Shown piece after piece: positions 1-64,000 of a stretch of 64,000 nucleotides of DNA (the first letter of the stretch is position 1; each line of letters starts with the position of its first letter). A program made the position numbers and the translations under genes. The notes beneath the pieces are model-generated. The model worked only from the letters and a program-made list of their open reading frames with translations. It was not told the origin of the DNA and did not search any database. Where the stretch lies: positions 60,913 through 124,912 of the forward strand of contig JBGPLZ010000001.1 in NCBI GenBank assembly GCA_041486695.1. The letters run 5' to 3'. The DNA is from Acidobacteriota bacterium. Lineage in GTDB: Bacteria > Acidobacteriota > Polarisedimenticolia > Gp22-AA2.

Positions 1-149
1 GCATGTTGTCCGCGGCCGACTCGGCTGTCAATCCCGCAGCCGACATGGAGCCACTCCATCTCCCAGGACGTCAGCCTGCGCCCCTACCGGATCCTCCGCT
101 CCCTCGTGCTATATTGGCCCGCGTGTGCGTGGTTGGCCATTATTTCGCG

Positions 150-1568
150 ATGCGGCGCCGGCGGCTCTGTGCGGTGGTCGCTTTCACCGTGGGCCTGGCG
201 CTGCCCACGCTCGACGCCGCTGCGGATTCCTCACCGGTGGCGGAGCGAATCGATTCGGGACTCCTTTCCCTTCACCAGGGCCTCTACGGCCGGGCCGAGG
301 GAATCTTCCAGTCCGCGGCCCTGGCGGCGCCGGATGATCCCGAGCCCCAGCTCTTCATCGCCTTCGACCGCTGGTGGCGCATCCTGCTCGAGGAGCGGGG
401 CGGCCGTGAGAACGATGCCTCGTTCGATGCCGCGGTCGACGCAGCCATCGGACTCGCCGACGCGCGATTGGCAACGGCACCGGACGATCCTCGCCCCATG
501 GCCGCCGCCGGCGCAGCCAGAATCCTGCGCTCGCACATGGAAGCGATGCACCACAACTACTTTCGCGCGGCTCAAGAGGCCCGTCGTGGCAAGAAGATCC
601 TCGAAGCGGCCCTCAAACGCGATCCGACCGCGAACCCGGCCCTGTTCGCCCTCGGGGCGCTGAACTACTTCGCCGACAAGGTCCCCGCCATCGTGAAAGG
701 GCTGCGCGCCCTGCTGTTCCTTCCTGGTGGAGACGCCGAGCTGGGCCTGACGCAGCTCAAGACCGTCGCCTCCTCGAGCGGCCCGTTTCGCACCGATGCG
801 CGCCTCCTCCTGGCCATCCTCCGGGGCAGCCGGGAGGAGGCTTGTTTCGAGGAATCGATCCAGGCCCTGCGGGAGACGCTGGGTGAGAATGCGGGCTCGC
901 CTCTCATCCTGGGCTCGATCGGCGAGATCCAGATGCGCATGGGGGATTATCCGGCGGCCGCGGCCAGCTTCGATGAGGCTCTGGGCTCCGCCGGGGGCGA
1001 GGATCTCGATCGGGCGCGCCAGCGTCGCTTTCTCCGCCCCGCTCTGGCCGAGGCGCTGGCGGCCGACTGGCGTCTGGAGCGCGCCGCCGAGATCCTGCGC
1101 CAAGCCGATGCCGATCCGGGACCGATGTCGCAAGCGGCCCGCCGGGCACGCGGCAGGGTGGAACGCGACCTCGATTCCAGGCGGGAGAGCGCCCCGCCGG
1201 TGGTGCTGCGCGCCCTCGAAGCCGGTCACCGGACGGAGGCGATCGAGTCCTTGAATGACGCGATCGCCGCGACCCCGGACAGGGCGTCGATGCTCTTCCT
1301 GCGCGGCCACCTGTTTTTTCTGGAGGGACAGCGCATCCAGGCGCAGGCTGACCTGGAAGCTGCGGATCGGCTGGCCTCCGATCCTCCCGCCTGGATGGAA
1401 GGCTGGACGCAGATCGATCTGGGTCTCATCGCCAGGCAATCGGGCCACGAGCGGGCGGCGCGATCCCACTTCCACCGGGCGAGCGAGGTCCGGAGCTTCC
1501 GGTCGGACGATCGCGGAGTCCTGGAGATGAATGCGGGAGCTGCGCGCAACCCGGTCTGCGGCCCCTGA
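150..1568 (+). CDS. TPR-like repeat protein with N-terminal signal peptide (hypothetical)
   Basis: ORF 3..1568. Internal Met at 150 begins MRRRRLCAVVAFTVGLALPTLDA (signal-peptide-like). Ala/Leu-rich helical repeats. The ORF has no upstream stop in the window, so the gene could start before coordinate 1. Confidence 0.45.
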   Translation: MRRRRLCAVVAFTVGLALPTLDAAADSSPVAERIDSGLLSLHQGLYGRAEGIFQSAALAAPDDPEPQLFIAFDRWWRILLEERGGRENDASFDAAVDAAIGLADARLATAPDDPRPMAAAGAARILRSHMEAMHHNYFRAAQEARRGKKILEAALKRDPTANPALFALGALNYFADKVPAIVKGLRALLFLPGGDAELGLTQLKTVASSSGPFRTDARLLLAILRGSREEACFEESIQALRETLGENAGSPLILGSIGEIQMRMGDYPAAAASFDEALGSAGGEDLDRARQRRFLRPALAEALAADWRLERAAEILRQADADPGPMSQAARRARGRVERDLDSRRESAPPVVLRALEAGHRTEAIESLNDAIAATPDRASMLFLRGHLFFLEGQRIQAQADLEAADRLASDPPAWMEGWTQIDLGLIARQSGHERAARSHFHRASEVRSFRSDDRGVLEMNAGAARNPVCGP

Positions 1569-1581
1569 GGTGCGAAGGGTC

Positions 1582-2400
1582 TCAGCGCTTCAAAGCCCGC
1601 AGCACGCGATCAACATAGAGGATGGTCTCGCGGAAGGGCGGAATGCCGCTGAAACGCTCCACCGCCTCCTCGCCGGCATTGTAGGCGGCCAGGGCCAGAC
1701 GTCTCTGGCCGCTGTAGCGGCCGAGCAACTCCTTGAGGTAGCGCACGCCGCCATCGATGTTCTCACTCGGATCGTAAGGATCCCCGACGGCAAAACGCGC
1801 CGCGGTCTTGGGCATCAGTTGCATCAGACCGATCGCACCACGCGGCGAGACCGCACGGCTGTCGTATCGGGATTCGACCTCGATCACCGCGAGCACCAGC
1901 CGCTCCTCGACCGCATATTTTCGGGCGATCTGGGCCGCCAGGCTCTCGATGTCGGCGCGACCAGGAATGGCATCAGAGGTGAGGGGCCCGGGGTGCGCAC
2001 CGAGGGTCAGGGGACGACCTGCCGGCATGGCCGGACCGGGCACGACGGGCGGCGCCGGCATCTCCGCAGCCGGCCTGGTCTCGGCAGGTATCGGCTCGGT
2101 CGCCATGGCCGTACCCTCGACCACCCGTCTTTCCTGGACGCTGTCCTTCTGGACTGACAGCACCTGGCGGTTGTCGAGCGACAGCTCTCCCCCGCCTTCG
2201 ATCATGAGGACGATTCGCTCGCCTTCGAGGCGGTACCCCGACACCGCGATCGTTCTGCCATTGCGGAGGTGGGCCATGTCGGCCCATGCCGCGGGGGCGA
2301 GGCACACCGCAACCCCAGGCACCAGGAGGGCCAGTCGGCGGAACGGGAGTCGTCGCGAAGGCCGCATTGGCCTGAAGTATACGGTGAGCCCCCCCTTCAA
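1582..2400 (-). CDS. lytic transglycosylase (SLT domain) with signal peptide
   Basis: SLT catalytic motif ...ESRYDSRAVSPRGAIGLMQLMPKTA...AYNAGEEAV. N-terminal hydrophobic leader. Start could be Met 2400 or Met 2367. Confidence 0.75.
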   Translation of the reverse strand: MKGGLTVYFRPMRPSRRLPFRRLALLVPGVAVCLAPAAWADMAHLRNGRTIAVSGYRLEGERIVLMIEGGGELSLDNRQVLSVQKDSVQERRVVEGTAMATEPIPAETRPAAEMPAPPVVPGPAMPAGRPLTLGAHPGPLTSDAIPGRADIESLAAQIARKYAVEERLVLAVIEVESRYDSRAVSPRGAIGLMQLMPKTAARFAVGDPYDPSENIDGGVRYLKELLGRYSGQRRLALAAYNAGEEAVERFSGIPPFRETILYVDRVLRALKR

Positions 2401-2416
2401 GCAATGCCTGCCTGCG

Positions 2417-4165
2417 TCAACGCCGGCGGAACTCCTTCTCGAGCTGTGCGAGCGTGAGACGGAGCAGGACGGGACGGCCGTGCGGACAGGTCATCGGACT
2501 CGCCGTCCGCATCAGGTCGTCCACGATCCGCTGCATTTCCTCCGGACCCAGCGCGTGACGGGCGGTGACCGCCGCGTGGCAGGCCGCCGTGGCGACCAGC
2601 CGATGCGTCAACCGTTCGACTCCTTCGCTCTTTTCCCATTCCAGGGTTTCGTCGAGCAGCTCGCGGACCAGCCGGCCGACGGCGGCGACCGGCACCAGCG
2701 CGGGCACCTCATCGATCCGAAGCACTCCCTCCCCGAACCTGACGACCCCGAACCCGAGGGCCTGAAGCGCCCCGGCCGCGTCCCCGAAGGCCACACATTG
2801 GGCCGCCGTCACCTCGGGCGTCAGTGGGAAGAGCAGCCTCTGCCGCTCCACCTGCCCCCGTCGTGCCTGGCCGATCAGCTTGTCGTAGAGAACGCGCTCG
2901 TGAGCGGCATGCTGGTCGAGGATGAGCAACCCCTCCGGAGAGGATGCCAGGATATAGGACTCAAGGAACTGCGCCAGCGGCGCGATCGGGATCGTGTCCA
3001 GGAGGGGAGCCAGCGCCTCGCTCGGACCCGTCTCGTCGCCCCGGCGCCGGGCCGCTGCCTCGGAGACCGGAACCTCCGTCGATCCTCGATCCGGCGAGGA
3101 GGGCCAGGGGTAGCCGGACTCGCCCGGAGAAGCCTCCATGACGGCATGCGGAGCTTCCGCCAGGCGCGGAAAAACCCGGGAGTCCTGGAGTGCTTTTAGG
3201 AGGGACTCCCGCACCAGGTCGTGGATCGCGCCGGGCTTCAGGAAGCGAACCTCAGTCTTTGCCGGATGCACGTTGACATCGACCTGGTCCGGAGGCACTT
3301 CCAGGAACAGATAGACCACCGGATAGCGCCCACGCGGCAGGAGCGTCGCATATGCCGCCTGGACCGCATGCGCGATGCGCCGGTCGCGCACCGGTCGCGC
3401 GTTCACATACAAGCGCACCTCGCGCCCCGTCGAACGGTGCAGGGAGGGCGAGGAAGCGAGTCCATGGAGCCGAATCCCGCCCAGGCGGCCCTCGACCGAC
3501 AGGAGCGAAGCCGACGCGCCGGGGCCGAGGATTTGTGCCACTCGTTCCCGGGCCGAGGGCACCGGTCCCCAGGAGGCCAGGTCGCGCCCTTCGCTCGTCA
3601 GCCGGAAGCCGATGGCCGGTTGCGCCGCCGCCAGCGCAGCCACCAGGTCGGCGATTCGAGTGGTTTCGCTTGCGGCGGAGCGCAGGAATTTGCGACGCGC
3701 CGGGGCGTTGTAGAAGAGCGCCTCCACCTCGACGGTCGTCCCGCGAGGGTGGGCGGCCGGCATCGAACGCGTCACCTCTCCCCCGGCGATCTCCAGACGC
3801 ATTCCGCCCGCGTCGCCTCCGGGTGACGTGGTCAGGACGAGACGCGACACCGAGGCGATCGACGGCAGCGCTTCGCCGCGAAACCCGAAGCTGGTGATCT
3901 CCAGCAGGTCGTCCGCGGAGCGGAGTTTGCTCGTGGCGTGCCGCTCGACCGCCAGCAACGCATCGTCCCGCTCCATGCCGCATCCATCGTCGGCCACCCG
4001 GATCAGGTCCGCGCCGCCGCCCCGGATGTCGATCCCGATTCGCGAGGCTCCGGCGTCGAGGGAGTTCTCGAGCAGCTCCTTGACGACGGAGGCCGGTCTC
4101 TCGACCACTTCGCCCGCTGCGATCTGATTCGCGACCTGAGACGCCAGAACCCGGATCAGGCCCAT
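2417..4165 (-). CDS. mutL: DNA mismatch repair protein MutL
   Basis: GHKL ATPase N-terminus MGLIRVLASQVANQIAAGEVVERPASVVKELLENSLDAGA. C-terminal dimerisation domain. Start taken at the internal Met (4165) that aligns with the canonical MutL N-terminus; the ORF extends to 4255. Confidence 0.85.
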   Translation of the reverse strand: MGLIRVLASQVANQIAAGEVVERPASVVKELLENSLDAGASRIGIDIRGGGADLIRVADDGCGMERDDALLAVERHATSKLRSADDLLEITSFGFRGEALPSIASVSRLVLTTSPGGDAGGMRLEIAGGEVTRSMPAAHPRGTTVEVEALFYNAPARRKFLRSAASETTRIADLVAALAAAQPAIGFRLTSEGRDLASWGPVPSARERVAQILGPGASASLLSVEGRLGGIRLHGLASSPSLHRSTGREVRLYVNARPVRDRRIAHAVQAAYATLLPRGRYPVVYLFLEVPPDQVDVNVHPAKTEVRFLKPGAIHDLVRESLLKALQDSRVFPRLAEAPHAVMEASPGESGYPWPSSPDRGSTEVPVSEAAARRRGDETGPSEALAPLLDTIPIAPLAQFLESYILASSPEGLLILDQHAAHERVLYDKLIGQARRGQVERQRLLFPLTPEVTAAQCVAFGDAAGALQALGFGVVRFGEGVLRIDEVPALVPVAAVGRLVRELLDETLEWEKSEGVERLTHRLVATAACHAAVTARHALGPEEMQRIVDDLMRTASPMTCPHGRPVLLRLTLAQLEKEFRRR

Positions 4166-4203
4166 CGGCGCGGCCTTCCTGAACAGACGGGAGACATCGG
4201 CTT

Positions 4204-5217
4204 CTAGGCCCCCTCGACGTGCAGACGCTTCTTGCCGCGCGAATCGGTAATGCAATAACGCTCCACCGTCGGGAGCGTCTTTTCCAGCTTCGCGACGTGA
4301 CAGATCGCATCACCCGGGTTGACCATCGGCACGGTGGTCGTTCCGATGATCAGCCCGTTCAACGGAGAGCGGACGACCGACACCTCCCGGCCAAACGGGT
4401 TGGTGATCGAGGCGATCTCCTCCCCGGCGTAGATCAGCTCTCCCGGCCGCACCAGGACGTCGGCGATCCCCCCGCGCGGAGCCCGCACCCACTCCGATGT
4501 TTTCACCACGACCTGGAAGCGGGCCGCCTTGGGGGGGCCCTCCGTCATGCGGAGGCCGGCCAGGATGCTGTGGATCCCGGCCACGCCGCGGGCCACCAGG
4601 TTTCTCTGGAACCGGAAGGTCTCCCCCGCTTCGAAGATGATGGTGGGGATGCCGGCATGGGTCGCCGCCGCCCGCAGCGTCCCGGGCACTCCGCGCGAGT
4701 CGATGATGATCTCGATGCCGAAGGCCCGCGCCATCTTGCGGACCTGAGCATCGGACATTTCGGCACGGACGTGGGGTAGATTGGTCCGGCCGACGCTGGC
4801 GGTATGCAGGTCGACGCCGCAGGTTGCCCGTGAGACGATCTCCGTGAACAGCGTATGGGCGATGCGCGCCGCCGCGTTCCCCTCGGGATGCCCGGGGAAA
4901 TAGCGGTTGAGATCGCGGCGCCCCGGGAGGTAGCGGCTGTGGCTAAGGAAGCCGGCGCGGTTGGCCACCGGCACGCAGATCAGCGTCCCTCGCAGCCGCC
5001 CCGGGTCGATCCCGGTCATCACCCTCCGGACGATCTCCACGCCGTTCAGCTCGTCGCCGTGGATCGCGGCCGTCAGGAAGAGCGACGGACCCGAGCGGTG
5101 CCCGCGGACTACGGTCACCGGTACGTTGACCGGCGTGGCCGTGTAGTACTCGCTGACCTTCAGGAAGATCTGCTCGGTGGTGCCCCGCCTGATGGCCCGG
5201 CCCCCGAGGCGCAGCAT
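4204..5217 (-). CDS. succinylglutamate desuccinylase/aspartoacylase (AstE/AspA) family zinc hydrolase
   Basis: Zn-binding motifs AAIHGDELNG and VDLHTAS of the AstE_AspA family. Start placed at Met 5217, 10 nt downstream of the rimK stop. The ORF N-terminal extension (to 5406) is Arg/Ser-rich junk overlapping rimK. Confidence 0.7.
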   Translation of the reverse strand: MLRLGGRAIRRGTTEQIFLKVSEYYTATPVNVPVTVVRGHRSGPSLFLTAAIHGDELNGVEIVRRVMTGIDPGRLRGTLICVPVANRAGFLSHSRYLPGRRDLNRYFPGHPEGNAAARIAHTLFTEIVSRATCGVDLHTASVGRTNLPHVRAEMSDAQVRKMARAFGIEIIIDSRGVPGTLRAAATHAGIPTIIFEAGETFRFQRNLVARGVAGIHSILAGLRMTEGPPKAARFQVVVKTSEWVRAPRGGIADVLVRPGELIYAGEEIASITNPFGREVSVVRSPLNGLIIGTTTVPMVNPGDAICHVAKLEKTLPTVERYCITDSRGKKRLHVEGA

Positions 5218-5227
5218 GGGTGGCACG

Positions 5228-6160
5228 TCAGTCCCCCACCGGCGCGACGGCGCCCGCCAGCCGGCGGGCCCGCTGCCGCCGCCGCGCGAAGGAGACCGCA
5301 TACTCGATGATGGCCGACGCGACATCAAACCCGCTGCAGCGCTCGAGACCCTCGAACCCCGGCGTCGAGTTGATCTCCATGACTTTCGGGCCGTCGCGCG
5401 ACTCAAGCATGTCGACGCCCGCGAGCTGCAGCCCCATGACCCGGGTCGCCCTCAGGGCAGCGGCCTTGTAGGCTTCGGGAAGCTCGACCATCACCCCGGT
5501 GCCGCCGCGATGCACGTTGGAACGGAACTCGCCCACGCGCGCCTGGCGCCGCATCGCGGCCACGACTCGCTTGCCGACCACAAGGGCACGGACATCACGC
5601 CCCTCCGACTCCTCGATGAATTCCTGGATGAGGATCGTCATCCCCAGGCTCCAGAAGGTCTCCAGGACCTGTTGCATCATCTGCTCCGTCTCGGCCAGGA
5701 TCACGCCGATCCCCTGGGTTCCGCGCAGGAGCTTGAGGATGGCCGGCGGTCCGCCGACAATCTCGAGCGCCGCTTTCACTTGAGAGGGATGCCGCGCCAT
5801 GACCGTCTTGGGGATGTCCAGGCCGGCCCGGGCGAGGAGCTGCAACGATCGAAGCTTGTCCCGGGAGCGCGCGATCGGTTGGGATTTGTTCACCAGGGGC
5901 ACGCCCTGCATGTCGAACTGGTTCACCACCGCCAGGCCCCGCTCCGTGATCGACGCTCCGATCCTCGGCAGCACCACGTCGATCTCCGGCAACCGCCGCC
6001 CAAGGCCCCGATAGAAAAGGTTCGGCGCCCGTCGTCCGAGCACCAGATCACAGTGCAGCGGGTCCAGGATGAGGGTGTCGTGCCCGAGGCGGCCCGCGCT
6101 CTCCCGGAGCCGCCCGGTTGAGTAGAGGCTACGCTTGCGCGACAGGATGCCGATGAGCAT
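5228..6160 (-). CDS. rimK: RimK-family ATP-grasp alpha-L-glutamate ligase
   Basis: ATP-grasp fold with RimK-type motifs (IVKLLRGTQGIGV, EFIEESEGRDVRALVVG, MVELPEAYKAAALRATRVMGL..AGVD). 310 aa. Its start overlaps the ppdK 3' end by about 32 nt. Confidence 0.8.
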   Translation of the reverse strand: MLIGILSRKRSLYSTGRLRESAGRLGHDTLILDPLHCDLVLGRRAPNLFYRGLGRRLPEIDVVLPRIGASITERGLAVVNQFDMQGVPLVNKSQPIARSRDKLRSLQLLARAGLDIPKTVMARHPSQVKAALEIVGGPPAILKLLRGTQGIGVILAETEQMMQQVLETFWSLGMTILIQEFIEESEGRDVRALVVGKRVVAAMRRQARVGEFRSNVHRGGTGVMVELPEAYKAAALRATRVMGLQLAGVDMLESRDGPKVMEINSTPGFEGLERCSGFDVASAIIEYAVSFARRRQRARRLAGAVAPVGD

Positions 6161-8900
6161 AACCCGAACCTCCCGCGGCGCCCCGGCCGCCGCCCGCTCG
6201 TCGCCGCACTGCGCCCCCCCGCGGGCGGCGCCGCCCGGTCAACGAACCTTCGGCGATCGCGGCGTGCGCCGCGGCCAGACGGGCGATCGGGATCCGGTAG
6301 GGGGAACAGCTCACGTAGTCCATCCCGACGCGGTGACAGAAGGCAACCGACCGCGCCTCGCCGCCGTGCTCTCCGCAAATGCCGATCTTCAGGCCCGGGC
6401 GTGCCTCGCGCCCACGGGCGATGGCCCACTGCACGAGCTGCCCCACCCCCTCCTGATCGAGGGTGTGAAAGGGATCCGCCGCGAGGATCCCGAGGCGATT
6501 CTCGTCGACGTACTCGGGAAGGAAGTGTCCCGCATCGTCCCGGGAAAGAGCCATCGTCATCTGGGTCAGGTCGTTCGTGCCAAACGAGAAGAACTCCGCC
6601 TCACGCGCCAGCGCCCCCGCCAACAAGGCCGCGCGCGGAACCTCGATCATCGTCCCGACCGTATAGGCAATTCGGAGCCCCTGCTCGCCCAGGACACGGT
6701 CAGCCACTTCCCGGGTGCGCGCCGCCAGGAGAGCGATCTCCTTGGGGTCCATCACGAGCGGGTGCATGATCTCGGGCACCACGGGCACGCCGCGTCGATG
6801 CACCGCCGACGCCGCCTCGATGATGGCTCGCACCTGCATCTCGAGGATTTCCGGATAGGTGAGACAGAGGCGGCAGCCGCGGTGCCCAAGCATCGGATTG
6901 GCTTCGGCGAGCTGCGCGATGCGGTGGACGACCGTGTCGAGTGGCAGGTGGAGCCGCGCTGCCAGCGCCCGCTGGTCCGCATCGTCATGAGGCAGGAACT
7001 CATGGAGCGGCGGATCGATCAATCGGATGGTGACGGGACGCCCGCCCATCGCCTCGAAGATCCCTTCGAAATCCTTGCGCTGGATCGGCAGAAGACGCGC
7101 CAGGGCCTCCTCACGGGCCGCCCGATCGGATGCGAGGATCATCTCCCGAATCGCCAGCCGCCGCTCTTCGCTGTCGAAGAACATATGCTCCGTCCGGCAG
7201 AGACCGATCCCCTCCGCCCCCATCTCGATGGCCTTGCGGGCATCGTACGGCGTGTCGACGTTGGCCCGCACCCTGAGACGCCTGAAGGAGTCGGCCCAAC
7301 CCATCAGGACCTGGTAATCGGGCGGGAGCTCGGGCTGGATCAGCGGGATCGCGCCTTCGTATACCGCCCCGCTCGAGCCGTCGAGAGTCAGAGTCTGTCC
7401 TTCGGGGATGGTTCGCTGCCCCAGACGGACCGTCTTCCCTTCCAGGTCGATGGACAATGCCTCGCAACCGACGATGCAGGTCCTGCCCCAGCCGCGGGCC
7501 ACCACCGCAGCGTGCGATGTCTTCCCCCCAGTGCCGGTCAGGATTCCCTGCGCCACATGCATGCCGGCCACATCCTCGGGGGAGGTCTCGCGCCGCACCA
7601 GGAGGACCCGGCGGCCGCCCTTGGCCAGAGACTCGGCGGCGCGCGCCGTCAGGACGACTTCGCCGACCGCCGCCCCTGGAACGGCTGCGATCCCGGTCGC
7701 GAGCAACCGGGCATCAAGATCGGCGCGCGGTGTGGCAGGATCGAGAATCGGATAGAAAAGGCGCTCGACGTCGTCGGGAGTCACGCGCGTCACCGCCTCG
7801 GACCGCGTGATCACCTTCTCGCGCGCGAGATCGGCCGCGATGCGGAAGGTGGCGCGCGCCGAGCGTTTGCCGGTGCGGGTCTGCAATACGTAAAGTCGTC
7901 CGCGCTCGACGGTGAACTCGAGGTCCTGCATGTCGCGGAAATGCCGCTCGAGGAGAGCCCGGACGCGCTCCAGCTTGCGGTAGACGTTCGGCAGGTGCGT
8001 TTTCAGATCGGAAAGGCCGAGCGGAGTCCTGATCCCGGCCACGACATCCTCCCCTTGAGCGTTGGGAAGGTAGTCGCCGTAGAACTCGGGGGCTCCGGTG
8101 TTGGGATCGCGCGTGAACCCGACCCCCGTGCCCGAATCGTCCCCGAGGTTTCCAAACACCATCTGAACGACGCTGACGGCGGTGCCCGGGAGACCCGTGA
8201 TTCGTTCCACCCGCCGGTAGGTCACCGCCTTGGCCGCCATCCAGGATCGAAACACCGCCTCGATCGCGCCCCAGAGCTGTTCCTCCGGGTCCTGGGGCAG
8301 CGGCCGGCCGGTCTTCTCCTGAACGAACTGTTTAAGGCGATGGCAAAGCTCCTGCAACCCTTCTGCCGTGACCTCGGTGTCCCGGGTCACACCCAGCCGC
8401 TCTTTGGTCTCGCGGTAGAGACGGTCCATGTCCTCGCGGGGAAGGCCGAGGGCCACGCCCGCGTACATCTGCATGAAACGCCTGTAGGCATCGAACGCGA
8501 ACCGCGGATTGGCGGTGCGCGCAGCCAGGCCGGCGACCGAGCGGTCGTTGAGGCCCAGGTTCAGGATGGTCTCCATCATCCCCGGCATGGACCGCGCCGC
8601 GCCCGAGCGCACCGAGACCAGAAGCGGATCGTCCGGGTCACCGAAACGCCGGCCCGTAATGGACTCCAGGCGCTTCAAGTGGCGGCGCACCTCGGCTTCG
8701 AGCGGCTTCAGCCGTCCACGGCCATGCCGGAGGTAGATCGCGCAGGCCTCGGTCGTGATGACGAAGCCGGCTGGAACCGGCAGGCCGATGCGGGTCATCT
8801 CGACCAGGCCGGCGCCCTTGCCGCCGAGGAGATCGTGCCTGGCTCCCGTACCCTCGGCGCGGCCACCCCCGAAGAAATAGACTTGCTTTCGCGCTCTCAT
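6129..8900 (-). CDS. ppdK: pyruvate, phosphate dikinase
   Basis: Full-length PPDK: N-terminal ATP-grasp GGKGAGLVEM, central phospho-His domain (TGGKTSHAAVVARGWG), C-terminal PEP-utilising TIM barrel (GICGEHGG). ATGA overlap with the glyS stop. Unusual Arg/Gly-rich tail of about 40 aa. Confidence 0.9.
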   Translation of the reverse strand: MRARKQVYFFGGGRAEGTGARHDLLGGKGAGLVEMTRIGLPVPAGFVITTEACAIYLRHGRGRLKPLEAEVRRHLKRLESITGRRFGDPDDPLLVSVRSGAARSMPGMMETILNLGLNDRSVAGLAARTANPRFAFDAYRRFMQMYAGVALGLPREDMDRLYRETKERLGVTRDTEVTAEGLQELCHRLKQFVQEKTGRPLPQDPEEQLWGAIEAVFRSWMAAKAVTYRRVERITGLPGTAVSVVQMVFGNLGDDSGTGVGFTRDPNTGAPEFYGDYLPNAQGEDVVAGIRTPLGLSDLKTHLPNVYRKLERVRALLERHFRDMQDLEFTVERGRLYVLQTRTGKRSARATFRIAADLAREKVITRSEAVTRVTPDDVERLFYPILDPATPRADLDARLLATGIAAVPGAAVGEVVLTARAAESLAKGGRRVLLVRRETSPEDVAGMHVAQGILTGTGGKTSHAAVVARGWGRTCIVGCEALSIDLEGKTVRLGQRTIPEGQTLTLDGSSGAVYEGAIPLIQPELPPDYQVLMGWADSFRRLRVRANVDTPYDARKAIEMGAEGIGLCRTEHMFFDSEERRLAIREMILASDRAAREEALARLLPIQRKDFEGIFEAMGGRPVTIRLIDPPLHEFLPHDDADQRALAARLHLPLDTVVHRIAQLAEANPMLGHRGCRLCLTYPEILEMQVRAIIEAASAVHRRGVPVVPEIMHPLVMDPKEIALLAARTREVADRVLGEQGLRIAYTVGTMIEVPRAALLAGALAREAEFFSFGTNDLTQMTMALSRDDAGHFLPEYVDENRLGILAADPFHTLDQEGVGQLVQWAIARGREARPGLKIGICGEHGGEARSVAFCHRVGMDYVSCSPYRIPIARLAAAHAAIAEGSLTGRRRPRGGAVRRRAGGGRGAAGGSGYAHRHPVAQA

Positions 8901-11062
8901 GCCCTCTCCACGACGATCTCCGAGAAATCGCCGACCCGAAGAAAGAGCCCGGCCAGCGACTGCAGCAGGGCCAGGCGGTTGTCGCGCACCTCCCGGTCCT
9001 CGGCCATGACCAGGACCTCGTCGAAGAACCGATCCAGGGCGGGTCGCAGCGCGGCGATACCCTTCAGCGCGCCGACAACGTCGCCCCGGCTCAGTGAGGC
9101 CTCGATCGAGGCGCGTCCCGTTTCCATCGCACCGTGGAGCGCACGCTCCGCCTCCTCGCGCAGTGCCTCGGATCGCAACGTCAGGGGCGCGCCTGGCGGC
9201 ACGATGTTCTTGATCCGCTTGTGGGCGAGGACCAGAGCCACGAAGTCAGCGTGGCTCCGGATGGCGTCCAGGGCCTGCATGCGCCGGAAGGCATCGAGCG
9301 GGTCGTCGCTGCCGGCCGCCAGCGCCGAGCGCACCGAGTCATGCCGCAGGCCCGCCTCTTCTCCAATGTGCTGCAGTCGTCCCGCGTAGAATTCCAGGAG
9401 CGCGGCGCGTGCCTGCGCCGCCGGGATCCGGCCTTCCGCCTCGAGGGGCTCATAGGCCAGAAGCGCCGCGTCGAGGCAGCGGCCGAGCGACAGGGATGCC
9501 CCGGCCTCGATGGCGATCCGGCACGATCCCTGCACCGAGCGCCGCAAGGCGTAAGGATCGCGCGACCCGGTCGGGAGAAGCCCGAGAAGAAAGATCCCCG
9601 CCTGGCTGTCGAAGCGATCGGCGAGCGAGAGGATCGCCCCTTCGGGCGTGGCAGGCAGCCGATCGTCGGCGCCCTTAGGCAGGTACTGATCGTAGAGGGC
9701 CCGGGCGACGATCTCCCCCAGCCCCTCTGCCCGGGCATACAGCCCGCCGACGATCCCTTCCAATTCCGGGAATTCTTTGACTACCTGAGTGGTGAGATCG
9801 CACTTGGAGAGCGCCGCGGCGCGGGCCGTCTGTGCACCATCGGTGGGACGGCCGGCGGCTGCGAAGGCCGGCCGGATCACCTCGACCAGGCGGGCGATCC
9901 TCGCCGTCTTGGCAGCGTACGAGCCGAGCTTGTCATGAAACGTCACCCGCTCCAGGGCGGGGGCCCGGGCGGCGAGAGGCGTGCGCGAATCCTCCTCGAA
10001 GAAGAAGCGGGCGTCGGCAAGTCGCGCGCGCAGCACCCACTCGTTGCCCCGGCGGATGGCGCCACTCCGATCTGACGGTACATCGGCGACCGTGAGGAAG
10101 CGGTTCAAGAGCGTCCCCGACATCGAGCGAAGGGCGAAATACTTCTGGTGATGGCGCATCGACGTCACCAGCACCTCGCCCGGCAAATCGAGGAAGGCGG
10201 CCTCGAAGCTGCCGGCGATCACCGTCGGCCACTCGACCAGATGCGTTACCTCGTCGAGCAGTTCAGCGTCGCCCGACTCGACGCCCACCCCGGACCCCGG
10301 CGGGGCGGCGATGCGGCCGCCGGCGGCGCCGGCCGCCGCCGCGAGATCCTTCTCGATCGTCGCCCGGCGCTCGCCGATGTCAACCAGGACGCCGTGGGTG
10401 CGCAATGTTTCGACGTACTCCGCGGCGTTCGGAATCGTGACCGCGGCGCCTCCCCGGTGTCGGTGCGCACGCGTCTCGCGGCTCGAGGGGACCCCGGCGA
10501 TCACCATCGGCACGATCTCCTCGCCGAACAGGGCCACGATGGTGTGGATGGGACGCACGAAGCGATGATCGCCCCGCCCCCAGCGCATCATTTTCGGAAA
10601 GGTCATCGCGCTGACGACCGGGGGAACGCCCTGTGCCAGAACTTCCGTCGCCGGACGCCCGGCGACCCGTCGCCTCATCCCCAGGAATTCCCCTTTCGGC
10701 GTGGTCATCCGGATCAAATCCTGGACGGAGACCCCCTGGGCGCGGGCGAAGCCCTCGGCCGCGCGGGTCGGCCGACCGGCGTCATCGAAGGCCGCCTTGA
10801 CCGCGGGACCGGTGGTGCTCACCTCCGCATCCGGCTCGCGCTCCAGCAGGCCCCGCACCAGGACGGCCAGACGGCGAGGGGTGCCCAGGGCCCTGAAGTG
10901 ACCCTCGATCGTGAGGCCGGACGTTGGAGCGAGGCTGGCGGAGACGACCCCATGAAGGCCCGTGACCAGATCGCGCAAGGCCCCGGCCATCATCCGCGCC
11001 GGGATCTCTTCGGTGCCGATTTCGAGCAGAAATATTCTCGGCCCGCCATGGCTGGCTTTCAT
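8897..11062 (-). CDS. glyS: glycine--tRNA ligase beta subunit
   Basis: GlyS family sequence. Start at Met 11062 ([21 protein letters not shown]) overlaps the glyQ stop in TGATG. The ORF upstream of this Met is low-complexity sequence overlapping glyQ. Confidence 0.9.
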   Translation of the reverse strand: MKASHGGPRIFLLEIGTEEIPARMMAGALRDLVTGLHGVVSASLAPTSGLTIEGHFRALGTPRRLAVLVRGLLEREPDAEVSTTGPAVKAAFDDAGRPTRAAEGFARAQGVSVQDLIRMTTPKGEFLGMRRRVAGRPATEVLAQGVPPVVSAMTFPKMMRWGRGDHRFVRPIHTIVALFGEEIVPMVIAGVPSSRETRAHRHRGGAAVTIPNAAEYVETLRTHGVLVDIGERRATIEKDLAAAAGAAGGRIAAPPGSGVGVESGDAELLDEVTHLVEWPTVIAGSFEAAFLDLPGEVLVTSMRHHQKYFALRSMSGTLLNRFLTVADVPSDRSGAIRRGNEWVLRARLADARFFFEEDSRTPLAARAPALERVTFHDKLGSYAAKTARIARLVEVIRPAFAAAGRPTDGAQTARAAALSKCDLTTQVVKEFPELEGIVGGLYARAEGLGEIVARALYDQYLPKGADDRLPATPEGAILSLADRFDSQAGIFLLGLLPTGSRDPYALRRSVQGSCRIAIEAGASLSLGRCLDAALLAYEPLEAEGRIPAAQARAALLEFYAGRLQHIGEEAGLRHDSVRSALAAGSDDPLDAFRRMQALDAIRSHADFVALVLAHKRIKNIVPPGAPLTLRSEALREEAERALHGAMETGRASIEASLSRGDVVGALKGIAALRPALDRFFDEVLVMAEDREVRDNRLALLQSLAGLFLRVGDFSEIVVERA

Positions 11063-11958
11063 CAGGCCGGACCTCCGGCAGACGCCTTCTTGAGAAGCGG
11101 GAATAGGAGGGCCTCTCTCTGTTTTAAGTAGGCCCTGGCGCAACCTACGGCCAGCCTGCGAATCCGCTGAATGAAGCCGGTCCGTTCCGTGACGCTGATC
11201 GCCCCGCGGGCCTCCAGCACGTTGAAGGTATGCGAGCAGCGCAGCACATAGTCGTACGCCGGCAGGACCAGCCTCTCTTTCAGGAGCCGATGCCCTTCCT
11301 CCTCGAACTCCTGGAACAGCCGCAGGAGCCGCGGCACGTCGGCCGCCTCGAAATTGTGGCGCGAGAACTCGATTTCTTCCTGCAGCCGGACATCCCCGTA
11401 GGTGATCCCGTTCGCCCACTCGAGATCGTAGACGTTCGCGACGTCGTTCAGGAACATGCCGATGCGCTCGGTGCCGTAGGTGATCTCGGCCGCGATCGGC
11501 TGGAGTTCGAGACCACCCGCCTGCTGGAAATAGGTGAACTGGCTGATCTCCATGCCGTCCATCGACACCTGCCAGCCGACCCCTGCGGCTCCGAGCGTCG
11601 GGGACTCCCAGTTGTCCTCCTCGAACTTGATGTCGTGATCGGCGGGATCGATCCCGAAGGCGGTGAGAGACTTCAGATAGAGTTCCTGCACATCGTCGGG
11701 AGAGGGCTTCAGGATCACCTGGAACTGGTAGTGCCGATACAGGCGGAACGGGTTCTTGCCGTAGCGACCGTCCACCGGACGTCGGGAGGGAGCGCAATAC
11801 GCGACGCGCCACGGCTCCGGCCCGAGGACGCGGAAGAAGGTGTCGGGGTGCATCGTGCCGGCCCCGGCCTCGACGTCATACGGCTGCTGCACGAGCGCCC
11901 CCTGCCGAGCCCAGAACTCCTGCAGGGCCAGGATCAACTGTTGAAAATTGAGGGCCAC
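11062..11958 (-). CDS. glyQ: glycine--tRNA ligase alpha subunit
   Basis: Highly conserved GlyQ sequence ([16 protein letters not shown]...[22 protein letters not shown]...). 298 aa. Confidence 0.9.
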
Positions 11959-11981
11959 TTCGGACCTCCCGGCGCGGGCCT

Positions 11982-12770
11982 TCAGGCCATCCCGCGCAGC
12001 GCGCGCAGCACCTCGTAACTTCGGAACCGCCGCTCCGTGAGCTCGAAAAACAGCGTCTCGGCAAAGGCGCCGAGGCGCCGCAGATCAGATCCTCCAGGCT
12101 CTCGGCCGAGAAATGCCGTCGGCGGCTCCCGCAGGATCTCCGCCGCCACGGTCAACGCCCCGGGTGGCAGGGCCACATCCGACGGCCCGGCGCTGCCGGC
12201 GCAGCGGCTGCAGACCGGCGCACCCTCCCGGCGATCATAGCGTGCTCCACGCCTCCGCAGATCGGCCCCGCAACGCGCACAGGCCGCGAGCGATGGCAGG
12301 ACTCCGTGCAGCCGGAGAGTCCAGATCTCGAAGTACCGGCCTGCCCAATCGAGCCCGAGTCCGTCGCGCACCGCCCTCAGCACGGCATGCATTAGCCTAA
12401 AGAACGCCTCGTCTTCCTGTTGCTCCCGGGCGAAGGCGTCGGCGATCTCCGCGAAGCTCGCCAGGACCGCCCCGCGCTCCGGGTCTGCCTGCAACTCATA
12501 GAACGATTCCAGGAGCTCGGCGGCTTCCACGCGAGCCAGCTCCACCCCCTCGCGCTCGAACCAGCTCAGCCGGACTCGGCTCAGGAGCTCAAGATTGCTC
12601 CCGAACCGCCGCCGGCTTCGCCGGGCGCCCTTCGCGACGCCGCGGATCTTGCCCGTCGAGCGCGTCAGGAAAATCACCAGCCGGTCCGATTCCCCAAGCG
12701 GCTGGCTCCGCAGAACGAAGGCCTCGCTTTCCCTCAGCGGCACGCTAGGAGTGTGTCCGAGTAATAGCAT
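11982..12770 (-). CDS. recO: DNA repair protein RecO
   Basis: RecO N-terminal OB fold ([36 protein letters not shown]) and C-terminal Cys4 zinc motif (CARCGADL...CSRCAG). The annotated ATG (12768-12770) lies inside the terminal repeat of the adjacent MITE-like element. A GTG at 12743 is an alternative start and matches E. coli RecO in length. Confidence 0.8.
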
Positions 12771-13021
12771 GGGTCGCGTTCGTGGCGCCGCGGGGTCGGC
12801 CGCGAGGCGCCGCGACGACCGCGATGCAAGTCATCGCGGAGGAGCGGCAACGACACGGATGGCCCCGCGCCGCCACGAACCCTTTGGGCACGTGGGGATT
12901 GCGGCCCCATGCTTCGTTGATCGTCGTCAACGATGCGACCATATCGTTTCCTCCTCGCGCCTCGCCTGGGACTCACAAGCCCCACGTGCGCGACCCATGC
13001 TATGACTCGGACACACTCCTA
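12746..13021. mobile_element. MITE-like element with 33-bp terminal inverted repeats
   Basis: Left 12746-12778 TAGGAGTGTGTCCGAGTAATAGCATGGGTCGCG; right 12989-13021 is its reverse complement with one mismatch. About 210 bp of GC-rich non-coding interior with further internal stems (GTTCGTGGCGCCGCGG / CCGCGCCGCCACGAAC; CCGCGATG-caagt-CATCGCGG). Sits in the era-recO intergenic space. Confidence 0.5.
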
Positions 13022-13294
13022 CGAATCCGTCGGCCCGGTCCCTCATCCCCCGACCAGCCGGGGCCCGGCCAGACCGAAAAAGGCCAGGAGGCCCAGGAGG
13101 TCGACCGCCGTCGTGACGAACGGGCTTGAAGACGTCGGCCAGATCGGCCGCACGGACCTTCTGCAGCATGTTGAGGAGGTGACTCGTGGCGCCGCGGCGG
13201 AGAAGCTTCCTGACCGACTCCACCAGGAATGTCGTGTCTTTCATGGCCTCCGCCCCGAAACGGCGGCCATTCTATCCCAAGGAAGGGGTTTCTC

Positions 13295-14242
13295 CTATGT
13301 CGGGGGGAGACCGAGGAGCCTCAGGAGCGACAAGTCGTCGCGCCAGCCCTCGCGCACCTTCACCCAGAGCGCCAGGTGAACCCGCGCGTGGAGCAGCGCT
13401 TCGATGGAGTGTCGTGCACTGGTGCCGATCGCCTTCATCATTGAGCCGCCTTCGCCGATCAAGATCCCTTTCTGTGACTCCTTGTCCACGTACACCGTCG
13501 CCCGAACCCGCATCAGGCCGGAGGGATCCTTCTCGACCGCTTCGATCACCACGGCGGCGGCGTGCGGCACCTCCTGTCGCGTCTTCTGAAACACCTGCTC
13601 GCGGATCAGCTCGGCCATCGCCAGGCGTTCGGGAAGGTCGGTGAGCATTTCCGGGGGGAAGTGGGGCGGCCCCGGCGGCATCCGATCAAGGAGCAGGCGT
13701 TCCAGTCGATCGCAATTCTCTCCGGTCTTGGCCGACAGAGGTACGATCTCCTCGAACCGCTCGAGCGCCCCTGCTTCCTGCATGATCGGCAGCAGCTTCT
13801 CCTTGGACATGCGATCGATCTTGTTGAGCAGGAGGAGGGTCCTGGATCCCGCCTGACGCAGGAGGTCGAACACGAACCGGTCGCCGGGACCGACGCCGTC
13901 GGCAGCGTCGACCAGAACGGCGACGAGATCGACCTCCTTCAACAGGCGGGTCGACATCTGAACCATCTCCTCATTCATGCGATAGCGAGGCTTGTGGATA
14001 CCCGGAGTGTCGATGAAGACCACCTGACATCCCTCGCGGTGGAGTATGCCGCGCACGGGGAAGCGCGTGGTTTGCGGAACGTCCGAGACGATCGACAGCT
14101 TGGCTCCGACCAGGCGGTTCATGAGCGTTGACTTGCCCACGTTGGCCCGCCCGACGAGGGCGACGAAGCCGCACCGAAACCCTTCAGGCACGGATGCCGA
14201 CCCCGGTGCGGGCGGGTCGCCGGGACCCTGCGGATCGCTCAC
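13295..14242 (-). CDS. era: GTPase Era
   Basis: G1 GRANVGKSTL, G3 DTPG, G4 NKID, C-terminal KH domain. Start placed at GTG 14242 (SD GGAGAGG 5 nt upstream; GTGA overlap with the ybeY stop). The ORF track's ATG at 14314 would overlap ybeY by 76 nt. Confidence 0.85.
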   Translation of the reverse strand: MSDPQGPGDPPAPGSASVPEGFRCGFVALVGRANVGKSTLMNRLVGAKLSIVSDVPQTTRFPVRGILHREGCQVVFIDTPGIHKPRYRMNEEMVQMSTRLLKEVDLVAVLVDAADGVGPGDRFVFDLLRQAGSRTLLLLNKIDRMSKEKLLPIMQEAGALERFEEIVPLSAKTGENCDRLERLLLDRMPPGPPHFPPEMLTDLPERLAMAELIREQVFQKTRQEVPHAAAVVIEAVEKDPSGLMRVRATVYVDKESQKGILIGEGGSMMKAIGTSARHSIEALLHARVHLALWVKVREGWRDDLSLLRLLGLPPT

Positions 14243-14763
14243 GATTTCCTCTCCGGGCGCCGGCTCCGTGGCGCCCTTGCCGCCGTCGTGTGGACGGCCG
14301 GTGTCTCTCCCCATGGCAGCCGGCGGCTGTCGAGCGATACGCGCGCCGTCTGGCGCAGCAGACGTTCCTCCATCCGCCGCATGGTGCCGTCATCCGTCTC
14401 GTGATCGTAACCCAGGAGATGCAGATATCCATGGGTGACCAAAAGCGCCAGCTCGTCGCGAAGCCGCCAGCCGGCGCGGCGCGCCTGACGCTCCGCCCGC
14501 GGCAGGGAGATGGCGATCTCGCCGAGATGCGGCCGCCCGGGCTCGAGGTCGGTGGCGGAGGGGAACGACAACACGTCCGTGGTCTGGTCCTTGCCTCGAT
14601 AGGCACGGTTCAAACGACGAATCGAGCTGTCCGAAGTCAGCAGCAAGGTGACTCCCGCATCGCTTCGTCCCGTGGCCCGCCGCAGGCGTCCGAGCAGACG
14701 CCGACAGGCCGGGCCAAGCCTCCGGCCTCCACGAACAGCGGCGACGAGATCTATCGGCCCCAT
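14239..14763 (-). CDS. ybeY: rRNA maturation endoribonuclease YbeY
   Basis: Metal-binding motif HGYLHLLGYDHE. 174 aa with a short basic C-terminal tail. Confidence 0.85.
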   Translation of the reverse strand: MGPIDLVAAVRGGRRLGPACRRLLGRLRRATGRSDAGVTLLLTSDSSIRRLNRAYRGKDQTTDVLSFPSATDLEPGRPHLGEIAISLPRAERQARRAGWRLRDELALLVTHGYLHLLGYDHETDDGTMRRMEERLLRQTARVSLDSRRLPWGETPAVHTTAARAPRSRRPERKS

Positions 14764-17117
14764 CCCTTGAATCGAGGCGGGACATCCTCGTGCGTCCGGC
14801 TGCCCCGAAATGTCCTCTCAGGAATCTTGTCGAAATCGAATCCGGGATAATCGATTCGATGATGGTAGATGCTGCTGAGCGTCCTGAGGAAGGCCGCGCT
14901 CACCTTCTCGAGGTCGGCGAACGTCAGATCGCATTGATCGAACTGGTCGTCGAGGACGACGTCCGAGATGATCTTGCGAATCAGCCCTTTGAAGCGTGCC
15001 GGCGAGGGGTCCTCAAGGGTTCGAGCCGCCGCCTCGATCGAGTCCGAGAGCATGAAGATCGCCGCCTCGCGGTTCTGTGGCTTGGGTCCCGGGTAGCGAT
15101 AGTCGGATTCGCGCACTTCCTCCACGTCGTGCCTCTCGTTGCGCTTCGCCTTCTGGAAGAAGAAGTTAATCTTTCTCGTTCCGTGATGCTGCGGGATGAT
15201 GTCCAGCACCTGCCGCGGCAGGCCGTAACTCCTGGCCAGCTCGTATCCCTCCTTGACGTGACTGGCGATCACCAGCGCACTCATATGGGGGCTGAGGGTA
15301 TCGTGCCGGTTATCGCCGGTCCTCTGATTCTCGATGAAATAGTCAGGCTTGAGCATCTTGCCGACATCGTGGTAGTAGGCGGCCACACGACAGAATAGCG
15401 CATTGGCGCCGATGGCCTCGGCCGCCGCCTCGGCCAGCGTTCCGACGATCACGCTGTGATTGTAGGACCCGGGAGCCTCGACGGCGAGCCTGCGCAGCAG
15501 CGGATTGTTGAGGTTGGAGAGCTCGAGCAGACGAATGTCGGTCAGGATGTTGAAGAGCGACTCCAGGATCGGCAGCAGGAATGACACCAGCACCGCCACC
15601 AGAATGCCGCCGAGAAGACCGCACGACATCTGCAGGAGGACGTGGGAGACCGGGACAGCCCTCCCTGTGGCGCTCAGGAGCCCCAGGACGGCCACCGCGT
15701 TCACGCTGCCGACCGCCAGTCCGGCTTTGATCAGGCTGGTCCGCTGGTGAGTGGCGGTGATGCCGTAGATCGCCGCCAGGTTGCTGATCAGGCTGAACAG
15801 CACCAGAGGCAGATCCCATTCCATCATCATTCCAAACAGCGGCAGGTGAAACAACGCGTAGGCCATCCCCACACGGGCATTGGCCAAAAGGGTGATGAGC
15901 ATCGCCCCGGCGGCCACCGGCATCATGGCGCGGTAGAAGGCCGGATTGGCGTACGATTCAACCCGAAGCGTGTCGACCACGTGCTCATACAGCCAGACGA
16001 AACCTTGATCCAGGTAGAGGCTCAGGACGATCACGACCACCATCAGCGCGAAGAGGTGTCTCTCGTTCTTGTACGACTTCTGGTAAAAGAAGACATATCG
16101 CGAGATGAAGAAAAGGAGCAGGCCGATGAAGAGCAGGCTGGCGAGCATCGGCCGCGCTGCGCCATCCTTGCCGCGGGCATCGTTGAAAGCCCGGAGGGTG
16201 CGCACCGCATCGTCCCCTACCACTTCACCCGCCTCGAGGATCACCTTGCCGCGGGGGATCCGGACGATGAGCGGCTCGATCCGGGCCACGGCCTCCTGGC
16301 GCCGGGCCTCGGTCAATGGACCATTCATGAGAAGGTTGGGGCCGATCAGGACGTCCAGGAGCGGGCCGAGCGCCTCGCGCTCTGCCGGTCCCGCTCCGGC
16401 CTTTGCGAGAACGTCGACGGCGGCCCGGCGCGCCTCATCGACAGAAAGGATCTCCTCGAGGCGGTCGACCGTCCGCTCGCGGCCGGTGGAGGGATCCCGC
16501 AGGATCACACGGCCGGACCGCGGCCAGGAGGCGCGGGCACCGGCGATATCGTGCGCGAAGACGGAGACGATGGCCCGCAGCAGGCGCGTCTCAATTCGAG
16601 CCTCGAACCGCGCGGCGGCCAGGAACTCGAGAGAGGACTGCGGAACCCGTAGCTCGCCGTCCGCTCGCAGCCGGCGGGCGATCGCCTCCGGGGAGGCGGC
16701 GCTCCCGCGCTTCGACTGCGGCGCGGCCAGCGCGCGCGCTCCGTCCTCGAAGAGCCGTTCCACCGTCGTGCTCGACTCATCGAGGAGGGCGCCATTGCGG
16801 TCGTAGACCGGCGGCACGGCGGCCCGGGCCGCCTCCTGGACATCGTGCGTGGCAATGCGATCGACGAATTCGACCGTGGCCGGTGCCTGGATCTCCCGGG
16901 ACACGACCGCGCCCGCCTCCGGGATCGGCAACGAGGGACCGATGCGTGGCGCGAGCACCCAGGGCGACAGGCCAACGAGAAATAGGACGCTCCAGATCCA
17001 GCGGACCTCGAACAGCCGCTCCAGGGTCGCACTGAGTCGGGCGCGCAGGGCGACGAGCCGGCCAGGGCGCCGCGCTCGCTCGCGTTCTCTAAGGGGTGGG
17101 GCGGGGGTTTCTGCCAT
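14751..17117 (-). CDS. 7TM receptor with intracellular HD-type phosphohydrolase (PgpH/YqfF-like)
   Basis: Multiple TM helices followed by an HD domain (HSVIVGTLAEAAAEAIGANALFCRVAAYYHDVGK). Conserved phoH-pgpH-ybeY-era neighbourhood. Start taken at Met 17117, just after the phoH stop. Confidence 0.8.
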   Translation of the reverse strand: MAETPAPPLRERERARRPGRLVALRARLSATLERLFEVRWIWSVLFLVGLSPWVLAPRIGPSLPIPEAGAVVSREIQAPATVEFVDRIATHDVQEAARAAVPPVYDRNGALLDESSTTVERLFEDGARALAAPQSKRGSAASPEAIARRLRADGELRVPQSSLEFLAAARFEARIETRLLRAIVSVFAHDIAGARASWPRSGRVILRDPSTGRERTVDRLEEILSVDEARRAAVDVLAKAGAGPAEREALGPLLDVLIGPNLLMNGPLTEARRQEAVARIEPLIVRIPRGKVILEAGEVVGDDAVRTLRAFNDARGKDGAARPMLASLLFIGLLLFFISRYVFFYQKSYKNERHLFALMVVVIVLSLYLDQGFVWLYEHVVDTLRVESYANPAFYRAMMPVAAGAMLITLLANARVGMAYALFHLPLFGMMMEWDLPLVLFSLISNLAAIYGITATHQRTSLIKAGLAVGSVNAVAVLGLLSATGRAVPVSHVLLQMSCGLLGGILVAVLVSFLLPILESLFNILTDIRLLELSNLNNPLLRRLAVEAPGSYNHSVIVGTLAEAAAEAIGANALFCRVAAYYHDVGKMLKPDYFIENQRTGDNRHDTLSPHMSALVIASHVKEGYELARSYGLPRQVLDIIPQHHGTRKINFFFQKAKRNERHDVEEVRESDYRYPGPKPQNREAAIFMLSDSIEAAARTLEDPSPARFKGLIRKIISDVVLDDQFDQCDLTFADLEKVSAAFLRTLSSIYHHRIDYPGFDFDKIPERTFRGSRTHEDVPPRFKGWGR

Positions 17118-17127
17118 GCGCCCCCTC

Positions 17128-18162
17128 TCAATGCTTCCCGGTCGGGGCGGCCGCCGCCGTCTTGATTCGGCGCCCCCGTCGGGCCGGCGGCCGCCGAGCG
17201 GGCGCCGGGGTCGGCTTTTGTCCGTTGCGATAGGCCTCGTAGGCCTTGATGATGCTCTGAACGAGAGGGTGCCGGACCACATCCGAATCGTCGAAACGCA
17301 CGAACCTGATTTCGGGGATCCGCTCGACCACCGATTGTGCTTCGATAAGTCCGGAGGTCCGTCCCGGCGGCAGATCGATCTGGGTGATGTCGCCGGTGAT
17401 CACCGCCTTGGCGTTCGCCCCCAGCCGGGTCAGAAACATCTTCATCTGCTCCGAAGTCGTGTTCTGGGCCTCATCGAGGATGACGAAGGAGTTGTTCAAC
17501 GTCCGGCCCCGCATGAAGGCCAGAGGGGCAATCTCGATCGCTCCCTTCTCCAGCTGGGCGTTGGCTCGATCCCGATCGAGCAGATGGAAGAGGGCGTCGT
17601 AGAGCGGCCGGAAGTAGGGATCGACCTTTTCGGCCATGTCACCCGGGAGAAACCCGAGCTTCTCGCCCGCCTCCACCGCCGGGCGACAGAGGATGATCCG
17701 TTCCACCTTTTTCTCGGTCAGATGGGCGATGGCGGAAGCGACCGCCAGGTAGGTCTTGCCCGTGCCGGCGGGGCCTATGGCGAAGACGAGGTCGTGGTCG
17801 CGCATCGCGTCGAGGTAGATCTTCTGATGCGAGCCCTTGGGGGTGACGTAGCGCCCGTTCGTGGCTCGCAGTCGCCCGGCGCCGAAGAAATCCTGGAGGA
17901 CGGCGCCGCGGTTATCGCGCAACAGCCGGAGCGCGATTTCGACATCCCCCTTCTTGAGGCTGTAACCGCCGCGAGCCACGGCGGCGAGCTGGCCGATCAA
18001 GTTGGCGGCTAGTGCCTCCTTGTCGGCATCACCCTGGATCGCCACGTCGGTGCCACGCGCCGAGATCCGGACGCCGAGATTGGTCTCGATGGTCCGGAGG
18101 TTCTCGTCGTAGTGTCCGAAGAGGTCGATCAGGACTTCCTCAGGAACCGCCAACCTGCGCAT
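17128..18162 (-). CDS. phoH: PhoH-like ATPase
   Basis: Walker A GPAGTGKTYLAV, PhoH family. Confidence 0.85.
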   Translation of the reverse strand: MRRLAVPEEVLIDLFGHYDENLRTIETNLGVRISARGTDVAIQGDADKEALAANLIGQLAAVARGGYSLKKGDVEIALRLLRDNRGAVLQDFFGAGRLRATNGRYVTPKGSHQKIYLDAMRDHDLVFAIGPAGTGKTYLAVASAIAHLTEKKVERIILCRPAVEAGEKLGFLPGDMAEKVDPYFRPLYDALFHLLDRDRANAQLEKGAIEIAPLAFMRGRTLNNSFVILDEAQNTTSEQMKMFLTRLGANAKAVITGDITQIDLPPGRTSGLIEAQSVVERIPEIRFVRFDDSDVVRHPLVQSIIKAYEAYRNGQKPTPAPARRPPARRGRRIKTAAAAPTGKH

Positions 18163-18213
18163 CCGGTCGGGTGTGACCCCCCCCCATCCTGCGGGCTTTG
18201 AAGGCAGGGTCGT

Positions 18214-18242
18214 AAGTTAACACCAGGATCCCCTCTTGTCAA
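18214..18242 (-). promoter_or_regulatory. candidate sigma-70 promoter for the phoH...slt gene string
   Basis: Minus-strand TTGACA (18242-18237), 17 nt spacer, TAACTT (18219-18214), about 50 nt upstream of the phoH ATG. Only non-coding gap at the head of the co-oriented string. Confidence 0.35.
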
Positions 18243-18290
18243 TTCCGCGACGGATCGCGAGAAATAATCAAGCTACTGATGGGAATGGAC

Positions 18291-20096
18291 TTATTTCGTC
18301 GACAAGGGAGGATCGACTCGCAAATCGAGCTTGATGGAGAGCTCTTCGAGCTGCTTGTCCGTCACCGATCCAGGAGCGCCGATCATCAGATCGATGCCGC
18401 TGGTCGTCTTGGGAAAGGCGATCACGTCCCGTATGGAAGGCGATCCGGTCAGGATGGCGATGATCCTGTCGACGCCCAGGGCGATGCCGCCGTGAGGGGG
18501 AGCGCCCATCCGCAGCGCCGACAAGAGGAACCCAAACTTTGATTCGGCTTCTTCCTGGCTGATCCCCAGCAGCCGGAAGACCTGGGCCTGCAGCGGGCTG
18601 CGGTGGATCCGGATACTCCCCCCGCCCACCTCCATGCCGTCGAGGACCAGGTCATACGCCTGGGCCCGCACCGATTCGGGGTCGCTCTCCAGCCGGCCGA
18701 TGTCGTCTGGCCAGGGAGCCGTGAAGGGGTGGTGGCAGGAGGCCAGGCGTCCTTCCGCGCTCCGTTCGAAGAGCGGGAACTCGTGCACCCATAAGAGATG
18801 GTGGACCGACTCATCGATCATCTTCCCGGCCCGCGCGATCTGCAGCCGCAGCGCCCCCAGGATCGAGCAGGCCGGCTTCCAGCGATCGGCCACCAGCAGC
18901 GCCAGATCGTCCGGACCGGCCTTCAGATCCCCAAGGATGCCCCGACCTCCCGCTTCCGTCAGTTGCTTCAGGACGGGCGACTGGATCGACCCTCCTGACG
19001 CTTTGATCCAGATGAGGCCTCGCGAGCCGAGCCCCTTTGCGGCGTCCACCAGGTTGTCGAGCTTCTGCCGTGACCAGGTCCCGCCGCCCGGGATCAAAAG
19101 AGCCTTGACCGCGCCTCCCTGGCGGATCGTGTCGGAGAAAATCCGCAATGGGCTCGCGGCGAGGCTGGCGCTGAGGTCGCGAATCTCGAGACCGAAGCGG
19201 GTGTCCGGCTTGTCGCTGCCGAAGCGTTCCATGGCCTCCCGATAGGTGAGGCGGCCGCAGGCCGGCGAGCCCGGGAAGCCGGCGGCGCGGAAGATCCGGT
19301 CCATCAGCCCCTCGATGATGCCGAAGATTGTCTCCGGGTCGGGGAAGGACATCTCGACATCGATCTGGGTGAATTCCGGCTGCCGGTCGGAGCGCAGGTC
19401 CTCATCCCGGAAGCACTTGGCGATCTGGAAGTAGCGATCGAGGCCGGCCACCATGAGAAGCTGCTTGAAGACTTGGGGCGACTGCGGCAGAGAGTAAAAC
19501 CGGCCCGGGTTGACTCGGGACGGCACCAGATACTCACGCGAGCCCTCCGGAGTGCTCTTGGTCAGGATGGGCGTCTCGATCTCCAGGAACTGCCGCGCGT
19601 CGAGCTCCTGTCGAACCGCCAGAAGAACCCGGTGCCGGGTTTCAAGGATGCGCTGGAGCCGGGGGCGGCGCAGGTCGAGATAGCGGTAACGGAGCCGCAC
19701 CTCTTCGGAGACGTTGGTGTCGTTGGCGAGGGAAAATGGCAGCGTCTCGGAGGTGTTGAGGACCTCGATCTCCCGCGCCTGGATCTCGATGCCACCGGTC
19801 GGGAGCCCCGGGTTGAGATTGGCTTCGGCCCTGCGCACCACGCGACCCTGGAGGGCGACGACGAACTCCGGGCGGAGAGCCTTGGCGGCGGCGAACGCCT
19901 CCGGGGCGGTCTCGGGATTGAAGACAACCTGGGTGAGACCATAGCGATCGCGCAGATCGGCGAACAACAGCCCGCCGTGATCCCGCACGCAATCGACCCA
20001 GCCGAGAAGGGTCACCTCGCGTCCGTCGTCCGCGGGACGAAGGGCGCCGCAGGTGGCGGTGCGACGTGGCGTCGGGGCGCGCTCAGGCATGGCCAA
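18291..20096 (-). CDS. aspS: aspartate--tRNA ligase
   Basis: Class II aaRS motifs ([34 protein letters not shown]), anticodon-binding OB fold. 601 aa. Confidence 0.9.
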
Positions 20097-21342
20097 GCGC
20101 CTCGATCCGGGCTTCGAGATCCTCCGTCCGGATGGTCTCCTGGGTTCCGTCGGCCATTCTCTTCAAGGTGACCATGCCGCGGGATATCTCCTCCTCGCCG
20201 ACGATGATCACCGTTCGCGCCCTCAGGGCGTTTGCGTGACGCATCTGCGCCTTGAGGCTCTTGCCCGGTAACGGATCGAAGATGACCCGCCGGCCCAGGC
20301 GCCTCAGCCGCCGCGCCGCCAGAAGCGCGGGCCGGATGCTCGCAGCGCCCAGGGCGACGACCACCACGTCCGGGGCATCGTCCGGGATCGGGGCGTCGGC
20401 CGGCAGCGCCAGAATCAGCCGGTCCTGGCCGATCGCGAAGCCGAAGCCGGGCACCGGCGGACCTCCCAGCTCTTCCACCAGGCCGTCGTATCGACCGCCC
20501 CCGAGGATCGCGTTCTGGGCGCCGAGCGCCGGCTGGGTCACTTCGAAAGCGGTCCGGCGGTAGTAATCGAGCCCCCGGACGAGCCGCGGTTCGACCTTGT
20601 AGGGCACCTCGAGCGCGTCGAGGTGAGAACGCACTGCCGCGAAATGATCGCAGCAGGCCGCGCACAGATGGTCGGCGATGATCGGGGCCTTTGTCATGAC
20701 CTCCTGGTCTGCCGGGACCTTGCAGTCGAAGCAGCGCAACGGATTCGTCTGCAGGCGCCGCCTGCAGTCTTCGCACAGCGCTGCGGCTCGCGGGGTGAGG
20801 TAGCGGACGAGCGCGTCACGGTAGGCGGGACGGCACTCATGGCAGCCGACCGAGTTCAGTGACAGGGCCACGGGGCGGACGCCGACGCTGCTCACGAAGC
20901 TCATGACCATCTCGATCGCCTCGGCATCGATGACGGGGTGGTCCGACCCGAAGACCTCGACCCCGAGCTGCGAGAACTGTCGCATCCGTCCCTTCTGCGG
21001 CCGCTCGTAGCGGAACATTGGCCCGATGTAGTAGAGCCGATCGACGTCGGCGCTCCGGTGTCGCTGGTGCTGGATGTAGGCGCGCACCACGGGCGCCGTA
21101 TTCTCCGGACGGAGGGTGAGAGAGCGGCCCTTCCTGTCGAGGAAGGTGTACATTTCCTTGGCGACGATGTCGGTCGCCGCGCCGATTCCCCGTGCGAAAA
21201 GCTCCGTGCTCTCGAAGATCGGTGTCCGGATCTCGCGGAATCCGTAGCGCTCGAACGTATCGCGCGCCACCGCTTCGACAAAATGCCAGCGGTTCATCTC
21301 CTCCGGCAGGATGTCGCGGGTTCCTTTCGCGGCTTCGATCAT
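20083..21342 (-). CDS. hisS: histidine--tRNA ligase
   Basis: HisRS motifs ([15 protein letters not shown]...[19 protein letters not shown]). Start at the internal Met matching the HisRS N-terminus. 14-nt overlap with the aspS start. Confidence 0.9.
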
Positions 21343-21482
21343 CGTGCTCCGCTCCGCGCCGCCGCGCACCGCGCCAGGAGCCCGTCCCGACGTCGGGATG
21401 GGTGGCTCCCGTCGCAAGGCGCGGCGGGTCAAAGAGTTGGGGAGAATAGCACAGTCGGCGCGGCAGGCGGAAGCGTGGTAGC

Positions 21483-21511
21483 GTGCCACCCTTGGCCACC
21501 GCGTCTATAAT
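21483..21511 (+). promoter_or_regulatory. candidate promoter (perfect -10 TATAAT) for the BamB-like gene
   Basis: TATAAT at 21506-21511 with a weak -35 GTGCCA at 17-nt spacing, 50 nt upstream of Met 21561. Confidence 0.3.
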
Positions 21512-21560
21512 GCGCCCTGAATCCGCGCCGGCGCCGTCTCGCCAGGCGGAGGGAGTCGTG

Positions 21561-22769
21561 ATGCGCGTTCCCATGCCGGCCCAGTGGACTCGAAGGGTTC
21601 CGGCCGCTGTTCTGCTCTCGATGTGCGCCCTTTGCGTCCTGAAGGGATCCCCCGCTCTTGCCCGCGGCGAGAAGACCGTCTTCACCAGTCAGACCGTCGA
21701 GTGGGATCCCCAGTTCCGGAAGGACTCCAAGGTCCAACCCATCGGCTTCGCCCCGGCGTGGACCTACAGTGGATTTCATGCGCCCCTGATGGGCGACCTG
21801 GTGGTTTCCTCGAATCGGCTGGTGGCGGTAAGCCGCGATGGCGAGATCGCCGCGCTCGCCTCGTCGTCGGGCGAGGTCCTCTGGGCCGCACGGCTTCCGG
21901 CGGCACCTTCCTCTGGCATCTCGGCCCAAGGCGAGGCGCTTTTTCTCGGCCTCGAGGATGGGCGAGTGTTGGCGCTGCGCGGCTCGGACGGCCGAGTCCT
22001 ATGGGAAGCTTCCCTGTCCTCACCGGCCCTCGCACCACCGCGGCAAGTTCAGGACCGACTCCTGGTCGCAACCGCCGATCAGAACCTGTTCGCGCTCGAT
22101 CCAGAGAATGGGTCGATCCTGGCGCGGCGCGCGCTTCCCGGTCGCGCGACGACGCCTCCCGAGCCCGCTCCGGGAGTCCTGCTGATCGGCACCGAGCACG
22201 GCATGCTGCTGGCTCTGAAGAAGGAGGATCTCGCGATCCGCTGGCGCCGCTACACCGGCCACGCCATCACGGCCCCGCCGCTTTTCTACAAGAACCGGGT
22301 CTACGTGTGCAGCGCCGATCGCACCCTGCGCTGCCTCCGCTTCCGCTCCGGGCGGGTCCTCTGGACCATGAGCACCGGGGCCACCAGCACGGTGCGACCC
22401 TTCGCGATCGGGTCCTGGCTTTACCTGCTCAGCTACGACAACGATATCTATGTGCTGCGCGCCAGGAACGGGCACCTGATGACGCGTGTGCGCCTGGGAC
22501 ACCGTCTGGAGGGTGATCCGGCTCGCACCCCGGAGCGTCTCTTCGTGGCGCCCTTCACAGAGGCTTCTCTCGTGGGGCTGAGCCTGCCGGGCCTGGCGAC
22601 CGAGGGCAGCTACGCCCTGGGGATTCCCGGAGAATGGTTCACCACGTCGCCTCTGGTTCTGGGTCTCCGGGTCGCCATCGGATACGGCAGAACGGAGGGC
22701 AGGATCCTGGCGCTCGATGTGACGGAAAAGCCGAAGGAGAGCAAATCGCCGGCGCCGGGCGCGCCCTGA
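21561..22769 (+). CDS. PQQ-like beta-propeller repeat protein (BamB-like), secreted
   Basis: Signal peptide MRVPMPAQWTRRVPAAVLLSMCALCVLKG. Repeated ...DG.VLW... blades (RVLALRGSDGRVLWEA, NLFALDPENGSIL, TLRCLRFRSGRVLWTM). Confidence 0.65.
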   Translation: MRVPMPAQWTRRVPAAVLLSMCALCVLKGSPALARGEKTVFTSQTVEWDPQFRKDSKVQPIGFAPAWTYSGFHAPLMGDLVVSSNRLVAVSRDGEIAALASSSGEVLWAARLPAAPSSGISAQGEALFLGLEDGRVLALRGSDGRVLWEASLSSPALAPPRQVQDRLLVATADQNLFALDPENGSILARRALPGRATTPPEPAPGVLLIGTEHGMLLALKKEDLAIRWRRYTGHAITAPPLFYKNRVYVCSADRTLRCLRFRSGRVLWTMSTGATSTVRPFAIGSWLYLLSYDNDIYVLRARNGHLMTRVRLGHRLEGDPARTPERLFVAPFTEASLVGLSLPGLATEGSYALGIPGEWFTTSPLVLGLRVAIGYGRTEGRILALDVTEKPKESKSPAPGAP

Positions 22770-22779
22770 GAGAAGCCTC

Positions 22780-22803
22780 CCCGCAGCTTTTCACGTCTGC
22801 GGG
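22780..22803 (+). terminator. GC hairpin after the BamB-like gene (terminator-like, no U-tract)
   Basis: CCCGCAG-cttttcacgt-CTGCGGG, 7-bp stem, 11 nt after the stop codon. Confidence 0.25.
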
Positions 22804-22901
22804 ACGATGTCCGGACCCGTGATTTCAGGCCGGCTTGATTCCCGATCGGACCCGCTCGCAGATCGCTTCCCCTGCGTCGCGCGTGATGACGGCGATTCGT
22901 G

Positions 22902-23270
22902 TCATCGCGCGCGCCTCGGTCGTAAGCCCGTCGCCTCGAGGAATCGCCGCAGCCCGAGCCATCTCCCTGCCGCGGGCCGGGCATCTTCGCTGCCCGCCGG
23001 GATCGACCGGCGAGCACGAAGGAAGGCCTCCTCGACCTGCCTCGTTTCGGCCCGGCCGCAGATCATCGCGCCTCCGGGCAGAATCAGAACCGGGATGTCG
23101 CTCCCATAGCGGGCCAGAAGATCGGCATCAGAATCGATGTCGATCACGATCAGCGGGATGTTGTGCCGGCGGGCGGCGCGGGCGGCCGAGCGATGCAGGA
23201 CGAAGCAGAGCGGGCAGTCGCGTCGACGGTAAAGCACCGCCGCCCCGGGAGCCAGCAGCACCCCCGTCAT
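22902..23270 (-). CDS. glutaredoxin-like thioredoxin-fold protein
   Basis: CPLC active-site motif in a small thioredoxin-fold protein (YRRRDCPLCFVL...). Confidence 0.6.
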   Translation of the reverse strand: MTGVLLAPGAAVLYRRRDCPLCFVLHRSAARAARRHNIPLIVIDIDSDADLLARYGSDIPVLILPGGAMICGRAETRQVEEAFLRARRSIPAGSEDARPAAGRWLGLRRFLEATGLRPRRAR

Positions 23271-23662
23271 GCCCCCGGCCTGCGTAACAGGGCGCGCTGG
23301 CCCACGTGGACGGCCACCAGGCCGAGGCCTGCGCCGATGGAATCGCTCAAGACGTCCGAGACGTCCGCGAAACGGTTGGGAACGAACTTTTGGTGCAGCT
23401 CATCGCTGGCCCCATAGGCGAGGCAGAGTCCCCAGGCCAAAAGGAGTACGCGGAGCGGCACGATCTGACGCAGACCGTTATTCAGCGCGCGGGCCAGCAG
23501 GACCGCCAGGCCGAAGTACTCGACGCCATGCTCGACATAGTCCGGATAGGCCGCCGCGAAAGGGATGCTGGAGAGACTTGAAAAATAGAAGATGCCGCCG
23601 ATGTAAACGAGGACTGGAGCCCAGACGATGAGAAAGTGAAGGGGACCCCGGCGGCCACTCAC
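23267..23662 (-). CDS. VanZ-family membrane protein
   Basis: VanZ-like hydrophobic profile and motif (LLLAWGLCLAYGASDELHQKFVPNRFADVSDVLSDSIGAGLG). GTG start. ATGA overlap with the downstream glutaredoxin-like gene. Confidence 0.7.
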   Translation of the reverse strand: MSGRRGPLHFLIVWAPVLVYIGGIFYFSSLSSIPFAAAYPDYVEHGVEYFGLAVLLARALNNGLRQIVPLRVLLLAWGLCLAYGASDELHQKFVPNRFADVSDVLSDSIGAGLGLVAVHVGQRALLRRPGA

Positions 23663-23838
23663 CGCAGAGGGAAGGGATACATCGCGTAGGCCACGATCAT
23701 GGAGAGGACGACCATCGAGCCGCCGAAGATGACAGAGACCCGGACTCGCTCCCGGGTCTCGTTCTGCGTCAGGAAGGCGAAAAAGACCGCCACCAGCGCG
23801 GAGAAGATGACCATATTCAGGAAGTGGCTCCGGATCAT
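23659..23838 (-). CDS. small (59 aa) two-helix membrane protein, unannotated in the ORF track
   Basis: My manual translation of the minus strand: MIRSHFLNMVIFSALVAVFFAFLTQNETRERVRVSVIFGGSMVVLSMIVAYAMYPFPLR*. Its stop overlaps the VanZ GTG start in GTGA. Starts 14 nt after the upstream membrane-protein stop. Confidence 0.4.
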   Translation of the reverse strand: MIRSHFLNMVIFSALVAVFFAFLTQNETRERVRVSVIFGGSMVVLSMIVAYAMYPFPLR

Positions 23839-23851
23839 GTCCCGCGTCCTT

Positions 23852-24328
23852 TCAGTCCTTCCGGCCCTTGGCGATATCGAACGCGTCCAGGATCAGGAGC
23901 ATGTTCATGAGGCCCGCCGTCAGCAGGAATGTGTTCCCGTACTCGTAGGTGACGCTCCTGATCCGCTGCCGGATCTTATCGTTGAGATCCGCCTGCTGCG
24001 GATCGGCCTCGTCGTCGGGAAGGCGGTAAACCAGACGACGATAGGTGAGGTAACGACTAATCGCCTCGAGCGGGCCGATGGCGAGGTTGTCGAAGGTTGC
24101 GAGCAGGGTCAGCGGCTGCCGCGGATCGATCAGCGCGGCGGTTCCATCCGAAGAGATGCCGAGAGCGAAGGTGGCGATGACGACGCCGAGAAACACCAGC
24201 CCCGTCTGCTTCTTCCCGAGATAGATGTGGCCCAGCCCCGGCAGGATCCAGGCCAGCAGGCAGGGCATCCAGGGACTCACCGGAACCCGCGACGGAGTCG
24301 CGGCCTGATCCATTGCGGCTTCGGACAA
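23852..24328 (-). CDS. TM2-domain-like membrane protein
   Basis: N-terminal LLAWILPGLGHIYLGKKQTGLVFLGVVI resembles the TM2 domain signature; a second hydrophobic segment near the C-terminus. Confidence 0.5.
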   Translation of the reverse strand: MSEAAMDQAATPSRVPVSPWMPCLLAWILPGLGHIYLGKKQTGLVFLGVVIATFALGISSDGTAALIDPRQPLTLLATFDNLAIGPLEAISRYLTYRRLVYRLPDDEADPQQADLNDKIRQRIRSVTYEYGNTFLLTAGLMNMLLILDAFDIAKGRKD

Positions 24329-24332
24329 CCGG

Positions 24333-24776
24333 TTACTCCTTCACCACCCAGACCTTCACGTCGGCGGAGACCTCGGGATGCAGACGGACCGGCACGTTAT
24401 AGATCCCCAGGCTCTTGATTGGCTCGTCGAGATGGATTCGCCGCTTGTCGACGACGACACCCTCCTTGGCGAGGTATTCAGCGATGTCGGCCGGGGTGAC
24501 CGAACCGTACAGTGTGTCGTTCTCTCCGACCTTGCGGACGATCGTGCAGGAGATGCCGGCGATGCGCTGCGCCAGAGCGAGCGACTCGTCCTTCTCTTTG
24601 GCCTGGCGTACGACGTAGCGGCGCTTCTCGCGCTCGATGGTCTTGAGGTTCCCGGCGGTTGCCAGCAGCGCCTTGCCCTTCGGCAGGAGGAAGTTGCGAG
24701 CATAGCCGTCGGCCACCTTCACGACCTCGCCGCGCCGGCCGAGGTTCTCGATGTCTTCTCTGAGCACGATCTGCAT
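24333..24776 (-). CDS. rplI: 50S ribosomal protein L9
   Basis: MQIVLREDIENLGRRGEVVKVADGYARNFLLP... Confidence 0.9.
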   Translation of the reverse strand: MQIVLREDIENLGRRGEVVKVADGYARNFLLPKGKALLATAGNLKTIEREKRRYVVRQAKEKDESLALAQRIAGISCTIVRKVGENDTLYGSVTPADIAEYLAKEGVVVDKRRIHLDEPIKSLGIYNVPVRLHPEVSADVKVWVVKE

Positions 24777-24803
24777 GGGGGCTCCGTGGATCCTCGTCGA
24801 GCG

Positions 24804-25082
24804 CTAGTCCGAGGCGAAAGGAATGAGCGCCAGCGTGCGGGCGCGCTTGATCGCCTGCATGATCTTCCGCTGGTGCCGCGAGCAGGTCCCGGAGATCCGG
24901 CGCGGAAAGATCTTCGAGCGCTCGGGGGTGAATGCCTGCATGAGGCGGACATCCTTGTAATCGATGAAGGCGATCTTCTCATCGCAGAACTTGCAGAATT
25001 TCTTCTTGCGAAACAGGAACTTCTTCTTGAACGGCTTCTTGCCGCCGCGTCCCTGCCCGCCCCCGGACTCCCTCATCCTCAT
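24804..25082 (-). CDS. rpsR: 30S ribosomal protein S18
   Basis: Conserved S18 core CKFC...[50 protein letters not shown]. Confidence 0.9.
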
Positions 25083-25104
25083 GGTGTCGTTCTCTCCGTT
25101 CTTG

Positions 25105-25476
25105 TTATGGCGCGATGGCCGGATCGGACGGGATCTCTTCGCGGTCGACGGGGCGCGGCTTCATGACCGGGGACGGTCCGAGCTGCGCCTCATTTTCCAC
25201 CCGCACGGTCAGGTGCCGCAGGATCTGCTCATTCATGCGGTAGCGCCGCTCCAGCTCCTTGACGAACTGAGGCGAGCATTCCACCACCATCAGGACATAG
25301 ACCCCTTCCTCGCGTCGGCCGATCGGGTAGGCGAGTCGTCGCTTGCCCCATTTTTCGACCTTCAGAATCTTCCCTGCGGCTCCGACAATGATTTGATCGA
25401 ACCCCTTGATCAGGGCGTCGATATCCTCCTCGGTCAGGGTCGGTTCGGTGACGAAGATCGTCTCGTATTGTAGCAT
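25105..25476 (-). CDS. rpsF: 30S ribosomal protein S6
   Basis: [30 protein letters not shown]...[14 protein letters not shown]. Confidence 0.9.
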
Positions 25477-25494
25477 CCTTGCAGCCTCTCCTCT

Positions 25495-26094
25495 CTAGCG
25501 CACCGCGCCCGCGTCCGTCACCCCGGCATCGGGACGCCCATTATAGCGATTCATGGCCGAAGCAAGCCCTTCTGCGGCGATCATCTCAGCGCAGTCCGCA
25601 GCCAGGGCGATCATCTCCTCTACCCGGGGACGATCATCGCGCCGGAATTCCCGCAGCACGAAATCGGCATGCTCGACACCCTGCTCGGCCGGACCCACAC
25701 CGATCCGAAGCCGCGGGAAGTCGGAGGTCCCGAGCGTTTCGATGATCGACCGCAATCCATTGTGCCCACCGTGACTCCCCCGTGCGCGCAGCCGTATCGT
25801 CCCGACGTCGAGATGGAGATCGTCGCAGACGACCAAAAGCTCTCCCGGCGATGCCTCGCGCTTCTTCAACAAATCCGCCACCGCCGCGCCGCTTCGATTC
25901 ATGAAGGTCTGCGGCCGCGCCAGCGCTATGTCGCTTTGCCCCAGCCGAACGACGGCCACGAGCGATCGTGCTTCGCGGCGCTTCACGGCGCCGTCGTGCC
26001 GCCTGCGCAACTCCTCGACCACCCGGAAGCCGACGTTGTGCCGGGTACCGCGGTACTCGGGGCCCGGATTCCCCAGCCCAACGACGATCCGCAC
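25495..26094 (-). CDS. pth: peptidyl-tRNA hydrolase
   Basis: MRIVVGLGNPGPEYRGTRHNVGF...HGGHNGLRSI. Confidence 0.9.
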   Translation of the reverse strand: MRIVVGLGNPGPEYRGTRHNVGFRVVEELRRRHDGAVKRREARSLVAVVRLGQSDIALARPQTFMNRSGAAVADLLKKREASPGELLVVCDDLHLDVGTIRLRARGSHGGHNGLRSIIETLGTSDFPRLRIGVGPAEQGVEHADFVLREFRRDDRPRVEEMIALAADCAEMIAAEGLASAMNRYNGRPDAGVTDAGAVR

Positions 26095-26115
26095 CCCGCG
26101 AGCTCCGCGCGTTCC

Positions 26116-26838
26116 CTATTTCTTGCCCTCAGGCTTCTTGGCTTCCTTCTTCTTCTCCTCGGCGTCCTCGCCCGCCGGTTCGGCCCCCTCGGCGGCCGCC
26201 TTGCCCTTCTTGATGACTTCCGGCTCGGCGGGCGCCGCGGCCACCGCTTCGGCGATCGGCGCCGCGACCTCTTCCTTCGCAGGCGGACTGACGACCACGA
26301 GGATTTGCTCCGCATCGTCGAGGACCTTGTAGCGCTCGTCGGTGGGAATGTCCGAGATGCGCAGGTTGTCGCCGATCTTCAGCGGGCTCACGTCAATGGT
26401 GATGTGCTCTGGAATGTTCCCGGGGAGGCAGGAAACGCGCACCGTCCGGGTGACGTGCTCCAGGATGCCGCCATCCAGCTTCACGCCCGCGGCCTCTCCG
26501 GTGATCTGGACCGGCACCTCGACCTCGATCACTTCGTCCATCTGGATGCGCACGAGGTCGGCGTGCATCAGCAGTCCCTTGACCGGGTCGACCTGGAAAT
26601 CCTTGATCATGACGTGCCGACGGCGCTCGGTTCCTTCCAGGTTCACCTGGAAGATCGTATTGACCCCCGACTCGGAGCGGATGATCTCGAGGAGGTGGCG
26701 CGGGTCCACCGTCACCGAAACCGGGTCGCGCTTGGCACCATAGACGATCGCCGGGATCATGCCCGCTCGCCGCAGCCGGCGCGAGTTGTTCTTGCCGAGA
26801 TTGCCCCGCGACTTCACTTCAACCACGTGTTCCTTCAT
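26116..26838 (-). CDS. rplY: 50S ribosomal protein L25 / general stress protein Ctc
   Basis: L25/Ctc N-terminal beta-barrel (RGNLGKNNSRRLRRAGMIPAIVYG) plus Ala/Glu/Lys-rich C-terminal tail. Confidence 0.85.
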   Translation of the reverse strand: MKEHVVEVKSRGNLGKNNSRRLRRAGMIPAIVYGAKRDPVSVTVDPRHLLEIIRSESGVNTIFQVNLEGTERRRHVMIKDFQVDPVKGLLMHADLVRIQMDEVIEVEVPVQITGEAAGVKLDGGILEHVTRTVRVSCLPGNIPEHITIDVSPLKIGDNLRISDIPTDERYKVLDDAEQILVVVSPPAKEEVAAPIAEAVAAAPAEPEVIKKGKAAAEGAEPAGEDAEEKKKEAKKPEGKK

Positions 26839-26873
26839 CGAACCGTCCTTCCCCTTCCCGCTCCGGCCGAACC

Positions 26874-27824
26874 CTAGACGAACAGGGAGCTGACGGAGGA
26901 ATCGTTATGGATGCGCTTGATCGCCTCGCCAAGGAGACTCGCCACCGACAGCACCGTGATCCGCCCCGCCTGCACCTTGGACTCGTCGAGAGGGATGCTG
27001 TCGGTCACCACGGTCATCGACATTTTCGAAGAGCGGATGCGCTCGATCGCCGGCCCCGAGAGGACGGCGTGCGTGAAGCAGCCGTAAATCGACCGGGCAC
27101 CGTTCTTCGTGAGCCCCTGCACGGTCCCGGTCAGCGTCCCGGCGGTGTCGACGATGTCGTCTACGATGAGGCAGTTCCGCCCTTCCACATCGCCGATGAC
27201 ATGCATGACTTGAGGCTCACCCCGTTCGCCGCGGCGTTTGTCGATAATGGCCAGGGCCGCGTCGAGCCGCTTCGCGTAAGCGCGCGCCCTTTCGACCCCT
27301 CCGGCGTCGGGAGATACGATGACCAGATCCTTGAGATTCAGGCGCGCGACGTGCTCGATCAGGACGGGCGCGGCGAAAAGATTGTCGACCGGTATGTCGA
27401 AGAAGCCCTGGATCGCGGGCGCGTGCAGGTCCATCGCCAGGATCCGGTGCGCTCCGGCCGCGGTCAGTAGGTCGGCAACCAATTTGGCCGAAATCGGCAC
27501 CCGCGGCTTGTCCTTGCGCTCCTGGCGGGCGTAGCCGTAATAGGGCAGGACGGCGGTGATCCTCGCCGAGGATGAGCGTTTGAAGGCGTCGAGCATGACC
27601 AGAAGCTCCATCAGGTTCTGGTCGACCGGAGGGCAGGTCGGTTGGATGACGAAGACATCGGTCCCGCGCACGTTCTCGAGAATCTGGCAATAGGCCTCTC
27701 CGTCCGCGAAACGGTGGACTTCAATGCTGCCCACGGGAATGCCGAGATACTTACAAATGTCCCGCACCAGCGCCGGATGGGCACTTCCCGAGAAGATCTT
27801 GAGATTTCCGTCCACGCTCGCCAT
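26874..27824 (-). CDS. prs: ribose-phosphate pyrophosphokinase
   Basis: PRPP synthetase motifs (DLHAPAIQGFFDIPVDNL, CLIVDDIVDTAGTL). Start at internal Met 27824. The ORF upstream part only exists because it reads through the tRNA-Gln gene. Confidence 0.9.
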   Translation of the reverse strand: MASVDGNLKIFSGSAHPALVRDICKYLGIPVGSIEVHRFADGEAYCQILENVRGTDVFVIQPTCPPVDQNLMELLVMLDAFKRSSSARITAVLPYYGYARQERKDKPRVPISAKLVADLLTAAGAHRILAMDLHAPAIQGFFDIPVDNLFAAPVLIEHVARLNLKDLVIVSPDAGGVERARAYAKRLDAALAIIDKRRGERGEPQVMHVIGDVEGRNCLIVDDIVDTAGTLTGTVQGLTKNGARSIYGCFTHAVLSGPAIERIRSSKMSMTVVTDSIPLDESKVQAGRITVLSVASLLGEAIKRIHNDSSVSSLFV

Positions 27825-27871
27825 GCCGACCCTCGAAACCCTCGATCCGACCCGCCCCATCTCGCCGACCG

Positions 27872-27945
27872 TGGTTGGGGCGGGAGGATTCGAACCTCCG
27901 ATCCCGGATCCAAAGTCCGGTGTCTTACCGCTTGACGACGCCCCA
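27872..27945 (-). tRNA. tRNA-Gln (anticodon UUG)
   Basis: Manually folded cloverleaf: acceptor TGGGGCG/CGCCCCA, anticodon stem CCGGA/TCCGG with loop CTTTGGA (anticodon TTG), T-arm GGAGG-TTCGAAT-CCTCC, encoded CCA. Confidence 0.8.
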
Positions 27946-27969
27946 ACAGGCCGGCCCGGCAAGGCGCGC

Positions 27970-28278
27970 TCAGGCGGGCGTTCGATCCTCCGGGAGGCCT
28001 TCGTTCGAGGGTCCTTCGTCCCCCCGGGCGAGCAGCTCCCGATACCTGACCAGGATTCTCTCCTCGATCCTCTTCCGCGTCTCGTTGTTCAGGGGATGGG
28101 CGATGTCGCGGAACGTGCCGTTCTTTCTCTTCTTGCTCGGCATCGAGATGAAGAGTCCATTCGTGCCGCTGATGACCTTGATATCGCTGATGACAAAACA
28201 GTCGTCGATGATGATCGAAACGAATGCCTTGAGCTTCTCCTCCCCGACGGGAAAAACGCGGACGTCGGTGATCTCCAT
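27970..28278 (-). CDS. spoVG: septation protein SpoVG
   Basis: MEITDVRVFPVGEEKLKAFVSIIIDDCFVISDIKVISGTNGLFISMPSKK..., canonical SpoVG. Confidence 0.85.
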   Translation of the reverse strand: MEITDVRVFPVGEEKLKAFVSIIIDDCFVISDIKVISGTNGLFISMPSKKRKNGTFRDIAHPLNNETRKRIEERILVRYRELLARGDEGPSNEGLPEDRTPA

Positions 28279-28314
28279 GCCCGGCGTCCCTCCATGAATG
28301 AAGGGGTCCGTGAT

Positions 28315-29196
28315 TTACATCAAGCCGAGGCGGTTACGGTAGACGCTGCGCCCGACCGGCACGCAACTCCAGGCGCGCCAGCCCTGACGTTCCATCTCGT
28401 CCACAGCCCTCGAAGAGTTGTCCGCCGCATCGAACAATCCAAACACGGCCGAACCGCTCCCGGTCATCGCCGCCGCCGAAGCTCCGGCGCGCAGCAACCG
28501 CTCTTTGATTTCACGGATCGCGGGGCAGAACCCGATCGCGATCGACTCCAGGTCATTGCCGAGGCGCACCCAACCCTCCAAGGTGCCTGGAGAGACATTC
28601 CCGAGGCCAGGAATGCTACCGGTTTTGGCATGAGGTGTCAACGGCTCTTGCACTTGCGCATAGACATCCCGGGTCGAAATCGACACCCCGGGGTGAACCA
28701 GGACCAGCGGGCGAGGAGGAAGATCTGGAAGCGGGCTGACCTCGGTCCCCCGACCACGGACATGCACGGTCCCGCCGATCAGAAACAGCGGTACATCGGA
28801 CCCCAGAACGCCTGCGAGGACTCGGAGCCTATCCTCTCCAAGCTGCAGGTTCCATAGATGATCGAGGCCGACAAGGGTAGCCGCCGCGTCGCTGCTGCCT
28901 CCTCCGAGGCCTGCACCGACGGGGACCCGCTTACGGAGGAGAATGCGCGCCCCCGGAGCGTCTTGAACCCCCAGGAGGGCAGCGGCCGCCTTCCATACCA
29001 GGTTGCTCTGATCGGCGGGCAGCTCCTTAGGCTCCACTTCGAGGTAGATCCCCTCCGCCGTCTCGAGGTCGAGGGTGTCGTGCAGGCTGATCGTCTGCGC
29101 CACGGAATCGATCTCATGGTAGCCGTCGGGGCGGCGCCCGACGACCTTGAGGTAGAGATTGATCTTGGCGTGAGCCTGGAGGGTGTATCGCCTCAT
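28315..29196 (-). CDS. ispE: 4-diphosphocytidyl-2-C-methyl-D-erythritol kinase
   Basis: GHMP kinase motifs (KINLYLKVVGRRPDGYHEI...PVGAGLGGGSSDAAA). Confidence 0.85.
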   Translation of the reverse strand: MRRYTLQAHAKINLYLKVVGRRPDGYHEIDSVAQTISLHDTLDLETAEGIYLEVEPKELPADQSNLVWKAAAALLGVQDAPGARILLRKRVPVGAGLGGGSSDAAATLVGLDHLWNLQLGEDRLRVLAGVLGSDVPLFLIGGTVHVRGRGTEVSPLPDLPPRPLVLVHPGVSISTRDVYAQVQEPLTPHAKTGSIPGLGNVSPGTLEGWVRLGNDLESIAIGFCPAIREIKERLLRAGASAAAMTGSGSAVFGLFDAADNSSRAVDEMERQGWRAWSCVPVGRSVYRNRLGLM

Positions 29197-30071
29197 CTCT
29201 CCCGATCCGCGGTCGAGCCGAGGAGGCCCGCCGCGGTCAGGGAGGCGAGAAGCGGCCGCTTCTCGAATCCTTCAGGGACCGGAGGTGCGAAAACTGCGGG
29301 CGCCGTAGCGGACAGAACCGGCCCCTCGATCGCCGTCAGCTCTACCCGGGCATTCTCGCGCGCCAGCCTGAGGCGAATCCGCCGCGGCCAGCGCGGTCCC
29401 GAGCCGGTCTCGTGATCCTCGTACTCAACCTGAAGCATCATAGCACCGGTGATGCCATCCCGCACCGAGGCCTCGGTGAGAATCCCGCCGCGATCCTGGC
29501 AGCGGGCCCGATAGCGGATCTCGTTAGGCGGGCATGTGACCTCGTACCAGGCAACCGTGCGTCCGAACGTCGCGGCCAGTTTCGTCTGCACCTGCTGCTG
29601 CACCGATTCGGGCGAGCACATCGGGCGGCCGGTCAGGAGAGCCACGACCTGTGCGGGGTTGAGGGGCAGTCCGAGCAGCCGGTCGAGCGTCTCGGAGCTG
29701 GCCGGAGCGGCCTCGTAGCTTTTGTCTCCGGGCACCAGGGCCAGGGCGTCGGCCCCGTCCACCGCGACGATCAAGCGCGCGCCGCCCACCGGACCGAAGA
29801 ATTCGAGGCGGAGCCGGTCGGGCGGACGAAGAGCTGCGGCCATCTTGAAGTGCGACTTGCCCCTCGGACCGTCCGTCTCCACCCGGAACAGGGCCCGGTA
29901 GGCCGGCAGGACATCCGGGCTGGGCTGCAGCTCCGCAACTCTGGAAGTCGTGACGCATGCCGTGCCCGCCAGGAGGGACAGCAGGACGGACAGCGCGAGC
30001 GCCCGCGGGCGTGATAGCGCCGCCGTGGACGCATCGAGGCTCCGCTTGCCGATCTTACGACGGCGGCTCAT
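29193..30071 (-). CDS. LolB-like / DUF4292 outer-membrane lipoprotein
   Basis: Signal peptide with lipobox-like LLAGTAC. Conserved tpr-lolB-ispE-prs neighbourhood. ATGA overlaps on both sides. Confidence 0.55.
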   Translation of the reverse strand: MSRRRKIGKRSLDASTAALSRPRALALSVLLSLLAGTACVTTSRVAELQPSPDVLPAYRALFRVETDGPRGKSHFKMAAALRPPDRLRLEFFGPVGGARLIVAVDGADALALVPGDKSYEAAPASSETLDRLLGLPLNPAQVVALLTGRPMCSPESVQQQVQTKLAATFGRTVAWYEVTCPPNEIRYRARCQDRGGILTEASVRDGITGAMMLQVEYEDHETGSGPRWPRRIRLRLARENARVELTAIEGPVLSATAPAVFAPPVPEGFEKRPLLASLTAAGLLGSTADRER

Positions 30072-32032
30072 CGGGGAGCTTCGGCCGCAACCCGCGCCCG
30101 CTGGAGTTTGTCCCGTACCCGCCCGGGCTCTTCGTGGTCATGGTGGAGGGCCGATTCCCACTGCCGTACGGCCTCTTCGAGTCGTCCGGTGGCCATCAGC
30201 AGGTCTCCGAGGTGCTCCAGGATGGCCGGGTCGGCCTGGTCGTAACGCAGAGCATCCCGCAGGTTCTTCTCGGCCTGCTCGTAGAGCGCCAGCTTGAACT
30301 GCGCCCACCCGAGACTGTCGAGATAGGCGGGATTCTTCGGGTCGAGAGCTAGGGCGCGCTGCACGTAGGTGATCGACTCCTTCAGCTTTAGGCCGCGATC
30401 GGCCAGCATGTATCCGAGATAGTTGAGCGCCATCGCATTGTTAGGATTGAGACGGATCGCCTTGGCCAACAGCCGCTCCGCCTGCCCGCTCTCCCCCATT
30501 CGCTCCATCGCCGCCCCTCGTGCGAACACCAGGCCGTCATCCGCGGGGTGGCGCTGGGTCCCCTCCTTGAGCACCGCATCCGCTTCGGCAAACTGCTTCT
30601 GCCGCAACCACGCTTCCGATATCCGCGAATAGGCCTCCGGGCTGCGGTCCTTCTCCTGAAGCACCCGTCCGAAGAGGGTGCGCGCGCCCTCGAGGTCGGC
30701 CCGGACGATGAGGATCTCTCCCTGCGCGACCTGGATGTCGAGATCGCCCGGGAATCGGCGGAAGGCTTCCGTCAGAGTCTTCTGGGCTTCCTCGGGCTTC
30801 GCCGCCTCGAGATTCGCTCGAGCGAGGAGGAGAAACAGCTCCGGGCCGGGCTCATCTGCCGCCTCCAGGGCCTTCATGAACGACGCGGCCGCCGCCTCCC
30901 AGTCACGCGCATCCATCTTGATGAGGCCGATCTGGGAGTGAGTCAGCGTCAGGACCGCCGACTCACGGTCGGACAGCGCCCCCCGGCCGGCCGACAGATC
31001 GAGGAGCGCGTTGAATCCTGCGAGCGCCGCTTCTGAATTCCCTTCCTTCTCCTGCAGCCGGGCCTTGTGGAAGCGCGCTTCGAGGTATCCCGGCTGGCGT
31101 TCTATCAATCGATCGTAGCGCGTCATCGCCGCATCGGCATCCCCCGCGGCCTCGTAGGCCTGGGCCAGCGCCAGGAGGGCCGCTGAATCGACGGGATCGA
31201 GCCTCTGGGCCTCCTCCAGCGAGGCGATCGCCTCCTTGAAGCGCCCGGCGCGCAGCTGCAATGAGCCGAGCCGGCTTTGGACCGCCGCCGTCGGAGAGAC
31301 GCCGCGGAGCAGGCCCTCATAGACACCGATCGCCTGATCGGGCTTTTTCTCGTACTCGTAGAGCGCCGCCAGGCTGTCGGCCACTTCGAGGCTCGAAGGA
31401 GATCGCTCGGCCGCGCGCCGGAGATTGCGCTCCGCTTCGTCGAGATTTCCCCGGCGCGCCTCCACCTTGCCCAGAAGGAGAGAAAGGGTAGCGTCCAGTG
31501 ACTCCGACCGTGCAAAGGCATGCAGCTGGGTCGCCGCCTCGTCGAGCCGTCCCGTCTGAAACAGAATCTCGGCCAGGGGCTGGACGGCATCGCGGTCGGA
31601 AGGGTTGGCCTCCAGGGTGGCCCGGTACTGCTCGATGGCGCGCTCCACGTTGGCGTCGGTGTCCCGCCCCTCGCGGGCGCGGCTCAAGGCGATGTCCGCC
31701 AGAAGCCGGTGCGCCTCAGATACCCGAGGATGCGCCGTGGCGACTTGCTGCGCCAGGGAAGCGGCGCGGTCGAGATCATTCAAGGTGAAGCGCAGCTGGG
31801 CCAGCTCGAGCAGCAGATCGGGGTCGGTATCGCGCGCCGCCGCGCGCTCCAGGAAATCGATGGCCGAGGAGAAATCCCGCTCGAGGAGCGACTGCTGCGA
31901 GAGCGAGTAGAGCTGGTAGGCCTGCGCCTGACGCGAGATGTCGCCGGGGTCCGTTGCCGCCGCGGTGCCCGCGAGTGTGGAGCCGGCTGCCAGAAGCACC
32001 GCCATCACCAGACAGAATCCTGTGCGTGTCAT
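30068..32032 (-). CDS. tetratricopeptide-repeat protein, secreted
   Basis: Signal peptide followed by more than 12 TPR units throughout. 654 aa. Confidence 0.7.
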   Translation of the reverse strand: MTRTGFCLVMAVLLAAGSTLAGTAAATDPGDISRQAQAYQLYSLSQQSLLERDFSSAIDFLERAAARDTDPDLLLELAQLRFTLNDLDRAASLAQQVATAHPRVSEAHRLLADIALSRAREGRDTDANVERAIEQYRATLEANPSDRDAVQPLAEILFQTGRLDEAATQLHAFARSESLDATLSLLLGKVEARRGNLDEAERNLRRAAERSPSSLEVADSLAALYEYEKKPDQAIGVYEGLLRGVSPTAAVQSRLGSLQLRAGRFKEAIASLEEAQRLDPVDSAALLALAQAYEAAGDADAAMTRYDRLIERQPGYLEARFHKARLQEKEGNSEAALAGFNALLDLSAGRGALSDRESAVLTLTHSQIGLIKMDARDWEAAAASFMKALEAADEPGPELFLLLARANLEAAKPEEAQKTLTEAFRRFPGDLDIQVAQGEILIVRADLEGARTLFGRVLQEKDRSPEAYSRISEAWLRQKQFAEADAVLKEGTQRHPADDGLVFARGAAMERMGESGQAERLLAKAIRLNPNNAMALNYLGYMLADRGLKLKESITYVQRALALDPKNPAYLDSLGWAQFKLALYEQAEKNLRDALRYDQADPAILEHLGDLLMATGRLEEAVRQWESALHHDHEEPGRVRDKLQRARVAAEAPR

Positions 32033-33516
32033 CGCGTCTTCACCGTTTCGGGCTCATCGAACTTCATCTTGAGGCGACGTGAGAGTCCACCGAGACTCAT
32101 GCCCAGCTGTCGCGTCTGCTTGGAGTGAAAGTCGGCGTCGACCCCCTGGATGTCGTCATAGGAGCGGTCGGCGCTCGTCACCCGGGCCTCGATCCTCCGG
32201 TGCCCCGGGGACACCTGAAGGGAGCGTACCCAGAGACTCTTGGAACCGCCGCGAATCGGCTCGTCGAGCACCTTGTTGCCATCGATCCGGACGACGACAT
32301 GACCGCCGCTGAAGCGATGGCTCAGGGTCAGCTTCAGGCGCGCCATCGAGGCCGGATCCGAGCTCATGGCGGTCTCTTCCGGCGGCGCGCCGCTGCCGCG
32401 GTCCCATGGCGCCGCGGTGACTGCCGCGAGCGGACGATCTCCGGCCGAAACCGCCGGGGCTCGCCGGAGCAGGTACGGAGCGGAGGCCAGCATCCCCAGG
32501 CAGAGCAGGAAGACGACCCATCCCAGGCCGAGAGGCGAGCCGGCACGGATCAGGACCGCGGCCCAGCGAGGAGCCAGGAAAGTGATGCCCCGCACCCCCC
32601 CCTCCCGCGAGGACGGGGCGGTCTCCGCGGCGGCGCGGCCGGAGACCAGCGTCGCCGGAACCGAGCGATCGGCGGACCCCTTCCACTCGGCCACCGCGCT
32701 CCGTAGATCCTCCGCGAGATCGGCGCAGCGCGTGTAGCGGCCCGAGGCTCCCTTGGCGAGAACCTTCCGCATGACTCGATCGAACGCCGGCACGAGCGAA
32801 GGATTCAGTTTGGTGACCGGCGGGGGATCGACGTTGACGACCTGGTAGGAGATCGCGGTCACGCTCTCGCCCATGAATGGCTTCTCCCCCGTCAGGAGCT
32901 GATACAGGATCACGCCGAGGGAGAACTGGTCGGTGCGGCCATCGACATCCAGACCGGTCACCTGCTCGGGGGCCATGTAGTTGGGCGTTCCGAAGAAGCG
33001 TCCCGGTCGTGTCAGCCCGCCTGCGGCGAGGCGGGCGATGCCGAAGTCGAGGATCTTGGCCTGGCTGTTCTCTGTCAGGATGATGTTGGCGGGCTTGACG
33101 TCCCGATGGACGACGCCGTTCTCGTGGGCGTAGTCGAGCGCGCCGGCGAGCTGGGCGACCACGTCCGCCACCTGGGTCAGTGGGAGACGCCCTCCGCCCG
33201 CCAGGAGATCATGCAGATTGGTGCCGGTCACGAACTCCATGGCGATGTAGGCGTCGCCGTCGCCGCTCTTCTCGCCGACGTCGTAGATGGTCACGATGTT
33301 CGGGTGATTCAGCCGACCCGCGATCTGCGCCTCGTGATAGAAGCGCTGCAGGAACTCCTCTTCCTCCCCCGGACCAAGGGGGAAGGCGAAGGCGATCGTC
33401 TTCAGGGCGACGACCCTGCCGATGCGCGGGTCGCGGGCCTTGTAAACGGCCCCCATCGCCCCGCGCCCGACCTCCTCAAGAATCTCGTAGCGCCCGATCG
33501 TCTTGGGCTTGTCCAT
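32029..33516 (-). CDS. Hanks-type Ser/Thr protein kinase, one TM helix and a C-terminal extracytoplasmic domain
   Basis: Kinase subdomains GRGAMGAVYKA, VALK, HRDVKPANIIL, DFGIA, GTPNYMAPE. TM segment WAAVLIRAGSPLGLGWVVFLLCLGMLA. About 150-aa C-terminal domain without PASTA repeats. ATGA overlaps on both sides. Confidence 0.8.
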   Translation of the reverse strand: MDKPKTIGRYEILEEVGRGAMGAVYKARDPRIGRVVALKTIAFAFPLGPGEEEEFLQRFYHEAQIAGRLNHPNIVTIYDVGEKSGDGDAYIAMEFVTGTNLHDLLAGGGRLPLTQVADVVAQLAGALDYAHENGVVHRDVKPANIILTENSQAKILDFGIARLAAGGLTRPGRFFGTPNYMAPEQVTGLDVDGRTDQFSLGVILYQLLTGEKPFMGESVTAISYQVVNVDPPPVTKLNPSLVPAFDRVMRKVLAKGASGRYTRCADLAEDLRSAVAEWKGSADRSVPATLVSGRAAAETAPSSREGGVRGITFLAPRWAAVLIRAGSPLGLGWVVFLLCLGMLASAPYLLRRAPAVSAGDRPLAAVTAAPWDRGSGAPPEETAMSSDPASMARLKLTLSHRFSGGHVVVRIDGNKVLDEPIRGGSKSLWVRSLQVSPGHRRIEARVTSADRSYDDIQGVDADFHSKQTRQLGMSLGGLSRRLKMKFDEPETVKTR

Positions 33517-34448
33517 CAGTGCGATCCCCTGCGGTCGAGGCCGGCGAGAGTGGAGGCGGGAACGACCTTGATCTCCGCCGACCGGAGCAGGTCCGCACAA
33601 CCTCTCAGCGCCGCCGCCGTGACGCGATCGGCATGCCCGATCCCCACGGCCGCCCCCTGTTCGCGCGCCCTCCTGAGAAGCTCGCGGACCTGGCCTTCAA
33701 TATAGGACTCCTCTCGCCTGTCGTCCAGGAACACGCTGCGCTCCAGCGCGGGAATCCCCATGTCACGCGCCATGTCGTAGGCGACCGTCTCGCTGGTCGT
33801 CCGGCTGTCGAGGAAGTAGAGCCCGCGCTCGCGAACCACCTCCAGAACCGCCCGCATCGCCACCGGGTCGGCGGTCACCCGCGACCCCATGTGGTTATTC
33901 ACCCCCACCGCCTCGGGAACCTCGTCGAGCGCCCGGCGTACCGTCGCGGTGATCTCGGCCGGCCGCATCTTCTCCGAGATCGCTCCTTGCCCGGGATTAC
34001 GAGCGGGAAAGGCCAGCGGCTCCATCGGCAGATGCAGGATCACTTCCCGGCCCGAGGCTCGCAGCCGTGAGGCCAGGCTTCGAGTGTGGCTCTGGAACGG
34101 CAGGACCGCGAAGGTCAGCGGCAGACCGAGGCTCGCCATGTCGAGCGCCGGCCCCTCTTCGAAGCCGACATCGTCGATGACGATCGCGACACGGGGCGTC
34201 TCCTCTCCGGCCGGCACCCAGTCGTCTTCCGGCGAGGTCTCCGGTGAGCGAGGGCGAGGCCGCGGGGAGGGCAGGGCCGGCTCCTTGCGGGATCCTTCAT
34301 GCCCGCGACCATGAGCGGACACGGTTCGGGCACGGTCGGCCTGAGGGCGATCCAGGTACTCGAGGAGCCCGATGCAGAGGGTCACGAGGAGGGCCAGCGC
34401 GACGATCGGCCAGAGCCCGCTCTGCCGGGATCCCCCGGCACGGCTCAC
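33516..34448 (-). CDS. YibQ-family divergent polysaccharide deacetylase
   Basis: Motif VAIVIDDVG...LPLTFAVLP of the YibQ/DUF610 family. Start placed at GTG 34448, forming a GTGA overlap with the ctpA stop. The ORF's upstream ATG (34577) would overlap ctpA by 130 nt. Confidence 0.7.
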   Translation of the reverse strand: MSRAGGSRQSGLWPIVALALLVTLCIGLLEYLDRPQADRARTVSAHGRGHEGSRKEPALPSPRPRPRSPETSPEDDWVPAGEETPRVAIVIDDVGFEEGPALDMASLGLPLTFAVLPFQSHTRSLASRLRASGREVILHLPMEPLAFPARNPGQGAISEKMRPAEITATVRRALDEVPEAVGVNNHMGSRVTADPVAMRAVLEVVRERGLYFLDSRTTSETVAYDMARDMGIPALERSVFLDDRREESYIEGQVRELLRRAREQGAAVGIGHADRVTAAALRGCADLLRSAEIKVVPASTLAGLDRRGSH

Positions 34449-35617
34449 GCAGCGTTCCGGTGGGGCGTGGACGACAAGCCGTGCACGTAGTCGATTGCCT
34501 TCTGGCGCTGCGGATCGTCCGGATCCGATTCGTCTCCTTCGACGCCGAGGTCGGGCTCGATGCCTTTGCCGTTCCACTCCTTGCCGGAGGGGGATTGGAA
34601 CTTGCCGACGGCCAGCAGAACGCCGTCCCCTCCCTGCATCGGGAGGAGGCGCTGCTGGGTCCCCAGCCCCCAGGTTCTCTGGCCGAGGATCGGCGCGCCG
34701 AGACCGTCTCGCAGGGCGGCGCCGAGCACCTCGCAGGCGCGGCCGGTTCCTTCGTCCACCAGGACGGCCATCGGCTTGTCCCAGGCGAGGCGCCGGCCGT
34801 CGGCGCGGTAAGCCTTGTCTCCCTCGTAGCGATCGGTCACGGTGACGATGATGCCTTCGGGGATGAACAGGCTGGCCATGCCGATCGATTCCGCCAGGGC
34901 GTCCGAGACGCAGCCACGCAAATCGAGCACGAGCCGCTGCGCCCCGCGTCCCCTTAAGGATGAGATGGCCTGATCGAGGCGTCGCGCATCACCTTCGTGA
35001 ATCGCCGCGACCCGCACAACACCGACGTCCCCGGCCACCAGGGCCCCCGAAGGAGGCGCCATCCCGAGCGCCTTGCGGACCAGGGTGAAGGTCTTTCGTC
35101 CCCCGCCTTCGAGGGGGTTCACGACGAGGCTCGTTTTGCTGCCCGTCTTGCCGCGCAACAGCTGCCCCGCCTCCCAGGGCCCCATCTGGCGCGTCGATCG
35201 CCCGTCGATGCTGATGATCAGGTCGCCCGAGCGGATGCCCGCTTCGGCCGCCGGTGACTTGGACGTCACCGCGACGACGACGACGTACCCCCGGCGCTTC
35301 GATATGGCCAGCCCCACCTCCGCCGGGCCGGCGGTCTGGCCAAGCGCGGCTTTCTGATACTTGTCGGCCGTCAGGTACTCGTTGCCGGGATCGAGCGATT
35401 CCAGCATGCCGCGATAGGCCCCGTCCATGAGCGTGTCGATCTGCACCGGTTGAACGTAATTGTTGACGATCAGGTACAGCGCCTCGTTGAAGAGCTTGAG
35501 GTAGCCGTAGGGGCTCTCCACGGCAACAACGCGCCCCATCAACCCTCCCAGGAGGGTGAACATGATGATGCCCGCCGAGAACAGCAGCATGACCTTTCGA
35601 TCGAGTGTGATTTTCAT
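34445..35617 (-). CDS. ctpA: carboxy-terminal processing protease (S41, PDZ-containing)
   Basis: PDZ domain (GIRSGDLIISIDG) and S41 catalytic region (LVDEGTGRACEVLGAAL). N-terminal TM anchor. Start at Met 35617. Confidence 0.85.
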   Translation of the reverse strand: MKITLDRKVMLLFSAGIIMFTLLGGLMGRVVAVESPYGYLKLFNEALYLIVNNYVQPVQIDTLMDGAYRGMLESLDPGNEYLTADKYQKAALGQTAGPAEVGLAISKRRGYVVVVAVTSKSPAAEAGIRSGDLIISIDGRSTRQMGPWEAGQLLRGKTGSKTSLVVNPLEGGGRKTFTLVRKALGMAPPSGALVAGDVGVVRVAAIHEGDARRLDQAISSLRGRGAQRLVLDLRGCVSDALAESIGMASLFIPEGIIVTVTDRYEGDKAYRADGRRLAWDKPMAVLVDEGTGRACEVLGAALRDGLGAPILGQRTWGLGTQQRLLPMQGGDGVLLAVGKFQSPSGKEWNGKGIEPDLGVEGDESDPDDPQRQKAIDYVHGLSSTPHRNAA

Positions 35618-35631
35618 CTCGACACCTCTTT

Positions 35632-36867
35632 CTAGGGCGTATGGTGTGACCCGCGTGGCGTTGGCCCGGGGCGTTCGGCCGCCCGGCCGGTGCTGCCGCG
35701 CAGCCATGGCCCCGGATCTTCCGGCCTGCCATCGTGCCGGATCTCGAAATAGAGCCCCGGGGTCTCGAAGGCTCCTCCTTCCCCGGAGCGAGCGATCAAC
35801 TCCCCCTGGCGCACGTCCTGCCCGACCACGACGAGACGCTCAGACACGTGGCCGTAGATGGAAAGATAGCCGTCTCCGTGGTCGATGACAACCATTTCGC
35901 CATATCCTCTGAACCAATTACTGAAGATGACCCGCCCATCGAAAACCGTGTGCACGCCCTGTCCGGCCGGCGCGGCGATGTCGATCCCGGGATGGGGCAC
36001 CACGGTGTTGAAGCGCGGATGGCGAACATTCCCAAACGGCACGGCCAGGGTTCCCTGGATCGGCCAGGCGAGCTGTCCGCGGCGGCGGCCGAAGCCCAGC
36101 GACGAGAGAGCCCCTCCCGGGCCGGGCTTGGCGAGGGTCTCCAGCAGGGCACGAATCTCTTTCTCCATTCCCACGAGCTCGGCAAGGGCGCGGGTCTGCG
36201 ACGCCTGCTCACGGCGAATTCCGGCGAGCACGGCGTTCTTGCGCCGGCGGCTGTCCCGCAGCTCCTGATCCTTCGCCTGAAGCTCGGACTCGATCCGGTC
36301 GAGATCGTCTCGCTGCCGGCCCAATTCGGCCAGGACATCATCGAGTCTCTGCCGATCGGCGCGGTAGGCCTCGATCCGCCGGCTCTCGCCCAGGCCAAGC
36401 GCTTCGACGGCACGCTGGCCGGCGGCGAATTCCGCCGGGGAGGATGAGGCGGCGATGACGCGCAGGTATCGGGTCGGTCCCACCTTGTACACCTCCCGGA
36501 GGAGCCGGCCGAGATCCCTCTCGGAGTCGGTAATCCTCGTCTCGAGGGCGGCCGCGCTCTCCTGCGTCTCGCTCTCATGCGCCCGCACGGTGCGAGCCTC
36601 CTGGCGCAACGACTCCGCTTCCCGCCCGAGCAGCGCCGCCGTCAGATCGAGCTCCTCGATCGCGTCCAGCACCGAGCCCGCCCGCGCCGCGCTCCCGGCG
36701 AGGCGCTGTTTCAGCTCGGCGATCTCCGCCTGGATTCTCTCGAGCCTCGCCTGCTCGGAAATCCGTTTCTGCTCCGAGCCGGCCTCCGTGCGCCCGGCGC
36801 GCGCCGTGGTAGGGAGCCCGACAAGCGCCAAGATCAGAAGCGGTTCAATGACGCAGCGTCTGGCCAT
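35632..36867 (-). CDS. EnvC-like coiled-coil M23 peptidase (murein hydrolase activator)
   Basis: Signal peptide, long coiled-coil, C-terminal LytM/M23 domain (GIDIAAPAGQGVHTVFDGRVIFSNWFRGYGEMVVIDHGDGYLSIYGH). envC-ctpA-yibQ order as in other Gram-negatives. Confidence 0.75.
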   Translation of the reverse strand: MARRCVIEPLLILALVGLPTTARAGRTEAGSEQKRISEQARLERIQAEIAELKQRLAGSAARAGSVLDAIEELDLTAALLGREAESLRQEARTVRAHESETQESAAALETRITDSERDLGRLLREVYKVGPTRYLRVIAASSSPAEFAAGQRAVEALGLGESRRIEAYRADRQRLDDVLAELGRQRDDLDRIESELQAKDQELRDSRRRKNAVLAGIRREQASQTRALAELVGMEKEIRALLETLAKPGPGGALSSLGFGRRRGQLAWPIQGTLAVPFGNVRHPRFNTVVPHPGIDIAAPAGQGVHTVFDGRVIFSNWFRGYGEMVVIDHGDGYLSIYGHVSERLVVVGQDVRQGELIARSGEGGAFETPGLYFEIRHDGRPEDPGPWLRGSTGRAAERPGPTPRGSHHTP

Positions 36868-39109
36868 CGATCCCTGCCTGCGGAGGCACGCCCAGAAGCG
36901 TGAGGACGGTGGGAGCAACGTCGGCGATCCCAGGGTGGGGCACGGCGAGAGGAACATTCGCGAACAGTACCCCCGGCACGATGGAGGGGTCGTTGGAGCA
37001 GTGGTCACCGCTCCAGGCCTTCAGATTGTCTTCGAACAGATTGGGCGGCACCTCGCCCAGAGCCGTCTGCCAGCCGATCCGATAGTGCGGACCGTTGGCC
37101 GCCCGAAGGTCGGGCACGAGCCGTGGATCGAAGCCGGAGTAGATCTCCTCGCGCCGATACACGTGCATCACCGGGTGCTCGCCCGTCGTCGGATCGATCA
37201 GCGCCTCGAGCTGCTTCACGATCGCCTCGCGCACCTCCTCGTACTCTCGACCCGGCGCCACGCTTCCCTTCGGCTCGCGGCCCAGGAGATTGATGTAGAT
37301 GTTGCCCAACCCCAGGGCGTACGCCCTGGTGCGGGACCAATCGACGTACTTGAAAAATTCCCCAAGCTCGCCGCGGTCGAAGAGATCCTCGAGCGTCTTC
37401 CCGCCCGAAGCCCCCTGCCGGAGCACCATGAAGCCGTTCTTCACCAGCCAGGTGTTGTAGTTCACGCCGCGCCGGAACGAGGTAAAACCATGGTCGGAGC
37501 AGATGAGCAGTGCCGTGCGCGGGCCGATTCGGCTGATGGCCTCGCCGACGATTCGGTCCATCCGCTCGTACGCCTTGGGGATTTCTCCCGCATAGACGGC
37601 GGCCAGGCGCGCGTCATAGAGCGGGTGGCCGGGATCGTGGAGCCGCCAGAGCATGTGCCCGACCCGATCCGGGAAGTCGAACACCTGCACGTAGAGCCGC
37701 TCCTGGCCGGTTTCGAGAAAGCGCTTCATCATGCGCAGCTGAACATCGACCGTGGCCTCCATGTCCTCGAGAAAGTGCTTTTCGTCGGTCAGCCCCGAGG
37801 GGAGGGACCATGTATCGATCGGCCAGCCGAGCGTCTTGAAGAGCCCGAACTCCTTCAGAAGATCACGGGCAAACGACCGCGGCGCGGTGAAAGGAACCGG
37901 CTGGCAGGTGGGGTGGAAGTTGAGCGGCGACATGTACAGCTTCAGTTCGGGCTCCAGGGAGAGCAACTTAAAGCGGACGATCCCCTTGAGGCCCGACACC
38001 AGATCGACCAGCGGGTTCACCGGTATCGGCACGATGAACCAGTCGCTCCAGCCCCCGGGGCGAAGCGTCTGGCGTTGACCGGCGAGATCGATGGTGGCGG
38101 CCCCCTCCGCGGCCTCGATCCGGAATGGGACGTCGAGACGCTTCGGCACGCCGCGCGCTTCGAGCTCGCGCTGTTTCGCCGCCCGTCGCTTCTGACGCTC
38201 TTCCGGGTTCTGAATGCCGCTGGCCGCCTCGTCAAGAACGAAGTCGTAGAACGGCTTGTTGAGCGGCCCCACGATGCGCGTCGCGATCGTCCCCTTACGC
38301 CGGTCGAGCTTCACGATCTCGACGCTGAATTGATTGTCCGGCAAAGCCAGAGTTGCATCCGACGTGTAGAAGGACGGCGAGCCGATCCGTCCTCGCATGT
38401 CGGGAACACCCAGCCCGGAGAGCATCTCCAGCCCCGAGGCCTCCTCCGCCGGGAAGGTGTCGGGCACGTTCAGGACCCGCGCGGTGAAACCGGCCCGCGT
38501 GGCGGCGGCCCAGAAGGTTTCCCCCTTGCGGGCGTTCCAGGCCGTCGGGAGCTCGCGCGGCAGCAGGCGGGCGAAGATCGCCGCCGAGCCGGCTCCAAGC
38601 AGGAAGGCGGCGAGCGCCCCGCACCCGAGTGCGAGCGCTCGGCGTCGGCGCACCGCCAAAGCCGCGACCGCGGCCAGCGCCATCGTGACTGCGGCCACGA
38701 GCCCGCCGAGCATCGGGGGGGTGCGGGCGCCGAACAGAAACGGTTTCTTGCCCACCCTGATCATGGCGAAATCCGGCAGGTACGTTCCTTCGGTCCGCCG
38801 CAGGAAGTCGAAAATTTCCGTCCGCCCCGGGTTCAGGCCGGTCGAGAACGAGGCCCAGGAAACGGGAGTCTGCGGCGGGTTGGCCGGCCGCAGCGGGCTG
38901 TAGGTGCCCTGCGCCCGGAGCCGCGACAAGTTCGGCAGCTTCCCCTCGCTCAGATACTGCTCCACCAGTGAGGCATCCGCCCCGTCGAAGCCGAGGACGA
39001 TCACCTTGTCGTAGTCAGCCGCGTTGATCATCCCGGGAGATAGAAGCGCCAGGAGGAGCGCCCGTCGGCCCCACGACCGCCAGTCGGGTCTTTCATGTGC
39101 CCAGATCAA
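36845..39109 (-). CDS. alkaline-phosphatase-superfamily type I phosphodiesterase/nucleotide pyrophosphatase-like protein
   Basis: Signal peptide. N-terminal AlkP-core motif VIVLGFDGADASLV...PPQTPVSWASFSTG. Internal TM helix. Long C-terminal hydrolase region (DHGF). Confidence 0.7.
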   Translation of the reverse strand: MIWAHERPDWRSWGRRALLLALLSPGMINAADYDKVIVLGFDGADASLVEQYLSEGKLPNLSRLRAQGTYSPLRPANPPQTPVSWASFSTGLNPGRTEIFDFLRRTEGTYLPDFAMIRVGKKPFLFGARTPPMLGGLVAAVTMALAAVAALAVRRRRALALGCGALAAFLLGAGSAAIFARLLPRELPTAWNARKGETFWAAATRAGFTARVLNVPDTFPAEEASGLEMLSGLGVPDMRGRIGSPSFYTSDATLALPDNQFSVEIVKLDRRKGTIATRIVGPLNKPFYDFVLDEAASGIQNPEERQKRRAAKQRELEARGVPKRLDVPFRIEAAEGAATIDLAGQRQTLRPGGWSDWFIVPIPVNPLVDLVSGLKGIVRFKLLSLEPELKLYMSPLNFHPTCQPVPFTAPRSFARDLLKEFGLFKTLGWPIDTWSLPSGLTDEKHFLEDMEATVDVQLRMMKRFLETGQERLYVQVFDFPDRVGHMLWRLHDPGHPLYDARLAAVYAGEIPKAYERMDRIVGEAISRIGPRTALLICSDHGFTSFRRGVNYNTWLVKNGFMVLRQGASGGKTLEDLFDRGELGEFFKYVDWSRTRAYALGLGNIYINLLGREPKGSVAPGREYEEVREAIVKQLEALIDPTTGEHPVMHVYRREEIYSGFDPRLVPDLRAANGPHYRIGWQTALGEVPPNLFEDNLKAWSGDHCSNDPSIVPGVLFANVPLAVPHPGIADVAPTVLTLLGVPPQAGIDGQTLRH

Positions 39110-39193
39110 CGGGCGATCCTCCGGTGCTTCAATGATTTATGCCTCGAACTACGCGTTTGGATTATAGGTCACGGAGCGCTGGCCATCAACACG

Positions 39194-39222
39194 TTGACCG
39201 ATGGGGGTGTTTTAGTTATCAT
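39194..39222 (+). promoter_or_regulatory. candidate sigma-70 promoter for anmK
   Basis: TTGACC (39194-39199), 17 nt spacer, TATCAT (39217-39222), in the relatively AT-rich divergent intergenic region 58 nt upstream of anmK. Confidence 0.35.
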
Positions 39223-39280
39223 CGCCCGCCATTTAAATAACCTCCTTCTGTCCATAGATTTGCCCTGATTCGGTGAGCCG

Positions 39281-40474
39281 ATGCTCGAGGCGATTGCCGC
39301 CAAGCCGGAAAGATTGATCATCGGCATCATGTCAGGGATCTCTGCCGACGGCGTCGACGCCGCCCTCGTCAAGGTGCGGGGTTGTGGTGAAAGCCTCACC
39401 TGGCGCCTGTTGCGCCATGAGACGCTGCAGTACTCGCTGAAGGTGCGCGATCTCATTCTCCGGTGCGCCGAGCCGGGGAGCGGCGACGCCGCCTCGATCT
39501 GCCGGCTGAATGTCCTGCTGGGAGAATTGTTCGCACGCGCCGCCTCGCATGTGGCAGCGCGCGCCGGTTTCGATCTGAAGAGCGTGGATCTCATCGGTTC
39601 GCACGGCCAGACGGTGCAGCACCTGCCGCAGCCGGTGATGATCACCGGCATCGAAGTGCGCAGCACCCTGCAGGTCGGCGAGCCGGCCGTGATCGCCGAG
39701 CGGACCGGATGCACGACGGTCGCCAGCTTCCGGGCTCGCGACATGGCCGTGGGCGGGCAAGGCTCGCCGCTGGTGGCCTACGTCGACTACCTGCTCTTCC
39801 GGCATCGCGCCCGCGGGCGTCTGGTGCTGAACCTCGGCGGCATCGCCAGCCTGACTGCCATCCCGGCCAGCGCCGGTCCCGAAGGGGTTCTCGGCTTCGA
39901 TACCGGCCCGGGCAACATGTTGATCGACGGTCTGGTCTCTCAGATCACCGGGGGCCGAGAGGCCTTCGATCACGATGGCCGGTATGCTCGCCGCGGGAAG
40001 CTCCGGCCCGAGCTTCTGGAGAAGCTCATGGCCCATCCTTTCCTTCAGGCAGCGCCGCCGAAGTCATGCGGCCGGGAGGAGTTCGGTCGTCCCTGCCTCG
40101 AGGGGATCCTGAAGGACAACGCGGGAGCGCCCAAGGACGACCTGGTCACGACCGTCACGCGCTTCACCGCCGAATCGATCGCGGCCGCCTGCCGACGCTT
40201 CGTGCTGCCGCACAATGTCTACGAAGAGGCGATCGTCTCCGGCGGTGGCGCCCGCAACGGCTTTCTCATGGAGCAGCTGCGCGCCGCCATTCCGGAGCTG
40301 TCGATCAAAGAGAGCGACGAGTACGGCCTCCCGGTCGCCGCCAAGGAGGCGGTCGCATTCGCCATCCTGGCGAACGAATCGATCCAGGCGCGGCCCAACA
40401 ATCTGCCGGCGGCGACCGGGGCGTCCCGCCCGGTCGTCCTGGGAACGATCGTCCCGGGATCGGCGGGGCAATGA
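39281..40474 (+). CDS. anmK: anhydro-N-acetylmuramic acid kinase
   Basis: AnmK family (GIMSGISADGVDAALV...FDTGPGNMLID...). 397 aa. Confidence 0.85.
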   Translation: MLEAIAAKPERLIIGIMSGISADGVDAALVKVRGCGESLTWRLLRHETLQYSLKVRDLILRCAEPGSGDAASICRLNVLLGELFARAASHVAARAGFDLKSVDLIGSHGQTVQHLPQPVMITGIEVRSTLQVGEPAVIAERTGCTTVASFRARDMAVGGQGSPLVAYVDYLLFRHRARGRLVLNLGGIASLTAIPASAGPEGVLGFDTGPGNMLIDGLVSQITGGREAFDHDGRYARRGKLRPELLEKLMAHPFLQAAPPKSCGREEFGRPCLEGILKDNAGAPKDDLVTTVTRFTAESIAAACRRFVLPHNVYEEAIVSGGGARNGFLMEQLRAAIPELSIKESDEYGLPVAAKEAVAFAILANESIQARPNNLPAATGASRPVVLGTIVPGSAGQ

Positions 40475-42696
40475 TCCCGGCGCGGCGGCGCCTCCTCCCG
40501 CTGATCCTCCCCCTCTCCGCACTGCCATTCTTGATCTCCTGCCAACCGGTCCTCGATCCGGCGGTGACCCTGACCGTGGCGATCGACAGCGGGCCTTCCA
40601 GCCTCGATCCCCGCCTGGGGTCGGACGAGGCAAGCAAGCGGGTCAACGAGTTGATGTACAACGGACTCTTTCGGGTGGACGAGTCGGCACGCCCGGTTCC
40701 GGATCTCGCCGCCGCCGTGGAGCGCCCGGATGATCGCACCGTGATCGTCACGCTGCGCGACGACGTCCGGTTTCAGGACGGAGCACGGCTCGAGGCTCGC
40801 GATGTCGTCGCCACCTACCGCTCGATCCTCGACGACGAGGTGCCCTCGTTCCGCAAGGGAGACCTGTCGATGCTGGCCGAGGTGTCGCCGTCAGGCGAAC
40901 GCTCCGTCGTCTTCCGGCTGAAGCAGCCCTTCGCGCCGATTCTCATCAACCTCGCCGTGCCGATCCAGAGAGCTGGCGCCGGCCCCGAGGCCGCCCGCCA
41001 TCCGATCGGAACCGGTCCGTTCCGTCTCATCCACTACCGCAAGGACGAGGATATCCTCCTGGAGCGGTTCGATGGCTACTTCGGCGGCGCGGCGGGGGTT
41101 CGCTGGGTTCATCTGAAGATCATTCCATCCGAAACCGGCCGCCTGCTCGAGCTTCTCAAGGGGAGCGCCGACCTCATCCTCAACGATCTCTCCCCCGACC
41201 AGCTCGACCGGGTGAGGCGAACCCCCGGGTACCAGGTCGAGACGATGCCGGGCCGCAACTGCGTCTACATGGTGTTCAATCTTCACGATCCGATCCTGGC
41301 GGATCGTCGGGTCCGCGAGGCGATCGCGCGCGCCATCGATCGCTCCGCGATCATCCATCACCTCCTGCACGACGCCGCGCGGCCCGCCACCGGGCTGTTG
41401 CCCCCTTCCCATTGGGCCTACGAGGCCGAAGTTCCGCGCTACGACTTCGACCCTTACGCCGCGGCGCTGCTCCTGGACCGCGCCGGCTACCCGGATCCGG
41501 ATGGAGACGGTCCCGCCATGCGCCTGCGCGTCACCTACAAGACATCGAGCAGCGAGCTCGCGCTGCAGCAGGCCACCGTGATCCAGGAGCAACTGGCGCG
41601 GGTCGGGATCGGCCTCGACATTCGTGCCTACGAATGGCCGACGTTCTACGACGACCTGAAGGCGGGACGATTCCAGCTCGCGGTCTCCAACTGGACCGAG
41701 ATCTCCGACCCGGATATCTATCGCCTGCGCTTCCATTCGCGCGCCCAGCCGCCCGGCGGTTTCAACCGCGGGGGCTATGTCAACCCGGCGGTGGATCGGC
41801 TGATCGAGGACGGGGACGCTACCCTCGACGAGGCAGGCCGGAGGCGAATCTACGCACAGATTCAGCGCCTGCTGGCGCAGGACCTTCCCACGATCAGCCT
41901 CTGGCACCGGGACGTCTTCGCGGCCCGGCGGATCCGGGTCCGGCACCTTCGGCTCACGCCTGGAGCGGACTTCACGCCCTTCCGGGAGATCTCGCTCGAG
42001 CCGCCCGGGATTCCCGCCTCAGGCGATCCGGCGGCCGAGAATCCGCTCGATCGCGGCGATCGACACGGCCCCCACCCGGATCACCCGGGGGGGATCGACG
42101 GTGAGATCGAGAACGGTGGAGGGCGCGGCTCCTCGCGTGGGGCCGGCGTCCAGGATCAGATCGATCTCCCTTCCCAGGGCCTCTGCGACTTCGGCCGCGG
42201 TCGTCGGCGCTCCCTGCCCCGAGCGATTGGCGCTCGTGGCGACGATCGCTCCGCCCACGGCACGCGCCAGCGCGGCGGACACCCGGTGGGGCGAGATCCT
42301 GATGCCCACCGTCCCGGCTCCCCCCAGCAGCCTGGACGGGAGCGTGGAGGCGGCCGGGAGCACCAGGGTGAGCGCCCCCGGCCAGAAGGCCGCCGCCAGG
42401 GAGCGAGCCGCTTCTCCCCAGTCGCGCACGCATCGGCGCAGGGCCGCCTCATCCGACACGATGATCGGCAGCGCCAGGCTAAGGGGACGTCCTTTGGCCT
42501 GGAAGACGCGCTCGACCGAACCGGGGTCGAACGGATCGGCGCCGAGCCCGTAGAAGGTCTCCGTCGGATAGGCGACCAGGCGGCCGGCGCGCACCATGGC
42601 GGCCGCGTCCTCGATCGCCCCGGTCGCCGGCTTCTCGGGATCGATCTGAACCTGTCGACTCATGGCGCACCTTTCACGTGCGGGGCGAAGGCATGA
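40471..42696 (+). CDS. ABC transporter substrate-binding protein, family 5 (peptide/nickel type); conserved domain ends near 42010, frame stays open to 42696
   Basis: ATGA overlap with the anmK stop. Signal peptide MIPARRRLLPLILPLSALPFLISC. SBP_bac_5 homology through ...FTPFREISLE (about 42005). The remaining ~230 codons are low-complexity and antisense to tsaC. Confidence 0.6.
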   Translation: MIPARRRLLPLILPLSALPFLISCQPVLDPAVTLTVAIDSGPSSLDPRLGSDEASKRVNELMYNGLFRVDESARPVPDLAAAVERPDDRTVIVTLRDDVRFQDGARLEARDVVATYRSILDDEVPSFRKGDLSMLAEVSPSGERSVVFRLKQPFAPILINLAVPIQRAGAGPEAARHPIGTGPFRLIHYRKDEDILLERFDGYFGGAAGVRWVHLKIIPSETGRLLELLKGSADLILNDLSPDQLDRVRRTPGYQVETMPGRNCVYMVFNLHDPILADRRVREAIARAIDRSAIIHHLLHDAARPATGLLPPSHWAYEAEVPRYDFDPYAAALLLDRAGYPDPDGDGPAMRLRVTYKTSSSELALQQATVIQEQLARVGIGLDIRAYEWPTFYDDLKAGRFQLAVSNWTEISDPDIYRLRFHSRAQPPGGFNRGGYVNPAVDRLIEDGDATLDEAGRRRIYAQIQRLLAQDLPTISLWHRDVFAARRIRVRHLRLTPGADFTPFREISLEPPGIPASGDPAAENPLDRGDRHGPHPDHPGGIDGEIENGGGRGSSRGAGVQDQIDLPSQGLCDFGRGRRRSLPRAIGARGDDRSAHGTRQRGGHPVGRDPDAHRPGSPQQPGRERGGGREHQGERPRPEGRRQGASRFSPVAHASAQGRLIRHDDRQRQAKGTSFGLEDALDRTGVERIGAEPVEGLRRIGDQAAGAHHGGRVLDRPGRRLLGIDLNLSTHGAPFTCGAKA
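42019..42663 (-). CDS. tsaC: L-threonylcarbamoyladenylate synthase (TsaC/YrdC family)
   Basis: YrdC motifs VAYPTETFYGLGADPFD, IVATSANRSGQGAPTTAAEV. Confidence 0.8.
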   Translation of the reverse strand: MSRQVQIDPEKPATGAIEDAAAMVRAGRLVAYPTETFYGLGADPFDPGSVERVFQAKGRPLSLALPIIVSDEAALRRCVRDWGEAARSLAAAFWPGALTLVLPAASTLPSRLLGGAGTVGIRISPHRVSAALARAVGGAIVATSANRSGQGAPTTAAEVAEALGREIDLILDAGPTRGAAPSTVLDLTVDPPRVIRVGAVSIAAIERILGRRIA

Positions 42697-42718
42697 CTAT
42701 AGATCAACGGAGACGGAT

Positions 42719-43546
42719 GTGACGATTGGGGGCGGGCGCGCCATCACCAGCCTGCAGAATCCGGTGGTCAAGCGGGTGCGCGCGCTCGAGGCCGATCGTG
42801 TTCTGCGCGAGCGCCAGGGTCTCTACCTCGCCTGGGGCCTCCATCTGGCCCAGGAGGCACTCGCAGCGCGCGTTCCGGTCACGCAGGCCCTGGTCGGCGA
42901 CGCCCTCCAACAGTCGGCCGAAGGCGGCGCCATTCTGCGCGCTCTCGAGTCCGTGCGCACTCCAATCGTCCTCGTGGGCTCCCGGGTCCTCGAAAGCATC
43001 GTCCCCGGCGCCTCGGACCAGGGGATCCTCTTGATCGTCCGTCGGCCCCGTGTCGATCTCCCGCGTCTTCTCGCGACCCTTCCGACCCTTCTCCTCGCCG
43101 CGCATGGGGTGCAGGATCCCGGCAACCTCGGGTCGATCATCCGCAGCGCCCGAGGCTTCGGATCGAGCGCGGTGATCGTCCTGCGCGGCTCGGCGGATCC
43201 GTTCGGCAGCCGGGCCGTCCGCGCGGCGATGGGGGCCCCGTTCACCTTGCCGATCGTCGAGGCCGCGGCTCCCGAAGCGCTGGATGCGCTGCTTCGCGCA
43301 GGATTGGCCATCGTGGCCACCGATCCCGCCGGGGAACGTCTTCCATCCGAGATCGATCTCGGGGCTCCGACGGCCATCGTGGTGGGGAATGAAGGTGCGG
43401 GCCTGCCAACGACGATCCTGCAGGCGGCTTCAGCGCGGGTGCGGATCCCCATGGCGGCCGGCGTCGAGTCGCTGAACGTGCACGCCGCGGCCGTCACGCT
43501 CCTCTACGAGGCGGCGCGGCAGAGGTCATTCTCCGGGCTCCGCTGA
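42719..43546 (+). CDS. SpoU/TrmH-family RNA 2'-O-methyltransferase
   Basis: SPOUT motifs (VQDPGNLGSIIRSARGFG, IVVGNEGAGLP, ESLNVHAAAVTLLYE). Start set at GTG 42719 with SD GGAGACGG upstream. The ORF-track ATG at 42662 shares a CATG with the divergent tsaC start. Confidence 0.7.
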   Translation: MTIGGGRAITSLQNPVVKRVRALEADRVLRERQGLYLAWGLHLAQEALAARVPVTQALVGDALQQSAEGGAILRALESVRTPIVLVGSRVLESIVPGASDQGILLIVRRPRVDLPRLLATLPTLLLAAHGVQDPGNLGSIIRSARGFGSSAVIVLRGSADPFGSRAVRAAMGAPFTLPIVEAAAPEALDALLRAGLAIVATDPAGERLPSEIDLGAPTAIVVGNEGAGLPTTILQAASARVRIPMAAGVESLNVHAAAVTLLYEAARQRSFSGLR

Positions 43547-43562
43547 ACCCGCCAGCGAGCGA

Positions 43563-45860
43563 TCATTCGCGAGCCCGCCCCCGGCCCGCGGGCGGCCGCG
43601 CCGCCGACCCCGCCTGCACCCGCGCCAACGGCAGTGTGAAGATGAAGACCGAACCTTGCCCCGGCTCGCTGCTGACCCTGATGGAGCCGCCATGCAGCCG
43701 GAGGATGTCGCGGACGATCGACAGACCGATGCCGGTCCCTTCGTACTTCCGCCGTGACGAGCCGTCCACCTGGTAGAAACGCTCGAAGATCTTGCCCTGC
43801 TCCTCCGCCGGAATACCGATACCGGTGTCGGCGACCTCCATTTCCAGGAAGCCGCGCGGTCCCTTGCGCGCCCGGATGGTGATCCCTCCGCCTTCCTTGT
43901 TGAACTTGACGGCATTGGTGAGCAGATTGGTGAGCACCTGGCCGATCTTGGTCCGGTCGCCGCGCATCATCAGGTCGTCGGTCTCATATTCGGTCGTGAC
44001 CGCGATGTTCTTCTTCTTGATCCGCTCGCCCACCATCTCGACCGCCTCGTCCACGACCTGCCACAAGGGGATGTCCTCGAGATGCAGCTGGGTCTCCCCC
44101 TTCTCCATGCGCGAGAATGACAGGAGGTTGTCGATCATCTCGACGAGTCGATCGATGTTCTTCAGGGCAACGGACAAACCGCGCTCCTGCTCCGGAGTCA
44201 GAGGACCCAATCGGCGCTTCAGGATCATTTCCGTGTAGCCCTTGATCGAGACCAGCGGCGTGTGCAGCTCGTGGGACACGTTCGCGAGGAGGTTCGATTT
44301 CATCTCGTCGAGGGACTTGAGCTCGGCGTTGAGCCTCTCGAGCTGCTCGTTGCGCTGGGCCAGGGATTTCTGGGCCTCCGCGAGCTCGCGATAGGCGCCC
44401 TCCAGCTCGGACTTGGCGCGCCCCAGGTCATCCATCCCCTGGCGCAGGTTGCCCTCCAGATCCAGCCGCACCGTGACATCGCGACTCGTGAAGAGGAGGC
44501 CGAGGATCTCGCCCGAGGCCGCGCGCACGGGACCGGTGGCGAGGTCCAGCAGGGCGCGACGTGGAACCGTCACCTCGAGCCCTTCAAGCCGTGGCGACGC
44601 GCCCGGCCGGGATGCCTCCTCCAGAAAAGAAAGGATCCGGGCCGGATCGGCGACCCGCGCCTGCAGCCGCCCGGCGAGTTCGGCCTCGGAAAGCCCTGGC
44701 ATGTCCTCCGCGGGCAGCCCGAACTGCTCGCAGAATGCGCGGTTCGCCAGCACCACCGAGCCGCCGCGGCTCGAGACGCCGAGCACCAGGATGCCGTCAG
44801 CGGTCGACATCAGGATAGCCTGCAGGCGCGCTTCGCTGGCGGCGATCACCTGCTCGAGGCGCGCCCGGGCGGTGAGGTCTGCCACGGTGCCGATGAGCGC
44901 CGGCCGGCCTCCAAACTCGGTGCGCGACCAGGCGACGCGCGCCTCGAGCGGGGCCCCACCCGCCTCTCCCTTGAGCCGGCACGCGATCTCCCCGGCCCCC
45001 CCTTCCTCGCCTCGCTCGGCCCGCCGAACGATGTCCATCGTCCGCAGCAGGTCGCCGGCCTCCAGGAGGTCCTTGAATGGGCGCCCTTGCAGGGCCTCAC
45101 GCTCGATCGCCACGATCCGGGCCAGGGCGGGATTGACATAGACCAGCCGCTCGCCCTGGAGGATGAAGACGCCATCCCCAACCCCCTCCACGAGGCGGCG
45201 GTGGCGCTCCTCCGACTCCCGCAAACGGGTCTCGAGCGCGCGCTCCGCCGTGAGATCGCGCGCCACCAGCAGGAAGCCCGCCGTCGCGGCCCGGCCCTCC
45301 GGCGCCGGAGCCAGGGAGATCAGCGCCGGAAAGAGCTCCCCGTCCCGACGCTGCAGACGGACTCGCTCCGCGATTCCCGCCTCGCGCAGAGAGCGTCGTG
45401 CCAGCTTTGGAAGGATCGTTTCCCAGGATCCTGGCGCGAACAGGATTTCGACGTGACGGCCGAGCATTTCCTCACGTGGCCAACCGGTCACCGCGACCGC
45501 GCCACGGCCGAAGGCGGTGATCTGCCACTCTCCATCGAGCGCGACCAGTGCGAGGTCGGAGGGAGCATCCATGAGAGCCAGCAGATCGCCCGAGCGAGCC
45601 GCCGCCTGTCGCAAGCGGGCCCGCAGATCGCCGAGGAGATGGTTGAGCTCGACGCCGAGGGTTTTGAGGCCGGTCTCGCTCTCGGGAGTCAGCTCGCCGA
45701 CCTCCGGGTGCCGCCGGATCTCGCGCACCTGGCCGGCAACCCGTTTCGCCGAGCGCCTCAGGCTGCCCAGGGCAAAGATGGCCAGCGCGACCGCCACGCT
45801 GCCCGCCAGGAGCGCAACCGAGCCGACCATGAAAATCGCACCATCAGGAACCATCGCCAT
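43563..45860 (-). CDS. membrane-anchored multi-PAS sensor histidine kinase (HAMP-PAS x3-HisKA-HATPase), no receiver
   Basis: N-terminal TM, HAMP, three PAS-like segments, H-box HELHTPLVSIKGY, N/G boxes (NLLTNAVKFN, DTGIGIP, GTGIGLSIV). Confidence 0.8.
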   Translation of the reverse strand: MAMVPDGAIFMVGSVALLAGSVAVALAIFALGSLRRSAKRVAGQVREIRRHPEVGELTPESETGLKTLGVELNHLLGDLRARLRQAAARSGDLLALMDAPSDLALVALDGEWQITAFGRGAVAVTGWPREEMLGRHVEILFAPGSWETILPKLARRSLREAGIAERVRLQRRDGELFPALISLAPAPEGRAATAGFLLVARDLTAERALETRLRESEERHRRLVEGVGDGVFILQGERLVYVNPALARIVAIEREALQGRPFKDLLEAGDLLRTMDIVRRAERGEEGGAGEIACRLKGEAGGAPLEARVAWSRTEFGGRPALIGTVADLTARARLEQVIAASEARLQAILMSTADGILVLGVSSRGGSVVLANRAFCEQFGLPAEDMPGLSEAELAGRLQARVADPARILSFLEEASRPGASPRLEGLEVTVPRRALLDLATGPVRAASGEILGLLFTSRDVTVRLDLEGNLRQGMDDLGRAKSELEGAYRELAEAQKSLAQRNEQLERLNAELKSLDEMKSNLLANVSHELHTPLVSIKGYTEMILKRRLGPLTPEQERGLSVALKNIDRLVEMIDNLLSFSRMEKGETQLHLEDIPLWQVVDEAVEMVGERIKKKNIAVTTEYETDDLMMRGDRTKIGQVLTNLLTNAVKFNKEGGGITIRARKGPRGFLEMEVADTGIGIPAEEQGKIFERFYQVDGSSRRKYEGTGIGLSIVRDILRLHGGSIRVSSEPGQGSVFIFTLPLARVQAGSAARPPAGRGRARE

Positions 45861-45909
45861 CACGCCTCGCAGGCGCCGCGGCGCCGCGACCCGGGAAGGG
45901 GCGGCGCTC

Positions 45910-47283
45910 TCACAGCGTACCGTCAGTCCCGCGCTCGAGCGTCGGGAACGGGAGCGCAGGACGGGCAAAGTAGAACCCCTGGCCGTAGCGCACACCGCAC
46001 CGGCGGAGCGTGCGACACTCTTCCGGAATCTCGATCCCCTCGGCGATCACTTTGGCGCCGAACGACACCGCGACCTGGAGCAGGGACCGCACAACCTCCT
46101 GCTTGATCAGGCTGCGGTGAATGTTCTTGATGAGGGAGATGTCGACTTTGATGAAATCGGGCTGCACCTCCGAAATCGCCTGCAGCGAGGCGTATCCCGT
46201 CCCGACGTCGTCGATGGCCACCAGGAAGCCGAGCCGGCGGATCTGAGCGAGGTCGCGCCCGAACACCTCGAAGTCGGCGATGGCGTTGCGCTCGCTGATC
46301 TCGAGGACCAGATTGCGGGGCTGCAGGGGCGTCTCTCCGAGGGCCTGGAGAAGGCCGCCATTCTTGAAGCTGCGTGCTTCGAGGCCCTCCGACAGGGAAT
46401 TCAGGAACAGCTTCTTGGTCGGGTCGAAGCCGTGCGCGTTCTTGACCGCCTGCCGCAGGCAGAGAGCGTCGAGCTCCGAGGAGAGATGGACGCTGTCCGA
46501 CAGAGCGAACAGCACATCCGGCCCTTCGAGCCTGCTGTTCACCGGCCCCCGGGTCAACGCTTCGTACCCCATGATCGAGCCTTGATCCATGTCCACGATC
46601 GGCTGGTAGTGCGTGGTCAGGCACGCCCCCTCCAGAATGGCCCGCAGTTCCAGGACGCGCTCTATCTGTTGCCGATCGGTCTCGCGCAGGATCTTGGCGC
46701 GCGCCTCCCGGATGCCCTGATGCAGCAGGCGCTCAAACCGCGCGGACGCGTTGGGACGCACGAGGGCCGTGCCGACGGAGAAATCGACCCGTGTGTCGCC
46801 GGGGGCCCACTCGGCGGTCGCCAGGCGCGCCTGCAGATGACGCGCCAGACTCGTCGCGGAGCGGACCAGGTCCGCGGCCACCAGATCTCCCCCTCCCGGA
46901 GCGTCTTGCTGGAAGATGAGGAAGCTGTTGCCGTAGACGCCATCGAGTGTCACCAGGGTGCTGCCGGGCAGGGTCCTGCCGACGAGGGCGCCCAGGAGGG
47001 AGGCGACCCCCGCCAGAAGGCGATCGGTCACCTCCCAACCGTGAGCCATCTCGGTGGCGGCGAGCTGCGGGAAATCGAGGACGAGCACTCCCAGAGGGCG
47101 CCCCTCGATCCGGGAATTGAGCTCGTCCACCCGCAGATGGTAGCTATGCAGCCCGGTGATCGGATCGAATAGGGCGCTCTTCAGGCGCAGGAGGCCGGCC
47201 CGGGTCCGATGCGCCGCCACGGCCGGCGTCTCGCGCAACCCCCCGGTGCCGTCCGCCTCTCCCGGATGCCGCAGCTCGCTCAT
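45910..47283 (-). CDS. degenerate-GGDEF / EAL c-di-GMP phosphodiesterase
   Basis: GGDEF fold whose signature is replaced by DGVYGN (likely inactive). Intact EAL motifs (YEALTR, DDVGTGYASL, KVIAEGIE). ATGA overlap with the upstream REC gene. Confidence 0.8.
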   Translation of the reverse strand: MSELRHPGEADGTGGLRETPAVAAHRTRAGLLRLKSALFDPITGLHSYHLRVDELNSRIEGRPLGVLVLDFPQLAATEMAHGWEVTDRLLAGVASLLGALVGRTLPGSTLVTLDGVYGNSFLIFQQDAPGGGDLVAADLVRSATSLARHLQARLATAEWAPGDTRVDFSVGTALVRPNASARFERLLHQGIREARAKILRETDRQQIERVLELRAILEGACLTTHYQPIVDMDQGSIMGYEALTRGPVNSRLEGPDVLFALSDSVHLSSELDALCLRQAVKNAHGFDPTKKLFLNSLSEGLEARSFKNGGLLQALGETPLQPRNLVLEISERNAIADFEVFGRDLAQIRRLGFLVAIDDVGTGYASLQAISEVQPDFIKVDISLIKNIHRSLIKQEVVRSLLQVAVSFGAKVIAEGIEIPEECRTLRRCGVRYGQGFYFARPALPFPTLERGTDGTL

Positions 47284-47672
47284 CCCACCGCCTCCGGACC
47301 ACTGAGCGTGTCGAAAATCCGTTGCACGCGACCCAATAGCTCCTCGCACGAGAACGGTTTGGTGATGTACTCGAAGGCCCCTTCCTGAAGACCGTGGAGA
47401 CGATCACCGACCTCCATCTTGATCGAGAAGAGCGCCACCGGAATCGCCTGTGTTCGCTCGTCCACCTTCAGGACCCGCAGCACCTGAAACCCATCCATCT
47501 CGGGCATGTTGATGTCGAGAAGGATCAGGTCGGGGTGCGCCTGTTCGATCTTCCGGAGCGCCTCCGGTCCGGACGACGCCGGCACCACGCGATACCCTCC
47601 CCCTTCCAGGACCAGGCGTGTCAACTCGACGATGTCGGCGTCGTCGTCCACCACCATGACGGTTCGGGGCAT
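47280..47672 (-). CDS. single-domain response regulator (CheY-like receiver)
   Basis: VMVVDDD...LILLDINMP...ITKPF receiver signature. 130 aa. Confidence 0.8.
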   Translation of the reverse strand: MPRTVMVVDDDADIVELTRLVLEGGGYRVVPASSGPEALRKIEQAHPDLILLDINMPEMDGFQVLRVLKVDERTQAIPVALFSIKMEVGDRLHGLQEGAFEYITKPFSCEELLGRVQRIFDTLSGPEAVG

Positions 47673-47690
47673 TCTTTCTCCGTCCGGCTC

Positions 47691-48416
47691 TCAGGGCCTC
47701 GTCGGCGCGGCGGCGGCCGCAGCGGCCGCGTCCATGGTGCCGACATAGCGTGCGATGAGCGACTCGTCCTCCGGCTGCATCTCGACGAACCGCACCCCCA
47801 CGCCGGCGATCAGATGGGAGTCGGGGTCGCTCTGCACTTGCCGCACCACGACGGCGCGCGCGCGGATGGCGCAATGGCGTGCCTGGATTGGCAGACGCAG
47901 CGACAGCGTCACCGCAGTCTCGATCGGAAGCAACTCCGGAAGGGAGAGAAAGAGACCGGTCCGGCTGATGTCCTTGACCCGGCAACGCCGGCGGGCGCCG
48001 CCCGGCTCCGGCGCGATCTGCGCCGTGAGCCGTGCGCATCGGCGCGGCCCCCGTCGGTGCCAGACGCCTCCGAGCGATCCGAGGACCATCTCTAGAGCCT
48101 CCGGAGCCAGCGGCCTGGCGAGGGTGGCATCCGCGCCAGCCTCGAAGCAGGAGCCGAGACACGCCGGGGCACCGACCACCACCACGGGAGTGGCGCGCAG
48201 GGACGGGTCGCCCTTGAGCGAGCGCAGGCAGGCTGGCGCGTCGATACCTGAATGGTCCGTGTCAATCACGATGAGATCGGGGCGACCGCGACGTGCCTTG
48301 TCGAGCAGCTCCCGCCATCCGGAGGCACGCACGATATCGCACCCGAGTCGCCGGAGAAACGATGCTTCCAGCAGCCGGAAGAGACCGGCGTCGTCAACCA
48401 TGAGGACCCGGGGCAT
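47691..48416 (-). CDS. REC-PilZ response regulator (candidate c-di-GMP effector)
   Basis: Receiver domain (VLMVDDAG...LIVIDTD) followed by PilZ motifs RRRCRVKDISRTGLFL. Start at internal Met 48416. The upstream ORF part to 48671 is junk overlapping the NtrC-like gene. Confidence 0.7.
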   Translation of the reverse strand: MPRVLMVDDAGLFRLLEASFLRRLGCDIVRASGWRELLDKARRGRPDLIVIDTDHSGIDAPACLRSLKGDPSLRATPVVVVGAPACLGSCFEAGADATLARPLAPEALEMVLGSLGGVWHRRGPRRCARLTAQIAPEPGGARRRCRVKDISRTGLFLSLPELLPIETAVTLSLRLPIQARHCAIRARAVVVRQVQSDPDSHLIAGVGVRFVEMQPEDESLIARYVGTMDAAAAAAAAPTRP

Positions 48417-48552
48417 TTTCTGGCTCGTTCGGGGCCCGCCTCGCGGGGCGATCGATCTGCGGGAAGTCTGCTCTCTCAGAAGCGCCGCAGCGCGGTGCCG
48501 ATGCGTTCGAGATCGTAGCATAGCCGGCTCCGGCCATGCAAGGTTGGCAGGA

Positions 48553-48569
48553 CCCTCGACCCCGTCGAG
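48553..48569 (-). terminator. GC-rich hairpin downstream of the NtrC-like gene
   Basis: Minus strand CCTCGAC-GGG-GTCGAGG, perfect 7-bp stem, about 30 nt after the stop. No U-tract. Confidence 0.25.
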
Positions 48570-48597
48570 GCGAGGGCCGCACCTCCCTTGCCGGTGC

Positions 48598-50070
48598 TCA
48601 GTTGCGCGACGACCCGCCGCCGGCGGCTGCCTCGCCCGCGAGCGCCGGACCAGCGACCTCGGCCGCCGCAAGGGACCCGCGCTCGGCGGCCCCTTTGAGC
48701 GGGATGCCGAGCCGTTTCATCTTTTCGATGAGGGTGGTGCGCTTGATCTTCAGGAGCTCCGCAGCGCGGGTCTTGACCCATCCAGAATGCTCCAGGGCCT
48801 GATAGAGCATCCGCTGTTCGTAGCTGGCCAGCACCTCGTCCAGCGAAAATCCGTCCCCTCCAACCTGGAGGATCGGCATCTCCACCAGACCCTCGTCCAG
48901 CACCTCCCTGGGCAGATCCTCCCGTCCGAGCAGCGACTTCCCGAACGACAGCGCCACGGCGCGCTCGATGACGTTCTCCAGTTGCCGAACGTTCCCCGGC
49001 CAGGAATATTCGACCAGGGTCTTGAGGGCTTCCGGGGTGAATTGCTTGAGGGGCACGCCCATCTCCCGGCAATAGATGCCCAGGAAGTGCTGGAGCAGGA
49101 GGGGGATGTCCTGTCGCCGCTGACGCAGGGTTGGCAGCTCGAAATGGATCACGTTCAAGCGGTAGTAGAGATCCTCCCGGAAGCGACCCTCCTCCATCAT
49201 TTTCTTGAGATCGACGTTGGTGGCGGCGATGACCCGGACGTCCACGGAGACCTTGGTGGTGCTGCCAAGAGGCACGAACTCGCGCTCCTGCAGGACCCGC
49301 AGCAGCTTGATCTGCAGGCCCATGCTCATGCTGCCGATCTCGTCAAAGAAAAGCGTTCCGGTGTCCGCGGCCACGAACCGACCGGAACGATCGGCGACCG
49401 CATCGGTGAATGCGCCCTTCGCGTGCCCGAAGAGCTCGTCCTCGAGAAGCGAGTCCGGAATTCCTCCGCAGCTGACCGAGACGAAGGGCTGACCGCGGCG
49501 ATCGCCATTGAAGTGAAGCGCCTTGCTGACCAGTTCCTTGCCGGTGCCGCTGGCGCCGGTGATCAACACCGTGCTGCGCGTCGACGCAACCTGTTCGATG
49601 AGCCCGAAAATCCGCCGCATCTCAGCGCTCTGGCCGATGATGTTGTGGACGCCATAGGTACCCTCGAGTTGGCGCTTGAGGTAGACGTTCTCGCGCCGCA
49701 GTCGGCTGCGCTCCAGGGCGCGCGCGACGACCAGCTCGACCTCCTCCATCCTGAAGGGCTTGACGACGTAATCGACCGCTCCCATTTTCATCGCCTTGAT
49801 GGCCGTCTCGACCGATGCGTAGCCGGTGATCATGACGACCGGCGTCTCGGCGCGCAGCGCCGTGAGCTCTTTGAGGATTTCCAAGCCGTCGACGCGCGGG
49901 AGAACCATGTCCAGGATGACCAGGTCGACCGGTCCCTCTCGCAGAGCGGCGACCGCCTTCTCCCCGGACTCCACGCTCGTGACTTTGTAGCCACTCTCTT
50001 TGAGGGCCTGGCCGAGCACCTGCCGAACTCCTTCGTCATCATCGACCACCAGGATCGTTTCGTCTTTCAC
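48598..50070 (-). CDS. sigma-54-dependent response regulator (NtrC family: REC-AAA+-HTH)
   Basis: Receiver domain. AAA+ Walker A GASGTGKE, GAFTGA-type loop (HAKGAFTDA), ESWPGNVRQLEN. C-terminal Fis-type HTH. Start set at the second GTG (50070; SD GGAGAGG 4 nt upstream, giving MKDETILVVDDD). The ORF track starts 15 nt earlier at 50085. Confidence 0.85.
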   Translation of the reverse strand: MKDETILVVDDDEGVRQVLGQALKESGYKVTSVESGEKAVAALREGPVDLVILDMVLPRVDGLEILKELTALRAETPVVMITGYASVETAIKAMKMGAVDYVVKPFRMEEVELVVARALERSRLRRENVYLKRQLEGTYGVHNIIGQSAEMRRIFGLIEQVASTRSTVLITGASGTGKELVSKALHFNGDRRGQPFVSVSCGGIPDSLLEDELFGHAKGAFTDAVADRSGRFVAADTGTLFFDEIGSMSMGLQIKLLRVLQEREFVPLGSTTKVSVDVRVIAATNVDLKKMMEEGRFREDLYYRLNVIHFELPTLRQRRQDIPLLLQHFLGIYCREMGVPLKQFTPEALKTLVEYSWPGNVRQLENVIERAVALSFGKSLLGREDLPREVLDEGLVEMPILQVGGDGFSLDEVLASYEQRMLYQALEHSGWVKTRAAELLKIKRTTLIEKMKRLGIPLKGAAERGSLAAAEVAGPALAGEAAAGGGSSRN

Positions 50071-50121
50071 GGGGCCTCTCCTCACTCGTGAGCGCCGACC
50101 GGGATCGCTCGTGGAATCTCT

Positions 50122-50141
50122 ATGAGCAATCGCTGTGCCAG
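50122..50141 (-). promoter_or_regulatory. sigma-54 (-24/-12) promoter upstream of the NtrC-like gene
   Basis: Minus strand CTGGCACAGCGATTGCTCAT matches TGGCAC-N5-TTGCW exactly, with GG/GC spaced 12 nt. About 40 nt upstream of the gene start. Confidence 0.55.
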
Positions 50142-50212
50142 CCGGGTGACAGACTCAGAAGGTCAGGTCAGGGCTTGCCTGAGGCCGTTCAGAGGATCGC
50201 GAGGAGCAAGAG

Positions 50213-50250
50213 CGTCAGAAAGGTGACGTAAATCGTCAACGGTAAGGAAA
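50213..50250 (-). promoter_or_regulatory. candidate enhancer/UAS: TTGACG direct repeats (22-nt spacing), one inside an inverted repeat TGACG-N5-CGTCA
   Basis: 80-120 bp upstream of the sigma-54 promoter, the right distance for an EBP binding site. Motifs are short, so chance occurrence is possible. Confidence 0.25.
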
Positions 50251-50315
50251 AAAAGCGTCAACGAGCCGACTGGGGTTCCATCGGGGGAGAGGTGTGAGGT
50301 GACGCGACGGTCCTG

Positions 50316-50753
50316 TCAGTGCGACAGGCCGCCTCGACCCGGGGCAGGCACGCCGAGAACGCGCGCCCGGCCGCTGACGATTGATCCGGGTTGCACTTGA
50401 AGAACCGGAGTCGCGATCTCGCCTTCGAAGAGGCCCGTGGGTGAGACCAGCACTCGCGTCGCCGCCCTGATCGAGCCTCGCGCCTCGCCGGCGAGATCGA
50501 CGCTTTGGACCTCGACCTCGGCCGCGACACGTCCGTTGCTGGCGATCGTCAGCTTGCCGCGCAGCACGATCACCCCGTCGACCTCGCCATGGATTACGAC
50601 CGGTCCTTCTCCCCGGATGGCGCCGCGAATACGGGTCCGGGGGCCGATCACGGTTCGACCTCCGCCCTGCGGCGTCATATCCTCCCGATGCCGATCGGTG
50701 ACCATCGGCTGCGCCGGCGCGGCGGAATCCTCGTTGCGCTTCTTGAAGAGCAT
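50316..50753 (-). CDS. bactofilin (polymer-forming cytoskeletal protein)
   Basis: Beta-helical bactofilin repeats (VIGPRTRIRGAIRGEGPVVIHGEVDGVI...ASNGRVAAEVEVQSVDLAGEARGSIRA...). 145 aa. Confidence 0.8.
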   Translation of the reverse strand: MLFKKRNEDSAAPAQPMVTDRHREDMTPQGGGRTVIGPRTRIRGAIRGEGPVVIHGEVDGVIVLRGKLTIASNGRVAAEVEVQSVDLAGEARGSIRAATRVLVSPTGLFEGEIATPVLQVQPGSIVSGRARVLGVPAPGRGGLSH

Positions 50754-50798
50754 TGCGGCGCTCGCTCCGCGGCGGAAAGAGATCCCGCAGAAGAAGGG

Positions 50799-50874
50799 CT
50801 GGAGCGGGCAGCGGGGTTCGAACCCGCGACACCGAGCTTGGGAAGCTCGTACTCTACCAGCTGAGCTATGCCCG
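50799..50874 (-). tRNA. tRNA-Gly (anticodon CCC)
   Basis: Folded by hand: acceptor GCGGGCA/TGCCCGC, D-arm GCTC...GAGT, anticodon stem CGAGC/GCTCG with loop TTCCCAA, T-arm GCGGG-TTCGAAC-CCCGC, encoded CCA. 76 nt. Confidence 0.8.
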
Positions 50875-50915
50875 CGTCCTACATTCCGGAATGTAGCACC
50901 GCGCTCCGCGCCCTG

Positions 50916-51998
50916 TCAAACGGAGGTCGCGGCGATGATCCCGCCTCCGAGAACCTCGTCACCATCGTAGAGGACCACGGCCTGGCCAGGTGCGATGGCG
51001 CGCTGCGGAGCCTGAAACTCGACCTCGATACCGCGTTCCGGCAGCGGCGTGATCCGCGCCTCGGCCCCGGCGTGGGAAGAACGGATGCGCGCCAGCGCCG
51101 TGAAGGGCGCATGCGGCTCCGGGATGGAGACCCAGTTCACGTCGGACGCCCGAAGACGGGTGCCGTACTGCTCCCCCTCTTCCCCGACAATGACCCGGTT
51201 GCCCCCGGCGTCCAGGGCCACGACGTAGAGCCTCCGCCCGTCGTTCAGGTTGAGTCCCTTCCTCTGTCCCACCGTGAAGCCTGTTATACCCGTGTGGTGC
51301 CCGAGGACGACCCCCCGCGTGTCGATGATCTCCCCGGGGGCCCCGGTATCTCCCGTCTCGCGGCGGATCACGTCGGTGTAGCGGCCCTCCGGAACGAAGC
51401 AAATGTCCTGGCTTTCGGGCTTCGCGGCGTTTGGAAGCGTATGCGCGGCGGCCAGCCCGCGCACCTCGTCTTTGGACATCTCGCCCACGGGGAAGAGCAC
51501 GCGCTCCAGCTGCTCCTGGGTCAGGTTGAAGAGGAAGTACGACTGATCCTTGCCATGATCACGCGCCCGCAGGAGCGTCCGCCGGCCGGTGGCCGGATCT
51601 CGTCCCGTCCGGGCATAATGGCCGGTGGCGAGACGGTCCGCGCCCAGTGCGGCCGCGCGTCCGAGCAGGTGGCGGAACTTCGGGCCGGCGTTGCAGTCGA
51701 TGCACGGGACGGGTGTCCGACCGGCACGGTACTCGGTCACGAATCGGTCGATCACATCGCGCCGGAACTCATCCTCCAGATTCAGGACGTAGAAAGGGAT
51801 CCCGATCCGATCGGCGGCGGCGCGAGCATCCAGAAGGTCGCGCGGCGAACAGCACCGTCCGTACGTCGAGCGGCCGTCCCGGCCCCGATCGTAGAGCTGC
51901 ATCGACAGCCCGACTACCGACGCCCCCTGCTGTTTCAGGAGGAGCGCCGCGACCGAGGAATCGACGCCCCCGCTCATCGCCGCCCCGATGCGGCTCAT
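50916..51998 (-). CDS. mnmA: tRNA-specific 2-thiouridylase
   Basis: PP-loop SGGVDSS and MnmA catalytic Cys motifs (PCIDCN, QDICFV). Start at internal Met 51998, ATGA-coupled to the upstream FHA gene. Confidence 0.85.
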   Translation of the reverse strand: MSRIGAAMSGGVDSSVAALLLKQQGASVVGLSMQLYDRGRDGRSTYGRCCSPRDLLDARAAADRIGIPFYVLNLEDEFRRDVIDRFVTEYRAGRTPVPCIDCNAGPKFRHLLGRAAALGADRLATGHYARTGRDPATGRRTLLRARDHGKDQSYFLFNLTQEQLERVLFPVGEMSKDEVRGLAAAHTLPNAAKPESQDICFVPEGRYTDVIRRETGDTGAPGEIIDTRGVVLGHHTGITGFTVGQRKGLNLNDGRRLYVVALDAGGNRVIVGEEGEQYGTRLRASDVNWVSIPEPHAPFTALARIRSSHAGAEARITPLPERGIEVEFQAPQRAIAPGQAVVLYDGDEVLGGGIIAATSV

Positions 51999-52537
51999 GC
52001 CATTTCCTCCAGGTCGGGCTCGGAGACCGGAGCCAGGATGAGCATCAGCACCGTGCCGCCGATCCGGAACTCGGCGCGATTGTCGAGCTCGACCTGCGCG
52101 ATCTTCTGATCGTTGATGAAGGTGCCGTTGGTGCTGCCCAGGTCCTTGAGCACGACCTTCGCGCCATGCACCTCGATGGAGGCGTGCTGGCGTGAGATCT
52201 CGGAATCGTTCAGGACAACATCGCACTCGGACCGGCCGAGCACCACCAGCGGCTTGTCGATTGGCACGATCCGGCCGCTATCCTTCCCCTGCAGGACGGC
52301 GAGCGAAACCCGGTGGGCGGGGGGCAGTGTCAGATCGCCCCCCGGCACCCTGGCACGGGTGGGGATCTGGTTGGCGTCGGCATCGATGCGCGTCGTCTGC
52401 TCGCCGGGTTCGAGAGGCGCGGTCACCGAGATCGAGGTGCCGCACCCGGGACAGCGGAGCGTGGCCTCGGCCCGGCCTCGCAGCCTGGCGGGATCGAACC
52501 GGTAACGCTTGCCGCACCCGCCGCAGGCGACGATCAT
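51995..52537 (-). CDS. zinc-ribbon + FHA domain protein
   Basis: N-terminal CGGCGKRY...CPGCG zinc ribbon. C-terminal FHA signature (GRSECDVVLNDSEISRQHASIEV...LKDLGSTNGTFIND). ATGA overlaps with both neighbours. Confidence 0.7.
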   Translation of the reverse strand: MIVACGGCGKRYRFDPARLRGRAEATLRCPGCGTSISVTAPLEPGEQTTRIDADANQIPTRARVPGGDLTLPPAHRVSLAVLQGKDSGRIVPIDKPLVVLGRSECDVVLNDSEISRQHASIEVHGAKVVLKDLGSTNGTFINDQKIAQVELDNRAEFRIGGTVLMLILAPVSEPDLEEMA

Positions 52538-53709
52538 CGTACGCCCTGCAGCGCTCCGGCCGGCGCCGCCGCCCTCATCGCCGACACCACGCTCTGGAGA
52601 CGGATCACCAGTTCCTCGATCTCCTCGCGGCGCGTCTCCGGGCCGAGACTGATCCGGATCGAGGATCCCGCCTCATCGTGGAGGCCCATCGCCGCCAGCG
52701 CCTCCGATCGACGGATGGTGCCCGCCGAGCAGGCCGACCCCGCCGAGACCGCGATTCCTTCCAGATCGAGGGCAATCACGAGCGCTTCCCCCGTCGTGCC
52801 TAGGACGGCCACGCTGCTGAGCCCGGGGATTCGCGGGGTCCCCGCGCCGTTGATGCGCGCGCCAGGAATCCGCGCCTGGATTTGAATCTCGAGCAGGTCC
52901 CTGCATCGCTCGATCCTTTTTCCCTCCTCCGCGAGTCCCCGCGCGACCGCCCCGGCCGCCGCGCCGAATCCGGCGATCGCCGCCACGTTCTCCGTCCCCG
53001 GCCTGCGATTCAACTCCTGGCCGCCGCCGCGCAGGTGGGGGTGGAGCCGCACGCCGTGCCGCACGTAGAGGGCCCCCGTCCCCTGTGGCCCTCCGAACTT
53101 GTGGGCGGCGATGGAGAGGAGGTCGATCCCGAGGGCGCGGACGTCCACCGGGAGTTTCCCGACCGCCTGGGCGGCGTCGGTGTGGACAAGGATGCCTCGC
53201 CCGCGCAGGCCGGCGGCGACCTCTCCCACTGGCTGTAGAGTGCCGACCTCGTTGTTCGCCAGCATGAGGGACACGAGACAGGTTTCGGGAAGGGCGGCCT
53301 CCAGAACGGCTCGGGAACGCACCACGCCGTCACGACCCGGAGCCACCCGCACGACGTCGAAACCGCGCGACGCCAGGTCGTCCATCACGGCCAGCACGGA
53401 AGGGTGCTCGAACCCGGAGGTGACCACGCGCCGCGATGCCGGTGCGGCCGACCACGCCGCGCCGAACAGCGCCAGGTTGTTCGCTTCGCTGCCACCGATC
53501 GTCAGCACGATTTCATCGGGAGCGGCGCCGATCAGCCGGGCCACCTGCTCGCGGGCCTGCTCGACGACCATTCGGGCGCGATGACCGGGCGCGTGGACGC
53601 TGCTCGGGTTCGCCGCCGGCTCCTGCAGCTGGCGCAGCATCGCCTCCAGGGCCTCGGGTCGTAACGCGCTGGTGGCGCTATGATCGAGATAAATCCGGCG
53701 CATTTTCAA
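52534..53709 (-). CDS. cysteine desulfurase (NifS/IscS class V aminotransferase)
   Basis: PLP-lysine region SIAAHKFGGPQG and active-site Cys loop SAGSACSAG. Start is TTG 53709 or ATG 53703. Confidence 0.85.
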   Translation of the reverse strand: MKMRRIYLDHSATSALRPEALEAMLRQLQEPAANPSSVHAPGHRARMVVEQAREQVARLIGAAPDEIVLTIGGSEANNLALFGAAWSAAPASRRVVTSGFEHPSVLAVMDDLASRGFDVVRVAPGRDGVVRSRAVLEAALPETCLVSLMLANNEVGTLQPVGEVAAGLRGRGILVHTDAAQAVGKLPVDVRALGIDLLSIAAHKFGGPQGTGALYVRHGVRLHPHLRGGGQELNRRPGTENVAAIAGFGAAAGAVARGLAEEGKRIERCRDLLEIQIQARIPGARINGAGTPRIPGLSSVAVLGTTGEALVIALDLEGIAVSAGSACSAGTIRRSEALAAMGLHDEAGSSIRISLGPETRREEIEELVIRLQSVVSAMRAAAPAGALQGVR

Positions 53710-53732
53710 AACCTAGCACAGGAGCGTCATCC

Positions 53733-53762
53733 TTGACAACATTCCGACCCGGATGCTAGATT
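53733..53762 (+). promoter_or_regulatory. candidate sigma-70 promoter for the ileS operon
   Basis: TTGACA (53733-53738), 18 nt spacer, TAGATT (53757-53762), about 60 nt upstream of the ileS ATG. Confidence 0.4.
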
Positions 53763-53824
53763 CCGGGCTTCCCCGGCGTGGCCAAATCGTTGGCCGTCAA
53801 CGTGATCGAAGGATCCGGACCCGC

Positions 53825-56671
53825 ATGGAGACGCCCGACCTCAAGTCCACTCTCAACCTTCCGCGGACCGACTTCCCAATGAAGGCGGACCTGCCGCGGC
53901 GCGAGCCGCGACTGCTCGAAGCGTGGGAGGCGATCGACATCCACGCGACGATTCGGAAGGCGCGCCGGGGTCGGCCGATTTTCATGATGCACGATGGCCC
54001 TCCCTACGCCAACGGGCATATTCACCTTGGCCAGGCGCTGAACAAGATCCTGAAAGATATCGTGGTGAAGTCGCGCACCATGATGGGTTTCGATGCTCCG
54101 TACATTCCCGGCTGGGACTGTCATGGTCTGCCGATCGAGCATCAGGTGGACAAGGACCTGGGGCCGAAGAAGTTCGCCATGTCGCCCCTCCAAGTGCGGT
54201 CGGCCTGCCGCGCCTACGCCGAAAAGTTCATCGCCATCCAGCGCGACGAGTTCCGTCGTCTCGGTGTCTTCGGAGAATGGAACACCCCTTACCTGACCCT
54301 CGACACCGCCTACGAGGCAACCATCGTCGAAGAGATCGGACGGTTCGCGGCGAACGGACATGTCTACCGGGACAAACGATCGGTCCTCTGGTGTCCGCAG
54401 TGCGCAACCGCCCTGGCCGAAGCGGAGGTCGAGTATGAGGACCACAGCTCCCCCGCAATCACCGTCCGCTTCCCCCTCGACCCGGCCCGCGTCGAAAAGC
54501 TCGGGGTCGGAGGTCTAAGGGGTCGGCCGGTCTCGATCCTGATCTGGACCACGACGCCCTGGACCTTGCCGGCCAACGTCGCCGTGGCCCTCCATCCCGA
54601 GTTCGATTACCAGATCGTCGACCTGGGCGCCGAGGTGGTCGTGCTCGCAGCCGACCGCGCCGAGGCCATCCTGGGCGAGCGCACCCGGGAGTCTCGAACG
54701 GTCCTGGCAACCTTCAAGGGGCGCGAACTCCTGTCCCTGGTCGAGGCGAAGGCGCCCTATCCGTTCGCGGCCGGCGGCGCCTCGCGCCTGGTTCCTGCCG
54801 ACTACGTGACGCGCGACACCGGGACCGGAGCCGTGCACACAGCTCCGGGCCACGGCATGGATGACTTCCAGACCGGACGGCGCCACGGTCTGGCGATCTT
54901 TTCGCCCGTCGACGAGCGCGGTCGCTTCCAGGCGGAGGTGACCCAGTTCGCCGGGATGAAGGTCTTCGACGCCAACGTTCCGATCATGGAGGATCTGAAG
55001 GCGCGCGGCCTGCTGTGGAACGCCAGCACGATCACCCATAGCTATCCCCACTGCTGGCGGTGCAAACAGCCGATCATTTTCCGCGCCACGGAGCAGTGGT
55101 GGATCGCCCTCGATCATAACGAGCTGCGACGCCGCTGCCTGGAGTCGATCCAGAGGGTGCGCTGGATTCCACCCGCCGGCTCCCAGCGGATCGGGGGCAT
55201 GATCGCGACCCGCCCCGACTGGTGCATCTCGCGGCAGCGCGTCTGGGGTGTCCCCCTTCCTTTCCCGTTCTGTGTCCGGTGCGGCCGCGAGATCGTCGAC
55301 CCGGGCTTCATCGCCAGGACCGCCGCCCTGTTCCGCGAGCGCGGCAGCGACGCCTGGTTCGAGCCCGAATCGTTCGCGCGCCTCGCAGAGGGCACCTCCT
55401 GCCCGAACTGTGGCGGTGGTGAGCTTCAGGCCCGTCATGAGATCGTGGACGTCTGGTTCGAGTCGGGGGTTTCCTATCTGGCGCTGATCGCGGCACGCGC
55501 GGAGCTCCGCTGGCCGAGCGATCTTTACCTCGAGGGGAGCGATCAGCACCGCGGCTGGTTTCATTCCTCCCTCCTGGTGGCGGTCGACAGCCGTAACGAG
55601 GCGCCCTACCGAAGCGTCCTGACCCATGGCTTCACTCTCGACGGCTCCGGCCGCAAGATGTCGAAGTCGCTGGGGAACGTCATCGCGCCCCAGGAGGTGA
55701 TCACCCAGCATGGCGGGGATGTCCTGCGGCTTTGGGTCGCCACGGTCGACTTCCTCGAGGACATGCGGCTGTCGCAGGAAATCCTGGCGCGCAACGCCGA
55801 GGCCTATCGCAAGATCCGCAACACCTGTCGCTTCATCCTCGGGAACCTGCGCGACTTCGATCCGAGCCGGAACGCGGTGCCTCTCGACCGCCTCGAGGAG
55901 ATCGACCGCTGGGCTCTCCACCAGCTGAACGATCTGGTCGGCCGGGTGCGCGCCGCCTACGATGCCTACGAGTTTCATGTGGCCTCGCAGGCGCTGCACC
56001 GCTTCAGCACCGTGACGCTGAGCGCCTTTTACCTGGATGTCCTCAAGGACCGTCTCTACACGAGCGCGCCCGACGCGGCGCCTCGACGATCGGCCCAGAC
56101 GGCGATGCGTCTGATCCTTGAAGCCTTGACCCGGCTGATGGCGCCGATCCTCTGCTTCACGGCAGAAGAGATCTGGCAGGCGCTGCGCGGCCGCCGCGAT
56201 GGCGATCCGATCCTCGCCACCGTCCATGCGGAAGAGTTCCCGACACCGTTCGATCTCCCCCCGGACACAGACCTGCTCGCCCGGTTCGAGCGCCTGCTCG
56301 AGATCCGGGACGATGTCCTCAAGGCCATCGAGACCGTGCGCGCCCAGGGTCTCCTCGGAAATGCCCTCGAGGCTCGGGTGACTGTCGACGCGCCGGCCGA
56401 GGTGCGGCCTCTCCTGGAGCGCCATGCCGGCGATCTCCCGTTTCTCTTGATCGTCTCCGGCGTGGTCCTCGGACCGGTCGCTTCGCCGGTCCACGTGAGC
56501 GCGCGGATCCCGGGGCTGAGGATCGGCGTCGACCGGCAGCCGGGAACCAAGTGTGAGCGCTGCTGGAACGTGCGCCAGGACATCGGTGCCGACCCCACCC
56601 TGCCGTCGGTCTGCGGGCGCTGCGCGGGGGCGGTGCGGTCGATCCTGGCGACCCGGGGAAGAAACGCATGA
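53825..56671 (+). CDS. ileS: isoleucine--tRNA ligase
   Basis: HIGH ([11 protein letters not shown]), KMSKS, CP1 editing domain, C-terminal Zn finger CERCW...CGRC. Start at Met 53825. Confidence 0.9.
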
Positions 56672-57186
56672 ACCGTGAGACGGCGTGGCGAGCCTCGTAC
56701 GCCCTGGTCTCCGTCAGCGTCCTCGTCCTCGATCAGATCACCAAGTGGCAGATCACCTCGAACATGGCGCTCTACTCATCCATCCCCGTGGTGCGCGGCC
56801 TCTTCCACCTGACCCTGGTCACGAACCGCGGAGCGCTGTTCGGCCTCTTCCATGACATGGCCGACCCCTACCGGAGCGCGTTGTTCACCTCCATCCCCAT
56901 TCTGGCGATCGTGCTGATCGTCGTTTTTCAGGTGCGCACGACCGTTGCCGACACCGTGGCCCAAGCCGGCCTGGCCCTGATCCTTGGCGGTGCTGTCGGG
57001 AACCTCACCGATCGTCTGCGGCTCGGCTACGTCATCGATTTCCTCGACATCTTCGTCGGCGACCACCATTGGCCGGCCTTCAACGTGGCCGATGCGTCGA
57101 TCTGCATCGGCGTGACCTTCCTGGTCCTCGATCTCCTCGCCAAGGGACCGGAGCACCGGCGCGCCGGATCGACACCGGAGCCCTGA
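56668..57186 (+). CDS. lspA: lipoprotein signal peptidase II
   Basis: LspA motifs ([13 protein letters not shown]). ATGA overlap with ileS. Confidence 0.85.
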
Positions 57187-57188
57187 CG

Positions 57189-58016
57189 ATGCATCCCGTC
57201 CTCTTCGATCTGCACCTCGGCCGCTTCGGAGTGTTCTCCATCGGCACCTACGGGCTGTTTTACGCCCTCGGCTTCCTCCTGGCGCTCCGGTTGGCCATGT
57301 CGTATGCGCGCCGCGAAGGCCTCGATCCAGCTCGAATCGTCGATCTCGGCATCGTGGCCCTGCTCTCCGGCTTCGTCGGCGCCAAGCTTCTCCTGTATCT
57401 CATCGATTTTCGAACCTATCTTGCCGACCCGATGGCGATGCTGCGGAACTTGCGATCGGCCGGGGTGTTCTATGGAGGCTTTGGACTCGCATGCCTGGCG
57501 GTCTATCGCTATGTTCGCAAGCACGATCTTCCGCTCGGCAAGGTCGCGGATCTGGCGGCGCCTCCGCTCGCCCTCGGGCAGGCGATCGGACGGATCGGCT
57601 GTTTCATGGCAGGCTGCTGCTACGGCAAGACCTGCGATCTGCCCTGGGCGGTCACCTTCAGCGATCCGCGCGCCTATGAGCTGACCGGAGTGACGCTCGG
57701 CGTTCCCCTTCACCCGACCCAGCTCTATCACGTTATGGCCGACCTGCTCATCCTGGGCATCACTGTCTGGTTCATGAAACGACGGCGGTTTGCGGGTCAG
57801 GTCTTCTGGATCTACGTCCTGTCCTACGCGCTGCTCCGGTTCCTGGTCGAGTTCTATCGTGGGGACTCGGTGCGCGGTCTCTTCTTTGGAGCCAGCCTTT
57901 CGACGTCGCAGCTGATCGCCCTGCCGGCCGCCCTGGCGGCGGCCCTCGTCCTGTATCTCCTCCCGCGCTGGCGGGGCGGCGGGGCGCAAGCCACGCGCCG
58001 TCCCACGCGTGGGTAG
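57189..58016 (+). CDS. lgt: prolipoprotein diacylglyceryl transferase
   Basis: Lgt signature GQAIGRIGCFMAGCCYGK; multi-TM protein. Start at Met 57189. Confidence 0.85.
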   Translation: MHPVLFDLHLGRFGVFSIGTYGLFYALGFLLALRLAMSYARREGLDPARIVDLGIVALLSGFVGAKLLLYLIDFRTYLADPMAMLRNLRSAGVFYGGFGLACLAVYRYVRKHDLPLGKVADLAAPPLALGQAIGRIGCFMAGCCYGKTCDLPWAVTFSDPRAYELTGVTLGVPLHPTQLYHVMADLLILGITVWFMKRRRFAGQVFWIYVLSYALLRFLVEFYRGDSVRGLFFGASLSTSQLIALPAALAAALVLYLLPRWRGGGAQATRRPTRG

Positions 58017-58025
58017 AAGGGTCGC

Positions 58026-59021
58026 TTGATGCCAGACCGGCTGCCGGAGCGGCGGATCGCGCTCGATCTCGGCGCCGACAGTGCCGGCGGAAGAATCGAT
58101 CAGGCCCTCGCCGCGCGCCTTCCTGATCTCAGCCGGGCGACGCTTCAGCGCCTCATCCGGGAGGGTCTCGTGCTGGTCGGGGGCCAGCCCGTCCGGGCCT
58201 CCCACAGGGTGCGCGGGGGCGAGAGGGTCACGGTCACGATCCCACCGCCTCGCCCCCCGAGGCCCCTGCCCGAGGCGCACGATCTCTCGATCCTTCACGA
58301 AGACGGCGATCTGATCGTCCTCGATAAGCCGGCGGGAGTCGTAGTCCATCCCGGGGCCGGAGCACATGCCGGCACCCTGGTGAATTTTCTTCTGCACCAT
58401 TGCCGGGACCTATCGGGGATCGGCGGGCAAGAGCGGCCCGGCATCGTGCATCGCCTGGACCGGGACACCTCCGGCGTCCTGGTGGTCGCCAAGAACGACG
58501 CGGCCCATCGCAGCCTGTCGGCGCAATTCAAGGCCCGGCAGGTGCGGAAGGTTTATGAGGCCGTCGTCTGGGGACAACCCCGCCGGGCTCAGGATACAAT
58601 CGACACGCCGATCGGGCGGCACCCCGGTGCCCGAGTCAGGATGTCGGTCCTCGCCTCCGGCAGGGCGGCCCGTACCACCTACCGAGTGGTGGCGCGGTTG
58701 GGGCCGGTGTCGCTCCTCGAGGTCCATCCGGAGACCGGCCGGACGCACCAGATCCGGGTCCATCTGAAGTCCATAGGTCACCCGGTGGTGGGCGATCGAG
58801 TCTACCGTGGTCGACGCGCCGAAACGGTGCTCGATATGGCGACCCGCGGCAGCCTTCTTTTGTACACCGGGCTGGCGTTGCACGCTCGCAGCCTCGGCTT
58901 TACGCATCCCCGCACCGGAGCCTGGGTCCAGTATGAGGCGCCCCGGCCGGCGGATCTCGCAAGCTTGATTTCGGAGCTCGCGAGGCAGGCGTCGATTTCG
59001 TTGGAGGTCACCGGGAAATGA
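58026..59021 (+). CDS. rluD: RluA-family pseudouridine synthase (RluD-like, S4 domain N-terminal)
   Basis: S4 domain followed by catalytic motif GIVHRLDRDTSGVLVVAKN. Confidence 0.8.
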   Translation: MMPDRLPERRIALDLGADSAGGRIDQALAARLPDLSRATLQRLIREGLVLVGGQPVRASHRVRGGERVTVTIPPPRPPRPLPEAHDLSILHEDGDLIVLDKPAGVVVHPGAGAHAGTLVNFLLHHCRDLSGIGGQERPGIVHRLDRDTSGVLVVAKNDAAHRSLSAQFKARQVRKVYEAVVWGQPRRAQDTIDTPIGRHPGARVRMSVLASGRAARTTYRVVARLGPVSLLEVHPETGRTHQIRVHLKSIGHPVVGDRVYRGRRAETVLDMATRGSLLLYTGLALHARSLGFTHPRTGAWVQYEAPRPADLASLISELARQASISLEVTGK

Positions 59022-59905
59022 GTCGAAAGCGCACGACCTTCTCGATCCTCGGGGGCGGCCGCCTCGGCCAGACGCTCGGGCGGGTTCTGACCCGTCGCGG
59101 GCTGGTTCCGCTCGGGATCTCCTGCCGCACTCTCCGCTCGGCTCGCCAGGCCGTCGCCTTCATCGGCGGCGGCCACCCCACGACTTCAAATTTCAAGGCG
59201 GCGGCGGGGGCCGGCCTCATCCTCATCGCCACCCCCGACCGAGCCATCGCGCCCCTGGCGCGTGAGCTGGCCGACGCCGGCCTGGTTCTCCGGGGGAGGG
59301 TCGTTGCGCACACGAGCGGAGCCCTGGCCTCCTCCACCCTCGATCCGGTCCGCCAGCGCGGCGCCCTGGTCGCCTCGCTTCATCCGCTTGTGAGCATCGC
59401 CGACCCGAGCGAAGGCCTCAGGCGGTTCCAGGGGATCCCCTTCGCCATTGAAGGGGATCCGGCGGCGGTCCGTTTGCTTCGCAGGCTCGTTCTTTCTCTC
59501 GGCGGCCTTCCCATCACGATTCCCCGCGAGTCGAAGGCGCTCTATCATCTGATTGCGTGTCTCCTCTCGAATGACCTGGTCGCCCTTTTGGCGTTCGGGC
59601 TCGATGCCGCGCGCGGGTTGGGGCTCAGCCGTCGTCAGGCCGCCCGCCTCTACCTGCCTCTCGTCCGGGGCACGATCGACAATGTCGTCAGGCTGGGGCC
59701 GGTCAAGGCACTGACCGGTCCGATATCCCGGGGCGATGCGACCACCCTCAGGCTGCATGCCGACGCCCTGCGGTCTCTGCCGGCCGACTTCCGCCGCTTG
59801 CACCGCCTCCTGGCGATCCGCTCCACAGGCCTGGCTCTGGAGGCAGGCACGATCACACCCGACATCGCGGCCCGCCTGGCGCGGCTCCTGGGAACGCTCC
59901 CCTAG
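59018..59905 (+). CDS. Rossmann-fold NAD(P)-binding protein, DUF2520-like
   Basis: N-terminal ILGGGRLGQTLG dinucleotide-binding motif. ATGA overlap with rluD. Confidence 0.55.
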   Translation: MSRKRTTFSILGGGRLGQTLGRVLTRRGLVPLGISCRTLRSARQAVAFIGGGHPTTSNFKAAAGAGLILIATPDRAIAPLARELADAGLVLRGRVVAHTSGALASSTLDPVRQRGALVASLHPLVSIADPSEGLRRFQGIPFAIEGDPAAVRLLRRLVLSLGGLPITIPRESKALYHLIACLLSNDLVALLAFGLDAARGLGLSRRQAARLYLPLVRGTIDNVVRLGPVKALTGPISRGDATTLRLHADALRSLPADFRRLHRLLAIRSTGLALEAGTITPDIAARLARLLGTLP

Positions 59906-60082
59906 AACCGGGCCGACCAGGAAGGCCAGCCTTCGATCGAGTTCCTTCCTATGGAGGCGGCTTGATCCGTTCGGGTGAGGACCCTAGATTTCACAATCAG
60001 GATCGATCATGTAGGGGGTATCCCGGGTATGGCGGCGAACGGCGATCGGAGTGACCGGGAATCGTGGTCGAACGCACGGCGG

Positions 60083-61087
60083 TCAGTTGGCGAGTTGTTG
60101 GTTGCAGAGGCCTTCCGGCGACGTGATGACCCCATCCCCATAGACGCCAGGGAGGCCCCTGCATGCGCCGTTCTCGTCGGTGGCGGCCGATACACCCTTT
60201 GCCTCGACGCAACAGGCACACGGATCTCCAGTACAGGAGCCCAGGGCCGCCGTGGTCGTGTATTTCAGGGTGGGCCCCGTGGTGAGATTCCCACTTCTGT
60301 CGACGACGTCGATCCGCAGAGACAGGACCGCGCCAGCCGGGTAACTGACCTTGGACCACTCTCGATTCGTCATGGCGACGCAGTCCCGCACAAACTTCTT
60401 GATTTGGCCAGCCGCGAATGCTTCGTCCAGGATCGCGAAATTCCTACTGTAGATCCCGTCATCCATGACGGCGTCTCCAGAAACCAGTTGAAAGGTGGCA
60501 GTGTTGCAGATGACTCCTCCATCCCCGCCGGCCACGCTGCAATCCAAGGGGTCATCAGCGGTCTGTTTCTGGAAGAGACCCTGCGCCGCATCCGTATGAA
60601 TCGGACTGCCATCGTCAAAGAGAACGAGAGTAATCTCATTTTGGGTGGTCCCCCCGCCGGGGACTATGTAGCTGGCACTCACCAGAAGGATGTCATTCTT
60701 GCGCCCGGGGTCAGTGCTGTCGGGGTCGCTGACCTTCACGGTCAACTTGAAGTGGCTGAACGTTGCCCCGAACACAGTCGGGGCGAGCATCTGGGCCCGA
60801 TATTTATAGTCAAGCGCCTCGGTAAAATCGCAACTGACCGTCGACGGAGTGGCGTCCAGCTGCGGTTGTCCCTCGATGACTGGCGGACGCCCGAAGATGC
60901 GGGTTCCCGGCGCGGTGTCCTGAGTCTTGCTGCACCCTGCGAAGCCCAACACGACAAGGATCAGGGTTGGAGCGAGAAGCGAACGCCGTCGAATCAAGGA
61001 GAGATCTCCACGAGCCGCTTGCGCTTCATCAATCGCCGACTCGAGAGCGGCCGCCGGACTTCCGTGCAAACCGAAGGAAAGGCGCAT
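60083..61087 (-). CDS. secreted lipoprotein with Cys-rich C-terminal domain (hypothetical)
   Basis: Leader ...LLAPTLILVVLGFAGCS (lipobox-like). C-terminal CTGDPCACCVEAKG...ENGACRGLPG...GLCNQQ. No family recognised. Start at Met 61087 (the ORF extends to 61141). Confidence 0.5.
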   Translation of the reverse strand: MRLSFGLHGSPAAALESAIDEAQAARGDLSLIRRRSLLAPTLILVVLGFAGCSKTQDTAPGTRIFGRPPVIEGQPQLDATPSTVSCDFTEALDYKYRAQMLAPTVFGATFSHFKLTVKVSDPDSTDPGRKNDILLVSASYIVPGGGTTQNEITLVLFDDGSPIHTDAAQGLFQKQTADDPLDCSVAGGDGGVICNTATFQLVSGDAVMDDGIYSRNFAILDEAFAAGQIKKFVRDCVAMTNREWSKVSYPAGAVLSLRIDVVDRSGNLTTGPTLKYTTTAALGSCTGDPCACCVEAKGVSAATDENGACRGLPGVYGDGVITSPEGLCNQQLAN

Positions 61088-61335
61088 TCTAAAAAAGTGA
61101 CCTCCTTGAGTCAAGGCGGGGAGAGAACACGGCCGCCGCACGACGCCGGCTTAAAAGCGACTGTGAGCAAGGGCTTCGAGTCGATTCTCACCGCTTCAAA
61201 CGGGCTAAGTGTACGGGGGGGGTGGGGGTCTGTCAAGGCTGAATCCGGACCCCTAGCGGCACGGATACAGCAGTCGTCATGCTCCCCGGCGGGTGTCGAT
61301 TCCTGGACACGGGTACTCCGCGAGCGGCATCTCTG

Positions 61336-62082
61336 ATGGCCCCCAAGAGCGTCCTGAGCGGCGATCTCGGTTCCTTCAGCCTGGCCGATGTCTTCACCCT
61401 TCTCGGCATGGGCAGGAAGAGCGGGGTGCTTCGCCTCACCCGTGGGGCCGAGACCAGGACCCTGCACTGGGAAGCAGGTGAGATCGTCTTCGCTCGTTCC
61501 AACTCGGTGCGCGACAGCCTCGGAAACTTCCTGGTCCGCAAGGGGATCATCACTCCGGAACAGAATGCCGTCTCCGCTTCCAAGATCGACGAAACCACCC
61601 GCCACGGCAAGGTCCTGGTTCGGATGGGATTCATCACCGCCGACCAGCTTCTCTGGGCGGTCAAGCAACAAGTGATCGAAATCATCTATGCCCTGTTCCA
61701 TTGGCGGAGCGGCTTCTTCGAATTCGTCGAAGGAGAGGCCGAGAGCAAGGAGAAGATCACCCTGTCGATGTCAACCACCAAGATCGTGATGGAAGGGATC
61801 CACCGCCTCGATGAGTGGGGGAAGATCCGGGCCACTTTCCCGGACGACGCCCTCGTCCTGGAGCCGGGCCTCCCCCCCGGGGAGGTGGCGAGCAAGCCCG
61901 ATCTGAGCTCCGAGGAAAAAAGTCTCTACCCGCTGGTGAACGGGTCGCGCACCCTGTCCGAGATCGCCAACCTGGCTCGTCTGGGCGAGTTCGAGTGCTA
62001 CTCGGCGCTGTTCAATCTGTTTTCCTCCGGGGCGCTGCGGCTGCCGGTGGCCCGGGAGGTGCCAAGGAGAGCCGCGCGCTGA
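61336..62082 (+). CDS. DUF4388-domain protein with tandem MshEN/GspE-N-like motifs
   Basis: DUF4388 signature GDLGSFSLADVFTLLGMGRKSGVLRL, then two ~24-aa motifs LGNFLVRKGIITPEQNAVSASKID and HGKVLVRMGFITADQLLWAVKQQ resembling the c-di-GMP-binding MshEN motif. Confidence 0.55.
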   Translation: MAPKSVLSGDLGSFSLADVFTLLGMGRKSGVLRLTRGAETRTLHWEAGEIVFARSNSVRDSLGNFLVRKGIITPEQNAVSASKIDETTRHGKVLVRMGFITADQLLWAVKQQVIEIIYALFHWRSGFFEFVEGEAESKEKITLSMSTTKIVMEGIHRLDEWGKIRATFPDDALVLEPGLPPGEVASKPDLSSEEKSLYPLVNGSRTLSEIANLARLGEFECYSALFNLFSSGALRLPVAREVPRRAAR

Positions 62083-62086
62083 ACGG

Positions 62087-63436
62087 TCATGCGGTCCGCT
62101 CGAGGGACGCGATGCATTCGATGTGATGCGTCTGCGGGAAGAGATCGACAGGCGAGACCTTCGTCAGCTTGAAGCCTCCCCCTCCCATCACGATTTTTAG
62201 ATCGCGCGCCAGAGTCGCCGGATCGCACGATACGTAGACGAGCCGATCGACCCTGGCGGCCGCGATCTCATCGGCCACCCCACGCGGCAGGCCGGTCCGG
62301 GGCGGGTCGACCAGGATCACGTCCCAGGCCCTGTCTCGCAGCAATTCCGGCAAGACCGTCGCAACATCCCCGCCCAGGAGCCGCACTCTGCCCTCGAGAT
62401 CACCCGCGAGATTCAGGCGTGCCGCGGCGAGGGCCTCGCGCGATCCCTCGACGGCCGTGACCGATCCCACCCGCGGGGCGAGCGCGCGGGTCAAGAACCC
62501 CACACCGCAGAACAGCTCGAGGATCGCCTCGGTTGACTTCGGGGCGAGCGCCGAAAGCGTCAGGCTGCGGAGCTTGCCCGAGAGGTAGACGTTCGGCTGG
62601 AAAAAAGCACCCGCCGGCACCTTGAAGCGGTCGCCGTCGACGATCTCGAAGAGGTGGTCGCGCCCGATGACGATCGATTCCTCGACGAGGCGCCCTCCCC
62701 GGTCGATCTCACGCCGAACAACGCCGACCAGGCGAGGAAACTCGCTTCGGAGATCCTCGGCGAGTTCCCGGAGCGCGGGCGGCTCTCCACGTCCCGTCTC
62801 GAGGGTCACGAGCATTTCGCCGCTGCCTCGCGCCTCCTGGATCGATGCCCGGCGCAAGAAACCACTGCGACGGCGGCGATCCCAGGCGGTCAGCTGCCGG
62901 CGTGAAGCCGTCGACGCGAGGAATCCCGACATTCGATTGGCTCGATCGCTGATCAGGTGGCAGCGCCGTATCGGAACGATCGCGTCGGCCCTGCCGCGAC
63001 GATGCAACCCGAGGGTCAGGCCTCCGCCGGAACCGGACCATTCAAAATCGATGCGGAAGCGGTAGGCCCAAGGATCCGGCGCAATGACCGTCTCGTCCAC
63101 CGGCGGGTTCGCGATCCCTGCGATCCGGGAGAGAATCGATCGAACCTGCCCACGCTTGGCGCGCGCCTGACCCGCGGCCGAAAGATGCTGCAGATCGCAG
63201 CCGCCGCACTGGTTGTAGTGCTCACACGGCGGGATGGCGCGGTCCACGGAGGCCCGCTGGATATCAACCACCTCGGCTTCGGCGAAGCCGCTGTGGACGC
63301 GCCGTACACGGCACCGTATCGATTCCCCGGGGAGTGCCCCCTCGACGAAGAGGACGAACCCCATGTGCCGGGCCACGCCACGGCCTCCGAAGGCGAGATC
63401 CTCGATGTCGAGGCGCAGCTCGGCGCCCGGCCGCAA
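62087..63436 (-). CDS. rlmD: 23S rRNA (uracil-C5)-methyltransferase RlmD/RumA family
   Basis: N-terminal TRAM domain, Fe-S Cys cluster CEHYNQCGGCDLQHL, C-terminal SAM-dependent methyltransferase domain (LELFCGVGFLT, VSCDPATLARD). Confidence 0.8.
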   Translation of the reverse strand: MRPGAELRLDIEDLAFGGRGVARHMGFVLFVEGALPGESIRCRVRRVHSGFAEAEVVDIQRASVDRAIPPCEHYNQCGGCDLQHLSAAGQARAKRGQVRSILSRIAGIANPPVDETVIAPDPWAYRFRIDFEWSGSGGGLTLGLHRRGRADAIVPIRRCHLISDRANRMSGFLASTASRRQLTAWDRRRRSGFLRRASIQEARGSGEMLVTLETGRGEPPALRELAEDLRSEFPRLVGVVRREIDRGGRLVEESIVIGRDHLFEIVDGDRFKVPAGAFFQPNVYLSGKLRSLTLSALAPKSTEAILELFCGVGFLTRALAPRVGSVTAVEGSREALAAARLNLAGDLEGRVRLLGGDVATVLPELLRDRAWDVILVDPPRTGLPRGVADEIAAARVDRLVYVSCDPATLARDLKIVMGGGGFKLTKVSPVDLFPQTHHIECIASLERTA

Positions 63437-63453
63437 ACCCGCCGGTGCGGGTG

Positions 63454-64000
63454 TTACTGGCAGGTCCTGCCCTGGCGCGGGTTGCCGGCGGAGTCGAAGC
63501 CCAGAACACCGACGCCGCTCCCGTTCGGGCAGCCATTCCGGGCCCGGACGAGGTAATAGAACACCTGGCCAGGCGACGGCACTGTTCCGTCGATGGCGCT
63601 CGTGACCAACGTTCCCGTCGAGACGCAGGTCGATGCGCTGACGAAATCCGCGGGGTTGCCGGTCCTGAGGAGATCGTAGCCGACCGAGGTGGCCCCGGGC
63701 ACCGAGGGGGGCATCCAGTTCATCCCGGATGCGTCGATGCAGGAAAGACTCGGCACCTCGGAGGGGGTGGACCAGGTGCTCAGGTCCGCGTCATTGCAGT
63801 CGGCACCAGCGCCGGCCACATACCCGGCCGGCGCGCTGTAGCCCTGAATCGCCAGGCTCGGGTCACCGATGCCGTCTCCGTCCTGGTCGAGGAAGAAGGT
63901 GGACAGGGTCGATCCGCTCAAGGAACTGTAGCGCCCGCCGCTCGACATCGGCGCCCCGTTGAACCCTCCCCAGGTCAGCATCAGATTACCGGTCCAGACC
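63454..64000 (-). CDS. partial (3' end only) secreted Cys-rich repeat protein, MopE-like
   Basis: Contains DQDGDGIGDP...DCNDADLS (Myxococcales-type Cys-rich Ca-binding repeat) and C-terminal YYLVRARNGC...GSG...C. The frame is open to the window edge. Confidence 0.45.
   Translation of the reverse strand, partial: VWTGNLMLTWGGFNGAPMSSGGRYSSLSGSTLSTFFLDQDGDGIGDPSLAIQGYSAPAGYVAGAGADCNDADLSTWSTPSEVPSLSCIDASGMNWMPPSVPGATSVGYDLLRTGNPADFVSASTCVSTGTLVTSAIDGTVPSPGQVFYYLVRARNGCPNGSGVGVLGFDSAGNPRQGRTCQ

Follow-up and report, generated by a model that had tools for sequence, protein, structure and literature searches.

The window analyzed here is a 64-kb stretch of DNA (64,000 nt) in which era and recO lie on the minus strand with a 276-bp inverted-repeat element between them, at 12746–13021 when one TA is counted at each end. 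The sense orientation of this MITE, with its entry end at 13021 and its exit end at 12746, is the direction of era and recO. The features of the locus are given below from era to recO, together with the basis on which they were assigned.

13295–14314, minus strand: era, with GTPase (MMR_HSR1) and KH (KH_2) domains
13022–13294, minus strand: mgtE remnant of 273 nt, recognized by alignment to the relative L128
12746–13021, minus strand: MITE, delimited by sharp boundaries common to all copies, by copies elsewhere that are 77–95% identical and by junctions of relatives that are without the element
13020–13021, no strand: TA, copy 2 of the target-site duplication, from paired copies and empty sites
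12989–13021, minus strand: terminal inverted repeat at the era-proximal (entry) end, with a single mismatch to the other arm
12888–12989, no strand: internal hairpin 2, ~100 nt, distal part loosely paired (fold, helices 6–8); the distal part is deleted in variant L003
12940–12956, minus strand: SD-like GAGGAGGA (12956–12949) and, 6 nt later, an ATG (12942–12940), in a mostly unpaired loop
12745–12942, minus strand: 65-codon mini-ORF, whose stop TAG (12747–12745) is the terminal TA plus the flanking G and stands 1 nt before the recO GTG
12778–12880, no strand: internal hairpin 1, ~100 nt (fold; 6 compensatory pairs, helix 2), exactly the part deleted in variant L006
12768–12770, minus strand: in-frame ATG inside the repeat, which would add 9 codons to RecO; no SD
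12746–12778, plus strand: terminal inverted repeat on the recO side, at the exit end, of which the first 19–23 nt are identical to the ends of IS1182-family ISs
12746–12747, no strand: TA, copy 1 of the target-site duplication, from paired copies and the length match to empty sites
11982–12743, minus strand: recO, 253 aa from the ancestral GTG, with RecO_N and RecO_C domains, aligned to the GTG starts of L127 and L128

The plus-strand sequence of 12746–12778 is TAGGAGTGTGTCCGAGTAATAGCATGGGTCGCG, which is the reverse complement of 12989–13021 with 1 mismatch. An earlier note on this DNA had described 33-bp terminal inverted repeats that agree at 32 of 33 positions around a stem-rich interior of about 210 bp, and both observations were borne out. 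No such match between 33-nt arms arose in dinucleotide shuffles (0/100), the complementarity of the arms extends to 65 nt at 80%, and the interior consists of two hairpins, at 12778–12880 and 12888–12989. The same note had predicted a long hairpin fold under co-transcription; the interior forms two separate hairpins and not one long palindrome, so that the predicted fold is Y-shaped, with a 33-bp terminal stem and two arms of ~100 nt, as RNA or as ssDNA. The calculated folding energy of the element is −186 kcal/mol for the minus strand (z = −12.9) and −178 kcal/mol for the plus strand (z = −11.9), a stability that was reached by 0/200 shuffles. The ORFs inside the 276 bp are all short and non-conserved, and no transposase gene is among them. 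Neither a second copy nor a similar inverted repeat was found elsewhere in the 64-kb window.

On the recO side, the GTG at 12743 begins 2 nt beyond the exit end of the element. The longest recO ORF spans 11982–12770 on the minus strand and includes the ATG inside the repeat, whereas the earlier note had pointed to the GTG at 12743 as giving a RecO N-terminus of normal length, and the protein evidence agrees with the GTG. The identical NCBI-derived RecO protein has 253 aa, which places the start at GTG 12743; most of the listed RecO homologues measure 251–253 aa (others, 243–307), and the RecO proteins of L127 and L128 start at a GTG that is aligned to 12743. The in-repeat ATG at 12770 is probably not used as the recO start and, judged from the sequence, is an incidental in-frame codon and an artifact of taking the longest ORF. 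In an annotation, the recO start here belongs at GTG 12743, not at the in-repeat ATG.

On the era side, the description needs more correction. The element had been placed exactly at the era-recO junction, which is right in that it adjoins recO (2 nt) but not in that it would adjoin era, from which 273 nt of degraded mgtE separate it. This remnant retains ~40 N-terminal codons from an ATG at 13244 (MKDTTFLVESVRKLLRRG...) and ~25 frame-shifted C-terminal codons (...LLGLLAFFGLAGPRLVGG and stop), ending with the TGA at 13048–13046. In L128, mgtE (CBS and MgtE domains, with the 5′ end cut by the contig) lies directly upstream of recO and its TGA stands 25 nt before the GTG, and L127 and L129 have different remnants. 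The small ORF between era and the element gave no Pfam match and is explained through the mgtE of L128. Given the mgtE remnant upstream, the element lies in the 25-nt spacer between mgtE (here a remnant) and recO and not at the end of era, and the era-recO gap should be annotated as decayed mgtE plus a mobile element, not as regulatory DNA.

As an empty-site test, we retrieved RecO homologues and read their contigs at the junction, as follows.

Window, RecO 100%: junction ...CGGATTCG-TA[272 nt]TA-GCGTGCCGCTG...
L127, RecO 91% identical: no element, ...GGGATTCCTGGCGTGCCGCTG...
L128, RecO 84% identical: no element, ...CGGATTTCCGGCGTGCCGCTG...
L129–131, RecO 74% identical: no element

Empty junctions in relatives, which the earlier note had proposed as a check, were thus found in L127, L128 and L129–131. 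Without the element and one TA, the window junction has the same length as those of L127 and L128, indicating that the insertion was clean and that it is younger than the split from the L127 lineage. In this genome, one copy entered the spacer of 25 nt that separates the mgtE remnant from recO, after the split from the relatives whose RecO is 91% identical. The insertion put any upstream ribosome-binding sequence 274 nt away, leaving recO intact and its GTG start in place. Assembly WNGG01 has an empty era-recO site (L130) and carries the MITE elsewhere (L011).

Other copies, which the earlier note had also suggested looking for, turned up in genomes and metagenomes alike. A genome scan with one genome per species and a 20-base core of the repeat as the query returned six loci in four Acidobacteriota MAGs, labelled Polarisedimenticolia or 'gp22', all of which align to the window across the element alone and have unrelated flanks. 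Three of these are full 277-nt copies at 91–93% identity, two, the variants L006 and L003, have lost an internal hairpin or a portion of it (lengths of 189 and 208 nt), and one is a 34-nt solo end. In metagenomes, at least 120 contigs from soils, sediments, groundwater and peat have the same termini within unrelated flanks; many of the matches are at contig ends, as expected, probably because the repeat breaks assemblies. By pairing facing ends among the matches listed, we defined ~16 full copies of 272–279 nt that are 77–95% identical to the window copy, shorter variants of 142–253 nt, a 315-nt family with the same ends and a different interior, and five facing-end pairs 1460–1550 nt apart. 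The IS1182-associated MITE is common in soil and sediment Acidobacteriota. A search of the plasmid database and of viral contigs gave no match to the element, and among the metagenome loci listed none other than the window was found to carry it at the era-recO site.

The long pairs are full-length IS elements with the same 19–23-nt termini as the MITE, at these positions of their contigs.

L025, 41–1500
L048, 319–1778
L120, 3–1465
L046, 316–1863
L023, 64–1613

Each of the five encodes a single protein of 423–447 aa, a transposase with DUF772, DDE_Tnp_1 and DDE_Tnp_1_6 domains, for which scores of 361 and 387 bits were obtained on NCBIfam NF033551, 'IS1182 family transposase' (cutoff 270). Close homologues of this transposase are very common in metagenomes, and the named ones are IS1182 family transposases from Terriglobales MAGs (93%) and Steroidobacteraceae MAGs (82%). 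There are two IS subtypes, ~70% alike inside, and both have the 19–23 terminal nt of the MITE, the interior of which is unrelated to either subtype beyond the shared ends. The link between the MITE and IS1182 is a sharing limited to these 19–23 terminal nt, and the direct parent is not among the ISs found. No autonomous IS was found in the 64-kb window.

The insertion site could be read from 38 paired copies (the 5 ISs and 33 others, among the matches listed), which begin TAGGAG and end CTCCTA, apart from a few point-mutated ends. The TA that the earlier note had seen at both ends is present here and in nearly all of the 38. The base outside the TA is C on the left in 30/38 copies and G on the right in 32/38, a preference that identifies the target as CTAG. 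As CTAG is palindromic and the element has G as its first base and C as its last, duplication of TA and duplication of CTAG give the same product; however, the outer C/G deviate in 14/76 ends but the inner G/C in 0/76, which favors duplication of TA over CTAG. CTAG is scarce in the window, with 15 sites in 64 kb versus ~70 expected from dinucleotide content. Among the matches listed there were 171 distinct element ends with enough flank, and at 44 of them the terminal TAG is the stop of an adjoining long high-GC3 ORF, compared with 6 and 12 ORFs in the other two frames at the same ends; the GC3 criterion does not separate the antisense frame in which the third codon positions coincide, and such an artifact accounts for at least 1 of the 44 (the left end of L013, with an enolase flank). 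Roughly one element end in four thus coincides exactly with a TAG stop codon. The duplicated TA is completed by the G with which the element begins, so that the TAG stop is rebuilt on both sides, making the insertion harmless to the upstream gene, and the picture is of a transposon for which the rare CTAG and TAG-stop sites of a high-GC genome serve as safe points of insertion. In several insertions, two convergent genes both end on the two terminal TAGs.

We are confident that the element is a non-autonomous MITE with IS1182-type ends, inserted before an intact recO and probably moved in trans by an IS1182-family DDE transposase. Such a transposase would recognize the ends of ~22 nt, mobilize the MITE in trans, insert it at CTAG and duplicate the TA, rebuilding the TAG stop of the target on both sides. 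The earlier suggestion of a MITE-like mobile element agrees with the dispersed copies, the empty sites, the TA flanks and the lack of an Rfam family. Duplication of TA at CTAG is the classic signature of IS630, with which our element shares both the target and the duplication, the transposase families being unrelated. A MITE of the IS630/Tc1-mariner type would explain the TA at both ends and the CTAG preference, but the transposases of the full-length elements that share these ends are of the IS1182 family in 5/5 cases, with scores that exceed the NCBIfam cutoff, and no IS630 model was among the matches for elements with TAGGAGTGTGTCCGAGT ends, so we regard this origin as very improbable. A conserved structured RNA gene, or a cis-regulatory RNA of the era-recO operon that does not move, would agree with the strong fold (z of about −12 to −13) and with the covariation described below. 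The empty sites and the dispersed copies refute this reading, which retains next to no probability: the same junction is without the element in 5/5 relatives examined, dozens of unrelated loci carry it with sharp ends and TA flanks, and its ends are common to transposase-encoding ISs. Membership in a known RNA family, which the earlier note had named as evidence against a MITE, was not seen in an Rfam search at a permissive E-value, where four chance-level matches scored 12.7–14.3 bits (the best being ~14 bits) versus gathering scores of 39–181.

REP/BIME sequences, which are 20–40-bp imperfect palindromes with GTAG/CGTC heads and a RAYT, were considered for the element and rejected, since it has 276 bp, terminal inverted repeats with a target-site duplication, and a DDE IS partner. 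The element falls nowhere outside known transposon biology, and its stop-codon targeting, maintained pairing and orientation bias go somewhat beyond a routine repeat. It adds an abundant MITE family and its IS1182-type partners, apparently undescribed in the literature searched, to the little-studied Polarisedimenticolia and other Acidobacteriota.

The fold itself has been kept during the divergence of the copies. In an alignment of the 16 full copies, the consensus fold has 97 pairs, at which standard pairs occupy 97.9% of the alignment cells. Changes on both sides were found in 16 pairs, versus 6.4 ± 1.5 in shuffles (0/500 reached 16), and shifting the partner by 1–3 columns left 0–3 such pairs. 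Compensatory changes were seen at 5 pairs toward the inside of the terminal stem, at 6 pairs of hairpin 1 and at 4 pairs of hairpin 2, and the 16 doubly changed pairs indicate that the pairing is maintained. This could be due to selection on an RNA or ssDNA fold, or it could, as we infer, be due to mutational correction of quasi-palindromes. Both strands fold about equally well; energies slightly favor the minus strand in 14/16 copies, and four majority G-U sites favor the plus strand of the window, contrary to the energies.

Within the alignment, GAGGAGGA shows no change in any of the 16 copies and, read in the era/recO direction, stands 66 nt inside the entry end; an ATG follows it by 4–7 nt in 15/16 copies, in a frame that usually continues without a stop as far as the exit end. 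At the 92% mean column identity of the alignment, an invariant stretch of 10 nt is nothing out of the ordinary. The SD octamer has a predicted unpaired probability of 0.67–0.81 versus ~0.2 for the rest of the element. The SD and the ATG lie 66 and 78 nt from the end, and the SD and start of the transposase lie 64 and 77 nt from it in L046 and L023 and 67 nt in L048; most simply, the SD and ATG would be a relic of the transposase start of a parent IS. The frame opened by this ATG is the 65-codon mini-ORF. In the main subfamily, it stops at the terminal TA plus a flanking G or A, and three diverged copies use another frame; since subfamilies read different frames, its peptide lacks conservation. 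A 65-codon open frame in 67%-GC DNA has roughly a 1-in-4 chance of occurring, and by its pattern of conservation the mini-ORF is not a protein gene.

The copies also differ in how their two ends are placed relative to genes. The direction of the flanks was assigned by a codon-usage log-odds score trained on the genes of the window, with examples checked with Pfam. According to this home-made classifier, applied to ~45 flanks with some narrow assignments, a gene stops on the terminal TAG at the entry end in 15/22 copies versus 5/24 at the exit end (Fisher p = 0.0025). A gene start often follows the exit end, which besides its place at recO stands 4 nt before the ATG of eno (enolase) in L013, where Enolase_N starts at residue 4, 22 nt before the ATG of tsaD in L096, and 5 nt before a DUF2062 gene in L084. 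No SD was found between the element end and the start codon at recO, at eno in L013 or at tsaD in L096.

In a transcript that spans the region, the element would set a highly stable Y-shaped fold, with its 33-bp stem and two hairpins, against the recO start. When the fold is calculated with flanking sequence, the stem reaches into the start region of recO (−235 kcal/mol), which makes some effect on initiation likely under co-transcription. One possibility, for which we see about an even chance, is a purely selfish and functionally inert MITE, with recO expressed anyway, for example by weak SD-independent initiation. The covariation would then be a by-product of template switching at inverted repeats, and the SD and ATG a transposase relic. 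Such an inert element is consistent with the distances of the SD and ATG from the end, which match those measured for the transposase gene of the full-length ISs, with the non-conserved peptide, with the nearly equal folding of both strands and with a sigma-70 promoter scan in which nothing was found. However, a palindromic CTAG offers no cause for the orientation bias, and copies directly before eno, tsaD and recO displace the SD, yet the genes are intact. The earlier note had proposed the co-transcribed hairpin as a potential RNase III or attenuation site; acting in this way, it would uncouple recO from the upstream transcript. By analogy, such a role is plausible, and we rate it as possible rather than probable. 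In its favor are the 33-bp stem, which has a single mismatch and gains further pairs from the flanks in the transcript fold (−235 kcal/mol), and a structure kept by compensatory changes well above the level of the shuffles, but both orientations form the same stem, so the orientation bias is left without explanation. There is also no T-run after the stem, so that, read from era to recO, it does not qualify as an intrinsic terminator; the only matches in a terminator scan were short stems within the mgtE remnant and a single one on the other strand.

The mini-ORF with its conserved and exposed SD and ATG, ending 1 nt before the recO GTG, suggests a different outcome, namely translational coupling. 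The exposed SD and ATG would let ribosomes translate the 3′ half of the element, and these ribosomes would open the terminal stem, stop at the TAG 1 nt before the GTG and re-initiate on recO. In favor of coupling are the SD and ATG in 15/16 copies with an open frame, the position of the SD, in a region that is among the few left unpaired, the bias in orientation, and the independent copies before eno, tsaD and the DUF2062 gene; against it are the non-conserved peptide and the three diverged, frame-shifted copies. The orientation bias could come instead from replication direction or from harm by the opposite orientation, and simple tolerance of a poorer start is an alternative for recO. We therefore put forward only tentatively, as a rather unlikely case, that the insertion is tolerated through SD- and ATG-driven coupling onto recO; were it true, the MITE would clearly exemplify selfish DNA that brings its own device against polar effects on essential downstream genes. 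A more general form, in which the MITE is built for harmlessness in operons, rebuilding the TAG and coupling onto recO, eno and tsaD, with only that orientation surviving selection, would explain both the orientation bias and the conserved fold, and we consider it unlikely.

MITEs derived from IS1182 are known in Methanosarcina acetivorans, where they are related to ISMac2 (PMC3852290). Those MITEs and the element studied here are alike in being non-coding and 160–280 bp long, with 25–33-nt terminal inverted repeats shared with IS1182-family ISs, and in having multiple copies and a short target duplication. Here, in contrast, the hosts are Acidobacteriota (Polarisedimenticolia and relatives), the sequence is another one and the interior is unrelated to the ISs found, and the duplication is read as TA within CTAG, whereas it is given as 4 bp for the Methanosarcina elements (PMC3852290). 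Stop-codon targeting and an orientation bias do not feature in the consulted passages of the ISMac2 account (PMC3852290). ISPse1 of Paracoccus, a member of IS1182, has 1653 bp, 16-bp inverted repeats and 4-bp direct repeats (PMC3281130). Like the family of ISPse1, the partners described here, of 1460–1550 bp and with a single DDE transposase of 423–447 aa, are ordinary IS1182 members, and unlike IS1182 ISs the window element is without a transposase and shares with them only its 19–23 terminal nt.

With regard to a possible effect on RNA, our element may also be compared with small inverted repeats of other bacteria. Correia elements of Neisseria and ERIC elements of enterobacteria are small inverted-repeat elements that are co-transcribed and form long hairpins that can affect mRNA processing or expression, and the Correia elements have reportedly been described as RNase III or attenuation sites that uncouple genes. 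The element studied here has no sequence relation to either and a different transposase association, and the likeness in RNA effects would be one of analogy. The Chunjie MITE of Geobacter uraniireducens is said to be inserted within operons without breaking them, and to our knowledge an SD and mini-ORF arrangement is not part of its description. Like Chunjie, to which it is unrelated in sequence, the element before recO is a MITE between co-directional operon genes, with the flanking genes intact.

The window MITE (12746-13021) and MITE families from other MAGs and metagenome contigs (L-numbered loci, with local coordinates) have TAGGAGTGTGTCCGAGTAATAGC ends in common, even though their interiors are very unlike.

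MITEs of other families with TAGGAGTGTGTCCGAGTAATAGC ends
L008, 2419-2733, MITE of another family
L065, 4592-4906, MITE of another family
L064, 392-707, MITE of another family
L121, 1426-1643, MITE of another family
L076, 9232-9390, MITE of another family
L083, 379-577, MITE of another family
L109, 2405-2546, MITE of another family

The GC content of these families is 37-58%, compared with 68% in the window family, and a short motif, AGGCGCGAGGAG, is common to the window family and the 159/218/315-nt family. Judging from sequence, the occurrence of the same ends on MITEs with different interiors and GC content makes it seem that one transposase lineage serves several families in different hosts.

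The full-length IS in L048 (319-1778) and the insertions in L005, L006, L011, and L076 sit on a CTAG in which the stop codons of two convergent genes seem to have once overlapped; after insertion, each of the two genes retains a TAG. These convergent genes were called by the GC3 criterion (a long high-GC3 ORF stopping at the terminal TAG of the element), by which an antisense frame can pass as a gene; it misled us at one end in L013 and one end in L096, where enolase and tsaD, respectively, in fact read away from the element. CTAG is strongly depleted in the whole 64-kb window, with 15 sites against ~70 expected from dinucleotides, and TA overall is also depleted (652 against ~1760).

At the era-recO junction, the MITE adjoins what is left of mgtE, a gene that was once located between era and recO, as seen from the window and three relatives with an empty site.

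mgtE and its remnants
Window, 13022-13294, minus strand, mgtE remnant
L128, 1-858, mgtE encoding CBS and MgtE domains, 5′ end cut by the contig
L127, 531-689, mgtE remnant
L129, 2834-3000, mgtE remnant

The deletion end-points differ among the three loci with only remnants, which suggests, from sequence comparison, that mgtE was lost repeatedly and independently. A weak match to the Rfam Chloroflexus-1 RNA over the window remnant (13152-13317, plus strand; 14 bits, E = 0.7, where the family's gathering score is 181) was taken as chance.

Several copies are incomplete or paired.

Partial and paired copies
L001, 1456-1489, solo 34-nt element end
L006, 7302-7490, MITE lacking the whole of hairpin 1
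L003, 747-954, MITE lacking the distal part of hairpin 2
L084, 1731-2007 and 3334-3612, two diverged MITE copies in inverted orientation

A 431-aa ORF stops at the TAG of the solo end, which is probably what remains of a deleted copy. Both hairpin deletions are consistent with slippage across stems. The L084 copies (95% and 77% identity to the window copy) lie 1.3 kb apart with both exit ends (the recO-proximal end in the window) pointing inward and a DUF2062 gene between them, a layout resembling a composite transposon. Directly after the full-length ISs of L046 and L023, past a shared TA, a second TIR-like start was found (~1864, GGAGCGTGTCTG, and ~1614, GGAGTCTGTCCG, respectively), indicating that elements insert beside, or into the end of, each other.

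Follow-up and report, generated by a model that had tools for sequence, protein, structure and literature searches.

Does protein-kinase signalling reach the sulfur relay that modifies tRNA in bacteria? U34 2-thiolation adjusts how Glu, Gln and Lys codons are decoded and, in eukaryotes, is known as a read-out of sulfur and nutrient status; to our knowledge, its regulation in bacteria is almost unexplored. The question is raised here by a tricistron on the minus strand of the window (the whole 64-kb stretch of DNA that was analysed), in which a cysteine desulfurase gene (52534-53703) is followed by a gene for a small protein with a zinc ribbon and an FHA domain (51995-52537) and then by mnmA (50916-51998). 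An earlier note on this DNA had proposed a phosphorylation-gated sulfur relay and called it an undescribed mechanism, which agrees with the literature searches: these returned no described link of bacterial U34 2-thiolation to Ser/Thr-kinase signalling, no report that relates MnmA or cysteine desulfurases to FHA domains, and none in which bacterial Ser/Thr kinases phosphorylate MnmA or a desulfurase. The reading favoured here, to which a probability of roughly 40% is given on the grounds of gene context, is that the Zn-ribbon-FHA protein serves the NifS-MnmA sulfur relay as a regulatory subunit under kinase control. The features of the tricistron are as follows.

52534..53703, minus strand: predicted class I (NifS/IscS/YrvO-like) cysteine desulfurase, the first gene of the operon (PF00266 and motifs)
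52534..52537, minus strand: ATGA overlap of the nifS stop with the FHA-gene start (read from the sequence)
51995..52537, minus strand: Zn-ribbon + FHA protein of 180 aa, the middle gene (543 nt; Pfam, homologues, AF2)
52430..52537, minus strand: N-terminal four-cysteine zinc ribbon, residues 1-36 (C5, C8, C29, C32; PF13717)
52364..52408, minus strand: conserved linker motif PGEQ-T48-TRIDADANQI, candidate phospho-acceptor and FHA ligand (T-x-x-I/L; alignment)
52028..52315, minus strand: FHA domain, residues 75-170 (Pfam, pocket residues, AF2, Foldseek)
51995..52010, minus strand: overlap of the FHA stop with the mnmA start (51995-51998), with ribosome-binding site (read from the sequence)
50916..51998, minus strand: tRNA 2-thiouridine(34) synthase MnmA, C-type, the third gene (Pfam and NCBIfam)

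The ATGA coupling that had been noticed on both sides of the FHA gene could be read in the sequence at either overlap, and a Shine-Dalgarno sequence for mnmA (GGAGG, 52010-52006) lies inside the FHA gene, 7 nt ahead of the mnmA ATG. The 4-nt nifS/FHA overlap is also seen in related loci (L001, L007, L009 and L169). The first ORF, listed as 52534..53709 and opening at a TTG at 53709, more likely starts at the ATG at 53703; it encodes a class-V aminotransferase (PF00266, E 5e-70) whose translation carries a PLP-lysine motif, 'AAHKF', and a catalytic-cysteine motif, 'SAGSAC'. Its best NCBIfam match is NifS TIGR03402, at 381 bits under the cut-off of 531, and it scores 280 bits against IscS TIGR02006, under the cut-off of 643; judged by these scores and motifs it is a class I desulfurase outside the named equivalogs, as expected for a dedicated, YrvO-like enzyme. 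The third protein contains all three MnmA Pfam domains, surpasses the cut-off of the NCBIfam MnmA equivalog NF001138 (422 bits against 284) and retains the PP-loop 'SGGVDSS', the CxxC motif 'PCIDCN' and the motif 'DICFV'; its best PDB match is 9hln (4e-76), in which the aligned CxxC reads 'PCVMCN'. In Bacillus subtilis, the gene for a dedicated IscS-like desulfurase, YrvO, immediately precedes mnmA within one operon (PMC5372745). The window resembles that system in the order, strand and operon of the two enzyme genes, but differs in having an FHA gene wedged between them and overlapping both, no such component being described for the Bacillus pathway. By analogy, the operon may encode an abbreviated, Tus-independent s2U34 route in which a dedicated desulfurase, like YrvO of Bacillus, passes sulfur straight to MnmA, and the overlapping stop and start codons would allow the Zn-ribbon-FHA protein to be made in step with both enzymes.

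Both domains that had been called in the middle protein from the letters alone score above their Pfam cut-offs. Zn_ribbon_4 (PF13717) reaches 32.9 bits against 30.3, with two CxxC pairs present, and FHA (PF00498) reaches 72.8 bits (3e-20) against a gathering cut-off of 20.7; the same 180-aa ORF also matches Yop-YscD_cpl (1e-20, Pfam). The zinc cysteines C5, C8, C29 and C32 are invariant in all homologues having an N-terminus (111/111). The phosphothreonine pocket is complete (G101-R102, S115-R116-x-H118 and S135-T136-N137-G138), with R102, S115, H118 and N137 providing the canonical Arg, Ser-x-x-His and Asn of the FHA loops (beta3-4, beta4-5 and beta6-7), and its residues are invariant in 121 homologues, save G101 and G138, each of which is found in 120/121. 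The AF2 model has a pLDDT of 85.5, exceeding 90 over residues 75-170, and a beta-sandwich FHA fold is supported by Foldseek probabilities of 1.00 to many FHA structures. Since the ORF has 485 database homologues with a domain-wise pattern of conservation, it is not a chance reading frame. With its pocket residues and zinc cysteines so well preserved, the protein looks functional. Homologues with a named source are mostly from Acidobacteriota, including Polarisedimenticolia, with one labelled Candidatus Cryosericum sp., and the genome loci of relatives fall in Acidobacteriota classes.

No other FHA gene is present in the 64-kb window, which also contains a single kinase, a Hanks-type ORF at 32029..33600 (PF00069, 1e-51). 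The earlier note had brought this kinase into connection with the FHA protein; its Hanks-type assignment stands, whereas genetic linkage to the trio does not, as it lies 18 kb away. What support there is for a kinase link is indirect: Hanks kinases adjoin distant, basal members of the Zn-ribbon-FHA family (L016, L018, L021, L102 and L103), and the family therefore belongs to kinase signalling.

The insertion is not unique to this genome, a point on which the earlier note had made its proposal depend. All Polarisedimenticolia-type loci that were examined (L001, L002/L003, L007, L093 and P0098) have the trio in its tight form, with FHA identity ranging from 69% down to 42%, as do the Thermoanaerobaculia loci L009 and L088, where the flanks are wholly different (a VWA/Big_7 protein and a TAtT-like protein). 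Partial versions occur in other classes: looser forms of the trio are found on Vicinamibacteria-like and Holophagae contigs, nifS lies no more than two genes upstream of the FHA gene in L004, L008, L011, L092, L095, L096, L098, L169 and L170, and FHA-mnmA pairs without nifS, with other flanks, are found in L010 (Holophagae, DnaB upstream), L017 and L168. Together with the overlap coupling, this recurrence in several Acidobacteriota classes suggests, short of proof, that protein-kinase signalling controls this tRNA sulfur modification.

How such control might operate is indicated by the best solved matches of the FHA domain, GarA (Mycobacterium) and OdhI (Corynebacterium), with a sequence E of ~2e-11 and, for OdhI 4qcj and GarA 6i2q, a target-normalised Foldseek TM-score of ~0.9 at 30% identity. 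These FHA regulators of TCA and glutamate enzymes, small single-FHA proteins like that of the window, bind their enzymes directly, and phosphorylation at an ETTS motif near the N-terminus switches them (PMC12321487, PMC9769921). A conserved threonine motif, analogous but not identical to ETTS, lies ~30 residues upstream of the FHA core in the window protein; it contains T48 (codon 52394-52396, ~27 residues before the core), with I/L at +3. Among 121 aligned homologues T48 is conserved in 107, R50 in 104, L/I51 in 109 and D54 in 111, the length of the flanking linker being variable, and some distant members have ETT-like (acidic-Thr-Thr) motifs ('DETTKQF' in L010, 'DETTSQ' in P0146 and 'NETTFT' in P0156). 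Across 33 family representatives the linker-Thr motif is modestly enriched, the observed counts being reached by ~26-30 per 1000 shuffles for a pattern that was picked after seeing the data. The conservation of T48 suggests that the protein could act as a GarA-like, self-binding phospho-switch. A related arrangement is known from Bdellovibrio DgcB, which has a similar FHA domain (6hc1, E 2.6e-9) that binds the phosphorylated tail of its own protein (PMC6733907), although there the FHA domain is fused to a GGDEF enzyme, whereas that of the window is separate from its candidate enzymes.

The window protein departs from GarA and OdhI in several respects. It has an N-terminal zinc ribbon, which both of these lack; its family carries G-[DE]-x-T-T-R-L ('EQTTRI' in the window protein) in place of ETTS; and its candidate targets are a cysteine desulfurase and a tRNA thiolase rather than ODH, GDH and GOGAT, no gene for 2-oxoglutarate dehydrogenase, GDH or GOGAT being adjacent to the FHA gene. 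According to PMC12321487, moreover, GarA is unique to Actinobacteria, whereas the window protein comes from Acidobacteriota and its family is not actinobacterial. Assignment to the OdhI equivalog NF041660 was rejected at 45.6 bits against a cut-off of 200, with only the FHA part aligned. The best NCBIfam match of the FHA part is FhaB/FipA (Rv0019c, NF049868), at 71.4 bits below the equivalog cut-off of 125, and this identity was likewise discarded; FhaB/FipA has no zinc ribbon and functions in mycobacterial cell division, unlike the context found here.

In a model of the GarA/OdhI type, the kinase acts on a threonine in the linker of the FHA protein itself, and no phosphate is needed for the FHA pocket to bind the enzyme. 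If the logic proposed by this analogy applies, a metabolic enzyme being bound directly and released when a kinase phosphorylates the regulator's own tail, then the Zn-ribbon-FHA protein would bind NifS and/or MnmA and so put the sulfur relay under Hanks-type Ser/Thr-kinase control. While unphosphorylated, it would hold its putative partner in the phosphothreonine pocket of the FHA domain (or by means of the Zn ribbon); a presumed kinase would then phosphorylate the linker at T48, the candidate site, upon which the FHA domain would fold back onto its own tail and the enzyme would be released. Binding partners, phosphorylation site, kinase and the sense of the control, inhibitory or activating, all belong to the model, whereas the genes, their domains, the intact pocket, the coupling and the conserved arrangement are observed. 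That a GarA-like switch of this kind, by binding the desulfurase and/or MnmA, ties Hanks-type kinase signalling to U34 thiolation of tRNA-Glu, tRNA-Gln and tRNA-Lys is a narrower and doubtful proposition.

The main rival reading is that the protein is a hitch-hiker, a general adaptor of a Hanks-kinase pathway with targets elsewhere (e.g. in the cell envelope or other housekeeping processes) and no action on the sulfur relay. Its gene would have entered the nifS-mnmA pair in an ancestor shared by several acidobacterial classes, and would have stayed because a gene flanked by overlap-coupled neighbours in an operon is hard to remove. This is quite possible, with the odds somewhat against it. The nifS/mnmA link is not universal among acidobacterial lineages: the FHA gene lies elsewhere, sometimes equally overlap-coupled, in 10 or more other loci of the family. 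Its many unrelated contexts include housekeeping operons and the vicinity of kinases (pnp-cdd-FHA-ddl-rsmG in L012/L013, DUF192-FHA-x-purD in L015, LolA-FHA-TPR in L019, FHA-kinase and kinase-FHA) and a place beside an ABC transporter (L089), several of them likewise having 4-nt overlaps. The block is eroded stepwise on the Vicinamibacteria-like contigs, in which lipA, a peptidase, a decarboxylase and ppa have been inserted. There, the opposite-strand genes (lipA, ppa) split the trio, the three genes are no longer co-transcribed and the FHA gene is co-directional with the PLP decarboxylase instead; in L004 and L170, mnmA is gone from the locus. No co-adapted feature is detectable in MnmA, the alignment from linked loci having no lineage-specific insert and no obvious docking motif, nor are there FHA-NifS or FHA-MnmA gene fusions among 270 retrieved proteins. 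Less readily explained by hitch-hiking are the survival of the intact trio in two classes with no flanking genes in common, the fact that in 11 or more loci where the block has broken the FHA gene remains with either nifS or mnmA, and the control of ~130 loci carrying generic FHA genes, in none of which NifS or MnmA was found within 6 kb. Should the protein prove to be a passenger, overlap-coupled operon membership alone would be weak evidence of shared function.

A different use of the pocket is exemplified by ArnA, the archaellum-expression repressor of Sulfolobus acidocaldarius, a protein of ~200 aa with the same succession of N-terminal four-cysteine finger, linker and C-terminal FHA domain (5a8i, E 6e-8 with residues 41-177 matched; Foldseek rank 17). 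ArnA operates within a network of Ser/Thr kinases (PMC6509490, PMC12852372), and the partner that it binds is phosphorylated (PMC6509490). Were the window protein to work in this manner, a Hanks kinase would mark a threonine on NifS or MnmA and the FHA domain would read the mark, scaffolding or gating both enzymes, as ArnA reads phospho-ArnB. The intact canonical pocket and the placing of the FHA gene between both enzyme genes are consistent with this, yet it is judged unlikely, as no T-x-x-[ILVD] site that is both exposed and conserved was conspicuous when MnmA from linked loci was aligned, the threonine under strong conservation belongs to the linker of the FHA protein itself, and the literature searches on MnmA and desulfurase phosphorylation were negative; a GarA/OdhI-like model fits the sequence at least as well as an FHA domain reading phospho-NifS or phospho-MnmA. 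ArnA is archaeal, with motility gene expression as its output; its finger is RanBP2-type rather than Zn_ribbon_4 / MJ0042-type, and its partner ArnB is a vWA protein, whereas no vWA gene is adjacent to the window FHA gene, the neighbours of which are nifS and mnmA. The zinc ribbon could alternatively bind tRNA or other RNA and aid tRNA delivery to MnmA, with the FHA domain serving only for structure or oligomerisation. Other types of small zinc finger with four cysteines are able to bind RNA, a property noted for that of the ArnA type (PMC6509490), and the FHA gene directly precedes mnmA, also in the pairs that lack nifS. Nevertheless, an RNA-handling role is highly improbable: the invariant phosphothreonine pocket argues for phospho-signalling and against a passive module, no demonstrated RNA-binding role was found for Zn_ribbon_4, and MnmA enzymes bind tRNA alone in solved complexes (2der/2det/2deu).

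If a GarA-like switch acting on the NifS-MnmA relay is borne out, it would give bacteria their first example of a sulfur relay for tRNA modification that phospho-signalling controls directly, and would make the FHA protein the first GarA-type enzyme regulator outside Actinobacteria, extending the FHA phospho-switch principle of GarA/OdhI beyond central carbon and nitrogen metabolism. As only three small soluble proteins are involved, bacterial kinase control of translation via tRNA modification becomes cheaply testable.

The borders of the unit are marked by two further features.

53704..53824, no strand assigned: divergent promoter region, nifS versus ileS (promoter scan)
50800..50875, minus strand: tRNA-Gly(CCC), downstream border of the tricistron (ARAGORN)

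The tRNA gene follows mnmA with a promoter-like site of its own (50919-50890, TTGACA-18-TACATT; promoter scan), and the unit therefore consists of only nifS, the FHA gene and mnmA. On the other side, promoter-like sites lie between nifS and ileS at 53733-53762 (plus strand) and 53709-53680 (minus strand), and the homologous nifS-ileS intergenic gap in L001 is ~120 nt. The true start of ileS is probably the Met at 53825 rather than the ORF start at 53753.

In the window, a 180-aa zinc-ribbon/FHA protein is encoded between a class I cysteine desulfurase (nifS) and mnmA, with an ATGA at both gene junctions (52537-52534 for nifS/FHA and 51998-51995 for FHA/mnmA), so that the coupling on both sides described in the earlier note is seen in the sequence. 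The relevant features, including the only kinase gene of the window, are as follows.

Features of the operon and the window kinase
52534..53709, minus strand: cysteine desulfurase ORF (nifS), likely ATG at 53703; PF00266, 5e-70
51995..52537, minus strand: Zn-ribbon-FHA gene, 180 aa; Pfam domains
50916..51998, minus strand: mnmA; three MnmA Pfam domains, NCBIfam equivalog cut-off passed (422 vs 284)
50919-50890, minus strand: promoter-like site of tRNA-Gly(CCC), TTGACA-18-TACATT, near-consensus sigma-70-like, overlapping the end of mnmA
50800-50875, minus strand: tRNA-Gly(CCC), between mnmA and a bactofilin gene
32029-33600, minus strand: Hanks kinase; PF00069, 1e-51

A GGAGG lies within the FHA gene, 7 nt 5' of the mnmA ATG. 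Because ileS is divergent upstream (intergenic gap ~115 nt) and the downstream tRNA-Gly has its own promoter-like site, the transcription unit consists of these three genes only. The desulfurase is assigned to class I from its PLP-lysine (AAHKF) and catalytic-cysteine (SAGSAC) motifs. Its NCBIfam scores lie under the equivalog cut-offs for both NifS (381 vs 531) and IscS (280 vs 643), as would be expected of a dedicated, YrvO-like enzyme. MnmA possesses the PP-loop SGGVDSS, a second catalytic cysteine in DICFV and the active-site motif PCIDCN, a CxxC variant shared by every linked locus, in contrast to the DxxC of E. coli. The closest solved MnmA is 9hln, of which a C-to-D variant of the same chain is deposited as 9hlv. 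MnmA of the CxxC type may require an iron-sulfur cluster, and its link to a cysteine desulfurase would then be closer still. In the abbreviated pathway of Bacillus, a dedicated desulfurase, YrvO, is sufficient for s2U34 formation, and its gene lies immediately 5' of mnmA (PMC5372745). The enzyme pair here corresponds to that one; however, no third component is described for the YrvO-MnmA pathway (PMC5372745), whereas the window operon includes the FHA protein.

This association is conserved. Locus counts are a sample, not a census, drawn from the matches listed in genome scans; the genome scan did not pick up close Polarisedimenticolia genomes, which came in through the protein index. Every Polarisedimenticolia-type locus examined contains nifS-FHA-mnmA with the same overlaps, at FHA identities of 69% (L001), 63% (L002/L003), 56% (L007), 50% (L093) and 42% (the retrieved protein P0098). 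All of these belong to one fully syntenic block, in which rluD-lgt-lspA-ileS is divergent from nifS-FHA-mnmA-bactofilin-ntrC-pilZ-RR-EAL. More informative are two Thermoanaerobaculia loci, L009, where the 4-nt nifS/FHA overlap is kept, and L088, where the gene order is the same: here the tight trio is flanked by genes unrelated to those of Polarisedimenticolia, encoding a VWA/Big_7/GWxTD protein and a TAtT-like protein. The insertion is therefore neither unique nor unconserved; the earlier note had named a unique, unconserved insertion as evidence against its proposal. In a third synteny block, Vicinamibacteria-like and bounded by ECH/ACAD genes and rnc, the trio undergoes stepwise erosion and is no longer one transcript.

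Gene order in the Vicinamibacteria-like block
L168: nifS(+) - lipA(-) - FHA(+) - mnmA(+), with a 22-nt gap 5' of mnmA
L095, L011, L100: nifS - lipA(-) - FHA - PLP decarboxylase - ppa(-) - mnmA
L004, L170, L096: nifS - Peptidase_MA_2 - FHA, mnmA absent within 6-8 kb

FHA-mnmA without nifS occurs in L010 (Holophagae) and L017, and all three genes are present, with frameshifts, in L169. The genes matched in several frames (mnmA in L017, 6674-7747; nifS and mnmA in L169, 4375-8019) represent either assembly frameshifts or decaying genes. None of the ~130 generic-FHA control loci listed (L022-L087, L104-L167) has NifS or MnmA within 6 kb. In a rough neighbour-joining tree, nifS/mnmA-linked proteins are spread through most of one large clade and the kinase-linked members L021, L103 and L018 are basal. 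In the Vicinamibacteria-like block (L095 3259-7481; L100 457-3336; L168 4924-5799), the neighbour of nifS encodes lipoyl synthase, which inserts sulfur by radical-SAM chemistry, inorganic pyrophosphatase adjoins mnmA, whose product is a PPi-releasing enzyme, and the PLP-dependent decarboxylase, of group II, is directly 3' of the FHA gene. Where the arrangement is nifS-peptidase-FHA-rnc, a HAMP-SpoIIE (PP2C-type) phosphatase gene is conserved two genes 3' of FHA (L004 7446-9431, minus; L170 9562-11571, minus), and its product is a possible cognate phosphatase.

In the FHA protein itself, Pfam recognises Zn_ribbon_4 over residues 1-36 (32.9 bits vs a cut-off of 30.3) and FHA over residues 98-160 (3e-20); the Yop-YscD_cpl profile also matches, over residues 81-166. 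The protein index holds 485 homologues, whose named sources are mostly Acidobacteriota or Candidatus Polarisedimenticolia. The family is of moderate size: small Zn-ribbon-FHA proteins account for 33 clusters among the best 150 (50% identity), against 52,210 FHA proteins in all. In an alignment of 121 homologues, all four zinc ligands (C5, C8, C29, C32) are kept without exception wherever the N-terminus is present; the phosphothreonine-pocket residues G101-R102, S115-R116-x-H118 and S135-T136-N137-G138 are likewise invariant, apart from G101 and G138 (120/121 each). Some homologues (P0086 and similar clusters) appear in databases as 144-aa proteins that lack the zinc ribbon; in L002/L003 (5899-6435), tblastn gives a full 178-aa protein starting ~100 nt further upstream at a non-ATG codon, and the shorter entries are accordingly mis-called starts. 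An AlphaFold2 model (103-sequence alignment) has a mean pLDDT of 85.5, exceeding 90 over the FHA domain and lower in the linker (62 for residues 41-50, ~80 for residues 51-70). The best solved matches are GarA and OdhI, both by sequence (E ~2e-11) and by fold (Foldseek E ~2e-9, target-normalised TM-score ~0.9), followed by FhaA, CT664, the DgcB FHA domain and ArnA. The NCBIfam equivalog cut-offs for OdhI (46 vs 200) and FhaB/FipA (71 vs 125) are missed, which places the protein outside both families.

Although the linker between zinc ribbon and FHA domain varies in length among the 121 homologues, it harbours a conserved island, P-G-[DE]-x-T48-T-R-[LI]-x-x-D-A (T48 in 107/121, R50 in 104/121, L/I51 in 109/121 and D54 in 111/121), with the first FHA strand starting ~27 residues further on. 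Both this spacing and the T-x-x-[LI] pattern recall the ETTS tail of GarA and OdhI. Once phosphorylated, that tail is bound by the protein's own FHA domain, freeing the enzymes held in the absence of phosphate (PMC12321487, PMC9769921); a further precedent is DgcB, whose FHA domain reads a tail of the same protein (PMC6733907). Distant members carry acidic-Thr-Thr-like motifs (DETTKQF, DETTSQ, NETTFT, RETTARK, QDTTARV) and Vicinamibacteria-type proteins carry T-I-T-G-[KR]-D-L. Across 33 representatives at <=50% identity, and for patterns picked after inspection of the data, [DE]T[TS] was observed 6 times against 2.3 expected (26 of 1000 shuffles reach 6) and T..[LIVF] 20 times against 14.1 (27 of 1000 reach 20); family-wide enrichment of linker-threonine motifs thus appears only modest. 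The favoured reading is that the Zn-ribbon-FHA protein serves the NifS-MnmA relay as a regulatory subunit switched by a kinase. A functional link to the relay is given a probability of about 0.4, and the specific self-binding mode of the switch is less probable than the link itself.

The main rival, rated only a little lower, takes the protein for a signalling adaptor that happens to be encoded in this operon. The family is indeed promiscuous in location, being found as pnp-cdd-FHA-ddl-rsmG (L012/L013), DUF192-FHA-unknown-purD (L014/L015) and LolA-FHA-TPR (L019), divergent from LarE/LarB-like genes with an ABC transporter next (L089), and directly beside Hanks kinases (L016, L018, L021, L102, L103). 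Since the cdd and ddl neighbours are likewise joined by 4-nt overlaps on both FHA sides, overlap coupling is a habit of this gene and no proof of partnership. Against mere residence stands the persistence of the tight trio in Thermoanaerobaculia despite its unrelated flanks. The earlier note points to a different mode, in which the FHA domain reads phosphorylated NifS or MnmA. ArnA, which joins a zinc finger to an FHA domain and binds a phosphorylated partner, offers a precedent (PMC6509490), but this mode is considered unlikely. Further observations weigh against a functional link of any mode: the genes have ceased to share a transcript in the Vicinamibacteria-like block, neither a lineage-specific insert nor a conserved docking threonine stood out in the alignment of MnmA from linked loci, and no fusion of FHA to NifS or MnmA occurs among the 270 retrieved proteins. 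Phospho-control as originally proposed is partly supported: a conserved and undescribed association in gene context speaks for it, but it is weakened by the promiscuity of the family and by the kinase, which is not linked. The kinase placed at 32029 is real and is the sole one in the window, as the FHA gene is its sole FHA gene; 18 kb lie between them and genetic linkage to the trio was rejected. Its 35-45% similarity to kinases beside distant family members may reflect phylogeny alone.

In the searched literature, nothing links an FHA domain with MnmA, and nothing relevant links a forkhead-associated domain with cysteine desulfurase or MnmA with Ser/Thr kinases or threonine phosphorylation; FHA domain plus zinc ribbon returned comparative-genomics surveys only. 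This agrees with the view that the mechanism is not a described one. As each mechanistic element has precedent, the candidate system is not categorically new; any novelty would lie in the bacterial zinc-ribbon architecture of the FHA adaptor or switch and in its candidate target. The conserved association of FHA protein, NifS and MnmA is cheaply testable.

Several minor observations concern the kinase and the other homes of the family. Besides a transmembrane segment, the window kinase (523 aa) has an extracytoplasmic region at its C-terminus, and the L016 kinase, 3' of the FHA gene, aligns with residues 29-496 of the window kinase. The gene for a 654-aa TPR protein (30068-32032, minus) overlaps the kinase gene by 4 nt, its product giving a marginal PknG_TPR match (27.4 vs 27 bits); PknG, the OdhI/GarA kinase, has a fused TPR domain, and in L019 the TPR gene is 3' of the Zn-ribbon-FHA gene. 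L012 (4794-8149) and L013 represent an acidobacterial lineage of 47% GC in which the gene's partners, cytidine deaminase and D-Ala-D-Ala ligase among them, belong to a housekeeping operon quite unlike the trio. In L089 (4100-5739, minus), a PP-loop ATPase with weak QueC/NAD-synthase matches and an AIR-carboxylase-like gene, divergent from the FHA homologue, look like LarE/LarB; LarE is another PP-loop sulfur transferase.

Around the operon, tRNA-Gly(CCC) was rejected as an MnmA substrate or part of the system, having no U34 and its own promoter, and it accounts for the tRNA-like peptide of a spurious plus-strand ORF (50437-50970). tRNA-Gln(UUG), a natural s2U34 substrate type, is encoded 23 kb away (27872-27945, minus), with no evident link. 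Long ORFs antisense to ntrC (47755-50091, plus; 778 aa), mnmA (50868-52109, plus; 413 aa) and ileS (54515-56494, minus; 659 aa) are not genes, being the usual artefacts, poor in stop codons, of a 67% GC genome. The listed ileS ORF (53753-56671, plus) begins 24 codons early, the conserved IleS N-terminus starting from Met at 53825; ileS shares a 4-nt overlap with lspA (56668-57186, plus), after which relatives have lgt and rluD. Bactofilin and NtrC-type sigma-54 response regulator genes are located 3' of the operon (48598-50753, minus), followed in relatives (L001, L002, L007) by PilZ-receiver, receiver, EAL and PAS-histidine-kinase genes, and a conserved c-di-GMP/two-component cluster thus adjoins the thiolation operon.
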